A stretch of 64,000 bases of DNA from Cyanobacteriota bacterium (GTDB taxonomy: Bacteria; Cyanobacteriota; Cyanobacteriia; Cyanobacteriales; Nostocaceae): NCBI GenBank assembly GCA_046045965.1, contig JBJOKS010000006.1:112998-176997 (forward strand). Reading direction: 5' to 3'. The translations under genes were made by a program, and so were the position numbers. The notes beneath the pieces were generated by a model that worked only from the letters and a program-made list of their open reading frames with translations, did no database searches and was not told the origin of the DNA. Positions 1-64,000 of the stretch are shown in pieces (position 1 is the first letter of the stretch; every line of letters starts with the position of its first letter).

Positions 1-1047
1 ATTAAAGGTAGTGGGAATCATGCTGTAAAGCGGATCAGCTTGACCTAATAAAACACGTTCATTTAATAATGGACGATCAATTAATGATGCGATCGCACTT
101 CTAACTTCTGGTTTATCCAAAGGCTTCTGATTGCGATTCAACACCATATAACTAACTACACTACCCTGAGCGGTAATTGCTTGCCAATTTCCGTTTTTAG
201 CACCATCTTCTAAACTGCGAATTTGGTCTGGTTGTAAAGATAAATAAGCAACATCTACCGCACCAGTTTTAAAAGCATTAAATAAATTCACTGGACTGGT
301 TTGAATCTGGACATTAATACCTTTATTCGCTGGTTTTTCTCCCCAATATTTGTCAAAGACATCAAATCTTAAAGAATCTGTACCATACTGGGCTAATTTA
401 TAAGCACCAGTTCCCACAAAAATATTGGGTTTAAATTTCCCCGCACCAATTTCATAAGCTTTGGGGGAAACTGGACACACTCCAGAAAATGCTAACAATG
501 AAGGAAAAGCCGCAAAGGGTTTTTTCAGCTTAATTGTTAATTCATATTCCCCAGTAGCTTTAACTGAATCCACTGTATCAGAAAGCAGAAAAGATGGTTT
601 ACCCTTATTTTCGATAAAACGCTGGATGCTAAATTCCATTGCTTTAGCGTTAAAAGGTGTGTCATCGTGAAAAACTACTCCTTGACGTAGGGGAATAGTG
701 TATGTTAAACCATCTGCACTTACTTTAGGTAAAGCTGTTGCCAGTTGGGGTTTGATTTCTGTGCTACCTGGTTCGTAAGTATATAGGCGATCGCTCATAT
801 TAAATACCAAACCCAAAGCTGCCAATTCATAAGCATCAGCGGGATCAAGAGTTCTAGGCTTTGAAGTTGTACCTATAGTAATCCGTCCATCACCAGCAGG
901 AGTATTGACAGCACCGGAGTTTGGTGTAGTTGTCTGTGGACTAGGAGTGCAACTAACAGCCAATAATAAACATAGAGAGAACAAAGATAGGAATTTTGTC
1001 ACCCTACCCCACCGTCTCATAGACCAAGAAAACCAATTTATTACCAT
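1..1047 (-). CDS. ABC transporter substrate-binding lipoprotein, family 5 (peptide/nickel type); 3' end runs off the window
   Basis: Own translation of the minus strand from ATG 1047: MVINWFSWSMRRWGRVTKFLSLFSLCLLLAVSC (lipobox) ... GRITIGTTSKPRTLDPADAYE ... YTIPLRQGVVFHDDTPFNA, the SBP_bac_5 signature. Not in the ORF track because it has no stop in the window. Confidence 0.85.
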   Translation of the reverse strand, partial: MVINWFSWSMRRWGRVTKFLSLFSLCLLLAVSCTPSPQTTTPNSGAVNTPAGDGRITIGTTSKPRTLDPADAYELAALGLVFNMSDRLYTYEPGSTEIKPQLATALPKVSADGLTYTIPLRQGVVFHDDTPFNAKAMEFSIQRFIENKGKPSFLLSDTVDSVKATGEYELTIKLKKPFAAFPSLLAFSGVCPVSPKAYEIGAGKFKPNIFVGTGAYKLAQYGTDSLRFDVFDKYWGEKPANKGINVQIQTSPVNLFNAFKTGAVDVAYLSLQPDQIRSLEDGAKNGNWQAITAQGSVVSYMVLNRNQKPLDKPEVRSAIASLIDRPLLNERVLLGQADPLYSMIPTTFN

Positions 1048-1517
1048 TAATTTTTTTTAATCAGCGGTCAGCCATTTTACTATATCTGTACCTTGATCAG
1101 TAACAATTCTGCTGATGCCTTACCATCAGGAAATATATGCCAATATAACGAAATATAAGCTAATTAAGCGTTTGACGGTGATTGGGAACGATATTTTTAG
1201 GTAAAGCGAAGTAATCGCATCTGTTTACAAGCTTGCAAAGCGTTCCATCAATAGTTACACTTTTTAAAATATTCTCATTTTTGCTTGGCGATAGCCTACC
1301 TGCTCAAATAGCCACTTTCCCAAAAGTTCACAACTCAAAGGAAACCAGCGTATTAAAGCAGATAAGCATTGCTAAACCACAGGCTGATCTGTGGTAAAAC
1401 TCAAGACTGGCAATAACAAAAAACTCAGAGAGTTCTCCAAGTCACGGCTTCCGTTTCCTGAGAACCTCAGTAAGAAAATTGCTTTGTAAACAAACTCTTC
1501 AAGGAGGATCGTAGTCG

Positions 1518-3047
1518 ATGGGACTACCCTGGTACCGAGTACATACAGTTGTTCTGAATGATCCAGGTCGGCTGATTTCTGTACACCTCATGCACACCGC
1601 CCTAGTCGCTGGCTGGGCTGGTTCAATGGCACTGTACGAACTAGCAGTTTACGACCCCAGTGATCCAGTTCTCAACCCCATGTGGAGACAAGGGATGTTC
1701 GTTCTTCCCTTCATGTCACGTTTAGGCGTAACTGAATCCTGGGGCGGATGGAGTGTGACTGGTGGCGCAGCAGTAGATCCTGGCTTTTGGTCATTTGAAG
1801 GCGTTGCTGCTGCTCACATCGTTCTTTCCGGTTTGTTATTCCTAGCAGCCGTTTGGCACTGGGTTTACTGGGACTTAGAACTGTTCAGAGATCCCCGTAC
1901 AGGCGAACCTGCCTTAGACTTGCCAAAAATGTTTGGCATCCACCTGTTCTTATCTGGTTTACTTTGCTTCGGCTTCGGTGCTTTCCACCTCACTGGACTA
2001 TTTGGTCCTGGTATGTGGGTTTCCGATGCCTTTGGTGTCACTGGCAGCATTCAACCAGTCGCACCAGAATGGGGACCTGCCGGGTTTAACCCCTTTAACC
2101 CCGGTGGTATTGTGGCTCACCACATTGCAGCTGGTGTAGTTGGTATTATCGCTGGTTTATTCCACCTCACTGTTAGACCTCCCGAAAGGCTCTATAAAGC
2201 CCTACGGATGGGTAATATTGAAACCGTACTTTCCAGCAGTATCGCGGCAGTATTCTTTGCTGCTTTCGTAGTAGCTGGAACCATGTGGTACGGTAATGCT
2301 GCTACCCCCATTGAATTGTTTGGTCCAACCCGCTATCAGTGGGATCAAGGCTACTTCCGTCAAGAAATTGATCGCCGTGTGCAAACCAGTGTTGCTCAAG
2401 GTGCAAGTCTAACTGAAGCTTGGGCGCAAATTCCCGAAAAACTGGCTTTCTATGACTACGTAGGCAATAGCCCCGCTAAAGGTGGTTTATTCCGTACAGG
2501 TCCAATGGTTAAGGGTGATGGTATTGCCCAATCTTGGCAAGGCCACGCAGTATTCACAGATGCAGAAGGACGCGAGTTAACTGTACGTCGTCTGCCTAAC
2601 TTCTTTGAAACCTTCCCAGTGATTTTGACCGATAAAGATGGAGTTGTCCGCGCTGACATTCCTTTCCGTCGGGCTGAGTCTAAATACAGCTTTGAGCAAA
2701 CAGGCGTAACTGTTAGCTTCTACGGTGGTAATCTCAACGGCAAGACCTTTACAGATCCTGCTGATGTGAAGAAATACGCTCGTAAAGCTCAAGGTGGAGA
2801 AATCTTTGAATTTGACCGCGAAACTTTGAACTCTGATGGTGTATTCCGTACATCTCCCAGAGGTTGGTTTACCTTTGGTCACGCTGTATTTGCGCTGCTG
2901 TTTTTCTTCGGACATCTGTGGCATGGCTCTCGGACAATCTACCGAGACGTATTTGCTGGTGTGGAAGCGGATCTAGAAGAACAAGTAGAGTGGGGTCTGT
3001 TCCAGAAAGTGGGTGACAAAACCACTCGTACGCGGAAGGAAGCTTAA
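1518..3047 (+). CDS. psbB: Photosystem II CP47 chlorophyll-binding protein
   Basis: [20 protein letters not shown]-terminus, 509 aa, AGGAGG RBS upstream. Confidence 0.99.
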
Positions 3048-3138
3048 ACTACGATCAAGTATGGAGTTTTATTACTTCATACTTTTTCCCAGGTTTGGTA
3101 AACTAAGATTACTGGCCGGATAGGCAGGAACTCCTAAT

Positions 3139-3246
3139 ATGGAAAGCGTTGCATACATTTTAATTTTGACCTTGGCACTAGGTGTTCTCTTCTTTGCGAT
3201 CGCATTTCGCGAACCTCCCCGCTTTGAGAGAAAAGAGAAAGACTAA
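3139..3246 (+). CDS. psbT: Photosystem II reaction center protein T
   Basis: Own translation [46 protein letters not shown] motif, directly after psbB. Confidence 0.97.
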
Positions 3247-3609
3247 GCAGTTAAACAGTAAAAACTGGCATTTTTTCTCAGTATTCACCATTTAGCAATT
3301 TTTCAAGTCAGATTCTTCTATCCAGACTTGTAAAAAACCTCAAAATTCTATCCGTTGCCTCCTCTTTAGGTAGCAACGGATAATATTGTGAGTCTCTGTT
3401 GCTAAAATTATCAGGCTGCAAATGCCAACAAGTGAAAAATTTTTTGATATGTGATATAATATCCTATCTGGAAGATAATATGTGTGAACCTAGCTCTTCT
3501 GCGCTAGGATTGACAAAGATGTAAGTGTAGACTTATTGAAAAGCCACCGCATATACATCGTTAACTGTGACAAAAACTTGACGGAGACTAGAACCAGGAA
3601 CAAATCAGC

Positions 3610-4659
3610 ATGGTCAATCAGAATTTAACCGCTACAGAAATTGGATTTACTCACGAAGATTTCGCTGCTCTACTCGATAAATACGATTATCATTTTAGCC
3701 CTGGTGATGTTGTACCAGGTACAGTGTTTAGTATAGAGCCGCGCGGCGCTCTGATTGACATTGGTGCTAAAACAGCAGCATACATACCTATACAGGAAAT
3801 GTCTATTAACCGGGTCGATGCCCCGGAAGAAGTCTTACAATCAAACGAAACACGGGAATTTTTCATCCTCACTGATGAAAACGAAGATGGTCAGCTAACC
3901 CTGTCCATTCGTCGTATTGAATACATGAGGGCTTGGGAAAGAGTACGTCAATTACAGGCAGAAGATGCTACTGTCCGTTCTGGTGTATTTGCTACCAATC
4001 GTGGGGGCGCATTGGTAAGAATTGAGGGACTACGTGGCTTTATCCCCGGCTCCCACATTAGTACCCGCAAACCCAAAGAAGAATTGGTAGGGGAAGAATT
4101 GCCCTTAAAATTCCTAGAAGTAGACGAAGAACGCAACCGCTTAGTTCTTTCCCATCGTCGGGCGCTGGTTGAGCGGAAGATGAACCGGTTGGAAGTTGGC
4201 GAAGTGGTAATTGGTACTGTTCGCGGTATTAAACCCTACGGTGCATTCATTGATATCGGCGGTGTTAGTGGACTACTCCACATTTCTGAGATTTCCCATG
4301 AGCATATTGACACACCTCACAGCGTGTTCAATGTCAATGATGAAGTGAAAGTAATGATCATTGACTTGGATGCAGAAAGAGGTCGGATCTCGCTGTCTAC
4401 CAAGCAGTTGGAACCCGAACCCGGTGACATGATTAAGAACCGCGATTTGGTCTATGATAAGGCCGAAGAAATGGCAGCTAAGTATAGGGAACAAATGTTA
4501 GCTAAACAGCAAGGTATCACTGCTGCACCTGTGGAAGCGGTAGAAGCAGTGGAAACTGTAGAAGCTGTAGAAACTGCACCTGTGGAAGCTGTAGCTGAAG
4601 AAGAAATTCCACCAGCAACTGAAGCTGAAGAAGAGATCCCAGCAGCTGTTGAAGAGTAA
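3610..4659 (+). CDS. rps1: 30S ribosomal protein S1
   Basis: Three S1 domains, typical cyanobacterial Rps1a sequence, acidic low-complexity tail. Confidence 0.97.
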   Translation: MVNQNLTATEIGFTHEDFAALLDKYDYHFSPGDVVPGTVFSIEPRGALIDIGAKTAAYIPIQEMSINRVDAPEEVLQSNETREFFILTDENEDGQLTLSIRRIEYMRAWERVRQLQAEDATVRSGVFATNRGGALVRIEGLRGFIPGSHISTRKPKEELVGEELPLKFLEVDEERNRLVLSHRRALVERKMNRLEVGEVVIGTVRGIKPYGAFIDIGGVSGLLHISEISHEHIDTPHSVFNVNDEVKVMIIDLDAERGRISLSTKQLEPEPGDMIKNRDLVYDKAEEMAAKYREQMLAKQQGITAAPVEAVEAVETVEAVETAPVEAVAEEEIPPATEAEEEIPAAVEE

Positions 4660-4699
4660 TATACCCTTAGTTGTAATTATTTACAACTCTGTATTTGAT

Positions 4700-4724
4700 G
4701 AAGAGGGATTTTCCCTCTTTTTTT
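4700..4724 (+). terminator. Probable intrinsic terminator of rps1
   Basis: AAGAGGG-ATTTT-CCCTCTT hairpin followed by a T-run. Confidence 0.6.
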
Positions 4725-4757
4725 ATATTCAAAATCATATTAGTGGGGTGTAATATT

Positions 4758-5495
4758 TTGGCAACTATAAAATGTAGAAACATCACGTTTTCTCATATTC
4801 AAGCGATTTTATTTGATAAAAATGGGACATTAGAAGACTCAGAAGCTTATTTGCGATCGCTCGGACAAAAAGGAGCGCGGATGATAGACGCGCAAATTCC
4901 CGGTATTGGCGAACCTTTATTAATGGCTTTTGGTATAAATGGCGATCGCTTAGATCCGGCTGGTTTAATAGCCGTAGCTAGTCGCAAAGAAACAGAAGTA
5001 GCCGCAGCGGCCTATATAGCTGAAACAGGTAGAGGATGGTTTGAGTCCTTAAAAATTGCCCGTCAAGCCCTAGCAGAAGCTGAAAAATACGTGAATAAAA
5101 CCCCCTCACCTCTGTTTCCTGGTAGCTTAGAAGTTTTAAAATCTCTCTCAGCAGCAGGTCTAAAACTAGGTATCCTCTCAGCTGCAACAACTCAGGATGT
5201 GCAGAAATTTGTCATCACTCATCATTTAAGAGATTACCTACAATTAGAAATGGGAGTTGATGAAGGTCCGAGTAAACCAGATCCCATTTTATTTCTACAC
5301 GCTTGTCAAACTTTAGGTGTACAACCGGGAGCTACTTTGATGGTAGGCGATTCTGTTGGTGATATGCAAATGGCGAGAGATGGTAAAGCCGCAGGTTGTA
5401 TAGGTATTACTTGGATTGATAATTTAGGTAATGTTCAAGGTGCTGATGTCGTGATTAATAAACTTGAGGAAATTCAGATTTTAGAGGATGTCTGA
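4758..5495 (+). CDS. HAD-family hydrolase
   Basis: ILFDKNGTL motif I, SKPDP, MVGDS..D motif; TTG 4758 preferred as start because the longer ORF start overlaps the rps1 terminator. Confidence 0.85.
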   Translation: MATIKCRNITFSHIQAILFDKNGTLEDSEAYLRSLGQKGARMIDAQIPGIGEPLLMAFGINGDRLDPAGLIAVASRKETEVAAAAYIAETGRGWFESLKIARQALAEAEKYVNKTPSPLFPGSLEVLKSLSAAGLKLGILSAATTQDVQKFVITHHLRDYLQLEMGVDEGPSKPDPILFLHACQTLGVQPGATLMVGDSVGDMQMARDGKAAGCIGITWIDNLGNVQGADVVINKLEEIQILEDV

Positions 5496-5618
5496 GAAGT
5501 ATTTTTAAGAGTGATTTAGAGAGATCAATACAATATTTACAATACTTTTCTTCCTTGTCAACAAAGTACGAATTTCTGATACAATCAAAAATCCGACTCC
5601 TTTAACATAGATTGATGT

Positions 5619-7022
5619 ATGAGCAAGGGTACACTATTTGACAAAGTTTGGGACTTACACACCGTTGGTACACTGCCATCAGGATTAACACAACTATTTA
5701 TTGGACTACATCTTATTCATGAAGTTACCAGTCCCCAAGCCTTTGCTATGCTCAAGGAGCGGGATTTAAAAGTATTATTCCCAGAACGGACAATAGCCAC
5801 AGTTGATCATATCGTTCCCACAGAAAACCAAGCTCGTCCCTTTGTGGATAGCATGGCCGAAGAAATGATCCAGGCATTAGAAAAGAGTTGTCAAGAAAAT
5901 GACATAACTTTTTACAATATTGGTTCAGGAAATCAAGGTATAGTTCACGTTATTGCACCAGAACTGGGACTCACCCAACCAGGAATGACCATTGCTTGTG
6001 GAGATAGCCACACATCCAGTCATGGTGCATTTGGAGCGATCGCCTTTGGTATTGGTACAAGCCAAGTTAGAGACGTTCTCGCCTCCCAAACTCTATCATT
6101 ATCTAAACTCAAAGTCCGCAAAATCGAAGTTAACGGCAACTTAAAACCTGGAGTTTACGCCAAAGACGTAATTTTGCATATTATCCGTACATTAGGCGTA
6201 AAAGGTGGAGTAGGCTACGCTTATGAATTTGCAGGAACCACCTTTGCACAGATGAACATGGAAGAACGGATGACCGTTTGTAACATGGCCATAGAAGGTG
6301 GTGCAAGATGCGGTTACGTCAACCCCGACCAAATTACTTACGACTACCTAAAAAATAGAGACTTCGCCCCCAAAGGTGCAGACTGGGACAAAGCCCTTGC
6401 TTGGTGGGAATCTCTGCGGAGTGATGCCGAAGCCGAATATGATGATGTGGTAGTATTTAATGCCGAAGACATTCCCCCCACAGTCACATGGGGAATTACA
6501 CCAGGTCAAGGAATAGGTGTAGATGAAAAAGTCCCCACAGCCGGAGAACTGCTAGAAGAAGACCGCTTCATAGCCGAAGAAGCATATCGCTACATGGACT
6601 TATATCCAGGTCAACCCATCCAAGGGACAAAAATTGACGTTTGCTTTATCGGTAGCTGTACCAACGGACGCATCAGCGACCTGAGAGAAGCCGCCAAAAT
6701 AGCCAAAGGACGCAAAGTTGCAGAAGGTGTGAAAGCTTTCGTCGTTCCTGGTTCAGAAAGAGTCAAAAAAGAAGCCGAAGCCGAAGGACTAGATAAAATC
6801 TTCGTTGCAGCAGGTTTCGAGTGGAGAGAACCAGGGTGTTCCATGTGTTTAGCCATGAACCCCGACAAACTGCAAGGAAGACAAATTAGCGCGTCATCAT
6901 CTAACCGCAACTTTAAGGGAAGACAAGGTTCCGCTTCCGGTCGCACCTTACTCATGAGTCCCGCAATGGTAGCCACCGCAGCTATTAAAGGAGAAGTCGC
7001 TGACGTGCGTGAATTCTTCTAA
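5619..7022 (+). CDS. leuC: 3-isopropylmalate dehydratase large subunit
   Basis: [32 protein letters not shown] motifs. Confidence 0.98.
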
Positions 7023-7120
7023 TAACCCTGAATAACCCTTGTGGGGTGGGCATCTTGCCCGCCCATAACAAAAAAATCTCTCTTAAACTCTTTCCTTCGT
7101 GCCTTCGTGGTTCATTAATT

Positions 7121-7729
7121 ATGGTAAGTGAAGTAAAACAAATATCCAGTACCGCCGTTCCCCTCATCGGTAACGACATCGACACAGACAGAATTATACC
7201 CGCCCGCTATTTAAAAGCAGTCACCTTTGACGGCTTAGGAGAAGGTGTATTTATCGACGACAGAAAAGCCTTAAACGGTCAACATCCCTTTGACCTACCC
7301 CAATACCAAGGAGCGAAAATATTAATAGTTAACCGCAACTTTGGCTGTGGTTCATCAAGAGAACACGCACCCCAGGCCTTAGCCAAATGGGGAATTAAAG
7401 CGATAATTGGTGAAAGCTTCGCAGAAATATTCTTTGGTAACTGCGTCGCTATGGGGATACCTTGCGTAACAGCCGAACCTAGCATAGTTAAACAAATGCA
7501 AGAATTAGTCACCGCGAACCCTCAAGCAATCTTTATCATAGATGTGGAAAAATTGCAAGTACAGATTGGTGATTTTATTACCCCAGTGGTGATGGGAGAA
7601 GGAACAAGAACCGCTTTTGTTTCTGGGACTTGGGACGCTTGCGGACAGTTGGTAGCAAATGCAGAACAGGTAAAGGCGATCGCATCGAAATTACCTTATA
7701 TTGGTTGGGGTAAATTAGCCGCAAGTTAG
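7121..7729 (+). CDS. leuD: 3-isopropylmalate dehydratase small subunit
   Basis: [22 protein letters not shown]; start set at ATG 7121 because the upstream extension is repeat DNA. Confidence 0.96.
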
Positions 7730-7752
7730 TTTGATCCCCCCAACCCCCCTTA

Positions 7753-7926
7753 GAGGTTGTTTGAAAAGTCTAATGTATTACCCCACCTAGCGACTAGAAG
7801 TCGTGGCTAAACAGACAAAACCCACCTACATGGGTTTCAAAACCTTGATTTTCCATTAGTCCACGCAGGTGGACTTGGTTTGTGTAGTAGCGAATTATAT
7901 TCGCCCAAAACTTTTAAAACATCCTC
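7753..7926. mobile_element. 174-bp MITE with 17-bp imperfect TIRs and TTA target duplication
   Basis: Left end GAGGTTGTTTGAAAAGT, right end ACTTTTAAAACATCCTC (15/17 complementary); TTA at 7750-7752 and 7927-7929; no ORF. Confidence 0.8.
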
Positions 7927-7994
7927 TTAAAAAGGGGGCTAAATTACTTAAAATCGCCTAAAATTGTTTCTACAATTAGGGAATTAATTATGAG

Positions 7995-8453
7995 ATGAAT
8001 GCAATTAATTATTGGTTAATGAAATCAGAACCAGCAGTTTATAGTATTACTGACTTACAACAGCAAAGTGAGACAATTTGGGACGGTGTGCGTAATTATC
8101 AAGCACGTAATTTCTTGAGACAAATGCAAATAGGAGATTTAGCTTTTTTCTATCATTCTAATGCTGAACCTCCTGGTGTTTTTGGGTTAATGCGAATAAT
8201 TGAAACAGGAATTCCTGACCCTACACAATTTGACGTAAATAGTAAATATTATGATCCTAAATCTACTCCAGAATCTCCCCGCTGGCAAACAGTAAAAGTA
8301 GAATTTGTAGAGGTATTTTCTCAACCTATTTCCTTATCTACACTTAAATAAAAATTTAGTGAAGATGAATTATTAGTGGTGAAAAAAGGAAATCGCTTAT
8401 CAGTAATACCTATTTTGGCAGCAGTAGCTAAAAAGATTTTGGACATGAATTGA
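7995..8453 (+). pseudogene. EVE-domain protein with an internal stop codon
   Basis: YWLMKSEP, WDGVRNYQARN, FFYHS motifs; TAA at 8349-8351, then the same frame continues KFSEDELLVVKKGNRLSVIPI... to TGA 8453. Confidence 0.8.
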
Positions 8454-8805
8454 GTGATTATGTACCGAGTATATTCTTGACTCATCTTCTATGAAATTAG
8501 AAATCATTTGAAAAGTAGTATTTTTTGTCAAGATAGATTAGACTAGAAATAGAACTAAATTGTCATGGTTTGGAATTCACAACTTTTATTTAAAAAAGAA
8601 ACTCAACTAACAACTTACCTGACAATAGATTACATTCAAATATAGCCAAAAGTTTCCAGCGATAAATAAAGAGCAAGCATTCATGGTGTTGTAGTAAATA
8701 TAACCAGAAAATGCCAGTTTGGAAACATTGTCAGAACTGAAGAAAATTTTTCTGGCAAGCTTTTGAGTTAATCTAGTTTTTTCCCTATTCAAAGAGAATT
8801 TTGTT

Positions 8806-9039
8806 ATGCTTAACGGACCATTGCATGAACAACCTCGTAACCAACGAGCCACTGTAATTCGTACAAGTAATGAATTTGTACTGCTAGAATGGCTAAAGTC
8901 CACTGGACGTTTAATAGCGCGTGAACCTGTAGAGTCTGAGCATCTCAAGGAAGTGGAAGAAATTTCAGAGATTATAGACCTCGATGATCTCACCTATGAT
9001 AATGATGATGATGACACAGATTTAGATTTAGAAGATTAG
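8806..9039 (+). CDS. Small cyanobacterial protein, DUF3134-like
   Basis: PLHEQPRNQRA..LLEWLKSTGRLIARE motif with an acidic tail. Confidence 0.75.
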   Translation: MLNGPLHEQPRNQRATVIRTSNEFVLLEWLKSTGRLIAREPVESEHLKEVEEISEIIDLDDLTYDNDDDDTDLDLED

Positions 9040-9131
9040 TATAACTAGGCAGAAAGCACGAGGCAGAATGTAATTTGTAGCTGTCCTGTGATTTCTGCCG
9101 TTATCAGTAATTTTACAGCATTTGCGTGAAA

Positions 9132-10544
9132 CTAATCTTTAATCAACTTCTCCAACGCTACCTGCAAATCTTTTGTTAATTCACTCACACCCTTTCTAGA
9201 AGCCTGTTTATTTCCTTGACAATTCTCCCATCTTTCACTCACAGAGATCGGTTCACCAACAATAATCATCGACTGTTTTAAACCTAAACGCGGCCTTCCT
9301 GGTAAAGTAGAATCTTGAATGCGAGACAGCATATCAAACATTAATAAAGTCGTTTCTGCAAATCTATCAGCCGTGGGTTTTTCTTGAATATAATTAGCTG
9401 TAACTGCTACAAAACTTTCTGCTATTCTCATGTGTTGCATTTTCAAATCTGCTTCCTCCGCTACCCAGTCAGCCAGACCACGTTTAAAAGGTGGTAAACT
9501 ATGAATATGCTCTATATCATCTCGATAAATATAATTCCAACCAGCTTCTTCTAACCTGCGACATCTATCAATAAAAGTTCCTTGGGCTGAAACATTAAAA
9601 TATTCTTCAGCAACCTGTAACGCTGTATCCATCAAATTTCTTAACCTAGCAATTAAAACCTCGTTGGGGTTAGCTGTTTCTTCAGCAGTAATGACTGGTA
9701 AATCTCGATGATAGAAACGACGATAAAAGACTTCCATTTCTGTGACTAAATATTCTGCTAAATGGAAAATACGCTGATATAAAATTTCTGCTCTATTCTT
9801 GCCAGTTTGATTAATTTGTGTAACTTTTAAACCGCTATCAGCTTCTAATTTAGATAACAGCCAATCTATTTTTTCCCAAGGTGGGTTAACATAACTATAT
9901 TTAATAGCAATTGGGATAATAAAAACAGTTTCTTCACGGTTAGCTTTTTGCAAATCTTCCACACACCAAAAACCCAACTGTGCTACACCTGGTTCTAAAG
10001 GACTGACAATACCACTATGACCATTTGTACCACCTTCAGGAGCGATCGCAATCGGCATTTTCGCATTTACAAATAAATTTCGTGCCATTTGAATTGCATT
10101 TCTGTCTACTTTTCTTCCCCTGCGAATAGGTACACCCCCAGCACGCGAGAATAACCATCCTAACCATTTTCCTGCCCATAAAGTCATCCCCCTTTCATAC
10201 ATAAAATGACTATGAACTGGGTATTTTAAATCAATTCCTTTTTCCCTTGCTACTTTAGGAACCATGCGAGAAAGTAAATATAACATTGACAGGGGATCTT
10301 CAACTTCTGGATGACGAAAAGCAATTAAAAACCGAATTTTTCCTGCTTGAAATTCATGATATAATTTAGCTAAAACTTCAGTATTTTTAGCTTCAATTTT
10401 CACAATACCAGCAGGTAGCCAAGGTCTGGTTCTCACTCGTAAAATAAAAGGGAGAAACCAAGACATGATCTTAAGTACCCAAGGTTGAAAATTTGGGGGA
10501 ATAAATTTTAATGGTGGTTGGGTGGAATGAATAGACTTAGGCAA
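9132..10544 (-). CDS. Phospholipid/glycerol acyltransferase (PlsC-like)
   Basis: FRHPEVED (HxxxxD-like) and IAPEGG motifs. Confidence 0.85.
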   Translation of the reverse strand: MPKSIHSTQPPLKFIPPNFQPWVLKIMSWFLPFILRVRTRPWLPAGIVKIEAKNTEVLAKLYHEFQAGKIRFLIAFRHPEVEDPLSMLYLLSRMVPKVAREKGIDLKYPVHSHFMYERGMTLWAGKWLGWLFSRAGGVPIRRGRKVDRNAIQMARNLFVNAKMPIAIAPEGGTNGHSGIVSPLEPGVAQLGFWCVEDLQKANREETVFIIPIAIKYSYVNPPWEKIDWLLSKLEADSGLKVTQINQTGKNRAEILYQRIFHLAEYLVTEMEVFYRRFYHRDLPVITAEETANPNEVLIARLRNLMDTALQVAEEYFNVSAQGTFIDRCRRLEEAGWNYIYRDDIEHIHSLPPFKRGLADWVAEEADLKMQHMRIAESFVAVTANYIQEKPTADRFAETTLLMFDMLSRIQDSTLPGRPRLGLKQSMIIVGEPISVSERWENCQGNKQASRKGVSELTKDLQVALEKLIKD

Positions 10545-10698
10545 TTTTTTGCTCCTATGTTCAGGGAAATAAAAAGCGATTGCACTTACACTAATTTTAT
10601 GTGAATATTATGCAAATATGTAAAACTGTAAAAAATAAAACTACTCAAATTATCTGCGTTCATCTGCGTTCATCTGCGTTCCCTAAAAACTAAAAAAT

Positions 10699-11331
10699 AT
10701 GAACACAACCCCAGAACAAAAACAATTTGCACCAGCAACCCAACGCAACCGCGAACCCATTTTAGAGGTACTTCAACAAATCTTACCCACAACAGGAACA
10801 ATTTTAGAAATAGCCAGTGGAACAGGAGAACACGCAGTATTTTTTGCACCTCATCTAGCACCGCGAAAATGGCTACCCTCTGACCCAAACCCTCTATTAA
10901 GAGACAGTATCAAAGCTTGGATAGCAGAATGTAAAAGTAATAATATTTACCCTCCTTTAGATTTAGATGCTCAGTTACCCGTTTGGCCAGTTGAAAAACA
11001 AACATTTACAGACTCGGCAATTGCCGCTATTGTTAACATTAACATGATTCACATTTCCCCTTGGTCAGCTTGTTTAGGACTCATGGCTGGGGCTGGACGG
11101 ATTTTACCCCCAGATGGTATCCTTTACTTATACGGACCCTATAAACAAAACGGTCAACATACCGCACCCAGTAACGCTGCTTTTGATGAGTCGTTACAAT
11201 TACAAAACCCAGAGTGGGGAGTGCGTAATTTAGAAGATGTGGTACAAGCAGCAAAAGCTGAAAATTTGACATTGCAGAAAATTTACCAAATGCCAGCCAA
11301 TAATTTATCAGTTGTCTTCCAAAGAAATTAA
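10699..11331 (+). CDS. DUF938 class I SAM-dependent methyltransferase
   Basis: APATQRNREPIL, LEIASGTGEH, INMIHISPW, LYGPY, NPEWGVR. Confidence 0.9.
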   Translation: MNTTPEQKQFAPATQRNREPILEVLQQILPTTGTILEIASGTGEHAVFFAPHLAPRKWLPSDPNPLLRDSIKAWIAECKSNNIYPPLDLDAQLPVWPVEKQTFTDSAIAAIVNINMIHISPWSACLGLMAGAGRILPPDGILYLYGPYKQNGQHTAPSNAAFDESLQLQNPEWGVRNLEDVVQAAKAENLTLQKIYQMPANNLSVVFQRN

Positions 11332-11341
11332 ACTAAATAAG

Positions 11342-11414
11342 TGGAGGTTAGCGGACTCGAACCGCTGACATCCTGCTTGCAAAGCAGGCGCTCTACCAAC
11401 TGAGCTAAACCCCC
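11342..11414 (-). tRNA. tRNA-Ala (anticodon TGC)
   Basis: Reverse complement GGGGGTTTAGCTCAGTTGGTAGAGCGCCTGCTTTGCAAGCAGGATGTCAGCGGTTCGAGTCCGCTAACCTCCA gives a cloverleaf with G3:U70. Confidence 0.97.
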
Positions 11415-11512
11415 GTTTTTCAAGTCAAAATCAAAGAAGTTCGTTTTTTCAGAAACGGGTTAAGTTTAAACTTAAACTAAATAATATCCTATTATTCTTT
11501 TTTTGTAAACAG

Positions 11513-12418
11513 ATGAACCAAGAAAATAACCAAGAAAATATTATAGTTGTAGCTGCGTTGTATAAATTCGTCAGCTTACCCGATTATCAAGAACTGCAAG
11601 CACCGCTGTTATTATTTTGTCAGCAACAAGACATCAAAGGGACAATTTTACTAGCAAAAGAAGGCGTTAACGGAACTATTGCAGGTTCTCGTTCAGCGAT
11701 AGATGCGGTTTTAGGGTTTCTGCGTAGTGATACTCGGTTAGCAGACTTAGAACATAAAGAATCTTACACAGAAACACCGCCTTTTGAAAAGATGAAAGTG
11801 CGGTTAAAACGAGAAATTGTCACATTGGGAATACCGGAAGTTGACCCAAATGAACAGGTGGGAAATTACGTTAGTCCAAAGGAATGGAATGATTTAATTT
11901 CCGATCCAGAGGTGACAGTCATTGATACCCGGAATGATTATGAGGTAAGTATAGGAACTTTCAAAAGAGCAGAAAATCCCCAAACGCAGATTTTCCGAGA
12001 ATTTCCTGAATACGTGAGTAAAAATCTAGACCCAAATAAACATAAAAAAGTTGCTTTATTCTGTACAGGTGGGATTAGATGCGAAAAAGCCTCATCCTAT
12101 ATGTTATCACAAGGCTTTGAAGAAGTTTATCATCTCAAAGGCGGTATTCTTAAATATTTAGAAGAAGTCCCCAAAGAAGAAAGTTTGTGGGAAGGGGAAT
12201 GTTTTGTATTTGATGAACGGGTTGCAGTGCGTCACGGGTTGGAAGAAGGCAGTCATGAGTTATGCTTTTGTTGCGGTCATCCCATTGCTGAGGCAGATAA
12301 AACTTCACCTAAGTATGAAGAAGGTATTTCCTGTCCCCACTGTTTTGATAGTTTAACGGAAGAGAAAAAAGCGAGACAACAGGAGAAGTGGAAGCAATAT
12401 AAGTTACAGAATTTTTAA
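11513..12418 (+). CDS. trhO: Rhodanese-domain tRNA U34 hydroxylase (YceA/TrhO family)
   Basis: [46 protein letters not shown] motifs. Confidence 0.9.
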
Positions 12419-12685
12419 AGCTCACGCAGAGTAGCAGAGAGATAAAACCTCTTTTCTCTGTGTCCTCTGTGTCTCTGTGGTTTGTTACTCATAAATTTTT
12501 TAAATCTCAAAAATCCAAAAATTTTTCAACTCCCTTTTTTTCGCAATAATCACCCTCTATTCTCAAGATTATTGAGAACATTATCAATAATTTGACGAGA
12601 ATAGGTTTTTTCAGCCATTGATATTGACATACTCTTTTTTTCTGGTATCATCTATGTATGATCCAAGGGAGTCATATATCAAGCT

Positions 12686-13372
12686 TCAGTTACTCTTGGA
12701 TGCAAGTATTTTGTCAGATAACATAATTTTTGTTCCGTTCACTGCAATTTTTCCTTCTTGAGTGAGTTTGTAAAAAGCGCGAGAAAGGGTTTCAGGAACA
12801 GTACCTAATAAAGCTGCTAGTTGGGTTTTGGGTAAATCTAATTCGACAACGTTAATATTACCGTTTTTCTGACTTAATTTTAATAAGTAATTGGTTAATC
12901 TTTCTGGGACTTCCTGAAAAGAAAGAGCGTTAACCAGGTGAGTTAAATGTCTCAGATGTCGTGCAAAAGTTCCCAACATTGATATTGCTAAAGTTGGATG
13001 TTGTTGTAAAACCATGAAAAATGAAGTTCTGGGAATAAACACAACTTCAGAAATTTCTATTGCTGCTGCGGATGCGGGGAAGTTTCCACCATCAAAAGCG
13101 GGAACTTCTGCAAAATATTCTGAGGTTTCAAAGATGTGTAATATTTGTTCTTTACCGTTATTTGCTACTTTAAATACTTTGATTTTACCAGATTTAACAA
13201 TAAAAAATCCCGTTGCTGTGTCCCCTTCCCAAAATAGGGTTTCGTTTTTTTTGTAAGTTTGGAGAATGGAAATATTCGCAACTGCTTGGAGTTGTTCGTC
13301 AATGATGTTTTGAAATATTGGTGTTGTGTGGAGGAAGTTTTTAACTTCTAGGACTTTTTCGGTGAGAGTCAT
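12686..13372 (-). CDS. Crp/Fnr-family transcriptional regulator (HcpR-like by context)
   Basis: cNMP-binding domain plus HTH LAALLGTVPETLSR; divergent from hcp. Confidence 0.9.
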   Translation of the reverse strand: MTLTEKVLEVKNFLHTTPIFQNIIDEQLQAVANISILQTYKKNETLFWEGDTATGFFIVKSGKIKVFKVANNGKEQILHIFETSEYFAEVPAFDGGNFPASAAAIEISEVVFIPRTSFFMVLQQHPTLAISMLGTFARHLRHLTHLVNALSFQEVPERLTNYLLKLSQKNGNINVVELDLPKTQLAALLGTVPETLSRAFYKLTQEGKIAVNGTKIMLSDKILASKSN

Positions 13373-13493
13373 GGGGATGATGTCTGATTCAGGATATCCA
13401 GGATTTAAGGATGTACAGGATGAAATAGGGATTTAATATCTAAGAATATCTAAGTTTTGTGAAAGCACAAGTAGGGGAAATTAACAAAAAAAT

Positions 13494-13820
13494 TCAGGAG
13501 GAAATAACTTTTGTTTGCACATTGATATCAACATTTAGCTTTTTCCTTAAAACATTAAAAATTGCAGTTAGATTATCCATTGTTGGATTACCTTTTGCAG
13601 ATAACATTCGATGAAGACTCTTACTTGGTTTAGAAGTTTCAATTGCTAACTGTTCAAAACCTACTGTTGCATTAACAATGTCTCTTAAAATAAGTCTTGC
13701 TGTTTCCGGTTCACCGTTGAGGAAAAGAGATATAGCTTCATCAAATAAAGCTATGACAAACTCAGGATCTTTTTGGAATCTTGCATTAACAGTTTCTTGA
13801 AAGTCTCTAGTAAGTGTCAT
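13494..13820 (-). CDS. HTH antitoxin (addiction module antidote)
   Basis: ARLILRDIVNATVGFEQLA..SLHRMLSAKGNPTMDNL; immediately downstream of the toxin gene. Confidence 0.8.
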   Translation of the reverse strand: MTLTRDFQETVNARFQKDPEFVIALFDEAISLFLNGEPETARLILRDIVNATVGFEQLAIETSKPSKSLHRMLSAKGNPTMDNLTAIFNVLRKKLNVDINVQTKVISS

Positions 13821-13825
13821 AGTAA

Positions 13826-14197
13826 CTACCTCTTATATCCTGTCTCGTTTTCAGCGTCTTGCGTTTTCCTAACTTCTTTTTTTCGTCTTTTGTACTCTTG
13901 GTATAATTCCTTAGCACGATTAATATCAGATTGCTGATTTTTCTTTGTCCCTCCACCAAATAATATTATCAGTTGCTTACCATCCTGAGCTAAATAAATC
14001 CGATATCCTGGACCCCAATCAATCCTATATTCACCTATGCCATCAAACCATTTAACATTTGATGTATTTCCTAACTGCAAACGAGACTTAGCAACTGTTA
14101 CTTTTGCAGCAGCTTTGGCATCTAAGCTATCAAACCATTCTTGGTAAGGGCTTGAACCATCTTCTTGAATATATTCTTGAACTTTGATAATAGACAT
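13826..14197 (-). CDS. RelE/ParE/HigB-like toxin (addiction module killer protein)
   Basis: [41 protein letters not shown]. Confidence 0.85.
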
Positions 14198-14203
14198 AAA
14201 ATC

Positions 14204-14232
14204 ATGGTAACTTATGTGTTACTATAATTCAA
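14204..14232 (-). promoter_or_regulatory. Putative TA promoter with overlapping operator palindrome
   Basis: Minus strand TTGAAT-N17-TACCAT-N6-ATG; inverted repeat ATGGTAAC-N6-GTTACTAT at 14204-14225. Confidence 0.55.
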
Positions 14233-14331
14233 GTGGTTCTAGTGTAAATAAATTTAATGACAAATTAATTACAAATCAATAAATTTTAATAAATATGTAC
14301 TAAAAAACTTTACCAAACTTTACCAATACAC

Positions 14332-14373
14332 TTGACTTAAATCAAGGATATCCCCAATCGCAATGACTAAACT
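14332..14373 (+). promoter_or_regulatory. FNR/HcpR-type box and -10 element of hcp (class II promoter)
   Basis: TTGACTTAAATCAA (14332-14345) matches TTGAT-N4-ATCAA at 9/10; TAAACT at 14368-14373 puts the box centre near -41.5. Confidence 0.7.
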
Positions 14374-14401
14374 GTAAGCATCAAGAGTTGAGGAACGAAT
14401 T

Positions 14402-16036
14402 ATGTTCTGTAACCAATGTGAACAAACCACCCGTGGAGATGTCTGTCATCAGTGGGGTGCGTGTGGTAAAAGTCCCGAAGTTGACGCTTTACAAGATTTA
14501 TTAGTACATTGTTTACGCGGACTTTCCCAAATAGCATTACAAGCAAAATCTTTAGGTATTAATACTCGTGACACCGATGAATTTACCTGTGAAATGCTAT
14601 TTTCCACATTAACCAATGTGAATTTTACCACTGCTGATTTTATGGCTTTTGTGAATCGTGCGATCGCACTTCGTGAAAGTCTCAAGTTAAAAATTCAAGC
14701 ATTAGGTAATAAAGTTGTAGAATCAACAATTAATACTTTTCAACCTGCCAGTAGTTTAGCAGCACAAGTTCAACAAGGTAAAGATTTAGAATTTGAATTT
14801 ATCAGTCAATCAGCGAAGAATGTTGATATTTTCTCTCTCAAACTTACCATATTATATGGTTTAAAAGGTGTTGCTGCTTACGCTTTCCATGCCTTAGAAT
14901 TAAATCAGCATGATGAAGGTTTATATACATTCTGCCATGAAGTTTTAGCTAATTTAGATGACCAAGATAAAACTTTACAAGATTGGTTGAATTTAGCTTT
15001 AAAAGTTGGGGAAATTAACCTCACAGCAATGCAGCTTTTAGACGCAGGAAATACAGAAACCTTTGGACATCCCACACCTACACCCGTAATTTTAGGACAT
15101 ACAACTGGTAAAGCAATTCTCGTTTCTGGACATGATTTATTAGCATTAAAAGCTATTTTAGAAGCAACCGCAGGAACAGAAATTAAAATTTATACTCATG
15201 GGGAATTATTACCAGCACATGGCTATCCTAAATTAAAACAGCAATATCCCCATCTTTATGGACATTATGGTACAGCATGGCAAAATCAAACCCATGAATT
15301 TGAACATTTTCCTGGTGCGATCGCTATGACTACCAACTGTCTTGTACCTCCCCATGAAAGCTATAAACATAAAGTATTCACATTAGGTCCTGTAGGTTAT
15401 CCTGGTTTAGATCACGTTAGCATTTCCGATGTTTCACCCATCATCAATAAAGCCTTAGAATTACCTGGTTTTACAGATGAAGAAAACAAAGGACAAGTAA
15501 CCACAGGTTTTGCCAGAAATGCAGTTTTGAGTGTTGCAGATACAGTCATTAATGCTGTCAAAGCAGGACAAATAAAACACTTCTTTTTAGTAGGTGGTTG
15601 TGATGGTGCAAAACCAGGCAGAAACTACTATAGTGAATTAGTAGAACAGATGCCAAATGATTGTATAGTCTTAACATTAGGTTGTGGAAAATTCCGCTTC
15701 TTTGATCAACAATTAGGTGAAATTGGTGGTATTCCCAGATTATTAGATGTGGGACAATGTAATGATGCTTATTCTGCAATTCAAATTGCCGTAGCTTTAG
15801 CAAATGCCTTTAAAGTAGGAGTGAACGAACTACCATTATCAATGGTGTTATCTTGGTATGAACAAAAGGCGATCGCCGTTTTATTAACCTTACTTTATTT
15901 AGGTATCAAAAACATTCGCATCGGTCCCACCCTTCCCGCTTTCCTATCAGCAAACGTTGTCAAATTACTATCAGAAACCTATCATTTACAACTCATCACC
16001 ACACCAGAACAAGATTTAGCAGCGTGTCTTGGTTAA
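14402..16036 (+). CDS. hcp: Hybrid cluster protein (hydroxylamine/NO reductase)
   Basis: MFCNQCEQT..CGK, YTHGELLPAH, FFLVGGCDG, GQCNDAY, SWYEQKA. Confidence 0.97.
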   Translation: MFCNQCEQTTRGDVCHQWGACGKSPEVDALQDLLVHCLRGLSQIALQAKSLGINTRDTDEFTCEMLFSTLTNVNFTTADFMAFVNRAIALRESLKLKIQALGNKVVESTINTFQPASSLAAQVQQGKDLEFEFISQSAKNVDIFSLKLTILYGLKGVAAYAFHALELNQHDEGLYTFCHEVLANLDDQDKTLQDWLNLALKVGEINLTAMQLLDAGNTETFGHPTPTPVILGHTTGKAILVSGHDLLALKAILEATAGTEIKIYTHGELLPAHGYPKLKQQYPHLYGHYGTAWQNQTHEFEHFPGAIAMTTNCLVPPHESYKHKVFTLGPVGYPGLDHVSISDVSPIINKALELPGFTDEENKGQVTTGFARNAVLSVADTVINAVKAGQIKHFFLVGGCDGAKPGRNYYSELVEQMPNDCIVLTLGCGKFRFFDQQLGEIGGIPRLLDVGQCNDAYSAIQIAVALANAFKVGVNELPLSMVLSWYEQKAIAVLLTLLYLGIKNIRIGPTLPAFLSANVVKLLSETYHLQLITTPEQDLAACLG

Positions 16037-16116
16037 ATACTGATTAGATCCCCGACTTCTATTTGAAGACCATAATAAAATGATCAATTAATCATAGAAG
16101 TCGGAGATATTAAATA

Positions 16117-16404
16117 TCAGCAAGTACCTATTTCGTTCTCATCCCAAACTTCCAACTTCAATTCTTGCAGATAATTTAAACCATTAGCAATTTGCGATTC
16201 AGTTCCCTGTAAATCTAAATCAAAGCAACCATCACTGACATCAAACCAACCATCACTTATCATTTCTTGACCTAAAAAAGCTGCTTTAATATTAACAGTC
16301 AAACCAAACTCAGAAACCAACCGAGAAATGATAGGTTCTTGATGATAATCCTTAGTAATTTTCACCCTAATACGCTGACTTTTCAAAACATTTTCATTAC
16401 TCAT
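16117..16404 (-). CDS. Stand-alone NIL-domain protein (copy 2, with a 7-aa internal duplication)
   Basis: QEPIISRLVSEFGLTVNIKAA..GWFD.L.G; ATG 16404 aligns with the start of the paralog. Confidence 0.8.
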   Translation of the reverse strand: MSNENVLKSQRIRVKITKDYHQEPIISRLVSEFGLTVNIKAAFLGQEMISDGWFDVSDGCFDLDLQGTESQIANGLNYLQELKLEVWDENEIGTC

Positions 16405-16566
16405 AAAAACCTCAAACAATCAAATTACAAACCAAAACTAATCATCGAACTCTAAAGAGAACCCAGCTTAAATATCTGCCCTGAGTGTAATTCCTTCCTA
16501 TCTTAGCTATCAGATACGCGGCTTCGTATTTTTAATATCACAAATCGAGTATCTTAAATATTAAGA

Positions 16567-16833
16567 TCACCAATTACCTATTCTATGCTCATCCCAAACT
16601 TCCAAATTCAAATCTTGCAGATAAATTAAACCATTAGCAATTTGCGATTCAGTTCCCTGTAAATCTAAATCAAACCAACCATCACTAATAGCATCCTGAC
16701 CTAAAAAAGCAGCTTTGATATTGATCGTTAAACCATAATCAGAAACCAGACGAGAAATAACAGGTTCTTGATGAAAGTCTTTAGTAATTCTCACCCTAAT
16801 TCTTTGACTTGTCAATACATTTTCATCACTCAT
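16567..16833 (-). CDS. Stand-alone NIL-domain protein (copy 1)
   Basis: QEPVISRLVSDYGLTINIKAA..DGWFDLDLQG. Confidence 0.85.
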   Translation of the reverse strand: MSDENVLTSQRIRVRITKDFHQEPVISRLVSDYGLTINIKAAFLGQDAISDGWFDLDLQGTESQIANGLIYLQDLNLEVWDEHRIGNW

Positions 16834-17005
16834 AAAAACCCCAAAAAAATAAAATTGCCAACCGAAACCAATCTAACTCATTTGCAACCTACACTCACAG
16901 AAAACCCTTTCAAATCTCTTCTCTCCGTGTCCTCTGTGGTTCGTTCATAAAAACCAACTTAATATTTAACGAACCGCAAAGAACGCAAAGAGCGCAAAGT
17001 CAGAA

Positions 17006-17833
17006 TTATTCCACATCCTTAATACGGGTTTTCCGTTCCAAAACTTCCTTCAACACTAAAGTAATAACTGCCAAAAATGCCAACAATACCGCCGCAGAAA
17101 AAGCCGCTTCCGTTTCATATTGTTTATAGGCATCTTCCACAAACAAAGGTAAACTTTGGGTCTTAGTAGCAATATTACCAGACACCACAGAAACAGCCCC
17201 AAATTCACCCATAGCCCTAGCATTTGTTAAAATCAAACCATAGAGTAAACCCCAACGAATACTAGGTAAAGTCACACGCCAAAAAGTTTGCCATTCATTT
17301 GCACCCAAAGTTTTTGCTGCTTCTTCTTGGTCCTTACCAAACTCCTCTAAAACCGGTATTACTTCCCTAGCCACAAATGGCATACTTACAAAAGAAGTAG
17401 CTAACACCATTCCCGGAAAAGCAAAAATAATTTGAATATCATGAGATTGTAAAAAACCACCAAACCAACCTTGTCTACCATAGAGTAAAACAATCATCAA
17501 ACCTGCAACAACTGGAGAGATAGAAAAAGGCAGGTCAATAATACTCAGAACTATAGCACGACCAGGGAATTTATGACGAGCGATCGCCCAAGCTGCACAC
17601 AAACCAAAAACAGTATTGATAGGTATTGCAATCACCGCTAATAATAAAGTTAACCAAGCAGCATGGAGAAAGTCTGTTCTGGTTAAGTTCTCAAAAAATG
17701 GTCCAATTCCCTTTTTAAAAGCTTGGTAAAATACATTAATAGTTGGGATATACTGCACCAAAAATAAATAACCAACGGCTATCCCAATTAAAACCCCTGG
17801 AACCCAACTTTGCTTTGGTTTACCTGTTGTCAT
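17006..17833 (-). CDS. cysW: Sulfate ABC transporter permease CysW
   Basis: [30 protein letters not shown]. Confidence 0.95.
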
Positions 17834-18689
17834 ATCTTCTTGCCCAAGCTTGTAATAAATTAATTGCTAACAGTAAAACTAGAGAAATTGCCAATAAAAC
17901 AACCCCTATCACCGTTGCACCTGAATAATCATATTGTTCCAAACGTTGGAAAATTAACACTGGTGCAATTAAATCTTGAAAAGGCGTATTAGAAGCAATA
18001 ATCACTGTTGAACCATACTCACCCACCGCACGGGAAAAACCCAAAGCTACACCGGTTAAGATTGTCGGAAATAAAGGCGGTAAAATCACCTTTGTAAAAG
18101 TTGTCCACTCAGAAGCGCCCAAACTCCAAGCCGCTTCTTCAATTTCCTTTTCCATCTCCTGCAACACAGGTTGTACAGTCCGCACCACAAAAGGCAAAGA
18201 TATATATATCATTGCTACAGCCACACCCAAACGAGTAAAAGAAACCTTAATACCCAAAGGTGCAAGTAAAGAACCGATCCAACCATTATCGCTATACACA
18301 GTTGCTAAAGTTAAACCTGCTACCGATGTCGGCAAAGCAAACGGTAAATCTACTGTAGCATCAAAAATTTTCTTTAAGGGAAAATCGTACCTTACCAATA
18401 CCCAAGCAATCAATGTACCAAATACACCATTAACCACCGCTGCCAAAAGTGAAGTTACAAAAGTAACATTGTATGTTGCCAATGCGAGTTCACTGGTAGC
18501 AATTGCCCAAAACTTTGCAGGTGGTTCTGTACTTGCTTTCAAGAACATTGCCACAATGGGCATAAACAACATGAAAGTTAGGTATAAAATTGTAATCCGC
18601 CATGTCCAAGGTAGACGAATTACTTTATCTAAAAACACCTTCAAAATAGGAGTTTTTTTACCGTTTTCCAAACTCGTAGATACCGCCAT
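17820..18689 (-). CDS. cysT: Sulfate ABC transporter permease CysT
   Basis: [34 protein letters not shown]. Confidence 0.95.
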
Positions 18690-18735
18690 AATTCAAACTT
18701 CAAAATCAAACTTCAAAATTTCCAACAATTACCAA

Positions 18736-19827
18736 TTATCTTTTTTTAGCTTGAATTTGATCAAATAATGCCCCATCATCAAAAAACTTTTTCTGCACAG
18801 TATCCCAACCACCTAAATCTTGAACTGTACCCAAAGTTTTCACAGGGGGATATTTATCAGCAAATTCCTTTGATTTTGCTACGGTTTCATCCACAGGACG
18901 AAAACCAACTTTCGCAAATTCTGTCTGTGCTTCAGGAGTAAATAGGTACTGAACAAAAGCCTCGACTACTTCCCTATTTCCATGTTTATCAACATTCTTA
19001 TCCACAATCGCAACAGGGTTATCAATAGAAATATTCACATCAGGAATCACATAATTTACCTTCACTCCCTTTTCTTGTGCCAAAACAATTTCATTTTCAT
19101 AATTAATCAACGCATCACCCTGACCCTGTTTAAAAAATGCGTCCGTAGCTTCACGTGCATCCCTAGTTAAAATAGGAACGTTATTGTAAACCTTGGTCAC
19201 AAACTCTGTCGCTTTAGCCTCATCCCCACCAGTTTTAATTGCAGAGTTCCACAAAGCCAAGAAATTCCAACGTGCTACCCCTGATGTTTTCGGATCGGCA
19301 GTAATTACTTTTACACCATCTTGAGCTAAATCTGCCCAGGTTTTGATCCCTTTAGGATTACCTTCACGAGTCACTAATGCAGCTACAGACTTAGAAGCGA
19401 CAGCATTATTAGGAGCTTCCTTTTCCCATCCTGGCTGAATTAAACCTGCTTTTTCAATTTTTTGGGTATCCAAAGCTAATGCTAAATGAACAATATCAGC
19501 TTCTAACCCATCAATAACGGCGCGTGTTTGCGAACCTGAACCGCCATAGCTTTGTTTAAATGTTACCTTTTGTCCATGTTCTTTCTGCCATTTTTCCACA
19601 AACTTGGGAATGATTGCTTCGTGCGCTGTTTTCGTCACAGCAAAAGAGACTAGGGTAATTTCTGCATCTTTCTTTTTAGCATCTGTAGAAGTTGGATTTT
19701 GAGTATTATTCTCATTTCCACTACTACAAGCAGCAAGTGCCACACTCAAAAATGCTCCTGCTAAAAACAGGGATAGAAAGCTCTTTACCGATTTTATACG
19801 CAACCTTGGATGCTGCAACCAACTCAT
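18736..19827 (-). CDS. sbp: Sulfate-binding protein (lipoprotein form)
   Basis: LAAC lipobox, QSYGGSGSQTRAVIDGL, DPKTSGVARWNFL. Confidence 0.93.
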   Translation of the reverse strand: MSWLQHPRLRIKSVKSFLSLFLAGAFLSVALAACSSGNENNTQNPTSTDAKKKDAEITLVSFAVTKTAHEAIIPKFVEKWQKEHGQKVTFKQSYGGSGSQTRAVIDGLEADIVHLALALDTQKIEKAGLIQPGWEKEAPNNAVASKSVAALVTREGNPKGIKTWADLAQDGVKVITADPKTSGVARWNFLALWNSAIKTGGDEAKATEFVTKVYNNVPILTRDAREATDAFFKQGQGDALINYENEIVLAQEKGVKVNYVIPDVNISIDNPVAIVDKNVDKHGNREVVEAFVQYLFTPEAQTEFAKVGFRPVDETVAKSKEFADKYPPVKTLGTVQDLGGWDTVQKKFFDDGALFDQIQAKKR

Positions 19828-20155
19828 GCTCTGTTCTCCTGGAAATCTGAATTGCGGATAAACTTCACTTTCACGATAGGGAATATGGGGATTGTAGCAG
19901 ATTTGAGGGAAATATATTTTTGATCACCTCATGATCACATCAAAATAACTCCCAACTTCGGATATATTTATAACTTTATATTATCAAATACAAATAATTT
20001 ATCATAAAAATAAATACACGCATTCCTCGATAGATATTTTGTATTTTATATCTTGATTTTCGCGATCGCATCTGATACGCTCTGTTTTTGTAAACAAATT
20101 ACAGTTAGTCTATCAGATTACCGTAGATTATTTGAACACCACAGGAACACCTTTT

Positions 20156-21238
20156 ATGACATACAAAACCGCAAAATCAGCGAAACTCCTGCCTGTAAAA
20201 ACAGCATCAACCATACTGTTAGCCATCAGTGTCAGTGCAAATACGGTAGTTCCTGTCTTTGCAGAAACTACAGCCCAAAATAAACAACTAATTAGTCAAA
20301 ACACCAAGAAAGTAGAAATCACCTTGGTATCTTACGCAGTTACAAAAGCTGCTTACAGTAAAATCATTCCTCAGTTTGTAGCCAAATGGAAACGAGAAAA
20401 AGGTCAGGATGTGATTATTCGGGAAAGTTATGGTGGTTCAGGTTCTCAAACCCGTGCTGTCATTGATGGCTTACAAGCAGATGTGGTAGCCTTAGCCTTG
20501 GGTTTAGATACCAAAAAAATCGAACAAGCAGGTTTAATTAACCCTGGTTGGGAAAAAGAAGCGCCCAACAACTCCATCATTACCCGTTCAGTGGTAGCAT
20601 TAGAAACGCGCCCAGGTAATCCTAAAGGCATCAAAACCTGGAATGATTTAATCAAACCGGGAGTAAAAATAGTCACGGCCAACCCCAAGACCTCTGGTGG
20701 TGCAAGGTGGAATTTTTTAGCTTTGTGGGGAGCCGTTGCTAAAAATGGTGGTAATGAAAACCAAGCCTTGAATTTTGTCCAACAAGTATTTAGAAATGTA
20801 GTAGTTTTACCCAAAGATGCCAGAGAATCTAGTGATGCCTTTTACAAGAAAAACCAAGGAGATGTGCTACTTAACTACGAAAACGAAGTAATTTTAGCAG
20901 CACAACAGGGTAAAACAGATACTACTTACGTAGTTCCTTCCACGAATATTTCTATTGAAGGACCCGTGGCTGTGGTTGATAAAAATGTAGATAAACGTGG
21001 TACTCGTGCAGTATCAGAAGCATTAGTTAAGTTTTTATTTACACCAGAAGCACAGCGGGAATTTGCCAAAGTAGGTTTTCGACCAGTGAACCCGACAGTA
21101 GCCAAAGAAGTACAGAGTAAATTTTCCAAAATTGCCAAACTTTATACAGTGGGTAGTCTAGGAGGTTGGGATAGTGTGCAGAAGAAGTTTTTTGATGACG
21201 GTGCTATTTTTGACAAAATCCAATCTAGCAAGCGGTAG
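20156..21238 (+). CDS. sbp: Second sulfate-binding protein (Sec signal, no lipobox)
   Basis: ESYGGSGSQTRAVIDGL, NPKTSGGARWNFL; start set at ATG 20156. Confidence 0.9.
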   Translation: MTYKTAKSAKLLPVKTASTILLAISVSANTVVPVFAETTAQNKQLISQNTKKVEITLVSYAVTKAAYSKIIPQFVAKWKREKGQDVIIRESYGGSGSQTRAVIDGLQADVVALALGLDTKKIEQAGLINPGWEKEAPNNSIITRSVVALETRPGNPKGIKTWNDLIKPGVKIVTANPKTSGGARWNFLALWGAVAKNGGNENQALNFVQQVFRNVVVLPKDARESSDAFYKKNQGDVLLNYENEVILAAQQGKTDTTYVVPSTNISIEGPVAVVDKNVDKRGTRAVSEALVKFLFTPEAQREFAKVGFRPVNPTVAKEVQSKFSKIAKLYTVGSLGGWDSVQKKFFDDGAIFDKIQSSKR

Positions 21239-21421
21239 AGTAGGGGACTGGGGACTGGGTATTTACTTCCCTACTTCCCCTACTTCCTCTGCCTCCTGCC
21301 TCCTGCCTCCTAACTCCTGCCTCCTGCCTCCTGCCTCCTGCCTCCTAAATTTGAAAAAATCCCTGCTAATATCCCCACAATTTGATACCCTAGCTTAAAC
21401 AGATTTGAGAAAAGTGAAAGC

Positions 21422-22585
21422 GTGGAAATTCAACTTGGGCGGGGAAAAATAGCTCGTCGAGCCTATGGCATTGATGAAATTGCTTTAGTTCCCGGTAACA
21501 CAACACTCGATCCGAGTTTAGCGGATACTAAGTGGAAAATTGGTAATATTGAGCGAGAAATCCCCATTATTGCCAGCGCCATGGATGGTGTAGTCGATGT
21601 AGGCATGGCTGTACGTTTGTCCCAATTAGGGGCTTTAGGAGTTCTCAATTTAGAGGGTATCCAAACGCGCTATGCTGACCCAGCACCGATTTTAGATCGG
21701 ATTGCCTCAGTGGGCAAAGATGAATTTGTTTCCCTGATGCAAGAACTCTATGCCGAACCAATAAAGCCGGAATTAATTGAAAAACGTATTCAGGAAATTA
21801 AACAACAAGGCGGTATTGCGGCAGTGAGTGCTACTCCAGTAGGCGCAAGCAAATATGGTCAAGTAGTAGCCAAAGCTGGAGCAGATTTATTTTTTATCCA
21901 GGCTACGGTAGTTTCTACAAACCACATCTCACCAGAGTCTATCACCCCACTGGATTTAGTGGAATTTTGCCGTTCTATGCCCATACCTGTAATCTTGGGT
22001 AATTGCGTCACTTATGAAGTCACCTTAGATTTGATGAAAGCAGGTGCAGCAGCAGTATTAGTGGGCATTGGACCTGGTGCTGCTTGTACATCCCGTGGCG
22101 TATTGGGCGTAGGTATACCTCAAGCAACAGCCGTTGCTGACTGTGCCGCAGCCAGAGATGATTATTATCGGGAAACTGGTAAATATATCCCTGTCATTGC
22201 TGATGGTGGTTTAATCACCGGTGGCGACATCTGTAAATGTATTGCTTGCGGTGCTGATGGCGTAATGATTGGTTCACCCTTTGCCAGAGCCGCAGAAGCC
22301 CCAGGAAGGGGTTATCATTGGGGTATGGCAACTCCTAGCCCCGTGCTGCCCCGTGGTACTCGCATTCGCGTTGGTACAACCGGTACTCTAGAACAAATAC
22401 TCAGAGGTCCAGCCGGACTAGATGATGGTACTCATAACCTTCTCGGAGCCTTAAAAACCAGTATGGGGACTTTAGGAGCCAAAAACCTCAAAGAAATGCA
22501 GCAAGTTGAAGTAGTCATTGCTCCTTCCCTCCTAACCGAAGGCAAAGTTTACCAAAAAGCCCAACAATTGGGTATGGGTAAATAA
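21422..22585 (+). CDS. guaB: IMP dehydrogenase-family protein (GuaB3-like, no CBS domains)
   Basis: IIASAMDGVV, VGIGPGAACTSR, IADGG, WGMATPS. Confidence 0.9.
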   Translation: MEIQLGRGKIARRAYGIDEIALVPGNTTLDPSLADTKWKIGNIEREIPIIASAMDGVVDVGMAVRLSQLGALGVLNLEGIQTRYADPAPILDRIASVGKDEFVSLMQELYAEPIKPELIEKRIQEIKQQGGIAAVSATPVGASKYGQVVAKAGADLFFIQATVVSTNHISPESITPLDLVEFCRSMPIPVILGNCVTYEVTLDLMKAGAAAVLVGIGPGAACTSRGVLGVGIPQATAVADCAAARDDYYRETGKYIPVIADGGLITGGDICKCIACGADGVMIGSPFARAAEAPGRGYHWGMATPSPVLPRGTRIRVGTTGTLEQILRGPAGLDDGTHNLLGALKTSMGTLGAKNLKEMQQVEVVIAPSLLTEGKVYQKAQQLGMGK

Positions 22586-22750
22586 ATCAAGTCAAAAGTC
22601 AAAGGTCAAAAGTCAAAATTAATAACTCCTGACTCCTGTACGGGCGAACGGCCGTTCGCCCCTCCTGACTCCTGACTCATAAACAAAAAAATTTTTCCAG
22701 CACCCTCAATAATCACTGGAAAAATCACATCTGTCGCCTACAATAGAGAT

Positions 22751-22820
22751 AGCGGAGACAAATGTTTCCGTTCACTCCTCACACCACACTCCGCCCGGAC
22801 TACTGTTCGGGCGGTTCCTT
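22751..22820 (+). ncRNA. yfr1: Yfr1 small RNA
   Basis: Conserved undecamer ACTCCTCACAC at 22774-22784 between two hairpins; TACAAT -10 at 22739-22744; canonical guaB-trxA location. Confidence 0.92.
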
Positions 22821-22942
22821 ATGTTTAGGCATAAATTCTATAGGTTCTTTGCAAATGTACATCCTTTACTTCCAAGCTGATGTTTTTGCTATGGTAGAAT
22901 TTTCACAAAACTCATAAATATAATAGGCAAAGGTGTTTAGGA

Positions 22943-23266
22943 ATGTCAGCAGCAGCACAAGTTACAGATTCTACTTTTAAGCAGGAAGTAATCGACAGCG
23001 AAGTACCCGTTTTAGTTGATTTTTGGGCTCCCTGGTGCGGTCCTTGCCGTATGGTAGCTCCTGTTGTCGAGGAAATAGCTACTCAGTATGAAGGTCAACT
23101 CAAGGTTGTCAAAGTCAACACTGATGAAAATCCTCAAGTTGCCAGTCAGTATGGTATCCGCAGTATTCCCACATTAATGATTTTTAAAGATGGGCAAAAA
23201 GTAGACATGGTGGTCGGTGCGGTACCTAAAACTACCTTATCTAACACTCTGGAAAAGTATCTTTGA
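22943..23266 (+). CDS. trxA: Thioredoxin (m-type)
   Basis: WCGPC active site, 107 aa. Confidence 0.97.
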
Positions 23267-23685
23267 ACCTCAACTGGTTACAAATTTTATTGATTTGTCT
23301 AGTTTTTAAGGTGAATATTTGTTAACTAGTTTCAGAGGCGCAGAGTTTGCGTCTCTACAAAACTTTTTACACAACAATTTAGAAGGGAGTAGGGTCTGGA
23401 GCAATAAGCCGTTAAACAGTCTTTGCTCCGACAATTTACAATTTGTGATTTTTTGACAAAAAGCAATAAACTTTCTCCCCACCTTTCTAGCTCTCTACCT
23501 CCCCAAACGTACAATTTATTAACCTAACAGCTACTTGCCCGGTTTGACGGCCAAAGGGGAAATGGAAAAAAACCCTGATCCCATAAGCCGCTAAACAATA
23601 CAAACGCCTTTAGACCAAAAAATGTCCGCTTGCGGGAGTGTAGGTAGTTCACATAAAATATAATGCCATTGTTGTGGCAGTTCTC

Positions 23686-24756
23686 ATGACCTCCAAAGAG
23701 TCCTTTGAAATACTAGAGTCTCTCCAAGCTGATATTGCTGAGTTAATAGATCGTTTACCGACCTTAAAACATCGGCAATTTATCCAGCAGGCACTTGCTA
23801 CCATACTTCGTTTAGCTGATAGTGAAATTGAGCGTCTTGATTGGAAGATCCTATCTGCGGCTTTAGCAGATATGGAACGAGGCTTTCAACTCTTTTATAG
23901 TTATCGACACGTTCGCAAAGTCACTATCTTTGGTTCTGCTCGTTTAGCACCAGAAACCCCTGATTACCAAATGGCGGTTCAATTTGCTCGCGCTGTTTCT
24001 CAACTAGGATTCATGGTGATGACAGGCGGTGGTGGTGGTATTATGCAAGCTGGTCAAGAAGGTGCAGGAAGGGAAAATTCTTTTGGTTTAAATATTCAGT
24101 TGCCTTTTGAGCAACAGGCTAATCCTTTTATTGATGGTGATCCTAAGCTTATTAACTTTAAATATTTCTTTACCCGCAAGCTGTTTCTGCTCAAAGAAAG
24201 TGATGCGGTAGCTTTGTTTCCGGGTGGCTTTGGCACTCAAGATGAAGCTTTTGAATGTATGACACTCAGCCAAACAGGTAAATTTGGACCAGTTCCTCTG
24301 GTTTTAATTGATCATCCTGGTGGTGATTATTGGCGCTCTTGGAGTCAGTATATTGATCAGCAATTAGTGGCAAAAGGTCTTGTTAGTCCAGAAGATCCCT
24401 GTCTGTACACGGTGACAGATAATCTAGAGGTGGCTTGTAATGCCATTACTCGTTTTTACCAAGTTTATCACTCTAGCCGCTATGTAGGTGATCAATTGGT
24501 AATTCGTCTCAGACACGAGTTATCAGATGATCTGGTGGAAAAATTGAATACTGATTTTAGTGACATTCTTGTCCAAGGCAAAATTGAAAAAAGTCAGGTA
24601 TTATCTCAAGAAGGTCAAGATGAAACCTCTGATTTACCTCGTCTGGTTTTATACTTTAACCAAAGAGATTTGGGGCGTTTGTATCAGATGATTGCAGTGA
24701 TTAATGAGTTAGGTATTCCTTCCCCAGAGGAAACAGCGCATCCAGAAAGGAAGTAA
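23686..24756 (+). CDS. LOG-family nucleotide-binding protein
   Basis: VTIFGSAR, TGGGGGIM, FFTRK, PGGFGTQDE. Confidence 0.88.
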   Translation: MTSKESFEILESLQADIAELIDRLPTLKHRQFIQQALATILRLADSEIERLDWKILSAALADMERGFQLFYSYRHVRKVTIFGSARLAPETPDYQMAVQFARAVSQLGFMVMTGGGGGIMQAGQEGAGRENSFGLNIQLPFEQQANPFIDGDPKLINFKYFFTRKLFLLKESDAVALFPGGFGTQDEAFECMTLSQTGKFGPVPLVLIDHPGGDYWRSWSQYIDQQLVAKGLVSPEDPCLYTVTDNLEVACNAITRFYQVYHSSRYVGDQLVIRLRHELSDDLVEKLNTDFSDILVQGKIEKSQVLSQEGQDETSDLPRLVLYFNQRDLGRLYQMIAVINELGIPSPEETAHPERK

Positions 24757-24759
24757 GTT

Positions 24760-24878
24760 GGGGACTGGGGACTGGTGATTGGTGATTGGTGACTGGTGAT
24801 TGGTGATTGGTGATTGGGTAAAAATAACTAATAACTAATGACTAATATAACCAATGACTAATAACCAATGACTAATGA
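24760..24878. repeat. STRR-type heptamer tandem repeats (GGGGACT, TGGTGAT, AATGACT/AATAACT); similar tracts at about 21243-21345, 22587-22678, 27756-27835, 30576-30604, 31986-32014 and 32164-32192
   Basis: Directly visible tandem 7-mers in intergenic regions, typical of heterocystous cyanobacteria. Confidence 0.85.
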
Positions 24879-24997
24879 CCCTGAATTATTCACTTTTCCT
24901 GGTGGCAAGCTTTCTAGATAGTAAGAAATTCAAAGGCATAATATGCCAGCACTGCAAACAATTATTAGATATCTGAACAAAGATAGAGGAATTAAAT

Positions 24998-26320
24998 ATG
25001 CTGGAATTATTAGGTTCAGGTTTGGTTTCACTTTGGCTCGATATGGCTGGGGTTCAGATCAAGCCTTTAAATGCTTTAGAAGCATTGGCTTGGCAAAGTA
25101 GTCCTGGCTTTGTCATTGCCCCTGATCCAAACCCAGCAGGAGCTATCACAGTACAGGAATATCTCAAGGAGTTGATGACTTCCAAGCTGGTAACGGAAAA
25201 TCTGATTCAGCAACAGGGAATTTGGCTACAGTCGGGTCCGATGTTAATGGCTAATCACCAAGGTACAATGCCTTTACCCGCAGCATCTTTAACTAAGGTG
25301 GCCACTTCATTAGCGACTTTTAAACTTTTGGGTCCTGAACATCAATTTGAAACTTTGGTGAGTGCTACAGGTCCGATAGTTAATGGGGTAGTGCAGGGAG
25401 ATTTGGTGATTACTGGTGGTGGTGATCCCATGTTTGTGGGAGAGGAAGCGATCGCTCTTGGTAATGCTCTCAACAAAATCGGTATCAAGCAGGTAAAGGG
25501 AAATTTAGTCATAACTGGCAATTTCGCTATGAATTTCCACAGTAATACCGCTGTATCTGGTCAATTTCTTAAACAAGCACTAGATCACAAAACCTGGAAT
25601 CGTTCTGTGGTTTACCAATACTCAATCATGCCTAAAGGAACACCCAAGCCCCAAGTTGTGATTGCTGGTACGGTTAAAGTTGCAGCACAGCCTAACCCTA
25701 AACAAACTTTACTGATTCGCCATCGCTCCTTACCATTAAAGCAATTGATTAAGGAGATGAATGTTTACAGTAATAATGATATAGCCGAAATGTTAGCCCA
25801 GTCTGTGGGAGGAGCCAATGTAGTTCAATCTACTGCTGCTAAACTGGCTATGGTTCCACAGTCGGAAATTCAGTTAATTAATGGTTCTGGACTGGGACGA
25901 GAAAATCGGATTTCCCCTAGAGCGGTCTGTGCTATGTTTATGGCACTACAACGGGAAGCATCATCCCATAATTTGACTTTAGCTGACTTGTTCCCTACCT
26001 CTGGCTTTGACAATCGCGGGACAATGCGATATAGAGATATGCCATCTGCAACTGTGATGAAAACGGGAACTCTCAGTGATGTTAGTGCTTTAGCCGGAGT
26101 TGTACCCACACGCGATCGCGGTTTAGTTTGGTTTGCTATTATCAATCGTGGTTACAATGTGTCGAGTTTCCGTGCTGAACAAGATAAACTTTTACAACAT
26201 CTGGTCAAACAATTACAAGTATCCGCTGGTGTTCCTACTGCACTAACTCCCCACTCACCAAAAAATTCTCTACCACAATTAGGCTCTCCCAACCGTAACG
26301 AAATTTTGTATGGGGGTTAG
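24998..26320 (+). CDS. D-alanyl-D-alanine carboxypeptidase (peptidase S13/PBP4 family)
   Basis: PAASLTK (SxxK), SNN and KTG motifs. Confidence 0.88.
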   Translation: MLELLGSGLVSLWLDMAGVQIKPLNALEALAWQSSPGFVIAPDPNPAGAITVQEYLKELMTSKLVTENLIQQQGIWLQSGPMLMANHQGTMPLPAASLTKVATSLATFKLLGPEHQFETLVSATGPIVNGVVQGDLVITGGGDPMFVGEEAIALGNALNKIGIKQVKGNLVITGNFAMNFHSNTAVSGQFLKQALDHKTWNRSVVYQYSIMPKGTPKPQVVIAGTVKVAAQPNPKQTLLIRHRSLPLKQLIKEMNVYSNNDIAEMLAQSVGGANVVQSTAAKLAMVPQSEIQLINGSGLGRENRISPRAVCAMFMALQREASSHNLTLADLFPTSGFDNRGTMRYRDMPSATVMKTGTLSDVSALAGVVPTRDRGLVWFAIINRGYNVSSFRAEQDKLLQHLVKQLQVSAGVPTALTPHSPKNSLPQLGSPNRNEILYGG

Positions 26321-26454
26321 TTAACGGTTAAAACCTTTAAAATCTCTGATATTCCTATATGGGAATTTTGCTAAAGTACAGCAAACCAATATCAGGTAAT
26401 AGTAGAAACAGCCCAGAAAAGGTTAAAATAAGGGTTTTCAGGGTTTCAACCTCT

Positions 26455-27717
26455 ATGAAGAATGCTGCCACAAACCCTAAACGCATTTTATTCTTACATC
26501 CCAATTTTCCTGCCCAATTTCGCCACCTAGCCACGTCTTTAGCAAAAGATGATAATTACCAAGTTGTATTTGGTACTAATCGTCAGGAAGGAACTATACC
26601 GGGTGTATTTAAAGCTATTTATGAACCTTCCCGGACAGCAGCACCGCAAACGCATCATTATGTCCGCAATTTAGAAAATGCAGTTCTCACTGGACAAGCT
26701 GTATATCGAATCGCAGAACAACTGAAAGCACAGGGTTTTATACCAGATATAATTTATGGCCATTCTGGTTGGGGTCCGACTTTATTTATGAAAGAAGTTT
26801 TTCCTAAAGCAGAATTATTATGTTTCTTTGAATGGTTTTATCATGCTCGCGGTTCTGATGCTGATTTTGATCCCAGTGAACCATTAAATGCAGATGATCA
26901 ATGTCGAATTCGTGTGAAAAATGCCCCGATTTTAGTTGATTTATACAGTTGCGATCGCGGACTTTCTCCTACTAATTGGCAACGTCAACAATTCCCACCA
27001 GAATATCATAGTAAAATTAGCGTTTGTCACGATGGGATTGATACTAATTATTTTCAACCTAACCCTGGTGCTAAATTAGTTTTACCTCGCATTAATCTTG
27101 ATCTTTCTCATGTTTCAGAATTAGTCACCTATGTAGGAAGAGGAATGGAACCTTATCGGGGTTTTCCTCAGTTTATGGAAGCAGTTGCATTAATTCAACA
27201 ACAACGTCCAAATTGTCATGTTGTAGTTGTGGGAGAAGATAGGGTAGCCTATGGGAAAACTCTTCCTGATGGTAAAACTTATAAACAGTTAATGTTAGAG
27301 AAATTAGATTTGGATTTATCGAGATTACACTTTACTGGTTTACTACCTTACCATGAATATCTGCAAGTTTTACAAGCTTCTTCTGCTCATATTTATTTAA
27401 CTCGTCCTTTTGTTTTATCTTGGTCAATGATGGAAGCAATGTCAGCAGGATGTTTGTTAATTGCTTCTAATACTTCACCCGTTTTAGAAGTAATTAAAGA
27501 TGGCAAAAATGGACTTTTGGTAGATTTCTTTTCTCCTCAACAAATTGCAGACAAGGTAAACGAAGCTTTGGATAATTCTCAAGATATGACAGCTATTCGC
27601 ACCGCAGCACGAAAGACTATAATCAAGAATTATGATTTAGCAACATTATTACCACAACATTTAGATTGGTTGTTGGGTAAAAAAACTTCTCTAAAATTTC
27701 ATGGGTTTGGGAAGTAG
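26455..27717 (+). CDS. Glycosyltransferase family 4
   Basis: LFLHPNFPAQF, GHSGWG, RGMEPYRGF, FVLSWSMMEAM. Confidence 0.88.
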   Translation: MKNAATNPKRILFLHPNFPAQFRHLATSLAKDDNYQVVFGTNRQEGTIPGVFKAIYEPSRTAAPQTHHYVRNLENAVLTGQAVYRIAEQLKAQGFIPDIIYGHSGWGPTLFMKEVFPKAELLCFFEWFYHARGSDADFDPSEPLNADDQCRIRVKNAPILVDLYSCDRGLSPTNWQRQQFPPEYHSKISVCHDGIDTNYFQPNPGAKLVLPRINLDLSHVSELVTYVGRGMEPYRGFPQFMEAVALIQQQRPNCHVVVVGEDRVAYGKTLPDGKTYKQLMLEKLDLDLSRLHFTGLLPYHEYLQVLQASSAHIYLTRPFVLSWSMMEAMSAGCLLIASNTSPVLEVIKDGKNGLLVDFFSPQQIADKVNEALDNSQDMTAIRTAARKTIIKNYDLATLLPQHLDWLLGKKTSLKFHGFGK

Positions 27718-27840
27718 AGAGGAAACATTTTGATGGGGAGATGGGGAGACAAATCAAGTCAAAAGTCAAAAGTCAAAAGTCAAAATTAATTACTTCTACT
27801 TCCTTTACCTCCCTTGTCTCCTGACTCCTGACTCCTATTC

Positions 27841-28887
27841 CTAATTCCGCATCACTGCATCTAACAAAACCTCACCACCAAACCGCACAGGGTCTGTACA
27901 AGGTAAACCTGTTTGATTTATAATTTGAGCGATCGCATTCTTCGCTGCAACTTCATCTAAATCTCTAGTATTTAAAGCTATCCCCGCTACAGGAACTTTA
28001 CCAAAAGCACCCGCCCCACTAGCGACAATTTCATACATCTTAATTATTTCTGGTAGGGGTGGAATAGGAACATGAGGGTTATTACGGTTGTGAGTTTGTC
28101 CGGCTCGATGCACTAATATCAAATGTGTAGGTTGGGAACCACGAATGAGAGGTAAAGTTGCAGTTGAACCAGGATGTAACAGAGAACCTTGTCCTTCAAT
28201 TTGCAGAATATCGTAGTGTTTACCAAAACGCATCACCAACTGTTCCACAGCACCAGCAGCAAAGTCTACCCGCACAGCATCCAACGCTACTCCATCACCT
28301 TCTAACATTAAGCCAGTTTGACCAGTAGCTAAAAATTTCGACTTCCAACCCCGTAATTTTGCAGCACGATGTAATTCTAAACTGGTGGACATTTTACCAA
28401 TGGCCATATCCGTACCCACCGTCAACACCCGACGACAGGGAAGAGTTCGCGCTAACCCAGAAGCTATTTCTAAGTTAGCCGGTTCTTTGCGGACATCCCA
28501 AATTAACTGTCCTGGTTTGAGGAGTGCGTTTAAATCTGGTATGTTAGCCAAAGGAGTATGTAAACCATTAACTAAAGACATTCCTCCTTTCAAAGCATCT
28601 TTGATATCAGGCCAATAATGATCAGGAATTATCCCACCTTTAGGAGCAATACCAATTACTAAAACTTCTGGTTGATACTGCAAAGCTGCGGCTACAGATG
28701 CCACAATGGGAACGTCACGCTTGATACCTGTTAACTCTGGTACAGATTTACCTACAGATTCTCTATCTATAACTGCAACAATAGGGGCTTCACTATAGCG
28801 TAAAATAGATAAACCGGTTTTTCCCTGAGTTCCACTCAGTCCTTCATGTAACAGAATTGCTATCTTTTTATTAAGTGGCAGACGCAC
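27841..28887 (-). CDS. DUF1611 P-loop protein
   Basis: GTDMAIGKMST, ATGQTG, IEGQGSLLHP; typically paired with the epimerase. Confidence 0.9.
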   Translation of the reverse strand: MRLPLNKKIAILLHEGLSGTQGKTGLSILRYSEAPIVAVIDRESVGKSVPELTGIKRDVPIVASVAAALQYQPEVLVIGIAPKGGIIPDHYWPDIKDALKGGMSLVNGLHTPLANIPDLNALLKPGQLIWDVRKEPANLEIASGLARTLPCRRVLTVGTDMAIGKMSTSLELHRAAKLRGWKSKFLATGQTGLMLEGDGVALDAVRVDFAAGAVEQLVMRFGKHYDILQIEGQGSLLHPGSTATLPLIRGSQPTHLILVHRAGQTHNRNNPHVPIPPLPEIIKMYEIVASGAGAFGKVPVAGIALNTRDLDEVAAKNAIAQIINQTGLPCTDPVRFGGEVLLDAVMRN

Positions 28888-29923
28888 TGTATTTCACTCC
28901 CAAACCTGGTAAATTGTTAGGTAAAATCCGTCCTTTTTCAACTGATGCACCGATAAACGGATCATCAATTAAATTCAGGTGACTATCTAAGTCTAAATAA
29001 TCAGCTAAAGGTGCAAGTTGTGAAGCTGCTGTATTAGCTAGTGAACTATCAGAATAACAGCCAAACATGACTTTTAAATTATGTGCTTTGGCTGTATGTA
29101 CCATTCGCAAAGCTTCACTTAAACCCCCAGATTTCATGAGTTTAATATTAATTCCATCTACATAATCAGCTAATTGGGGAATATCCCCACTGGTAAAGCA
29201 ACTTTCATCAACAAAGATGGGTAAAGGTGAATGTTCTTTTAAGGTGGCTAAATGTGCTTCTTGTCCTCTTGGTAATGGCTGTTCTATATACTGTATACCC
29301 AAATCTGCTAACCACAGAGACATGGCGATCGCATCTGCTAAACTCCAACCTCCGTTAGCATCTACAAATAAATCTATTTCTGGTGCTGTTTCCTTCACCG
29401 CTAAGAGCATTTTTCTGTCTGCTTCTATTCCCTCGGTGGAACCTAATTTTACCTTTAACAGCCGCACATCCATATATTCTAACCAGTCTTTTGTCCTAGC
29501 TGCTGCACCTGCTGGGGAATTAATACCAATTGTCACCGAAGTTGGTGCTATAACATTTCTATCCAGTCCCCACATTTTCCATAGGGGTAAACCTACACTT
29601 TTACCCATCCAATCATACAGCGCCATGTCTATTGCTGCTCTGGCTGCGGAAGGAATTTTATATTGTGCTAAGATTGCTTCAATTTCTTGACGTTGCCAAG
29701 GGTTGAATGATTCTAACACAGGAGCAATTTTTTGTAATGCTTCGGTAATTATATCAGTTGATTGTCGGTGATTTCCAACACCAAAGGGTGATGCTTCTCC
29801 CCATCCTTCTATGTCATTTTCTATTATTTTGACGCTGATATTTGTTGTTTGTGCTGTTGTTCCTCTACTTATTGTTAAGGGGAATCTTTTGTTGACTGTG
29901 AATTGATTGATTTGTGTTTTCAT
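28871..29923 (-). CDS. L-Ala-D/L-Glu dipeptide epimerase (enolase superfamily)
   Basis: KVKLG, VDANGGW, IEQP, DES, NIKLMK, DLD motifs. Confidence 0.92.
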   Translation of the reverse strand: MKTQINQFTVNKRFPLTISRGTTAQTTNISVKIIENDIEGWGEASPFGVGNHRQSTDIITEALQKIAPVLESFNPWQRQEIEAILAQYKIPSAARAAIDMALYDWMGKSVGLPLWKMWGLDRNVIAPTSVTIGINSPAGAAARTKDWLEYMDVRLLKVKLGSTEGIEADRKMLLAVKETAPEIDLFVDANGGWSLADAIAMSLWLADLGIQYIEQPLPRGQEAHLATLKEHSPLPIFVDESCFTSGDIPQLADYVDGINIKLMKSGGLSEALRMVHTAKAHNLKVMFGCYSDSSLANTAASQLAPLADYLDLDSHLNLIDDPFIGASVEKGRILPNNLPGLGVKYSASAT

Positions 29924-30012
29924 CTTTTTTTAAACGAACCGCTCCAGGCGCAGAGATCGCAGAGTAAAGAATGTTATAATTTTAGCGGGTGGGTTGTTTA
30001 TTTTAACTGACA

Positions 30013-30579
30013 ATGGGTAATTTACAAAGGTGGCAGGTTTTAAGTTCACAAATGTTGATAAATCATCGTTTCTGTCTGGTGCGACGGGATGCGGTTGAGT
30101 TACCTAATGGTCAGGTTATAGATGATTTTTTTGTTTATATTAAGCCTGATATTGCTGTAATTTTACCTGTTACTAATAATGGGGAGGTTGTTTTTGTTCG
30201 TCAGTATAGACACGCTGTTGGTGAGTTTTTTATTGAGCTTCCCGCAGGTAGGTTTAATGCTGAGGAAGAATGTGCAGAAGCAGCTGCTTTGCGGGAGTTA
30301 CGGGAGGAAACTGGTTATGTTTCTGAAAAGGTGCGAAAAATCGCTACTTTATATGATAATCCCAGTAAGGAAACTAATCAAATTCATCTCTTTTTAGCTG
30401 AAAATGTGGTCAAGGTGGGAGAACAGGAAAATCTTGATGTGACTGAAGAAATTGAGGTAATTTTAATTCCTATCAATGAGGTTTTTGAGAAAGTTACTAC
30501 TGGAGAAATTTCGGTTGCGGGAACGGTTGCAGCGTTATTTATGGGTTTATCATCTTCTTTTATGTCATGGAAATTCTGA
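30013..30579 (+). CDS. NUDIX hydrolase (ADP-ribose pyrophosphatase-like)
   Basis: ELPAG..AALRELREETG Nudix box. Confidence 0.9.
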   Translation: MGNLQRWQVLSSQMLINHRFCLVRRDAVELPNGQVIDDFFVYIKPDIAVILPVTNNGEVVFVRQYRHAVGEFFIELPAGRFNAEEECAEAAALRELREETGYVSEKVRKIATLYDNPSKETNQIHLFLAENVVKVGEQENLDVTEEIEVILIPINEVFEKVTTGEISVAGTVAALFMGLSSSFMSWKF

Positions 30580-30609
30580 CTCCTGACTCCTGACTCCTGA
30601 CTCCTTTAT

Positions 30610-31533
30610 TCACTTTTTCCATTGTTGTAAAATATAACTATAAAAAGCTTCTTTATCTACTTGATCCATAGCTTTGATTTTTCTCCCTCCCGTTACTATT
30701 TTAGTCCGTCCTTGACTCACACCTTGGGTAATAATTCCTGTTTCCCATTCTCGCAGTTCATAAATTTCGGGTTTTCCTAAATAAGCTGTTGCTAATACAT
30801 CCCAAAAATAATAATCTTGGGGAATAACTAAGGCGTAACATTGACCTGCTAAATTAGAAATAGGATAATTATATTGTTTTCCCATTTTTTGTACTAATTC
30901 TGATGTTACCGGAACTTGGTTGGTTAAGTCTAGCGGACACATAATTATTTCAATTTGCGTTTCCCAAACTTTTGCAGCAGAAACCGCATCCCAATACACA
31001 TTCCATTCTGCTGAACCATCTTGTATTGGTTCTATTCCTTTTTCGACATTTCCAGGAACATTTAATGCTCCCCCCATCCAAACAATTTGTTTAATTTTCT
31101 TTTCTATTTCTGGTGCTTTTTCTAATGCTAAAGCTACAGTAGTTAAAGGTCCTGTTACCATTAAAGTCACTGGTTCTGGTGCTTCCTGTAAAACCTTCAC
31201 CATGAAATCTTGACCTGTTTGAGCAACTAAAGGTGTGTTAATAAAATCATTTTGATTGAGAATAGGTAAATGATCAATAATTAATGAATCTCGACGATAA
31301 AGACGAGGAAAAGGATTAATTCCTCTCACTGTACTTTCGGCAACCGGAATATGAGAAAATCTCATTAAATCTATAATTTTGCGAGTTGCACTGACAGCAG
31401 ATTGAATATAGCAGTCTGCGGGAGTGACGACTATTCCCAACAGTTCGATATGTTCCATTGTCAATAACAGCATGGTGGCTAAATAATCATCCACACCACC
31501 ATCATGATCCATTAATACCAGTTGTTTTTTCAT
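30610..31533 (-). CDS. Nucleoside hydrolase (IU-NH family)
   Basis: DHDGGVDD, TGPLT, AEWNVYWD, YFWD. Confidence 0.92.
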   Translation of the reverse strand: MKKQLVLMDHDGGVDDYLATMLLLTMEHIELLGIVVTPADCYIQSAVSATRKIIDLMRFSHIPVAESTVRGINPFPRLYRRDSLIIDHLPILNQNDFINTPLVAQTGQDFMVKVLQEAPEPVTLMVTGPLTTVALALEKAPEIEKKIKQIVWMGGALNVPGNVEKGIEPIQDGSAEWNVYWDAVSAAKVWETQIEIIMCPLDLTNQVPVTSELVQKMGKQYNYPISNLAGQCYALVIPQDYYFWDVLATAYLGKPEIYELREWETGIITQGVSQGRTKIVTGGRKIKAMDQVDKEAFYSYILQQWKK

Positions 31534-31549
31534 ATCAGGAGTTTATCAA

Positions 31550-31981
31550 ATGGATGAGTTTATGCAAGCTGCAATTAGCGAAGCTAAACAAGGCAGAAAT
31601 GAGGGAGGAATTCCCATTGGTTCGGTTTTGGTCAAAGATGGTAAAATTCTCGGTAAAGGACATAATAAACGGGTTCAAGATGGTGATCCTGTCACCCATG
31701 CAGAAATTGATTGTTTAAGAAATGCCGGCAGAATTGGTAATTATAAAGGTACAACTTTATATTCTACATTAATGCCTTGTTATTTGTGCGCTGGTGCTGT
31801 GGTGCAGTTTGGAATTAAAAAAGTAATTGCAGGAGAGTCAAGAACTTTCCCAGGTGCAAAAGAATTTATGGTTTCTCATGGTGTGGAAGTTGTTGATTTA
31901 AACCTTGATGAATGTGAACAGATGATGAATGAATTTATAGCAGAAAAACCAGAATTATGGAATGAAGATATAGGAGTTTAA
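31550..31981 (+). CDS. Cytosine/nucleoside deaminase (FCY1-like)
   Basis: HAE and PCYLC zinc motif, WNEDIG C-terminus. Confidence 0.9.
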   Translation: MDEFMQAAISEAKQGRNEGGIPIGSVLVKDGKILGKGHNKRVQDGDPVTHAEIDCLRNAGRIGNYKGTTLYSTLMPCYLCAGAVVQFGIKKVIAGESRTFPGAKEFMVSHGVEVVDLNLDECEQMMNEFIAEKPELWNEDIGV

Positions 31982-31984
31982 AGA

Positions 31985-32015
<31 letters not shown>

Positions 32016-32025
32016 AAGAAAATTC

Positions 32026-32134
32026 TCTCGTTCCCAGTCAAAGACTGGGAATGCCATAATAGAGTCTCTGATTCTAATTTTCCTAAAGGTAGAACCTTGT
32101 AATAATTCATTCCCATACAGAGTATGGGAACGAG
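32026..32134. repeat. REP-like inverted-repeat element
   Basis: CTCGTTCCCAGTC-AAA-GACTGGGAATG ... CATTCCCATAC-AGA-GTATGGGAACGAG, two hairpins in inverted arrangement between convergent genes. Confidence 0.6.
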
Positions 32135-32196
32135 GAAATTTAAAATTCTCGGTTTCCTTCTTACTGTCACCTGTCACCTGTCACCTGTCACCTACC

Positions 32197-33108
32197 CTAA
32201 CCTAAAAACTTTTCTAAATTCATTCTATCAGGTAAAGAACTCTGCGCCCCTAATTTTGTGGTTGCTAAAGCCCCTGCTGCTGCACCCCAAACCACAGCTT
32301 GATGTAAAGAAAGTTTATGAAAAAGTGCTGCTGCTAAACCTGCATTGAAAGCGTCACCAGCAGCAACTGTATCTATTGCATGAACTGGAAAAGCTGGAAT
32401 AAAGAAACTTTCTTCAGCAGTTGCATAATAAACACCTTTTGCTCCTAATTTTATAATCGCACATTTTACCCCACGTTGTAATAAAATCTTTGCGGCTTTA
32501 GCTGCGGTTTCTTCTCCGTTTACAGGAAAACCTACTAATTGACTTGCTTCGATTTCATTGGGTGTAATAATATCTATTAAGGGGTAAATTTCATCTGCTA
32601 AATGAGATTGTGCGGGTGCAGGATCGAGAATAACGGTAATATTTGCATTCTTAGCGGCTTTGGCTGCTGCAACGACGGTTTCAATAGGAATTTCTAATTG
32701 TAAAAGTATGGTTGTTGCTGTTGGTAATAGAGGGTATAATCTGTTTATATCTTCTTGGTTAACTTGCCCATTTGCACCAGGAATTACAATTATGTGATTT
32801 TCACCTTTTTTATCTATTGTAATAACAGCAATTCCAGAACTGACATTTTTATCAATTAAAATATTTTCAGTTTGGACACCGTAATTTTGCAAATTTTTGA
32901 TGAGTTCTCCACCAAAATTATCAGCACCTACACGCCCGATCATTTGCGTAGGAATTCCTAATTTTGCTAATGCAACTGCTTGATTTGCACCTTTACCTCC
33001 TGGGGTTTGAAAAAAGCTTTCTCCTAGCAATGTTTCACCAGCAATTGGTAAGCGAGGGGCGGTTGCTACTAGGTCTATATTAATGCTGCCAAAAACGATA
33101 ATAGTCAT
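32197..33108 (-). CDS. rbsK: Ribokinase
   Basis: GSINID, PGGKGANQA, PNEIE, DTVAAGDAF. Confidence 0.93.
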   Translation of the reverse strand: MTIIVFGSINIDLVATAPRLPIAGETLLGESFFQTPGGKGANQAVALAKLGIPTQMIGRVGADNFGGELIKNLQNYGVQTENILIDKNVSSGIAVITIDKKGENHIIVIPGANGQVNQEDINRLYPLLPTATTILLQLEIPIETVVAAAKAAKNANITVILDPAPAQSHLADEIYPLIDIITPNEIEASQLVGFPVNGEETAAKAAKILLQRGVKCAIIKLGAKGVYYATAEESFFIPAFPVHAIDTVAAGDAFNAGLAAALFHKLSLHQAVVWGAAAGALATTKLGAQSSLPDRMNLEKFLG

Positions 33109-33275
33109 TTGCCAATAAAGATAATAATTTACTTATACTCTCCCTTTTTCAGAGAGAAATATAACAATGTTATGTAAAACTGCACAGAACCATTAAATCC
33201 ATAATTCATCCTTATTTATCTGCGTCTATCTGCGTTTATCTGCGTTCAATTACCAATCCTTTAATTAAACATCCT

Positions 33276-34340
33276 CTAAGCACGCCATCGCAGTAATATA
33301 CTTTTAACAGGATTGATAAATTCCCGTTTTTCAGATGTAGCACGGGCAAATTCTCGTTTTAATTGATAATACCATTGTGCTTGCATATCTGAATCTTTAA
33401 TTAGTCGTAATACTGGATTGTATTTGAGTCCAATTTGTTGCTTTTCTACTACTGTTCTGTCTTGACCTAGAAATTTTCTGGCTAATATATGAATTAAAGG
33501 TGTGAATATTCTTAACCAAGAAGGTATACCATAAAGGACAAAATTTACTTCTGTTTCTGTTTCGGAAATTGGTGTAACTGCGGTTAAATTACAAACTCGA
33601 TGTTTACCAAAAGTAATTTCTTCAATTCTGACTCCTGGTAAACGAAAAGAAATTTCAACTTCGGGAATTCCACCACCGACTAACCAATATAATCGGCTCA
33701 TGTTTTCCATATTTTCTGACAATTTATGTCGTCGAACTGTAAAGCCGTAATGTGAAGGATCAAATTGTTTAACTTCTTCATGTAAATCGCCGCTTCTCCA
33801 CCACCATACTCGATGCACGTAAGGAGAATGTGCAGGGTCCATTAAACCTGTAACTGCATGATCTATAAAGCAAGGAAACCGCATCACTTCTACTAAGTGG
33901 GGTTGTTGTTCAGGAAAACCAGGAACTACTGGAACGTCTTTTTCTTCAGCATGAATTTGAGATTTTTCATCATCACTCATGTAGATCCAAATGTTGCCTT
34001 GAGTTTCATAGATGGGATATGAATCCACATCAAAGCGTTGCAAATCAATGTTTTGTTCTGGCAATAATGATGGAATTGCTACGCATTTTCCAGCCGGGTT
34101 GAAGCGCCAACCGTGGTAACAACATTCTACTTCTTGACCATCGAATCGACCACAACTTAAGGGTACTGCACGATGAGGACAAATATCACGCACTGCGGAA
34201 ACTTTACCATCTTGGTTTCTCATCAGCAGTACGGGTTCTCCTAAAAAAATCCGCGCTACCATTTTACCTGGTTTAAGGAGATGACTAGGTAGTGCGTAGT
34301 ACCAAAGATTACGTAATAATATGTTATTGTTATCTATCAT
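33276..34340 (-). CDS. Rieske non-heme iron oxygenase alpha subunit
   Basis: CPHR..CCYHGW Rieske motif and DPAHSPYVH iron site. Confidence 0.9.
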   Translation of the reverse strand: MIDNNNILLRNLWYYALPSHLLKPGKMVARIFLGEPVLLMRNQDGKVSAVRDICPHRAVPLSCGRFDGQEVECCYHGWRFNPAGKCVAIPSLLPEQNIDLQRFDVDSYPIYETQGNIWIYMSDDEKSQIHAEEKDVPVVPGFPEQQPHLVEVMRFPCFIDHAVTGLMDPAHSPYVHRVWWWRSGDLHEEVKQFDPSHYGFTVRRHKLSENMENMSRLYWLVGGGIPEVEISFRLPGVRIEEITFGKHRVCNLTAVTPISETETEVNFVLYGIPSWLRIFTPLIHILARKFLGQDRTVVEKQQIGLKYNPVLRLIKDSDMQAQWYYQLKREFARATSEKREFINPVKSILLRWRA

Positions 34341-34440
34341 AAATAGCTAAGATTTAACAGAGGAAAATATCCAAAAATAATCATAAACAACAAGTGTCAT
34401 TTTTAAAAGTTTTATTTCTGTCGATTGCCAAATTATTTTA

Positions 34441-34581
34441 TCAGTAAGGTAATCGCAGTGTAAATAGACTACCTTTGTTTAAGGTGCTGTTAACTTCTAG
34501 TGTTCCTTGATGTGCTGCGGCTATGGCATGAGCTATAGGTAATCCTAACCCAGAACTGCCTGTATTGCGAGAGCGATCGCT
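34441..34581 (-). pseudogene. C-terminal remnant of a sensor histidine kinase (HATPase G2 box)
   Basis: Own translation [46 protein letters not shown]; no start codon, in-frame stop immediately upstream. Confidence 0.8.
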
Positions 34582-34702
34582 TCATATAAACCAAATCGAT
34601 ATAAACTAAGAATTACCACCATCACACCAATTTAAGAAAGCTGGTGTTGGGTTGTGCGATCGCTTAACCCAACCTCAAATTTTCATTGTTGCAGAATATT
34701 CT

Positions 34703-35596
34703 CTATTCTACATTTACCCAAAAGTCTGCGGTTTTGATTTTCCCGTTGCGGTTAAATTGCATCCACATTTTATAAGTTCCTGACTGGGGTAATTTTGTAT
34801 GAAATTCGATTTTCCCATCCGTTGTATTTTTGAGTGCATGAGCATGGATATAATCGGCTTTTGTGAGAGGAGATGAGCTTTTAATAATTACTAAATGCCC
34901 TTTTTCTCCTAAGTAGGATTGTAGGTCTTTAATGGGTTGGTTTTTGTTGTCTTTTAAATCAAATGTAAAAGTTATATCTTCACCTGCTTTGATTTTTTCT
35001 TTAGATGGGTTAAAACTGACTTTAGTATCTGATATGGTTTTAGTTTTTTCATATTTAGATAAACTTTTGGGGAGAGGAACTGAACCAGGAATAGAGATTT
35101 TTGTTAATGATAAAGTTTCTGCTTGTCCCGCTGGTTTATAATCACTAAAAAGTGTATAATCTCCTGGTTGGGGAAAGTTCGCACTCACTTCAAATTTACC
35201 ATTTTCTTTATAGTCTGGGTGAAGATGGTCGAAATGTTCCAAGTCATCACTAACAACTATTAAATGCATGAGTTTTTCTTGGAAGATGTCAAATTTATTG
35301 ACTGGTTTTCCAGCAGTTTCTTGAAGATCAATAACTAACTTAATCGGTTGATTAGCAGATGGGTTTTTAGGTGCTGTTAATTTGGCTTGGGTGGCTATTT
35401 TTGGTTGTTCCTCATGGTGTTTGTGTTCCATTGAGTGTCCTTTATGCTCACTCATAGATTTTGTTTCTTTTTTTTCAGGTTGAGGACTATTTTCATTATG
35501 AGAAATTTGTGCTTCACCTGATTTAATTGTGGATGAACAACTAGGAGCAACTAATAATGTTGTAGCCGCGAAAATACTTACTAAAATACGCTTCAT
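34703..35596 (-). CDS. Secreted His/Met-rich probable metal-binding protein
   Basis: Signal peptide with Cys, MSEHKGHSMEHKHHEE linker, EKLMHLIVVSDDL.HF.H.HP and YLGEKGHLVII..YIHAH motifs. Confidence 0.7.
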   Translation of the reverse strand: MKRILVSIFAATTLLVAPSCSSTIKSGEAQISHNENSPQPEKKETKSMSEHKGHSMEHKHHEEQPKIATQAKLTAPKNPSANQPIKLVIDLQETAGKPVNKFDIFQEKLMHLIVVSDDLEHFDHLHPDYKENGKFEVSANFPQPGDYTLFSDYKPAGQAETLSLTKISIPGSVPLPKSLSKYEKTKTISDTKVSFNPSKEKIKAGEDITFTFDLKDNKNQPIKDLQSYLGEKGHLVIIKSSSPLTKADYIHAHALKNTTDGKIEFHTKLPQSGTYKMWMQFNRNGKIKTADFWVNVE

Positions 35597-35859
35597 TTTG
35601 ATATCCTTTGGGTGTTTTAACTTGTGCTGTCACTTTTGCGTTAGGAATTATCTCATGTTTATCTCCAGAAAGAAGATAAAAATCCAGGTGTGTACCTTTA
35701 TTTTCGAGTTCGGTGACAAATTCTAAATCATATTTAGCAACTTCGACAAATTGACCTCCTTGACGCAGTTTACTATGGTCTATTTTTGCTGGTTATCGGG
35801 TGTTAGTAGCTGCTGGTTAGCTGTTGTTACAAGCACCTAAAAATAATATTCCTATACTA
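35597..35859 (-). pseudogene. Degraded lipoprotein gene of the type found in cyanobacterial metal-efflux clusters
   Basis: Own translation LGACNNS*PAATNTR*PAKIDHSKLRQGGQFVEVAKYDLEFVTELENKGTHLDFYLLSGDKHEIIPNAKVTAQVKTPKG; lipobox, two stops, a frameshift; family assignment from memory. Confidence 0.6.
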
Positions 35860-36344
35860 GTACAGCACGGCGTAAATAAACCAACCATTCTCAATTGCTA
35901 TTTATGAAGCAATTCACTCACAGGAACATCATCACCTGACTATATTTGCATAGGAAAATGAAATTAGAATGAAGAAATTGAAGTTAAAAAATGTGATTTC
36001 AATATTAGGTAATAATTACGGTGTGTTTCAGGTTTATGAAGTCCACCTCTCGCAAACCTTCTTCTTCGTAAGGGTAAAGTTCGCGACAGCGCGGGTGGGG
36101 TATTTTTGTACCTCACAAAGTTGAACTCTTCTGTATAACTTCTCTAAAGCTTCTGCTGAATTTTGTATTAATTCGCTATAAAAAGAGCCAAAATAATAAA
36201 TTAGGTTACAAACAAACCTTCTGTCAACTTAGTGATAATATTCTTTTAAATGCTCAAAATATGGCTTTTAAATCTATCTTTTGATAGTAGATTTATCCCC
36301 AAATTAGGCTTGTTGATTATATACCAAATATGTAAATTTTTGGA

Positions 36345-36449
36345 CACTTCCTATAGGAAGATGACTATAAATAGAAGTAGCTTTAAATTAATCTTGGTGT
36401 GTCGAATAACTGCTTTCTATGGAGGTTTAGCTGCGCTAAACCTTTTTTT
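36345..36449 (+). ncRNA. Candidate sRNA unit A (box 36345-36357, -10 36384-36389, RNA ~36396-36449)
   Basis: CACTTCCTATAGG-N26-TAAATT; terminator AGGTTTAGC-TGC-GCTAAACCT followed by a T-run. Confidence 0.6.
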
Positions 36450-36491
36450 ATGATTTGTCGAATCTGGCAGTAATATTATTTTTTTAAATCA

Positions 36492-36593
36492 TACTTCCTA
36501 TAGACTGATTAATTTAGGAAATACAGTATCTAAATTATGAAAATATAATCTACTTCTACTCAAGGCTTGGTGCAACACCAAGTCTTTATTTTT
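36492..36593 (+). ncRNA. Candidate sRNA unit B (box 36492-36504, -10 36531-36536, RNA ~36543-36593)
   Basis: TACTTCCTATAGA-N26-TAAATT; hairpin AGGCTTGGTG-CAA-CACCAAGTCT then TTATTTTT. Confidence 0.55.
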
Positions 36594-36705
36594 AAATAGC
36601 ATTTTCTTAATTGAAATACTGCACATTCTCAGTCATGGTAGGATTGATAATTGCCATTCTAGGGTAAAATCAGGTCAATCAATAACAGGTTTTATCATAT
36701 TTGTA

Positions 36706-36810
36706 CACATCCGCTAGGTAGATGATAGGAAATATAAGTAAGCTTACATTAAGTAGATATGGTAAACACTTGGTATATATGTGGGCTTGGTTCATCGCCA
36801 AGCCTTTTTT
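36706..36810 (+). ncRNA. Candidate sRNA unit C (box 36706-36718, -10 36745-36750, RNA ~36757-36810)
   Basis: CACATCCGCTAGG-N26-TACATT; hairpin GGCTTGG-N7-CCAAGCC then T6. Confidence 0.6.
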
Positions 36811-36928
36811 GTAGGAAAAAAGCAGTTGAGATTCTTAACTTCTCTAAGCATTCAGCAATATTATTTTTCACGTCTTAATTGTGCGGTATGTTAATTATTA
36901 CTCAGATACAAGCTAAAAATGTAATTTA

Positions 36929-37035
36929 ATTATCCTTTAGGTAGTAGAAATATTGATTTATAGAAAGTATGATTCAGTCTATTAATGCCTGAAAAATGTG
37001 TATTCACCCTGGAATAATATCTAGGGTCTTTTTTT
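36929..37035 (+). ncRNA. Candidate sRNA unit D (box 36929-36941, -10 36968-36973, RNA ~36981-37035); most divergent unit
   Basis: ATTATCCTTTAGG-N26-TATGAT; hairpin ACCCTGGA-ATAATA-TCTAGGGT then CT7. Confidence 0.5.
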
Positions 37036-37124
37036 ATGCAGACTGTTTAACTATATGACTTCTTCAAGAAGTCGTACCTCTCTACTCAGAGTCGTATTTC
37101 ATAGCAGGTTTTATCAATTTTGTA

Positions 37125-37228
37125 CACACCTGAGAGAGAGATGAACTAGAAGAAAACAGAGTTTAAATTAACTATATATGGTAAACACCTGGTATATACA
37201 GAGGCTTGGCTTGAGTCCAAGCCTTTTT
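37125..37228 (+). ncRNA. Candidate sRNA unit E (box 37125-37137, -10 37164-37169, RNA ~37176-37228)
   Basis: CACACCTGAGAGA-N26-TAAATT; hairpin AGGCTTGG-N7-CCAAGCCT then T-run; close paralog of unit C. Confidence 0.6.
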
Positions 37229-37328
37229 CATTCTTTAGATAGATACTTATTGGCTTTTATACTGTTATCTAAGAGCAAATTTAAGAGTTTGACCAAGTAA
37301 TGCTTTATCAGGTTTTGGGGTATTTGGA

Positions 37329-37436
37329 CACATCCTCTAGGAAGATGATCTGTAAGCTGACTAGAACTAAATTAATTTAGTACGTTGTTAAGCACAGCAA
37401 TTATAGAGGTTTGGTTAACAGCCAAACCTTTTTTTT
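37329..37436 (+). ncRNA. Candidate sRNA unit F (box 37329-37341, -10 37368-37373, RNA ~37380-37436)
   Basis: CACATCCTCTAGG-N26-TAAATT; hairpin AGGTTTGGTT-AAC-AGCCAAACCT then T-run. Confidence 0.6.
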
Positions 37437-37660
37437 AATGTGTAAATATCACCCTCAATAAGTAATATTTCCAACTCAGTCATAAAGCAGATGTTTTTTG
37501 AAATTTACTATACTATTCATAAAAAATTATTGATAGCGCAGCTTGATGTTAACCATAAAACAAGAACCCCGACTTCTTTCTTTTCATGGTCTATACTGGT
37601 ACAATGCAAATGTCACTCAAGCAGCGTTTTGTCTGCCGATATATCTCCAGAACATAAACT

Positions 37661-38698
37661 ATGAGTAATCACATCCCCGACTATGATCCTAGCGGTATAG
37701 CAGAAATTAATGGCAATCTCTTGGGTTTACCTTATGATTATGAGACTGCTAATTTAATTGTCTTTGCTGTTCCTTGGGAGGTTACTGTTTCCTATGGTGC
37801 AGGAACAGCTAATGCACCACAGCGAATTTTAGATGCTTCCTATCAAATAGATTTATTTGATTTTGATAATCCTGATGGTTGGAAACAGGGAATTTATTTA
37901 GTAGAAATTTCTCAAGATATTTTAGATAAAAATAATTATTATCGTCAACAAGCCGCTAAAATAATCGCCAGACAATCTGAAGGTAAAGAAATCACAGACG
38001 CACCAGATTTAACACCTGTACTCACAGAAATTAATCAAGCAGGTGAACAGGTAAATCAATGGTTATTTAGCCAATGTCAGCAAGCAATGAATTTAGGTAA
38101 AAAAGTGGCTGTGATTGGTGGTGATCATAGTTCACCTTTGGGTTATTTCCAAGCTTTAGCAAATCAATATTCTGATTTTGGGATTTTACATATTGATGCA
38201 CACGCAGATTTAAGAGACGCTTACGAAGGTTTTGAATTTTCCCATGCGTCAATTATGTTTAATGCACTGAAAATTCCGCAAATTTCTAAGTTAGTGCAGG
38301 TAGGTTTGCGGGATATTTGTATTGATGAAGTGGAAATAATCAACGGTTCAAATAATCGAGTTGTTGCTTATTATGATTCAGCGATCAAACAACAACAATA
38401 TGCGGGTAAAACTTGGATTGATTTATGTCAGGAAATAGTAGGGAATTTACCTGAGAATGTCCATATTAGTTTTGATGTTGATGGTTTAGATCCTAAACTT
38501 TGTCCTAATACGGGAACTCCTGTTCCGGGAGGATTGGAATTAGAACAGGTTTATTGTTTATTTAGGGAAGTTGTGAAAAATGGGAGAAAGATTATTGGGT
38601 TTGATGTCAATGAAGTTGGTGATGCAGAATGGGATGGAAATGTGGGTGCGAGGATAGTTTATAAGTTGGCGAATTTGTTGGATTTATCGCAGAAATAA
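37661..38698 (+). CDS. Agmatinase/ureohydrolase family protein
   Basis: GGDHS, HIDAHAD, SFDVDGLDP, TGTPVPGG. Confidence 0.9.
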   Translation: MSNHIPDYDPSGIAEINGNLLGLPYDYETANLIVFAVPWEVTVSYGAGTANAPQRILDASYQIDLFDFDNPDGWKQGIYLVEISQDILDKNNYYRQQAAKIIARQSEGKEITDAPDLTPVLTEINQAGEQVNQWLFSQCQQAMNLGKKVAVIGGDHSSPLGYFQALANQYSDFGILHIDAHADLRDAYEGFEFSHASIMFNALKIPQISKLVQVGLRDICIDEVEIINGSNNRVVAYYDSAIKQQQYAGKTWIDLCQEIVGNLPENVHISFDVDGLDPKLCPNTGTPVPGGLELEQVYCLFREVVKNGRKIIGFDVNEVGDAEWDGNVGARIVYKLANLLDLSQK

Positions 38699-38753
38699 AA
38701 ACCAGTAAAGAGGGGGGTGTTATAGAATAAAACAAAGCATATTAACTAAGACT

Positions 38754-39296
38754 ATGAAGACACTTGTTAAATGGTCTGTTGAAGATTATCATCGGATGAT
38801 TACCGCAGGGATTTTGAGCGATCGCCCTGTAGAATTACTAGCAGGGGAAATAGTGGAAATGTCTCCAGAAACACCTATTCATTACAACACCGCTAGACGT
38901 GGTACTAAATACCTGGAGGAGTTACTAGCAAGTAAAGCAGAAGTTCGTTTTAATGGTCCAGTTACTTTATCTTCCTCTGAACCAGAACCAGATATAGCTA
39001 TTGTCCGTTTACCAGAGTCAATTTATAATGAACGCCACCCAGAACCACAAGATATTTTTTGGATTATCGAAGTTGCTAATACGAGTTTACAGAAAGATGT
39101 AGATATTAAAGCTGCTATTTATGCGGAAGCAGGAATACCAGAATATTGGGTTTTGAATTTAGCAGCTAAGAATATAATTGTGTTTCGAGAACCGGAAAAT
39201 GGTAAGTATTTGAGTGAACAAATAATTGAGGAAGGGGTGATTATTCCTTTGGCGTTTGTAGATGTTCAAGTGTCAATTGAGAGACTTTTAGGGTGA
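38754..39296 (+). CDS. Uma2-family (DUF820) endonuclease-like protein
   Basis: VELLAGEIVEMSP, EPEPDIA, IIEVA, KAAIYAEAGIPEYWV. Confidence 0.9.
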   Translation: MKTLVKWSVEDYHRMITAGILSDRPVELLAGEIVEMSPETPIHYNTARRGTKYLEELLASKAEVRFNGPVTLSSSEPEPDIAIVRLPESIYNERHPEPQDIFWIIEVANTSLQKDVDIKAAIYAEAGIPEYWVLNLAAKNIIVFREPENGKYLSEQIIEEGVIIPLAFVDVQVSIERLLG

Positions 39297-39608
39297 TGTC
39301 GTTTGAGTAAATGTCTGAATCAGGATGTCCAGGATTTAAGGATTTACAGGATGAGAAAATAATTGAATTAAAAATATATATTATTTGATTTCTACAAATT
39401 TATTATCGTTTTATGAGTATAACTTAATATTGGCCTCAAGCACATTTCTAGCTCTGGCAACAGTTGTCTGTCAGTTCATATTATCCTAATTCTCTATCAT
39501 GTGTAATATTGAAAGTCTGTATGTTTTTCCTTCTAACAAGAAAAGCTCATTTTTGACTGTGATATAATATACAATCAGATGTGCTAAATAATTGTGTGAG
39601 GATGTCTG

Positions 39609-42600
39609 ATGACAAATGAAGAATTACTAAAAATAATTCAAGAAGCTGCTAATAATAAAGTTGAAAGATTGAATCTTTCTTACCAAAAATTAGATTTTTT
39701 ACCAGCAGAAATTGGACAACTTGTTAACTTGACAGAGCTTGATATTAGTGGCAACCAACTGAGCAGTTTACCAGCAGAAATTGGACAACTTGTTAACTTG
39801 ACAGAGCTTGATATTAGTGGTAATAAATTGAGCAGATTGCCATCAGAAATTGGAAAACTTCACAAACTAATAAAGCTAAACATTAGCGGAGATATATTTT
39901 TTAGTAACAACATATTAAAAAGTTTACCAGCAGAAATTGGACAACTTGTTAACTTGACAGAGCTTGATATTAGTGGTAATAAATTGAGCAGCTTACCAGT
40001 AGAAATTGGAAAACTTGTTAACTTAACTGAGCTTAATCTCAGTGGCAACCAATTAAAAAGCTTGCCATCAGAAATTGGACAACTTCACAAATTGAACAGA
40101 CTTAACCTTGGTGGATATGGATTTTTAATTGGCAACCAATTACAACGTTTACCAGCAGAAATTGGACAACTTGCTAACTTAACTGAGCTTGATATTAGTG
40201 GTAATAAATTGAGTAATTTACCATCAGAAATTATTCAACTTTCTCATTTGACTATACTTAATCTTAGTGATAATCAATTAAGCAGTTTACCACTAGAAAT
40301 CATTCAACTTTCTGAGTTAAATTGTCTTAGTCTAAGTCATAACCAATTTAGCAGTTTGCCAGCAGAGATTGGACAACTTACTAACCTAAGTGAGCTTGAT
40401 ATTAGTAACAATCAATTAACCAGTTTGCCAGCAGAGATTGGACAACTTACTAACCTAAGCGAGCTTGATATTAGTAACAATCAATTAACCAGTTTGCCAG
40501 CAGAGATTGGACAACTTACTAACCTAAGCGAGCTTGATATTAGTAACAATCAATTAACCAGTCTGCCAGCAGAGATTGGACAACTTACTAACTTGACTAG
40601 GCTTAACCTTAGTGGATATGATGTATTAGAAAGCAATGCAGTAGCTAGTTTACCATCAGAAATTATACAACTGGCTAACTTAATTGAGCTTAATATGAGT
40701 GGTAATAAATTAATTAATTTACCACCGGAAATTATAAAAATGTCTAGTTTGACTAGACTGAATATTAGTGACAACAGACTGAACAGCTTACCAGCAGAAA
40801 TCGGACAACTTACAAACTTAATGGAGCTTGATATTAGTGCTAATCAACTGACTAGATTACCAGCAGAAATTGGAAAAATATATAAATTAAAATCTTTGTT
40901 AATAAGTAATAATCAAATAGTTGATTTACCTCCAGAATTAGGAAATATAAAATTGTCACGGCTGAATTATGGTGGTAATCCGTTAGTATCGGTGCCACCA
41001 GAAATTCGCAAAAAAGGTCATAGAGCTATTATCAATTTTTACAAGCAACAGCAAGAACAGGAAACTGATAAAATTTATGAAGCTAAATTACTGATTATAG
41101 GTGAAGGTGGTGCTGGTAAAACTACATTATCTAGTAAAATACAGAACGAAAATTATCAATTACAAGATGAAGATTCTACAGAAGGTATTGATGTTATTCA
41201 ATGGAAATTTAAAATTGATAATGAAAAGGAATTTAAAGTTAATATTTGGGATTTTGGTGGACAAGAAATTTATCATACTACACATCAATTTTTTCTGACT
41301 AAACGCTCTCTTTATATCCTAGTTGCTGATACTCGCAAAGAAGATACAGATTTCTATTATTGGCTGAATGTTGTAGAACTATTAAGTGATAATAGTCCTT
41401 TGCTAGTTGTCAAGAATGAAAAACAAGAGCGTAAACGAGAAATTAATGAAAAACAGTTAAGAGGTGAATTTACAAATCTTAAAGAAACTTTAGCCACGAA
41501 TCTAGCGAATAATCGAGGTTTAACAGAAATTATCACACATATTAAACACCACATTCAAAACTTACCCCATGTAGGAACGGAACTACCAAGAAATTGGATT
41601 AAAGTGCGAGAGGCTTTAGAAGAAGATCCGCGTGACTATATCAGTTTGGAAGAATACTTTAAAATTTGTCAAGATAATGGCTTTACCACACAAGAAGATA
41701 AACTATTTCTCAGTAGTTATCTGCATGATTTAGGTGTCTGCTTGCACTTCCAAGAAGATGAGCTATTAAGAAAAACAGTTATTCTTAAACCTACCTGGGG
41801 TACAGATGCAGTTTATAAAGTATTAGATAACTCAGAAGTTACTGAAAATCTAGGTCAATTTAGTGGTGAGGATTTAGTTCACATTTGGCAAGAAGAGAAA
41901 TATGCCAATATGCGGCCAGAACTTTTACGGTTGATGATGAACTTTAAATTATGTTACGAAATCCCTAGTTGTCGTGGTAAATATATTGCGCCACAATTAC
42001 TAAGTCCTAATCAACCAGAATATGACTGGGATGAAAGTGATAATTTACTATTACGTTATGAATATGAATTCATGCCTAAAGGTATGCTTACTCGTTTTAT
42101 TGTGGAGATGCACCCTTGGATAGAAGGACAAAATTGTGTTTGGAAAACAGGTGTTGTTTTAAATAAAGATCAAGCTAAAGCTGAGGTGGTTGAATATTAT
42201 AGATATCATAAAGGAGAAATGAGGATTCGAGTTGCCGGCAAACGCAAGCGAGATTTGCTAGTCACTGTAATGTATGAACTCGAAAAAATTCATTCATCTT
42301 ATGAACGTCTGAAAGATAAAATTAAAACTCTTGTACCTTGTAATTGTAGCAGTTGCAAAGGTAATCAGTCACCACATTTTTACCCATTAAAGATACTTTA
42401 TAAATTTTTGGATGACCACAGAGATATCCAATGTCAAAATAGTTACGAGATGGTTAATGTGCATGGTTTAATTGATGATGTCAATATAAAGCAAAGCCAT
42501 TTTAGACTATCTGATGTTATAACTGAAGATGAACCTAAAGTTTATACTCTTATGCCTGATAGCAAGTACAGTATTCAAGCAGAAATAGTTCAGATTACTG

Positions 42601-42947
42601 AGCAAAATCATGGTGAAGTCATCGGTAAAAAATATGCCAATGATCCTCAGTTCAAAGAAGCATTGGCTGAAATTATTCAAATACTCAATAACCTAAAATC
42701 ACAGAATCCAAATGCTACTGAAGCACAAGCTGAAGATATCATCGAAGCAGAATTTATAGCAATTCAAACTAATCAGCCCAATAAATTGCAGTTGTTAAGA
42801 AGACAGCTATTGAACCATGAACGCTGGTTCAATGGTGGTAAATCAGCTTTAAGTGAAGTAGCAAAACATTATGTAGATAGCAATGTTTTTTATAAAGCAG
42901 GATTAGCTTTCCTGGACGGTTTTAGTGCTGATGAGGAGGATATATAA
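39609..42947 (+). CDS. LRR-Roc-COR (ROCO family) GTPase
   Basis: About 19 LRRs (LPAEIGQLxNLxELDISxNxL), P-loop GEGGAGKTT, WDFGGQE, COR-like region, CxCxxC motif. Confidence 0.92.
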   Translation: MTNEELLKIIQEAANNKVERLNLSYQKLDFLPAEIGQLVNLTELDISGNQLSSLPAEIGQLVNLTELDISGNKLSRLPSEIGKLHKLIKLNISGDIFFSNNILKSLPAEIGQLVNLTELDISGNKLSSLPVEIGKLVNLTELNLSGNQLKSLPSEIGQLHKLNRLNLGGYGFLIGNQLQRLPAEIGQLANLTELDISGNKLSNLPSEIIQLSHLTILNLSDNQLSSLPLEIIQLSELNCLSLSHNQFSSLPAEIGQLTNLSELDISNNQLTSLPAEIGQLTNLSELDISNNQLTSLPAEIGQLTNLSELDISNNQLTSLPAEIGQLTNLTRLNLSGYDVLESNAVASLPSEIIQLANLIELNMSGNKLINLPPEIIKMSSLTRLNISDNRLNSLPAEIGQLTNLMELDISANQLTRLPAEIGKIYKLKSLLISNNQIVDLPPELGNIKLSRLNYGGNPLVSVPPEIRKKGHRAIINFYKQQQEQETDKIYEAKLLIIGEGGAGKTTLSSKIQNENYQLQDEDSTEGIDVIQWKFKIDNEKEFKVNIWDFGGQEIYHTTHQFFLTKRSLYILVADTRKEDTDFYYWLNVVELLSDNSPLLVVKNEKQERKREINEKQLRGEFTNLKETLATNLANNRGLTEIITHIKHHIQNLPHVGTELPRNWIKVREALEEDPRDYISLEEYFKICQDNGFTTQEDKLFLSSYLHDLGVCLHFQEDELLRKTVILKPTWGTDAVYKVLDNSEVTENLGQFSGEDLVHIWQEEKYANMRPELLRLMMNFKLCYEIPSCRGKYIAPQLLSPNQPEYDWDESDNLLLRYEYEFMPKGMLTRFIVEMHPWIEGQNCVWKTGVVLNKDQAKAEVVEYYRYHKGEMRIRVAGKRKRDLLVTVMYELEKIHSSYERLKDKIKTLVPCNCSSCKGNQSPHFYPLKILYKFLDDHRDIQCQNSYEMVNVHGLIDDVNIKQSHFRLSDVITEDEPKVYTLMPDSKYSIQAEIVQITEQNHGEVIGKKYANDPQFKEALAEIIQILNNLKSQNPNATEAQAEDIIEAEFIAIQTNQPNKLQLLRRQLLNHERWFNGGKSALSEVAKHYVDSNVFYKAGLAFLDGFSADEEDI
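40352..40592 (+). repeat. 69-bp tandem repeat, ~3.5 nearly identical copies encoding LRRs
   Basis: Unit starts at 40352, 40421, 40490 and 40559; copies differ at about one base. Confidence 0.9.
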
Positions 42948-43235
42948 AAGAAATATAAAAATATAATTGAAATATAAATTATCGGCTGGGTGCGTTTGCC
43001 CCAGCATATTTTTTAATATTAATAACCCACATTCCGCAGAAGCGTAGAGTAAAAAAATAATTATCCCCAAAAGACATTATTGGTAAGGGTTTTCAGGCTT
43101 TTAGTTCAAATGAACCACAAAAACGCTATTGTGAATTTATCTCATTTATTGAGAACGTTTTTGGAAAAAAGTTTGTACAACCCTGAATCCTTCGTGATAA
43201 TTATTCAGACGTGGATTTTATCTGCGGAATGTGGG

Positions 43236-43679
43236 TTAATAAATGCGTTCATGTGCAAAAAAACTTCCATCAACATGAAACAAATTACCTAACATCTCAG
43301 CTTGTTCTTGTGTTACTTCCACCTCACCATTAATTACTTTAGCAACTAACTCACTCGAACCAAAAATAGGAACTAAATCACCTAATTCTAAATCCTGCGC
43401 TTCCAATAAATGCAAAATTCTGGAACGAGGAGTAGAAACATTTATCTGATAATGCTGATTTTCAAAATCTTCAATTAGTCTTACCAATAATTCTAAAAGT
43501 GTCTTTTCTTCTGGTGTCAAATCAGAGCGAGAAAGTAAATCTTCCACCACTGCTAAAAAATTTTCGTTTTCTTCCTCAGTTTTAATAACTCGCGGTTGAT
43601 ACTGAGAAAGTAATTTACTGTAAACCTCTGAATCAAAAGTGAGGGTCATTTTTCCAGTAGTTTTTGTCATATTCTGCAT
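43236..43679 (-). CDS. higA: HigA-type HTH antitoxin
   Basis: PRVIKTEEENE, LLVRLIEDFE, C-terminal HTH; overlaps the end of the toxin gene. Confidence 0.82.
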   Translation of the reverse strand: MQNMTKTTGKMTLTFDSEVYSKLLSQYQPRVIKTEEENENFLAVVEDLLSRSDLTPEEKTLLELLVRLIEDFENQHYQINVSTPRSRILHLLEAQDLELGDLVPIFGSSELVAKVINGEVEVTQEQAEMLGNLFHVDGSFFAHERIY

Positions 43680-43932
43680 GAGTTAAGACATATTTAATAT
43701 AGATGACCTGGCTCTCATAGTTAATACTAGCAATTAAACGGTATTTATTGCCTTTAATATTGAAAACTGTAAAATTACCAACAGCTTCAGCTTTGGGATA
43801 AACAGACTGTACCTCTATTAAATTAGCCCACTCAGCTTTACTAGCAGTAAAATACCAGTCATCAAGAGCTTCACAACTATCTGCGTGTTGTTGACAATAT
43901 TTTCTGAGCTTTTTCCGACTGATGACGTGCAT
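43633..43932 (-). CDS. higB: HigB-type mRNA interferase toxin
   Basis: MHVISRKKL, VFNIKGNKYRLI, VLTHAEYDK; start set at ATG 43932. Confidence 0.88.
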   Translation of the reverse strand: MHVISRKKLRKYCQQHADSCEALDDWYFTASKAEWANLIEVQSVYPKAEAVGNFTVFNIKGNKYRLIASINYESQVIYIKYVLTHAEYDKNYWKNDPHF

Positions 43933-44078
43933 TAAACTTGTGATTTTAACTTGTACAGCCAATAGTTTTATAGATTCGTTTCAATAATAGCATGGTCTTA
44001 AAATTAGATGCAGTGCGATCGCCTATAGTCAACAAGCGGTAAAATTAACAATCCAACCCCAAATTGCATCTATAACCC

Positions 44079-45590
44079 ATGTATTGCGACTACCTGGTAC
44101 AAATCCTTACCGCCCGCGTTTACGATGTAGCCCAGGAAACACCACTGGAATATGCTCCCAACCTCTCCCACCGCATCAACAACAAACTCCTACTCAAGCG
44201 GGAAGATATGCAGTCTGTCTTCTCCTTTAAACTGCGGGGTGCATATAACAAAATGGCTAACCTGCCCCCAGATTTACTGAAACAAGGTGTAATTGCTGCA
44301 TCCGCCGGAAACCATGCCCAAGGTGTGGCTTTAGCTGCTAGTCGCTTGGGAACGAGAGCTATTATTGTTATGCCCGTCACCACTCCCTTGGTAAAAATTA
44401 ACGCCGTGAAAGCACGGGGGGGAGAAGTGGTTTTATATGGAAATACCTATGATGACGCTTACGCCCACGCCCGTCAATTAGAAGCAGAAAAAGGGTTAAC
44501 ATTTATACATCCCTTTGATGATCCTGATGTCATCGCTGGCCAGGGTACTATCGGCATGGAAATTTTACGCCAATATCAACAACCTATCCATGCCATATTT
44601 GTCGCTATCGGTGGCGGTGGTTTAATTGCTGGTATTGCTGCTTACGTCAAACGGTTGCGTCCCGAAATCAAAATTATCGGTGTCGAACCGGTAGACGCTG
44701 ATGCAATGTCTCAATCTCTCAAAGCCGGTCATCGTGTACGCTTGTCTCAGGTGGGTTTGTTTGCGGATGGGGTAGCGGTGCGGGAAGTGGGAGAAGAAAC
44801 TTTCCGCTTGTGTCAGCAATATGTGGATGAAATTATTTTGGTAGATACCGATGCTACCTGTGCAGCGATAAAAGATGTGTTTGAAGATACCCGTTCTATT
44901 TTAGAACCTGCTGGTGCTTTGGCTGTGGCTGCTGCTAAAGCCTATGCAGAAAGAGAACAAATTCAAGGAGAAACCCTGGTTGCTGTAGCTTGCGGTGCTA
45001 ACATGAACTTTGACCGCTTGCGGTTTGTGGCAGAAAGAGCAGAATTTGGGGAACGTCGAGAAGCCATTTTTGCGGTGAATATTCCTGAAAAACCGGGAAG
45101 TCTGCGTCAATTTTGTGAATGTTTAGGCGACAGAAACCTGACAGAATTTAATTATCGCATTGCAGATAATAAAGAAGCTCATATTTTTGTCGGTGTACAA
45201 ATTGAAAATCGCGCCGATGCAGCAAAAATTGTGGAAAAGTTTGAAGCTAATGGTTTAAAAACTATTGATTTAACTGATGATGAATTAACAAAATTACATT
45301 TACGGCACATGGTAGGTGGACATTCTCAACTTGCTGATCATGAATTATTATATCGGTTTGAATTTCCTGAACGTCCTGGTGCGTTGATGAAATTTGTAGG
45401 TTGTATGTCTCCTAATTGGAATATTAGTTTATTTCATTATCGCAATAATGGTGCAGATTATGGGCGAATTGTTGTAGGAATGCAAGTTCCTCCTAATGAG
45501 ATGAATGAATGGCAAGAGTTTCTTGATTCTTTGGGTTATCGTTATTGGGATGAAAGTCAAAATCCTGCTTATCAGTTGTTTTTGGGTTAG
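44079..45590 (+). CDS. ilvA: Threonine ammonia-lyase, biosynthetic
   Basis: SFKLRGAYN PLP lysine, SAGNHAQG, two C-terminal ACT-like domains. Confidence 0.97.
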   Translation: MYCDYLVQILTARVYDVAQETPLEYAPNLSHRINNKLLLKREDMQSVFSFKLRGAYNKMANLPPDLLKQGVIAASAGNHAQGVALAASRLGTRAIIVMPVTTPLVKINAVKARGGEVVLYGNTYDDAYAHARQLEAEKGLTFIHPFDDPDVIAGQGTIGMEILRQYQQPIHAIFVAIGGGGLIAGIAAYVKRLRPEIKIIGVEPVDADAMSQSLKAGHRVRLSQVGLFADGVAVREVGEETFRLCQQYVDEIILVDTDATCAAIKDVFEDTRSILEPAGALAVAAAKAYAEREQIQGETLVAVACGANMNFDRLRFVAERAEFGERREAIFAVNIPEKPGSLRQFCECLGDRNLTEFNYRIADNKEAHIFVGVQIENRADAAKIVEKFEANGLKTIDLTDDELTKLHLRHMVGGHSQLADHELLYRFEFPERPGALMKFVGCMSPNWNISLFHYRNNGADYGRIVVGMQVPPNEMNEWQEFLDSLGYRYWDESQNPAYQLFLG

Positions 45591-45728
45591 TGGTTATAAA
45601 GTTTGATTTTATTTCGCGCAAAGACGCGGAGGAGCAAAGAAGGAAAGGAAGAAAGGAAGGAAAAAAAGATATTTAAGGAGTCGGTTTTAACCGACTTTTG
45701 ATTTTAGACAGGGAATTTATTCCCTGGC

Positions 45729-46133
45729 CTATTTTACGGGTTTATCTTTTACATTCCATATCATTTTTAATCCTAGCCATCCTAACCCACTACCAATAAA
45801 ATAATAGGGAAAATCTGCCCAGTTAAAGACGTTTCCTAATACCATTTTTCCCCACCAAAATGAACGTAAATAATCTAAAAATGGGGGATGCCATAATTGC
45901 AAAAATTCTATTAAACAAGTAATTGCTAATACCCATAACGGTATTTGCCAAACCGTGCGACGGGTGGGAATAAATAAAAATGCCAATAAACACCAAAATA
46001 TTACATAAAAAATACCCCCTACCTCTTGATTTAACCAAGGGACAGAATAACGATATTTACTATATAAAAGCCCAGTAATGAGAACAATGATTAAAAAACT
46101 AAAAGTGAATAACCGAATATTTTTAAATAACAT
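45729..46133 (-). CDS. DUF2809-like membrane protein
   Basis: IEFLQLW..LG..F.W.D..YY.IG pattern, hydrophobic. Confidence 0.75.
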   Translation of the reverse strand: MLFKNIRLFTFSFLIIVLITGLLYSKYRYSVPWLNQEVGGIFYVIFWCLLAFLFIPTRRTVWQIPLWVLAITCLIEFLQLWHPPFLDYLRSFWWGKMVLGNVFNWADFPYYFIGSGLGWLGLKMIWNVKDKPVK

Positions 46134-46378
46134 TTTCTGACAATGAATAATATTTGATAGTAAGCAATACCCATCCTAATTATCTCACAAATCAAATATA
46201 ACTCTTCTCTCTGCGTCCTCTGCGTCTCTGCGGTTCGTTAATAAAAAAGGCTTGGTTTTCTATACCAAACCTTGTTTTACAGAAGTGAAAGACTCTATTG
46301 AATTTAACCACTTATGAACTTGATAATTTATCTATCTTCAGAGTTAACTTATGTTTTTCATCCCCTAAATATCCTCAT

Positions 46379-46621
46379 CTACAAAGCATCTACAAATAAA
46401 CGCAGATCCCAATAATGAGGTGAACCAGGTAATAAAACCCAGGTATTTTTTTCTTCTCCTGGTTGCAGTTGTAAACGGTTACATAGTTCATTTATTTCTT
46501 GCACTGCAATGGAAATATCTGGCGCTCTTACCCATAAAATGATTGTATCATCTGTTTCTTTTTCCCAATCTAGATCATCATGGCGATAATATCTGACAAG
46601 GTTATTTATATCATCAATCAT
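46379..46621 (-). CDS. Hypothetical protein (80 aa)
   Basis: ATG preceded by GAGG; the longer ORF extension is repeat-derived. Confidence 0.45.
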   Translation of the reverse strand: MIDDINNLVRYYRHDDLDWEKETDDTIILWVRAPDISIAVQEINELCNRLQLQPGEEKNTWVLLPGSPHYWDLRLFVDAL

Positions 46622-46719
46622 CCCTACCTCAAATTTAATAAGTGAACGCAGATTAACACAGATGAATACAGATATTTTCAATTATTTATCTGCGTCTATC
46701 TGCGTCTATCTGCGTTAAA

Positions 46720-48261
46720 TTATCCCTGCATCTTATCCACCCAACTTAAACACAACTCCCGGAAATGTTCACCCCTAACTTCAAAATTCGGATATTGATC
46801 AAAACTCGCACACGCAGGAGATAATAACACTACTGACGCTTGATATTTTTTCGCTAATTCTGCGGATCTGGGAATAGCATTATCCATTGTTTCCACAATT
46901 TCATAATTACTATATCCCACTTCTTTCAAACGTTGAGCAAAAGCATTTGCAGCACTACCAATGAGTAAAACAGCAGCAGCTTTATCTTGAATTTTATTTA
47001 ACCAAGCTGTATCATCTCCGGCTTTTGCTTCACCACCAGCAATTAAAATTGCAGGACTTTTTACCGATGCTAAACCAACTTCAGCCGCATCATAATTTGT
47101 GGCTTTGCTATCATTAATAAAGTCAATTCCTGACCATGTACAAATATGTTCTAAGCGATGGGAAACACCAGGAAATTCACTCACAGCGCGACAAATTGCT
47201 GCTATTTCTATTCCTACTAATCTCGCTGCACCAACTGACATGAGGAGATTTTGTTGGTTATGTTCTCCTACCATTCGCAAAGCAGAAACTTCGACAATTT
47301 TCTGAGGTGAGGAATTTGCAGATAATTTTTCTATTACCCAACCATTTTCTATATAAAAGCCTTTTTCACCTATTAAAAATTCTGACCCTTTTACACTTGT
47401 CCAATAAGCATCAGTCCATTGATTTAAACCGACTTTGTTTAAATAAACATCATCACCGTTAAATATTTGCAACTGCGAATTTTTTAACAGTTTGGCTTTA
47501 ATATTGTAGTAGTTTTCTAATGTTTTGTGACGGGCTAAATGATCTGGGGTAAAGGTTGTCCAAATACCAATTCTCGGTGCAAGAGTTACAGAAGATTCTA
47601 TTTGATAACTGCTTAATTCACCTATTACCCAATCTACAGAATTTTGGATTTTAGATTTTGGATTTTGGATTGTTTCTTGTGAATATTTCTTACTTCCTTC
47701 TTCAACCAAACAAGACTCATTTACAATCTCTCTTAAACCCTCTTCCCTTCGTGTCCTTCGTGTTCTTCGTGGTTCGTTTTCTTCAATTTGCTTTTGATTT
47801 AAAGCCACCTCACAAGCAGCATAACCGATGTTACCACAGGCAGGAGCGTTAAAACCAGCAGCTTGAAAAATGGCAGCAGTTAACGCAGTGGTTGTGGTTT
47901 TCCCATTTGTACCGGTGATCGCTACCCAGGGAATATTTTGTAAATGTCTCCATGCGAGTTCCATTTCCCCAATGGTTTCTATTCCTAACTCTCGCGCTTT
48001 TAACAAGATAGGAATGTCCCAAGGTACACCAGGACTAACTACTATTAATTTAGGTAATTTGTTGGCTAAATTTAAACTTTCAAAATCTGGGGTGTGTCCT
48101 AATTTGACGGTAATTTGTTCTTTAGCAAGTTCTTGTTGTTGTTCCAGGAGGTTTGGGGAGGTATTGCGATCGCAAAGTTCCACCTCCCATCCTTCCTGTT
48201 TCAACAATCTTGCCGCAGCAATACCGGACTTTCCCAATCCTATCACAAGAGCTTCTGGCAT
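46720..48261 (-). CDS. murD: UDP-N-acetylmuramoyl-L-alanine:D-glutamate ligase with an in-frame repeat-derived insertion
   Basis: [41 protein letters not shown]. Confidence 0.96.
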
Positions 48262-48363
48262 AGACTGTGCAGCATCCCTGGTTAAGCTACCCTATACTAG
48301 CGTTAATTGGCAAAAATTACACCACTTTTTGATGACTTTTGTTACAAATTTTTTACAGATTGT

Positions 48364-50511
48364 TTACAGATTTTTGACAATTGCGCCAAAGTCAGCTAAT
48401 ACACGTCCATGATTTCGCAATAATCCCAGCAAATTTAAACGATTTCGCTTAATATTTGCATCTGGGTCCATGACTAATACGCTATCTTCTCCATCGAAAA
48501 ATTTACTCACGGTGGGAGCAATTTTTTCTAATGCTGCTATTAACAGTTGATAGTTGCGTGTTTGCTGTGCGGTTTGGGTTTGGGGAACTAATTCTACTAG
48601 GGCGTTGTAAAATGCTGATTCCGATGATTTTTGGAATAATTCGGGATTTATTAATGTTTTTGGTTCTAATTGTTGGAAGTCTAAATCACCTTGTGCAGCC
48701 AGTCTAGTAGAACGATTAATGGTTTCATAGATTTTTTCTAATGTACCATCTTTGCGGATTTGTTGTAAATAAATTGCGCGATCGCGTACATCCAATAAAT
48801 CCTGTAATGCGCGTTCTGTGTATTCTTGATCATCCCCTAAAACCGCATTTACCAAATCATAATCTATCTGTTTTTCTTCTTGTAATAAGGTGCGGATACG
48901 TTGCAGGAAAAATTCCCGTAATGTGGATATTAATGATTTTGCATCTTTATTAAATGTAGATGCGAAATTCGTCGCTATCTGTTCTAATAGCTGTTCTAAA
49001 TTTATTTGCAAATTAGCAAACCACGTAATATTAATGATTGCATTTGCAGCCCTTCTCAAAGCAAAGGGATCGGAAGAACCGGAAGGAATTAAACCCAAAC
49101 CAAAGATACTAATTAAAGTATCTAATCTATCAGCTAAACCTACTATTTGCCCTGTGAGGGTTTCGGGTAAAATATCATCAGCATTTCTGGGTAAATAATG
49201 CTCAAAAATTGCCCTGGCTACTTCTTGATCTTCACCACTAGCTAAGGCGTATTTTTCACCCATAATTCCTTGTAATTCAGGAAATTCATACACCATTTGG
49301 GTGACTAAATCAGCTTTACATAATAAAGCTGCACGTTGAATTTTATTACTTTCACTTTCTGCTAATTGCAATTGTTGAGAAATGAGCTTTGCAATATTGA
49401 CAACTCTCTCAACTTTGCCCCTAACTGAACCTAAATCTTCTTGAAATGTAACTGTTTCTAATTGCGGTAAAAAGCTTTCTAAGGGTTTCGCTAAATCAGC
49501 TTCATAGAAAAATCTCCCATCAGCTAAACGCGCCCGAATTACTCTTTCATTTCCTACAGCAATGATATCTGATTTTACAGGATCGCCGTTAGAAACGGTG
49601 ACAAAGTTAGGTAATAATTCCTTATTTTCCGCAGTTTTGAAAACAGGGAAATAACGCTGGTGTGTCACCATAACTGTGGTAGAAACTTCCGTAGGTAATT
49701 TGAGAAATTCATCTTCAAATTTACCAACTACGGCGGTAGGATATTCTACTAAATTGGTGGTTTCTTCTAATAAGTCTGGGTAAATTTCTGTGAAACCGCC
49801 TAATTTTTGCACTGCGGTTTTCACTTGTTCAACAATGATTTTTTCCCGTTCTTCTGGGGAAACAATTACATAACCAGAACGCAGAGTATTTACATATTCT
49901 GTTGCGTGGGGAATATTAACAGGTTCGGGATGTAAAACGCGATGGGTTTGGGAAATGCGATCGCTTTTAACTATCTTCTCACCGTTCTGTAATTCTAAGG
50001 GTAAAACATCCCCATCTAATAAAGCAACTAACCAGCGAATAGGACGGGAAAACCTACCGTCACCGCTTCCCCACCGCATTAACCGCTTTCCTTCCAAGTT
50101 CCAAACCCACTGGGGTACAAGTTCGGTTAAAATTTCTGCTACTGGTCGTCCTGGTGTCTTTTTATTAACAAAAACGAAATCACCTTTATCCGTAGAACGC
50201 ACTTCTAAAGCTGACAGTTCCACACCTTGTTTTTTAGCGAAACCTTCTGCTGCTTTGGTAGGTTGACCATCTTTAAATGCTGCTTGTGCAGGTGGTCCTT
50301 TAATTTCTTCTTCTTTATCTGGTTGTTGAGATGGTAAACCGGTAATGAGAACTGCTAACCGTCGGGGAGTTCCAAAAACCTCCACCGTTTCCGCTTTTAA
50401 ACTGTTCGCTTCTAGAGTTTGAGGAATACGCGATCGCCATTGTAATATGGCATTACTCAGAAAGCTTGCGGGTAGTTCTTCTGTACCAACTTCTAATAAA
50501 AACGCAGTCAT
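48364..50511 (-). CDS. glyS: Glycine-tRNA ligase beta subunit
   Basis: [39 protein letters not shown]. Confidence 0.97.
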
Positions 50512-50712
50512 AAGGTCACTAATGTTGATCAGTCAATTCCATCAGTTTACCTTGTGATCAGGCTCAGAGATGCGATGGATTACAGATTTGACGAAATTTT
50601 TGGACTATCAAAGTCTACATTTGATCTCATGAAGAGTAATTCGTAACTATATCAGAGATTATGTACCCATGAAAAATTAGTTTACAATTGTACTAAGAAG
50701 GTGACTGTGGAA

Positions 50713-51854
50713 GGGAGCAATGCGATTTTGTGGGATGACCCCACCGGGAGAGCGATCGCTAAATCAATATTTCATATACTTAGTTAAAAGAAAGACTAAT
50801 TAAATAGAATAAACAACAGAAATTTATCTTCTTGAGATATACCAAAAAGACTACACAGCAATAATTTAAGATTGATAGAAATAAAAAGTCTACAGCAAGG
50901 TAATGAAAGTAAGTATTAATTATAACAAGAAAAACCTCAAAATAGAACTAAATGTATAAAATTTACCCAACAGTTTGAGGATGAATAAAAGATGTGAAGA
51001 TAGAATCGCAAAAATTATCCCAACTATGAGCCATCCATTGACATCGAAGTTTATTTATTTGAGATTGACGTAAGTCAATACCAATTTTACCGAATTTATA
51101 TGTGAGTCGTTCAATTCGTTTGAGACTCATATCAATTCCCCAATCTGATAAGATTGTTTGTGCCGCTGCAAATGAACTAGCTATCGCGCCATATTTGGCA
51201 ATATTTGACCACACTAATGGGGTTATACCTTCTGACATTCCTAACCATTTTAACCAGGGACAGAATCCTTGGTTTTTTAATTTATTTTTTTCAGGAGTTT
51301 TTTCTTTTCTGTTGACTACATAAGGTAATTTGAGCGTTACTAAAACATTACCTACTGTTAATATTTCTCTGGTTCTACAACCGTGTCTTTTTGTCTGGGG
51401 ATGCCAATAACCTTTGGTTTGATTTATTGCTGTTTCATGAGCCAATTCTGATTGAGAAAGCTGATGCAATAATATAGCAATACATTGCCCCGCTAACACT
51501 AATGCCGCTGCTCTAATTTTTTCTTCTCTTTCTTTTACCGTTCGTCCATCCCACTCTTCGATTTTTGTCAAATCTAAATGTTTCTTCACTTCTTCTTGAA
51601 ATTCTGATATGGAATCTGTTAAACTTAGATTTGCATATATATTTTTTTCTTTCAAGGTAGATTCTTCCTTTTTCAATATTATTCCTGAAAGGAAATTCTA
51701 CCTTTTTTCTGTTCTCCATAATAGACTTCTTTTTTCAGGCTTTATATTTCAGTATTATTACTTCTGCTCTCGTATTAAATTATTAATCAATACTTAATAT
51801 GAATTTAGCGATCGCTCTCCCGGTGGGGTCATCCCACAAAATCGCATTGCTCCC
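50713..51854. mobile_element. 1142-bp internally deleted IS (ISLre2-like) with 52-bp perfect TIRs and a 7-bp target duplication TGTGGAA
   Basis: 50713-50764 is the exact reverse complement of 51803-51854; TGTGGAA at 50706-50712 and 51855-51861. Confidence 0.9.
50963..51676 (-). pseudogene. Truncated transposase (ISLre2-like), 237 aa
   Basis: Lies between the TIRs; N-terminal region resembles cyanobacterial ISLre2-type transposases, but it is too short and shows no recognisable DDE core. Confidence 0.7.
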
Positions 51855-51899
51855 TGTGGAAACTATATCCCAGAAATTCTGCGTTAGCCAATCCCACTT

Positions 51900-54800
51900 G
51901 TTTCAGTCCCCTTGCGGGGATTAGTTATGTGGAAACCCAATCTGGATTTGTGTCTCTATTACCCATAGAAAAAGTTTCAGTCCCCTTGCGGGGATTAGTT
52001 ATGTGGAAACGATGAGAGACAAGCGGAAGCCGAACTAATTAATGCTTGTTTCAGTCCCCTTGCGGGGATTAGTTATGTGGAAACGGCTGCTAATTGAGCA
52101 TAATTTTCTGCTCCTACGAGTTTCAGTCCCCTTGCGGGGATTAGTTATGTGGAAACAATATTTTTTTTTCAGTCCAATATTCAAAAAGTTGTTTCAGTCC
52201 CCTTGCGGGGATTAGTTATGTGGAAACAATATTTAGTAAGAGCATTGATCCAGAGGGATGAGTTTCAGTCCCCTTGCGGGGATTAGTTATGTGGAAACGG
52301 GTAAATCGTGCTGAATTTGCCTTTGATAAGGATGGTTTCAGTCCCCTTGCGGGGATTAGTTATGTGGAAACCCAGCATCGTTCCAGTAGATGCTGTTGTT
52401 GATTTTTGTGTAGTTTCAGTCCCCTTGCGGGGATTAGTTATGTGGAAACAATGGGTTAATAAAAAAGATGAAGGGGTGAAGAATTTGTTTCAGTCCCCTT
52501 GCGGGGATTAGTTATGTGGAAACAACACTGCGATCGCAAGGGATTTCCTTGAGGTTTTGGCGTTTCAGTCCCCTTGCGGGGATTAGTTATGTGGAAACTT
52601 TTGCAGATAACAAGCTTGACGCAGAGATGCAATTGTTTCAGTCCCCTTGCGGGGATTAGTTATGTGGAAACCAGCAGAATGTTTCCTAATTAATTGCTTA
52701 ATAGCATGTTTCAGTCCCCTTGCGGGGATTAGTTATGTGGAAACCCAAAATAAACTAAGCATCCCTCAGCAGAAGGAGTTTCGTTTCAGTCCCCTTGCGG
52801 GGATTAGTTATGTGGAAACGGGAAGATTTAAAATTCATCTGGGAATCTCAAGTTGAGTTTCAGTCCCCTTGCGGGGATTAGTTATGTGGAAACACAAGAT
52901 GGGGTAGAGAATGAATCTGCATTAGTGTTGTTTCAGTCCCCTTGCGGGGATTAGTTATGTGGAAACTTCAGATATGCCCCTGGAGTAGTGTTGTAGATAA
53001 TGGGGGTCGTTTCAGTCCCCTTGCGGGGATTAGTTATGTGGAAACTTTAGGAGGTAAATCAGTTAGCTGTAGTCCTGGAGGCGTTTCAGTCCCCTTGCGG
53101 GGATTAGTTATGTGGAAACCGGGAAACCATTGAGAATGCGCTATGTAGTGTTCAATGTTTCAGTCCCCTTGCGGGGATTAGTTATGTGGAAACCTGATTG
53201 ATTCCTTGCTGGTAATTGCGGAAATAAAGTTTCAGTCCCCTTGCGGGGATTAGTTATGTGGAAACTCTTCTTTTAAAGATTTTGATTCTTCCTTTGTTAA
53301 CTTATCGTTTCAGTCCCCTTGCGGGGATTAGTTATGTGGAAACATAGTTTTCGCGTCCAGTATCTTGTCTACTGCTCCAGTTTCAGTCCCCTTGCGGGGA
53401 TTAGTTATGTGGAAACATCGAATTGACAGAGAAATAAAAGAAAGACAAGAGGCTTGTTTCAGTCCCCTTGCGGGGATTAGTTATGTGGAAACTTGAAACC
53501 GGTATCCCTAAATCTTTACGAACGCCAATAATAATGTTTCAGTCCCCTTGCGGGGATTAGTTATGTGGAAACCTTTATTTCCTGTGCGTAATTTGACAAT
53601 GGGGTTAGGTTTCAGTCCCCTTGCGGGGATTAGTTATGTGGAAACTTTCTGCGGTTTCTAGCTTAATTGTGGCGATCCATTGTTTCAGTCCCCTTGCGGG
53701 GATTAGTTATGTGGAAACTTAAGTTTTCAGCGGATTGGGATTGTGTTGGTTGTTTCAGTCCCCTTGCGGGGATTAGTTATGTGGAAACCTTGTAAGGGCG
53801 ATCGCTTGTAAGGGCGATCGCTTGTTTCAGTCCCCTTGCGGGGATTAGTTATGTGGAAACTTCTGTTGCCCTTGCGTATTTTTCTCAATCGAATATCAAG
53901 TTTCAGTCCCCTTGCGGGGATTAGTTATGTGGAAACCACGACTGATTCAGGAATCAATAGTGATTCTATTTGTTTCAGTCCCCTTGCGGGGATTAGTTAT
54001 GTGGAAACTTGAGGGCAAAAACTAACCCTGCGCCAAATTGAGTAAAGTTTCAGTCCCCTTGCGGGGATTAGTTATGTGGAAACTCAAGCTCGGCTTACCC
54101 GATGGGATGCTGACAGTCCCGTTTCAGTCCCCTTGCGGGGATTAGTTATGTGGAAACATTTACACAATGTAGCAAAAACAATATCAGCTTTTAGTTTCAG
54201 TCCCCTTGCGGGGATTAGTTATGTGGAAACAAAGAGATAAAAAATGAAAGCAAAAAAAGAGAAAAAGTTTCAGTCCCCTTGCGGGGATTAGTTATGTGGA
54301 AACTAAATCCTGCAAATTTAGACTAGCGGGAACATACATGTTTCAGTCCCCTTGCGGGGATTAGTTATGTGGAAACACTCATTGGCAGATATCTGTAATT
54401 TTTGATGTTTTTATGTTTCAGTCCCCTTGCGGGGATTAGTTATGTGGAAACTTAGCTAATAAATATAAAAAGAAATTAATATTAAATGTTTCAGTCCCCT
54501 TGCGGGGATTAGTTATGTGGAAACCATTATCTTGATTTGCAGCTGCGACCTTTATTAATGTTTCAGTCCCCTTGCGGGGATTAGTTATGTGGAAACCTTC
54601 ATCTTCATAAACAATCACATCTCCAAAATAATGTTTCAGTCCCCTTGCGGGGATTAGTTATGTGGAAACTTTTTAGACATTTTAGGACTCCTATTAATTC
54701 ATGAGTTTCAGTCCCCTTGCGGGGATTAGTTATGTGGAAACCTACTTATCGCATTGCAGGTCCGATTCATATATTGTTTCAGTCCCCTTGCGGGGATTAG

Positions 54801-55690
54801 TTATGTGGAAACATGAAACGTTGAATCAATTATTATTATTTGGTGATGTAAAGTTTCAGTCCCCTTGCGGGGATTAGTTATGTGGAAACAAGGAAATATA
54901 ACAGAGAAGATGAGGAAATCGGAAAGTTTCAGTCCCCTTGCGGGGATTAGTTATGTGGAAACTCTGGGTTTTATTTTGGTTTGTTTTTTCAGAAATGTTT
55001 CAGTCCCCTTGCGGGGATTAGTTATGTGGAAACTCGGTAGTAAGCTGCTTGTCTGCCAACAAATCGTTTCAGTCCCCTTGCGGGGATTAGTTATGTGGAA
55101 ACCCTTTGACTTCATAACCAGATTCCCGAAGTAATTTGTTTCAGTCCCCTTGCGGGGATTAGTTATGTGGAAACTGTCAATAGTTATTGATTGCGGTTGA
55201 TATATCTATGTTTCAGTCCCCTTGCGGGGATTAGTTATGTGGAAACCGATCGCCAGCCCATTCTTTTCCTGCGCGATGTCTTGTTTCAGTCCCCTTGCGG
55301 GGATTAGTTATGTGGAAACCGCCTTTGAGAATTATCAAATCAGTAATAAATTGTTTCAGTCCCCTTGCGGGGATTAGTTATGTGGAAACTCCCAGCAGCC
55401 TGGTATATTCTGTTGGCTATCTTCCAATTCGCGTTTCAGTCCCCTTGCGGGGATTAGTTATGTGGAAACTTAAATCCCGCAAATTAACAGAAAAAAGTAA
55501 ACAGTTTCAGTCCCCTTGCGGGGATTAGTTATGTGGAAACCTCGAAAACTTCTCCTGCATTCCTTAAAGCATTGCCAATTTGTTTCAGTCCCCTTGCGGG
55601 GATTAGTTATGTGGAAACATCTTTCTTCAGCATTCTTAATCGAGGTGTCGAAGGTTTCAGTCCCCTTGCGGGGATTAGTTATGTGGAAAC
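51900..55690 (-). CRISPR. CRISPR array with 52 intact 37-bp repeats (GTTTCCACATAACTAATCCCCGCAAGGGGACTGAAAC on minus) and 51 spacers of ~32-43 bp, plus one extra spacer 51864-51899 before a broken trailer repeat
   Basis: Repeats counted by eye; TCCCC-GCAA-GGGGA hairpin, GAAAC end; leader side faces cas2. Confidence 0.98.
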
Positions 55691-55895
55691 CCCGCCATCT
55701 GAAACATAAACTGGGGGCGGAATCCAGGAGTGATTTTGGCAGACCTCTCAAAAAACCTCATTTCAGGCTTTGGGTCAACTGCCAACTGAAACTAACGAAA
55801 CGCTGAAAGTATTTAATTATCAAGGTTCTGTCGATTTGGCGGACCCCTGGGGTTTTTGACCCCGCTATAGGTTTGCCAAAAATCCTATGTACTAA
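55691..55895 (-). promoter_or_regulatory. CRISPR leader
   Basis: Between cas2 and the first repeat; GGTC(C/T)GCCAAA motif twice, exactly 100 bp apart (TTTGGC at 55735 and 55835), plus an inverted GCCAAA at 55875. Confidence 0.8.
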
Positions 55896-56189
55896 TCATA
55901 TAATGATAGCCTGTTCTTGTCTAGGGATTTCCGAACCATAAGTAATAGTTCTTTTCACACTTCCGGCATCCAATACATAAATTCTAATGGAATCTTCATC
56001 AGGCTTGATCAGTTTTTCCATCTTAGTTTGCAACTGAGCAAATTGTACAGCATTCAAAAAACATTCAAACACACTATATTGAGTCCACTTACCATAACCA
56101 CCCAGCATTTTATGTAAACGAGTCCGCCTTTTGTTTGCTGCTTTACTGTCAGGTAAGTCGTAAATAATCAGATAAAACAGTGTTGTCAT
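55896..56189 (-). CDS. cas2: CRISPR-associated Cas2
   Basis: YLIIYDLP, QYSVFEC, DSIRIY; ATG 56189 overlaps the cas1 stop (ATGA). Confidence 0.95.
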   Translation of the reverse strand: MTTLFYLIIYDLPDSKAANKRRTRLHKMLGGYGKWTQYSVFECFLNAVQFAQLQTKMEKLIKPDEDSIRIYVLDAGSVKRTITYGSEIPRQEQAIII

Positions 56190-57163
56190 CGTAGTGATAA
56201 AGGTTTGTAGGGGACACCCTCTTGTAAATGACGACTGAGTAACCGTGCTTGTAATTCTATTGCTCGTCTGTAAGTGCAACGATAATCAAACACAGGATGT
56301 TTAAATTCATCATTCATTTTTTTGTCAAAAGCTTGCAAAAAGGTTTTTCTAGCATTATCCTTTAACCGATAAGCCCCCAAACTCTCGTTAAAATCTTCGG
56401 GTTTAATTTCGTGTTTATGTAATAATGACAGCACAAAATTATCAGCTATTAAAGCTCGAAATTCCTCCATCAAATCCAACACCATAGCAGGTTGACCATG
56501 ATGAACTTCGTGCAAATAACCGATGTAAGGGTCTAAACCAGCAATATGTACACCAGCCATAACTTGACCTTGCAATAAAGCATAAGCAAAACTGAGTAAA
56601 GAATTTACAGGGTCAGTAGGTGGACGGCGGTTTCTGCCATTAAAAGTCCATTGTTTACCTACCATGCGTTGCCAACAAGCAAAATATTCCCTAGCTGCTA
56701 AACCTTCCACACCCCGAACTTGGTCTAAAGTTTGTTGAGTTTTTACTAAAGTTTTACGTTCTTTGAGTGGATTATCCTTTTCATTATGTCGGTACAACAC
56801 ATTATATTGATTATGGATTTTGGCGCTAACAATTGCCTTCACTAATTCCAAACGCCGCACAGGATCATGATAAACAGCATACTGTGCTAATCTGAGTTGA
56901 CCATTACGAGAAGACTTAGGTAACGCCGAACCCAAATATTTACCAAAACTAGAAAGATAATGAACTGGCATTCCTAATTCTAAAGCGTAAACAAAAGCAT
57001 CGCCGGTGACTTGGGGATTACCCATTAAAATAACTTCGTCTACAGTTTGAGCAGCAACCTTTTGTTTCTTCCAAGAACCATCTTCTTGTTTTAAAGCTAC
57101 CTGAAAAGCTTCATAATCTTTGCTCAGAATAGCATCAGGTTGAATTACATATAGAGTAGTCAT
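56186..57163 (-). CDS. cas1: Type I-D Cas1
   Basis: GVEGLAAREYF, RRPPTDPVNSLLSFAY, GYLH, DLMEEFR. Confidence 0.97.
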   Translation of the reverse strand: MTTLYVIQPDAILSKDYEAFQVALKQEDGSWKKQKVAAQTVDEVILMGNPQVTGDAFVYALELGMPVHYLSSFGKYLGSALPKSSRNGQLRLAQYAVYHDPVRRLELVKAIVSAKIHNQYNVLYRHNEKDNPLKERKTLVKTQQTLDQVRGVEGLAAREYFACWQRMVGKQWTFNGRNRRPPTDPVNSLLSFAYALLQGQVMAGVHIAGLDPYIGYLHEVHHGQPAMVLDLMEEFRALIADNFVLSLLHKHEIKPEDFNESLGAYRLKDNARKTFLQAFDKKMNDEFKHPVFDYRCTYRRAIELQARLLSRHLQEGVPYKPLSLR

Positions 57164-57167
57164 AATT

Positions 57168-57752
57168 TTAGGATTCCTGAAATTTTAATTGTTTGACTTC
57201 AAAGGGTAAACATATCTGTTGTAAACTACAGGATTGACATTTTTTAGTATGATCAATAGGTGCTGGCATTTTGTTTTGACTGGCAACTTGAGCTAATGCG
57301 ATCGCCTGTTCAGTCATTTGTCGTAATTGGGGAGTAAAAGCCACAGTTTGTCTACGACGATTGGCATGATAAAATATTTCACCATAGGTAATATTTCTAC
57401 CTGTGCGTTCTTCCAAACATAAAGCCGCAGCACATAATTGAAAATGGTCATTCAGATGTTGTGCCATCTTGCCTTTCTTGTATTCCACCGGCACAAGTTG
57501 ACCATCACATTCTTCCACAGCATCAATAATACCGGAAACTTTTAAACGTTCAGACCACACCCATTGTTGTTGATGAATTAAAGTTTCACCATCTTGAAAA
57601 GTCCCATCTTCATTAATATTGCGGTGGATATGACGACCTAAAATAATGTGTTCATTGTCTTCCATTTCACCTAATACATATTCTAGGTAAAAACGCCGGG
57701 GGCAATATTCCCAAGCATTGAGATAAGCTAATGGTAAATAATCTTCATTCAT
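57168..57752 (-). CDS. cas4: Cas4 exonuclease
   Basis: YCPRR, GIIDAVE, PVEYKKG, QLCAAA, C-terminal CxxCxxxxxC. Confidence 0.96.
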   Translation of the reverse strand: MNEDYLPLAYLNAWEYCPRRFYLEYVLGEMEDNEHIILGRHIHRNINEDGTFQDGETLIHQQQWVWSERLKVSGIIDAVEECDGQLVPVEYKKGKMAQHLNDHFQLCAAALCLEERTGRNITYGEIFYHANRRRQTVAFTPQLRQMTEQAIALAQVASQNKMPAPIDHTKKCQSCSLQQICLPFEVKQLKFQES

Positions 57753-57755
57753 TTG

Positions 57756-58529
57756 TTATTTGTTTTTTAAAGAAGTTTGACCCATACCCATAGGTGTTTT
57801 ACGTCCGACTCCAGAAAAGACAGCAAAGTTAGCTAAAATAGTGGCAATTCTGGCTTGTTCGGGGTCTGAAAACCGATATTTCACCCAGCCGACCGTACCA
57901 ATTTCTGCACCAGCTTCCATCTTCAAAGCATGGGTTTTGAGGTCAAAAGCAGAAACCAAACCTTGCCATTGAATTTCAGGAAAATGTAAATCTGAAGGTG
58001 CAAAATGATTCCAACGACGTAATAAATTCTTGAATACTAATTCCGGTAAAGGAAAAGGTTGAATATTCTGTTGTTGTTTGAAACTGGTAGGGGATACAAA
58101 ATTTAGCAAAATATTATAATCAAACTCAGTAATATTTGCTAAAGTACAATAATCAGAAAGATTAACTAAAGGATGAGAACCAGGAAAATTAGAAACACCA
58201 CGAATTACAAAAGGAAAATTACCAAGATAAAGAGACTGGTTTTGAGAGAGTTCTATACCCTGTAGTAGTGGATGAATTAAATTACCGTCTAACAGAGAAA
58301 TACGAATTATAAAATTATCACCTAATTTTGTACCATGTTGACGACGATAACCAATTAATCCTGATAAACTAAAAGGAGATTCCTGACTATCATGAACTGA
58401 TTTAGCTATGTGTGGATTTCCTAAACTTAACCATTCCATAAATTGAGCATGAATAGCCCTATTTAATGTAGCTGGAATAGGGGTTTCACTAGCAGCACCT
58501 AATTCAATGACTAAACTGTGTAAATTCAT
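57756..58529 (-). CDS. cas6: Cas6 endoribonuclease
   Basis: F.SPTSFKQ and C-terminal G-rich loop GVGRKTPMGMG. Confidence 0.95.
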   Translation of the reverse strand: MNLHSLVIELGAASETPIPATLNRAIHAQFMEWLSLGNPHIAKSVHDSQESPFSLSGLIGYRRQHGTKLGDNFIIRISLLDGNLIHPLLQGIELSQNQSLYLGNFPFVIRGVSNFPGSHPLVNLSDYCTLANITEFDYNILLNFVSPTSFKQQQNIQPFPLPELVFKNLLRRWNHFAPSDLHFPEIQWQGLVSAFDLKTHALKMEAGAEIGTVGWVKYRFSDPEQARIATILANFAVFSGVGRKTPMGMGQTSLKNK

Positions 58530-59248
58530 CCGATATTAGCCCCATAAGCAACTCCTAAAGGTAAACAAGTTTTATCAGGTAATTCACAATATTCTCCTGA
58601 TAATTGAGCCTGACTAACTAAACTCGAAGGAGGCATAACAATACGATTATAAAGTAATAGTCTAGTTGTTGTAGATAGGTCTAAGGGATTTAAAGGATGT
58701 CTGGTTATATATTCTCCAGATTTTTGTTTAACATCTGTTATTATTGTAGTATTAACCTTGATTTTAGCTGACCATTTACCTAGTCTAATCCAATGGGGAA
58801 TTATGATATTTTTAGTAGCCAAGATATAAGTTTTGAAATGACTACCTATAGCTAATTCTTTAGCACGACCATAATTAACAGGGTAATTTTTTCTTGCACC
58901 TTCACCACCGAATTGTGCAGATTTTCCATAATAAGGAACTTGGGCAGCCTTGAAAGTATTGACTTGATAAGACCAAGTAACAGGTAAAGCCGGAAAAACA
59001 TAAATTCCAGCATCATTTAGATGTAAAAGACTTTGTTCTTGATTAACTTCTAAATAAGTGGGTTTTTGGGCTGCTTCACCTTTAAGTCTATAAGGTTTGG
59101 GAATATAAGCAGTTTCAAAAAATGCAAAACTCAAAGCCCAATTATGTAAATATTTCTCGGTTTCATAGAGAATACCCATTTCACGACTCGCAAAGAATAC
59201 ATTATCGTGTAGGGTTAAATCACATTGGTAAATAATCATATCGTTCAT
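58526..59248 (-). CDS. cas5: Type I-D Cas5 (Csc1)
   Basis: LHDNVFFASREMG, LHNWALSFA, PHWIRLGKW. Confidence 0.92.
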   Translation of the reverse strand: MNDMIIYQCDLTLHDNVFFASREMGILYETEKYLHNWALSFAFFETAYIPKPYRLKGEAAQKPTYLEVNQEQSLLHLNDAGIYVFPALPVTWSYQVNTFKAAQVPYYGKSAQFGGEGARKNYPVNYGRAKELAIGSHFKTYILATKNIIIPHWIRLGKWSAKIKVNTTIITDVKQKSGEYITRHPLNPLDLSTTTRLLLYNRIVMPPSSLVSQAQLSGEYCELPDKTCLPLGVAYGANIG

Positions 59249-59320
59249 GATGAAAAATGTTAAGAAGAATCTATAAGTTGGGTTTTTAGTATGTACCCAA
59301 CCTACAGAAGTGTTTTTAGG

Positions 59321-60310
59321 TTACTTACCCTTTCCTTTTTTAGCAACAGCACCGTAAGTTTCAGCGTAGGTTTTTGTTTGCTGATATAGTGTTGTTATGG
59401 TACTCTGCAACTGAGATTCATCTTGATAAATAGCGGAAACCTCAGTTAATAAATCCGTTAATTGTGAACCCATAATCACCTGGTTTTTACGCACTGGTTC
59501 TTGATTCAATAAACTATTAGTTACTTCCGTTGCTTTGGTAATAATGTCTGCAATTGGGGCATTAATATCTGGTTTGAGAGCATCATATAATGCTTGGGTG
59601 AGGTGAAGATTACTAAAAATTTCCCCATCACAAAGGACAATACCAATAATATGATTAGTCATTGTGCCTGTACGTGATTCCTGTGCGCCATAACGCCGGG
59701 TTTTGAGGAGATTTCCTAAGACATATAAAAAGCCTTCAAAAGTGGGGTCACGCAGGGTTTCTACAGTGGGAAATGTAACTTCTGGGAGAACATGATCTAA
59801 TTCATTAATAGCACTCCGCATAACACCCTGCTCACTCATTGTTCCACCTTCAAACGGTGCATTAAATGTAAAACTCCGGTGAGATTGTTCATAAGAACTG
59901 AGCGAAAAAGCAGAATCAGAATAAACTTTAGAACGCTCTGAACCACTATCACCAATTGCAAAACCGTATATAATACAATCTGGACATTTTTTACAAGAAC
60001 CTTCACCGTTATATTCACAGAATTTTTCTTTTTCTGTAGAATTAGCACTGGTTAAACCCAAAGAACGTAATAACTCCCTTCCTGCTAATCTTTCTGGTGT
60101 TATTTGTTTACGTTTGAACATTACTAAACGACTGATAGACTCTGGAGTTTCCAAACCTGCTTGAGTTCGTGCAGTATTGAGAACACCATCGGTTTGAAAC
60201 ACGGGAAAAGATTGACTATGACGTAACATTAAAAAATGGACATATTTACCAGATGCTAACCGAGGAAAAGCGGTGTGAAATTCAGATTTAATTGTGTTTA
60301 AAATGCTCAT
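59321..60310 (-). CDS. cas7: Type I-D Cas7 (Csc2)
   Basis: MFKRKQ.TPERL.GRE, CxxCPDCIIYGFAIG, RYGAQESRTG. Confidence 0.93.
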   Translation of the reverse strand: MSILNTIKSEFHTAFPRLASGKYVHFLMLRHSQSFPVFQTDGVLNTARTQAGLETPESISRLVMFKRKQITPERLAGRELLRSLGLTSANSTEKEKFCEYNGEGSCKKCPDCIIYGFAIGDSGSERSKVYSDSAFSLSSYEQSHRSFTFNAPFEGGTMSEQGVMRSAINELDHVLPEVTFPTVETLRDPTFEGFLYVLGNLLKTRRYGAQESRTGTMTNHIIGIVLCDGEIFSNLHLTQALYDALKPDINAPIADIITKATEVTNSLLNQEPVRKNQVIMGSQLTDLLTEVSAIYQDESQLQSTITTLYQQTKTYAETYGAVAKKGKGK

Positions 60311-60322
60311 GGTTTTAATTCC

Positions 60323-60766
60323 TTATGATTCAGGTTTTTCAGTGTTTTTTGATTGCAAAGCTAACCAACGATAGGCAAATTCAGCACCGGATTTTATGCG
60401 ATTGCGGTTTTCTTGGAGTAGTGCGCGATCGCCTTTATAAAGTCCCAGAAATAAATCATTAACACAGGTGGTCATAAACTGACGAATTGCTATTAATTCT
60501 TGGCTTTTTCTTTCAGAATATTCCACATTTTTATTCATCAATAATGGACGTTTAAATGCTTCCTGTCTTTCCAGGGCATCGTATAATTGACCAGCACCTT
60601 GTAAGATAATATCATCGGTTTCCAGGTGATTAGGAACAGTCAAGATTACCTCTAGGGCTTTAGAAATAGGTAACAAGATTGAGTGACTAGATTCACCAAC
60701 ATTTACCTGATAAAATTGACGATATTCAGTGACAATGCGCTCAATTAATTTCATTTTTTCTTGCAT
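60323..60766 (-). CDS. cas11d: Cas11d small subunit, internally translated from cas10d (147 aa)
   Basis: In-frame ATG (Met835 of Cas10d) 8 nt after AGGAG (60775-60779). Confidence 0.75.
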   Translation of the reverse strand: MQEKMKLIERIVTEYRQFYQVNVGESSHSILLPISKALEVILTVPNHLETDDIILQGAGQLYDALERQEAFKRPLLMNKNVEYSERKSQELIAIRQFMTTCVNDLFLGLYKGDRALLQENRNRIKSGAEFAYRWLALQSKNTEKPES

Positions 60767-63268
60767 ATTGTTGTCTCCTTTTACCCAGGTTTGGGCATAA
60801 TTCCAAATTCGTTTGACATCTTCTTTTCCTGGTTCTTTTTTAGTATTGCGAAATCCCTCATTAGAAATTGCAAAGATATTGAGAATATCCGTAACTATAT
60901 CTCTGACTGTTCCATTTAATGCTTGCCATCTTGCATCAGGTTTTTTACTACGATTATCCAAATGCAAACTGTAGACTATTAAAAGCCGAGTTAAGGCAGG
61001 TGATAAATCCTGTATTCTCAGATTCTGAGATGTACTTAATAGTTGCCAAAATCCTGCTGCACCATCCAAAATTGCAGATTCAAAAAACTCTTGATCACTG
61101 GCATATAATGGGTCAGGACTGCTAGTAGCAACAACCTTTACACCCAACAATAAAGGTAAAGCTAATGTTAAATAAATGGGTTCTACCCAAGCATCGGTAA
61201 CTGTTTTACCTTTGGTGGTAGTGTAAGTCATGGCCATAAATGGCAAATCTTTAGTCGAATAACTCCGCGAAAATCTCCCAGCTTCTGTTTCCTCTCTCCA
61301 AGGTAAATTTTGTAGTCCGTCGTGGTGCATTCCAGCATCTAACCAATGTTTACGGACTTCCCAAAGATTAACTCGTTTAAATTCATTGACTAAAACTTTG
61401 ACTGCTCTAGCTACTTGAGGCGAATAAACATAAGCTGGAAATATATAGAGAAACACTGGTTGTTGATCTTCTAGTTTCCCTGGTGGAGCATTCCAAAATG
61501 CTTGACGTAATAGCATTTCCAACGCCCAAATTTTAGATATACCCCGTTTAATTCTACCACCTCCCAAGGCATTTTTGTTACTATATTGTTGGGGTTTAAA
61601 CAAAACTACTGTATCTAATTGTTCTTCAGCTTGGGATTCACCACTACTCAAAGAACAGATAGGTTGATTATTAACTTTGGCTTTGGAATATGCAGTTAAT
61701 TCATTGGTAAACTCACTAATTTGATTAGTCAATGAACCAAGTTCTAGATATTGAACTAAATATTTAATAAAAGCTTCACGGGTAGGATTCGCTGTTTCTT
61801 TAAGTAACCCTTTTTCTGCTCCCCATGTCGCTAGGCGATCGCTTAATGTTTGCAGATATTCTTTGATTTGTTGTTCATCTAAAGCAGCGTGATTAGCAAT
61901 ATAATGAGCCGCTACTTGATACCAACCATAGTTTACTCCTCCAGATTGTATTTGTGCTTGTTCTGGGGTAATATAATTCTGTAATTCTAAAGTGTTTAAA
62001 ATCCAAGTTATATAATCCTGAGAACCTTCAAAAAATTCTCTCTGTGCCAGTATAATAAACTCTGCTAATCGGTCAGCCCTGATATCTGCACCTTGTAGTA
62101 AAAATGTACGTTCCGTATCATTGAGTTTTAACTTTTCTAATCGTTTGGGTGTAGCTGGAACTTTAGAATTAGCAACTTTAACTTGCACGACTTCAGGAAG
62201 CAATCGAATCAAATCACCAGAACTGAATAACTCTAAAGTTTGTGGAGCAATTTTTACACCCTTGCCATCACGAACAAAGCCAACATCACCACTTTGAAAA
62301 TATGCTGCTAATCCTTTTTGATTGTTTTCTTCATCACCATAAATTAAATTTTCCCAAACATTTGTTTGAATTTCTGTTAAGTCTGGTATCCCTGAATCAG
62401 ATGGTGCTAAATAAATTATACCCTGTGCAAAACACAGAATTTCTTCCCAACCTAATTGATGGGCAAAATTAACAACGGCATTATGAATTTGATTGGTGAT
62501 TAATCCCCGACAATCTCGCAGACGATGGTAAACTAACTTTTTGGGAATATTTAACCAATATAAATGATCTCGTAAGCGATCGCCTTTGGTACTGGTAACA
62601 ATTTCTGCTGGGTCTGATATATGCACCGCAATATCACCAAAAGCGAGTAAATGACGCAAAACATCATTTAAACGACGGTCATCTATGGTAAATTCTCGAT
62701 TGTCATTTTCCCAATTAGAAATGACTGGATTACTGTCAACACTAAATTGTGTATTTTGTGCTAAAAATGCTATTTCTAATAGATATTTTTGCCATTCTTC
62801 CCAAAATTCTTGAAAGTTTAACTTTGTACCTAATTCCTGACATAAATTAATGATATCATCAATTTCATGAGCCTTTGGTGGAGATTGTTCTTCTCCCTGA
62901 CCCCGCACATATTTATTATAATCATGCAAGGTCAACCCCAAACATAATAATTTTTTTTCAATTGGATTTAATTGTACTCTCTGGGGTAAATGTAAACTTA
63001 AATTCCATGCTGTTAATAGTCCATTTAAAACATGAACTAATAAACTTTGGTCAGCTTTATTTGCCCAGCGTTTAGCATTCTCTTGGGCGTATTTATCACC
63101 TTGTTTCACTAGGTTTTGATAGTGTACAATTTCCGAGCCACCCATAGCAGGAATGAGTCCAAATTCCCTTTCCATTGCTGGTAAAATTCTATCAATGAAT
63201 GATACTAGAATGGGGTCTGTATCTTCCGGTAATGTTTCAATCAGTAAAGTTTGCAGTAGAGTAGGCAT
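60323..63268 (-). CDS. cas10d: Type I-D large subunit Cas10d (Csc3) with N-terminal HD nuclease
   Basis: DQSLLVHVLNG..GLTLHDYNK, AFGD, FKPQQYSNK; upstream of cas7/cas5. Confidence 0.93.
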   Translation of the reverse strand: MPTLLQTLLIETLPEDTDPILVSFIDRILPAMEREFGLIPAMGGSEIVHYQNLVKQGDKYAQENAKRWANKADQSLLVHVLNGLLTAWNLSLHLPQRVQLNPIEKKLLCLGLTLHDYNKYVRGQGEEQSPPKAHEIDDIINLCQELGTKLNFQEFWEEWQKYLLEIAFLAQNTQFSVDSNPVISNWENDNREFTIDDRRLNDVLRHLLAFGDIAVHISDPAEIVTSTKGDRLRDHLYWLNIPKKLVYHRLRDCRGLITNQIHNAVVNFAHQLGWEEILCFAQGIIYLAPSDSGIPDLTEIQTNVWENLIYGDEENNQKGLAAYFQSGDVGFVRDGKGVKIAPQTLELFSSGDLIRLLPEVVQVKVANSKVPATPKRLEKLKLNDTERTFLLQGADIRADRLAEFIILAQREFFEGSQDYITWILNTLELQNYITPEQAQIQSGGVNYGWYQVAAHYIANHAALDEQQIKEYLQTLSDRLATWGAEKGLLKETANPTREAFIKYLVQYLELGSLTNQISEFTNELTAYSKAKVNNQPICSLSSGESQAEEQLDTVVLFKPQQYSNKNALGGGRIKRGISKIWALEMLLRQAFWNAPPGKLEDQQPVFLYIFPAYVYSPQVARAVKVLVNEFKRVNLWEVRKHWLDAGMHHDGLQNLPWREETEAGRFSRSYSTKDLPFMAMTYTTTKGKTVTDAWVEPIYLTLALPLLLGVKVVATSSPDPLYASDQEFFESAILDGAAGFWQLLSTSQNLRIQDLSPALTRLLIVYSLHLDNRSKKPDARWQALNGTVRDIVTDILNIFAISNEGFRNTKKEPGKEDVKRIWNYAQTWVKGDNNMQEKMKLIERIVTEYRQFYQVNVGESSHSILLPISKALEVILTVPNHLETDDIILQGAGQLYDALERQEAFKRPLLMNKNVEYSERKSQELIAIRQFMTTCVNDLFLGLYKGDRALLQENRNRIKSGAEFAYRWLALQSKNTEKPES

Positions 63269-63293
63269 GGCTAAAAAAATCTAATTTGTGGAT

Positions 63294-63872
63294 TTAAAAA
63301 ATGTATGGTTTACTTCTTTCACAAGGTTTAATTCGCCATTTTAGTGCTTCTAATAACAAAGCATCTTGATTAAAAGCACAAGCATGAAATTGTCCATCTG
63401 CATCTTTGAGTCGGTATAATCCAAAGGTATGACTTAAATAAAGATTCCGAGTAATTTCCCAATGACTATTAGCTTGAGAGCGATTTACCTGTACTAAAAA
63501 TGCTAGTAAATTTTTCTTACGTAAACAACGACTAACTTCTGTTTGTGGGTGTCCAGTAATACTCAGTTTATCAATAAAAGAAAGAGTACATTGTTTGAGT
63601 TCGTCGTTTAGGCGATCGCATTCCAAATCAACAGGAAATCTGGTATCTGACCAGCGTTGAATTTTGAGGTAAACTTGAATATATTTCTCAGGAAATTCTG
63701 TATGGGGATGATTAGCCTGTTTTGCAGCTTTTAAAAAATCATCTCTATCAACTATTTCAACTTCAGCCCAGGGTAACAATTTTAGTAAATCATAAGTATA
63801 AAATCGTTTTTCATCCCACACTGCGGCTTGTAAATCAGAACCACCCCTAAACCGCAATAGTTCCTGTTGTAT
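63294..63872 (-). pseudogene. cas3: C-terminal part of type I-D Cas3' helicase, cut off upstream by an insertion
   Basis: IQQELLRFRGGS..YDLL.LL..AFNQDALLLE directly upstream of cas10d; frame is closed by TGA at 63873-63875, no RBS/ATG. Confidence 0.75.
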
Positions 63873-63873
63873 T

Positions 63874-64000
63874 CAGGGTAAGCTCATCTAATTTGGTATA
63901 GTATGAACTTGACAAAATGACTAAGATAAGCATAAGCCAAGGGATAAGAAATATACTTGACAACAGAGCAAAAGAAATGGGATGAAAGCAATGCAATCGC
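63874..64000. mobile_element. Probable IS end (CAGGG-start, ISAs1-like) interrupting cas3; runs off the window
   Basis: CAGGGTAAGCTCATCTAATT begins exactly where cas3 coding ends; partner end not visible. Confidence 0.55.

Follow-up and report, generated by a model that had tools for sequence, protein, structure and literature searches.

A conserved array of six small RNA units with type-specific 5′ seeds in cyanobacteria and the complementarity of one unit to an integrative element family

Results

Layout of the array

The locus lies at 36345..37436 on the plus strand of the window (the whole 64-kb stretch of DNA analysed), between a gene for a YtkA-like protein and a gene of the arginase/agmatinase family, and consists of six units, each with a box, a 26-bp spacer, a hexamer, a seed, a hairpin and a T-run (Table 1). 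The boxes, the 26-bp spacing, the -10 hexamers, the hairpins and the T-runs were all found in the window sequence where the initial annotation had placed them. A loose pattern built from the six units recovered exactly those six in 36250-37500, had no match in 300 dinucleotide shuffles and gave no further match in the rest of the genome; this test is partly circular because the pattern was fitted to these units. Units C and E have closely similar seed cores that differ by one base (CACUUGG in C, CACCUGG in E).

Small ORFs overlap the array at 36250-36453, and the conservation of the array tracks seeds, not codons. The window also encodes, at 39609-42947 on the plus strand, a 1112-aa leucine-rich-repeat protein with a GTPase-like region that we take to be of the Roco type.

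Table 1. Coordinates of the array units, their flanking genes and the complementary regions in the two element copies. Positions refer to the window unless a contig of this genome (G000) is named.
Feature	Position	Strand	Remarks
YtkA-like protein gene, flank	34703..35596	-	context only
Unit A promoter	36340..36389	+	box 36340-36365, -10 TAAATT 36384-36389
sRNA A, ~54 nt	36396..36449	+	invariant 5′ segment GGUGUGUCGAAUAACUGCUUUC, then terminator
Unit B	36492..36593	+	degenerate box, -10 36531-36536, sRNA ~36543-36593, UCUACUUCUAC core
Unit C promoter	36701..36750	+	box, -10 TACATT 36745-36750
sRNA C, ~54 nt	36757..36810	+	5′ segment AUAUGGUAAACACUUGGUAU, complementary to element start-codon region
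Unit D	36929..37035	+	box start 36929, variant promoter without GATG, -10 TATGAT 36968-36973
sRNA D	~36981-37035	+	UAAUGCCUGAAAAA core, hairpin unlike other units
Unit E	37120..37228	+	box, -10 37164-37169, sRNA ~37176-37228
Unit F	37324..37436	+	box, -10 37368-37373, sRNA 37380-37436
Arginase/agmatinase-family gene, flank	37661..38698	+	context only
C-complementary start region	G000:C58 ~5660-5690	-	element copy
C-complementary start region	G000:C93 ~3890-3920	+	element copy

Conservation and seed types

The proposed architecture was kept in relatives: array DNA matched 19 of 36 same-family genomes, 17 of them with several units, and in other families a single 28-nt match was obtained (1 of 24 genomes). 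All six units are genuine; among the related genera sampled, about half have kept them. The C/E seed pattern occurred in 156 of 301 family genomes, and the matches listed were mostly sRNA genes.

The segment downstream of the hexamer, previously described simply as AT-rich, proved to be no filler; it is the most conserved part of each unit and is referred to here as the seed. For units typed by seed motif, within-type identity was 0.88-1.0 in seeds, 0.72-0.87 in boxes, 0.46-0.61 in promoter spacers and 0.33-0.50 in linkers, with seed values of 0.98 for A (37 copies), 0.88 for B (12), 0.99 for E (43) and 1.0 for F (43). When units were picked by promoter and terminator alone, 196 of 205 carried one of nine seeds, the loci themselves having been located via seeds. 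The unit order A-B-C/Cv-D-E-F-G-H was fixed across arrays, apart from losses and a few rearranged arrays. Each predicted RNA type has its own almost invariant 5′ segment of about 20 nt, a feature that is new here. All seeds carry AU, GU or, in F, AC near the 5′ end, the register for covering a start codon.

Array flanks differed between genomes, with no conserved neighbouring gene. Because the seeds are invariant across genera and the flanks are ordinary genes, the array has neither the variable acquired spacers nor the adjacent effector of a CRISPR or guide array.

RNA structure

The six units fold as 51-57-nt RNAs ending in a terminator. Across 36 units, the eight pairs of the terminator stem were paired in 99.3% of cells, and four pairs (25 cells) had changed on both sides, a level reached in 0 of 500 shuffles. 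The primary sequence of the stem (AGGYUUGG...CCAARCCU) was also conserved across types. The earlier suggestion of separately transcribed RNAs of ~50-57 nt with a common promoter is supported, expression of these particular copies being predicted. One RNA run gave four contigs, two of which crossed promoters.

Two further hairpins were observed. At 46240-46340 of the window (minus strand), a hairpin of the AGGTTTGG...CCAAGCCT type is accompanied by a weak box-like sequence whose register is off by two bases, and is either an orphan unit or merely the terminator of the upstream gene. At G000:C8 ~132240-132350 (minus strand), a box-like CTCCTTAAGGAGGATG with correct spacing, the family hairpin and a new 5′ segment mark a possible orphan family member with a low matrix score.

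Relationship to RF02596

Novelty of the family, which the initial annotation had put forward, was not supported by comparison with Rfam: unit F scored 40.8 bits against RF02596 (cyano_het_sRNA), whose gathering score is 35.7. Units C (25.2), A (23.4) and E (21.7) scored below this cut-off, and B and D gave no plus-strand match at E<=10. The best match in the genome, and the true orthologue, was a single gene at G000:C33:16312-16367 (80.1 bits), downstream of an ispH-like gene and with an array-type promoter. Since the RF02596 5′ sequence GGAUGUUGUUAUGCACUGGAUU and the single-gene locus are held by this gene and by no window unit, the units are paralogues of RF02596, not orthologues.

In the accessible parts of the 2016 catalogue, the RF02596 consensus equals Nostoc PCC 7120 sRNA 4547237r of Table S3, an RNA that was seen in Northern blots and by primer extension, that accumulates as cultures grow denser and for which 12 of 27 heterocystous genomes contain a homologue (PMC4734099). 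A ~50-nt RNA and a rise with density or long N starvation are reported there for 4547237r only (PMC4734099). Unit F and a seventh type, G, had already been catalogued singly: the accessible portion of the same table holds 5335648r, the orthologue of F, and 5335498r, that of G, 150 nt apart (Brenes-Alvarez et al. 2016, PMC4734099). The probe used for 5335648r in 2016 has a primer that falls within the adjacent unit G. Among the matches listed from this table, none lay at 5334, 5336 or 5337 thousand and none had the A motif, and the available text describes no array, promoter motif, seeds or targets (PMC4734099). Outside Ionescu 2010, Mitschke 2011 with its transcription start site (TSS) tables and a 2019 co-expression study, which may mention single units or the motif, the literature held no account of the array, of its seeds and promoter or of any target.

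Start-site reads from PCC 7120, another strain than that of the window, numbered 121, 9, 12 and 5 for the F orthologue and 8, 4, 9 and 11 for G (wild type with NH4, wild type without N, hetR with NH4 and hetR without N, respectively), which indicates no nitrogen induction of these two orthologues in that strain.

Promoter box

A matrix trained on 186 promoters of other genera, which makes the test non-circular, gave as its top five genome sites F, A (rank 2), the C33 RF02596 gene, C (rank 4) and E, with scores of 48.6-35.0 bits; the next site scored 19.2. Unit B reached only 13.5 (ninth in the list) and unit D -5.5, which was not recognised, and these low scores indicate that the B and D promoters are degenerate or different. 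The 13-bp box of the initial annotation is present, but the conserved element is longer, about TTTGNACACATCCTNTAGGAAGATGA, and extends into the -35 position. It forms a near-palindrome, CATC-N9-GATG, with CCTNTAGG inside and its centre near -42, which we take, by analogy with NtcA, to be a class II activator position. No protein-gene regulon for the box emerged from the genome promoter scan, and the box was not found in the element loci described below (best score 12.0). The box is essentially private to the array sRNAs and RF02596, which is likewise new here.

An integrative element family

The element is ~15 kb long, with the gene order IS110-family gene, XRE regulator, rep-like gene (K0), an optional small ORF, K3, a convergent tyrosine recombinase and further ORFs, conserved in about 30 loci. 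Copies in this genome lie at G000:C58 ~200-9011 (L027) and G000:C93 1-5755 (L026), and relatives were collected as loci L171-L210. The recombinase and repressor genes expected of a prophage are present (tyrosine recombinase PF00589; IS110-family NF051857, 529.6 bits; XRE HTH), the recombinase consisting of the catalytic domain only. The rep-like gene was found in 93 of 301 family genomes. The K16 fold is a jelly-roll sandwich that aligned with the STIV turret protein A223 (Z 8.3, rmsd 2.9, 83 aligned) and tied with non-viral sandwiches, and K8 gave no usable match in fold and atlas searches (best fold Z 5.5). In K3, an arm-DNA-binding or DUF6788-like domain is hinted at (E 1e-3; atlas score 0.81) so weakly that a role of K3 in excision is a guess. 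The rep-like protein had no match in viral contigs, nor K3 in a phage collection. The family is widespread, integrative, prophage-like and without prior characterisation.

Complementarity between seed C and the element

The C seed had its best genomic complement immediately ahead of an ATG in both element copies of this genome (C58 and C93), where 16 nt match perfectly, and the best genomic RF02596 site likewise lay inside this element. In the element copies that carry the site, the C match was perfect over 16–18 nt. Among 44,209 candidate starts, the element sites of the two copies were the best start-anchored partners of C, at -25.6 kcal against -19.9 for the next candidate, and the best values of eight shuffled control seeds ranged from -16.6 to -22.1. 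In 36 element-bearing loci, C reached -28.5, with 13 loci at or below -21, and 0 of 100 shuffled seeds reached either. Between the rep-like gene and K3, the values for 84 copies were bimodal, 14 lying at or below -21.2 and the next at -14.8. The 14 best start-anchored C duplexes in 44 loci (0.70 Mb) were all the element site (13 distinct, as L131 equals L180, and L180 had entered the locus set because of its site). An 18-mer made of the C/E complement plus ATG had 13 exact matches in 185,579 genomes; the four in Nostocales were one sRNA gene and three element copies, which repeat L180, L384 and L177.

The site always adjoins a start codon on the coding strand, and the ORF that bears it is the first gene of a short unit (the 58-aa ORF or K3) facing the tyrosine recombinase. 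It was kept although neighbouring bases are unalignable and K3 diverges by up to ~0.9 substitutions per site. The predicted hybrid of C with its target reached -52.7, against -16.3 plus -21.8 for the separate strands, the C seed being partly self-folded in the prediction. The site motif holds a TTTACCA direct repeat with an 11-bp period and lies among heptamer repeats in some copies. In 4 of 32 copies, the rep-like gene has a second, RF02596-like site in its leader (-32.4, -21.1, -20.9 and -19.0). No element sites were found for A, B, D or F in the 36 element-bearing loci, and the G signal there was cross-pairing at the C site. Computed start-codon pairing exists for C, E and RF02596, and searches gave no accepted target for A, B, D, F or G.

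Host repertoire and fate of the site

The site was present in 10 of 20 hosts with C and in 1 of 50 without C. Because the hosts are related, the Fisher values (4e-6 and 2e-4) overstate the association of site and host, and the host counts are to be read as patterns, not as independent trials. The counts leave out G003, an 80% complete genome with a perfect site in which no C gene was found, and place G033, with one exact C 15-mer, among the hosts without C. Sites occurred in at least two well-supported clades of K0 (quick tree) but in one clade of K3 (FastTree), where 13 of 15 copies paired with a family member; this points to a site that arose once, travels with K3 and is conserved. The C and RF02596 sites of the K3 tree all go back to a single clade, and so to one origin that was retained.

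Within the site-holding K3 clade, 10 of 11 copies from C hosts had retained the site, as against 1 of 9 from non-C hosts, the nine being four from the tree (one with the site) and five assigned later by best match (none with the site). In two C-lacking hosts (G211 and G074), the same position pairs with RF02596 (-27.4 and -22.5); the two have upstream sequence in common and may represent a single switch. In an E-only host (G108), the site carries the E-specific base (-20.8 and -18.5), L367 repeating L374. The E-type sites and the second RF02596-type sites are bulged and moderate (-18 to -21). The site had decayed in the non-C hosts G125 and G249 and in one G153 copy, and two later-found non-C copies were simply decayed. 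G153, a host without C, keeps a perfect site with which E would pair at -24.3, and G002, a C host within the K3 clade, has lost the site. In ten C hosts the elements belong to other clades and have no site.

Searches for other targets

None of the seeds had a host target that was broadly conserved. The top D match in this genome, at the start of a fatty-acid desaturase gene (-20.0), recurred at -13 to -19 in 24 of 30 genomes and was rejected, as the pairing was also seen in genomes without an array match and showed no compensatory change. Pairing of F with the leader of tftA, also rejected, reached -25.1 here and, in five relatives, -18.2 once and -12.5 to -16.5 four times; an 11-nt perfect F-seed complement in the leader of this hormogonium gene (L404, on G000:C3) recurs in one relative (L408) and is absent in four. 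A pairs with codons 2-8 of a TPR-protein gene at -25.6 here and at -21.2, -18.8, -18.1, -13.7 and -13.5 in five relatives; this candidate did not pass, and is the best remaining lead among the host candidates. For the trypsin/TPR gene paired with E, only one of five relatives had a close homologue, and pairing of C/E with a gene on C41 was not conserved.

Exact A complements in 60 genomes gave 57 matches, mostly the sRNA gene; the four inspected were two sRNA genes and two unrelated sequences. An F/RF02596 complement followed by a start was found in 2 of 80 genomes, against 3 for the reversed control, and was discarded. One exact 16-nt RF02596 complement ends at the ATG of a 204-aa ORF (L331:1495-1515, G202), a single case at chance level; this ORF, which we take to be lysozyme-like, had no Pfam or NCBIfam match. 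In G076, an E-complementary start region (L187 ~9380-9400, -22.7) precedes a single-domain response regulator in a chemotaxis-like cluster.

In viral contigs, the C/E complement had 68 matches, none similar to element proteins, and the A, F and G complements had 5, 7 and 20 (32 in all), each unrelated. One phage family (L031 and about 25 similar viral loci) has a C complement in the first codons of an ORF, presumably a ribonucleotide reductase gene; this was treated as chance. Metagenome scans gave 0 matches and 2 unrelated matches.

Discussion

Proposed function

At the level of sequence, the array, its seeds and their order, the exclusivity of the promoter, the complementarity to the element and the host association are established. 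Our preferred reading, which we hold with moderate confidence, is that the array encodes a battery of sibling sRNAs that are regulated together and block translation, and that a mobile element uses one of them as a control input. We infer pairing in vivo, repression, a role of K3 and a regulator as follows. The battery would have arisen by duplication of one promoter-RNA-terminator cassette, that of RF02596. One activator probably binds the box near -42 and would switch on A, C, E, F and RF02596 together, and B and D may be controlled differently from A, C, E and F. Each RNA would expose its own 5′ seed of ~20 nt, in which (A/G)U pairs with the start codon and is followed by the complement of the bases just upstream. 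By analogy with the action of NsiR1 on alr3234, such pairing would block ribosome loading. One element lineage has most likely plugged into host RNA C, with the 58-aa ORF or K3 silenced when the array is on, and silencing via C may tie excision or induction of the element to the state of the host.

A wider form of this proposal is tentative. The element family would subscribe to a fixed host library of anti-start-codon sRNAs, with a perfect C site before an excision-type gene that is re-tuned to E or RF02596 in C-lacking hosts, and the ordered array would broadcast cell state to host genes and mobile elements alike.

The fact that the only strong conserved targets found lie in a mobile element could also suggest a hard-wired defence library, in which the siblings were selected for silencing different mobile elements or phages, one each, and the copies that persist are the silenced ones. 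The second RF02596-like site in the rep-like leader (4 of 32 copies) and the failure of any host target to pass agree with this. However, an attacked target should escape where C is present and the site is kept there instead, the seeds are fixed across genera, the A, F and G complements in viral contigs were only unrelated ones (5, 7 and 20), and 70 of 84 element copies have no C site, so that we regard a defence library as unlikely. A perfect site kept where the RNA exists is the opposite of escape, and co-option is therefore favoured over defence or sponging; survivorship of silenced copies may be an alternative to co-option.

It is quite unlikely that the array is an ordinary host sRNA battery and that the motif in the element, conserved as a signal for translation or DNA binding, matches C by chance or through old capture. 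The single origin of the site, the TTTACCA repeat with its 11-bp period and heptamer-repeat surroundings in some copies, and the existence of modest host candidates are compatible with this explanation, and chance matches are made more frequent by the resemblance of all seed complements to start regions. Against it stand the perfect match of 16-18 nt to the invariant seed portion, which none of 100 shuffles attained, the dependence on host C within a clade and the shifts toward E or RF02596 where C is missing.

Near-perfect complementarity, kept on the element side where the RNA exists, would favour tight binding and hence an element transcript that titrates or destroys host C (or RF02596 or E) and relieves repression of host genes. 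Such a sponge is very unlikely, as in every case the site lies right next to a start codon, on the coding strand, a position needed for translational control but not for a sponge. Action mainly through a protein, with the AGGYUUGG...CCAARCCU stem as a handle or a guide-loaded effector, would account for a stem sequence conserved across types beyond the needs of termination and for the layout of a 5′ guide with a constant 3′ hairpin, but is highly improbable, given that there is no conserved neighbouring gene, that common descent explains the stem and that, in the accessible part of the source, NsiR1 is active in E. coli reporters, where it has no cyanobacterial partner (PMC9045159).

With the co-regulated battery as the favoured reading, an orphan Rfam family becomes a series of at least nine sequence-specific regulators that stand in a set order, have a promoter of their own and are conserved in many nitrogen-fixing cyanobacteria, and RF02596-type RNAs gain a first concrete predicted target. 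If the link to the element is true, a mobile element conserves, and possibly retargets, a host-sRNA site across genera. A common element family, with its rep-like gene in 93 of 301 genomes and no match in the viral and phage collections searched, has come to light as well.

Comparison with known systems

Sets of sibling sRNAs under one activator, such as Qrr1-5, the csRNAs and LhrC, comprise several paralogues with one regulator box and largely share seeds and targets. The window seeds, in contrast, are type-specific and individually frozen. The array units resemble RF02596/4547237r in promoter box, -10 hexamer, size and terminator stem, a cassette of common descent, but carry other seeds.

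The initial annotation had compared the layout to the NsiR1 array while noting a different sequence and promoter, and this held: the window units scored at most 24.1 bits (unit D) against RF02399, whose gathering score is 39. NsiR1 has its own locus in this genome (G000:C98:4441-4729; L005; 67 bits), an array with DIF1 promoters cut by the contig end, and DIF1 (TCCGGA), present at these copies, is absent from the six window promoters. As far as the available part of the source describes it, the NsiR1 array is also tandem and individually promoted, its ~60-nt RNA blocks translation over the start codon, and NsiR1.4 covers the start codon of alr3234 (PMC9045159). The NsiR1 5′ end AUGGUAGAUGCAC resembles the C/E AUGGUAAACAC; NsiR1 is HetR-dependent, and its copies are mostly identical, unlike the window units with one seed per unit. 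The NsiR1 5′ end also pairs over the start codon of an ORF at G000:C32 ~21000-21030 (plus strand; -33.8 kcal, next -25.8), which is a candidate new NsiR1 target.

Links between host sRNAs and temperate elements have precedents. In the accessible sections of these sources, the Vibrio cholerae host sRNA CisR represses an mRNA of the CTX phage and ties the output of phage to cell density (PMC13250501), and host sRNAs act on mRNAs of phage VP882 (review PMC12197685). The present case, with its predicted pairing, would share with them a host sRNA, the mRNA of an integrated or temperate element and a coupling to host state. The CisR and VP882 sRNAs, however, are single and Hfq-dependent, and CisR is derived from a 3′UTR, whereas here the RNA is a member of an array and its near-perfect site is conserved across genera, apparently following the sibling repertoire of the host.
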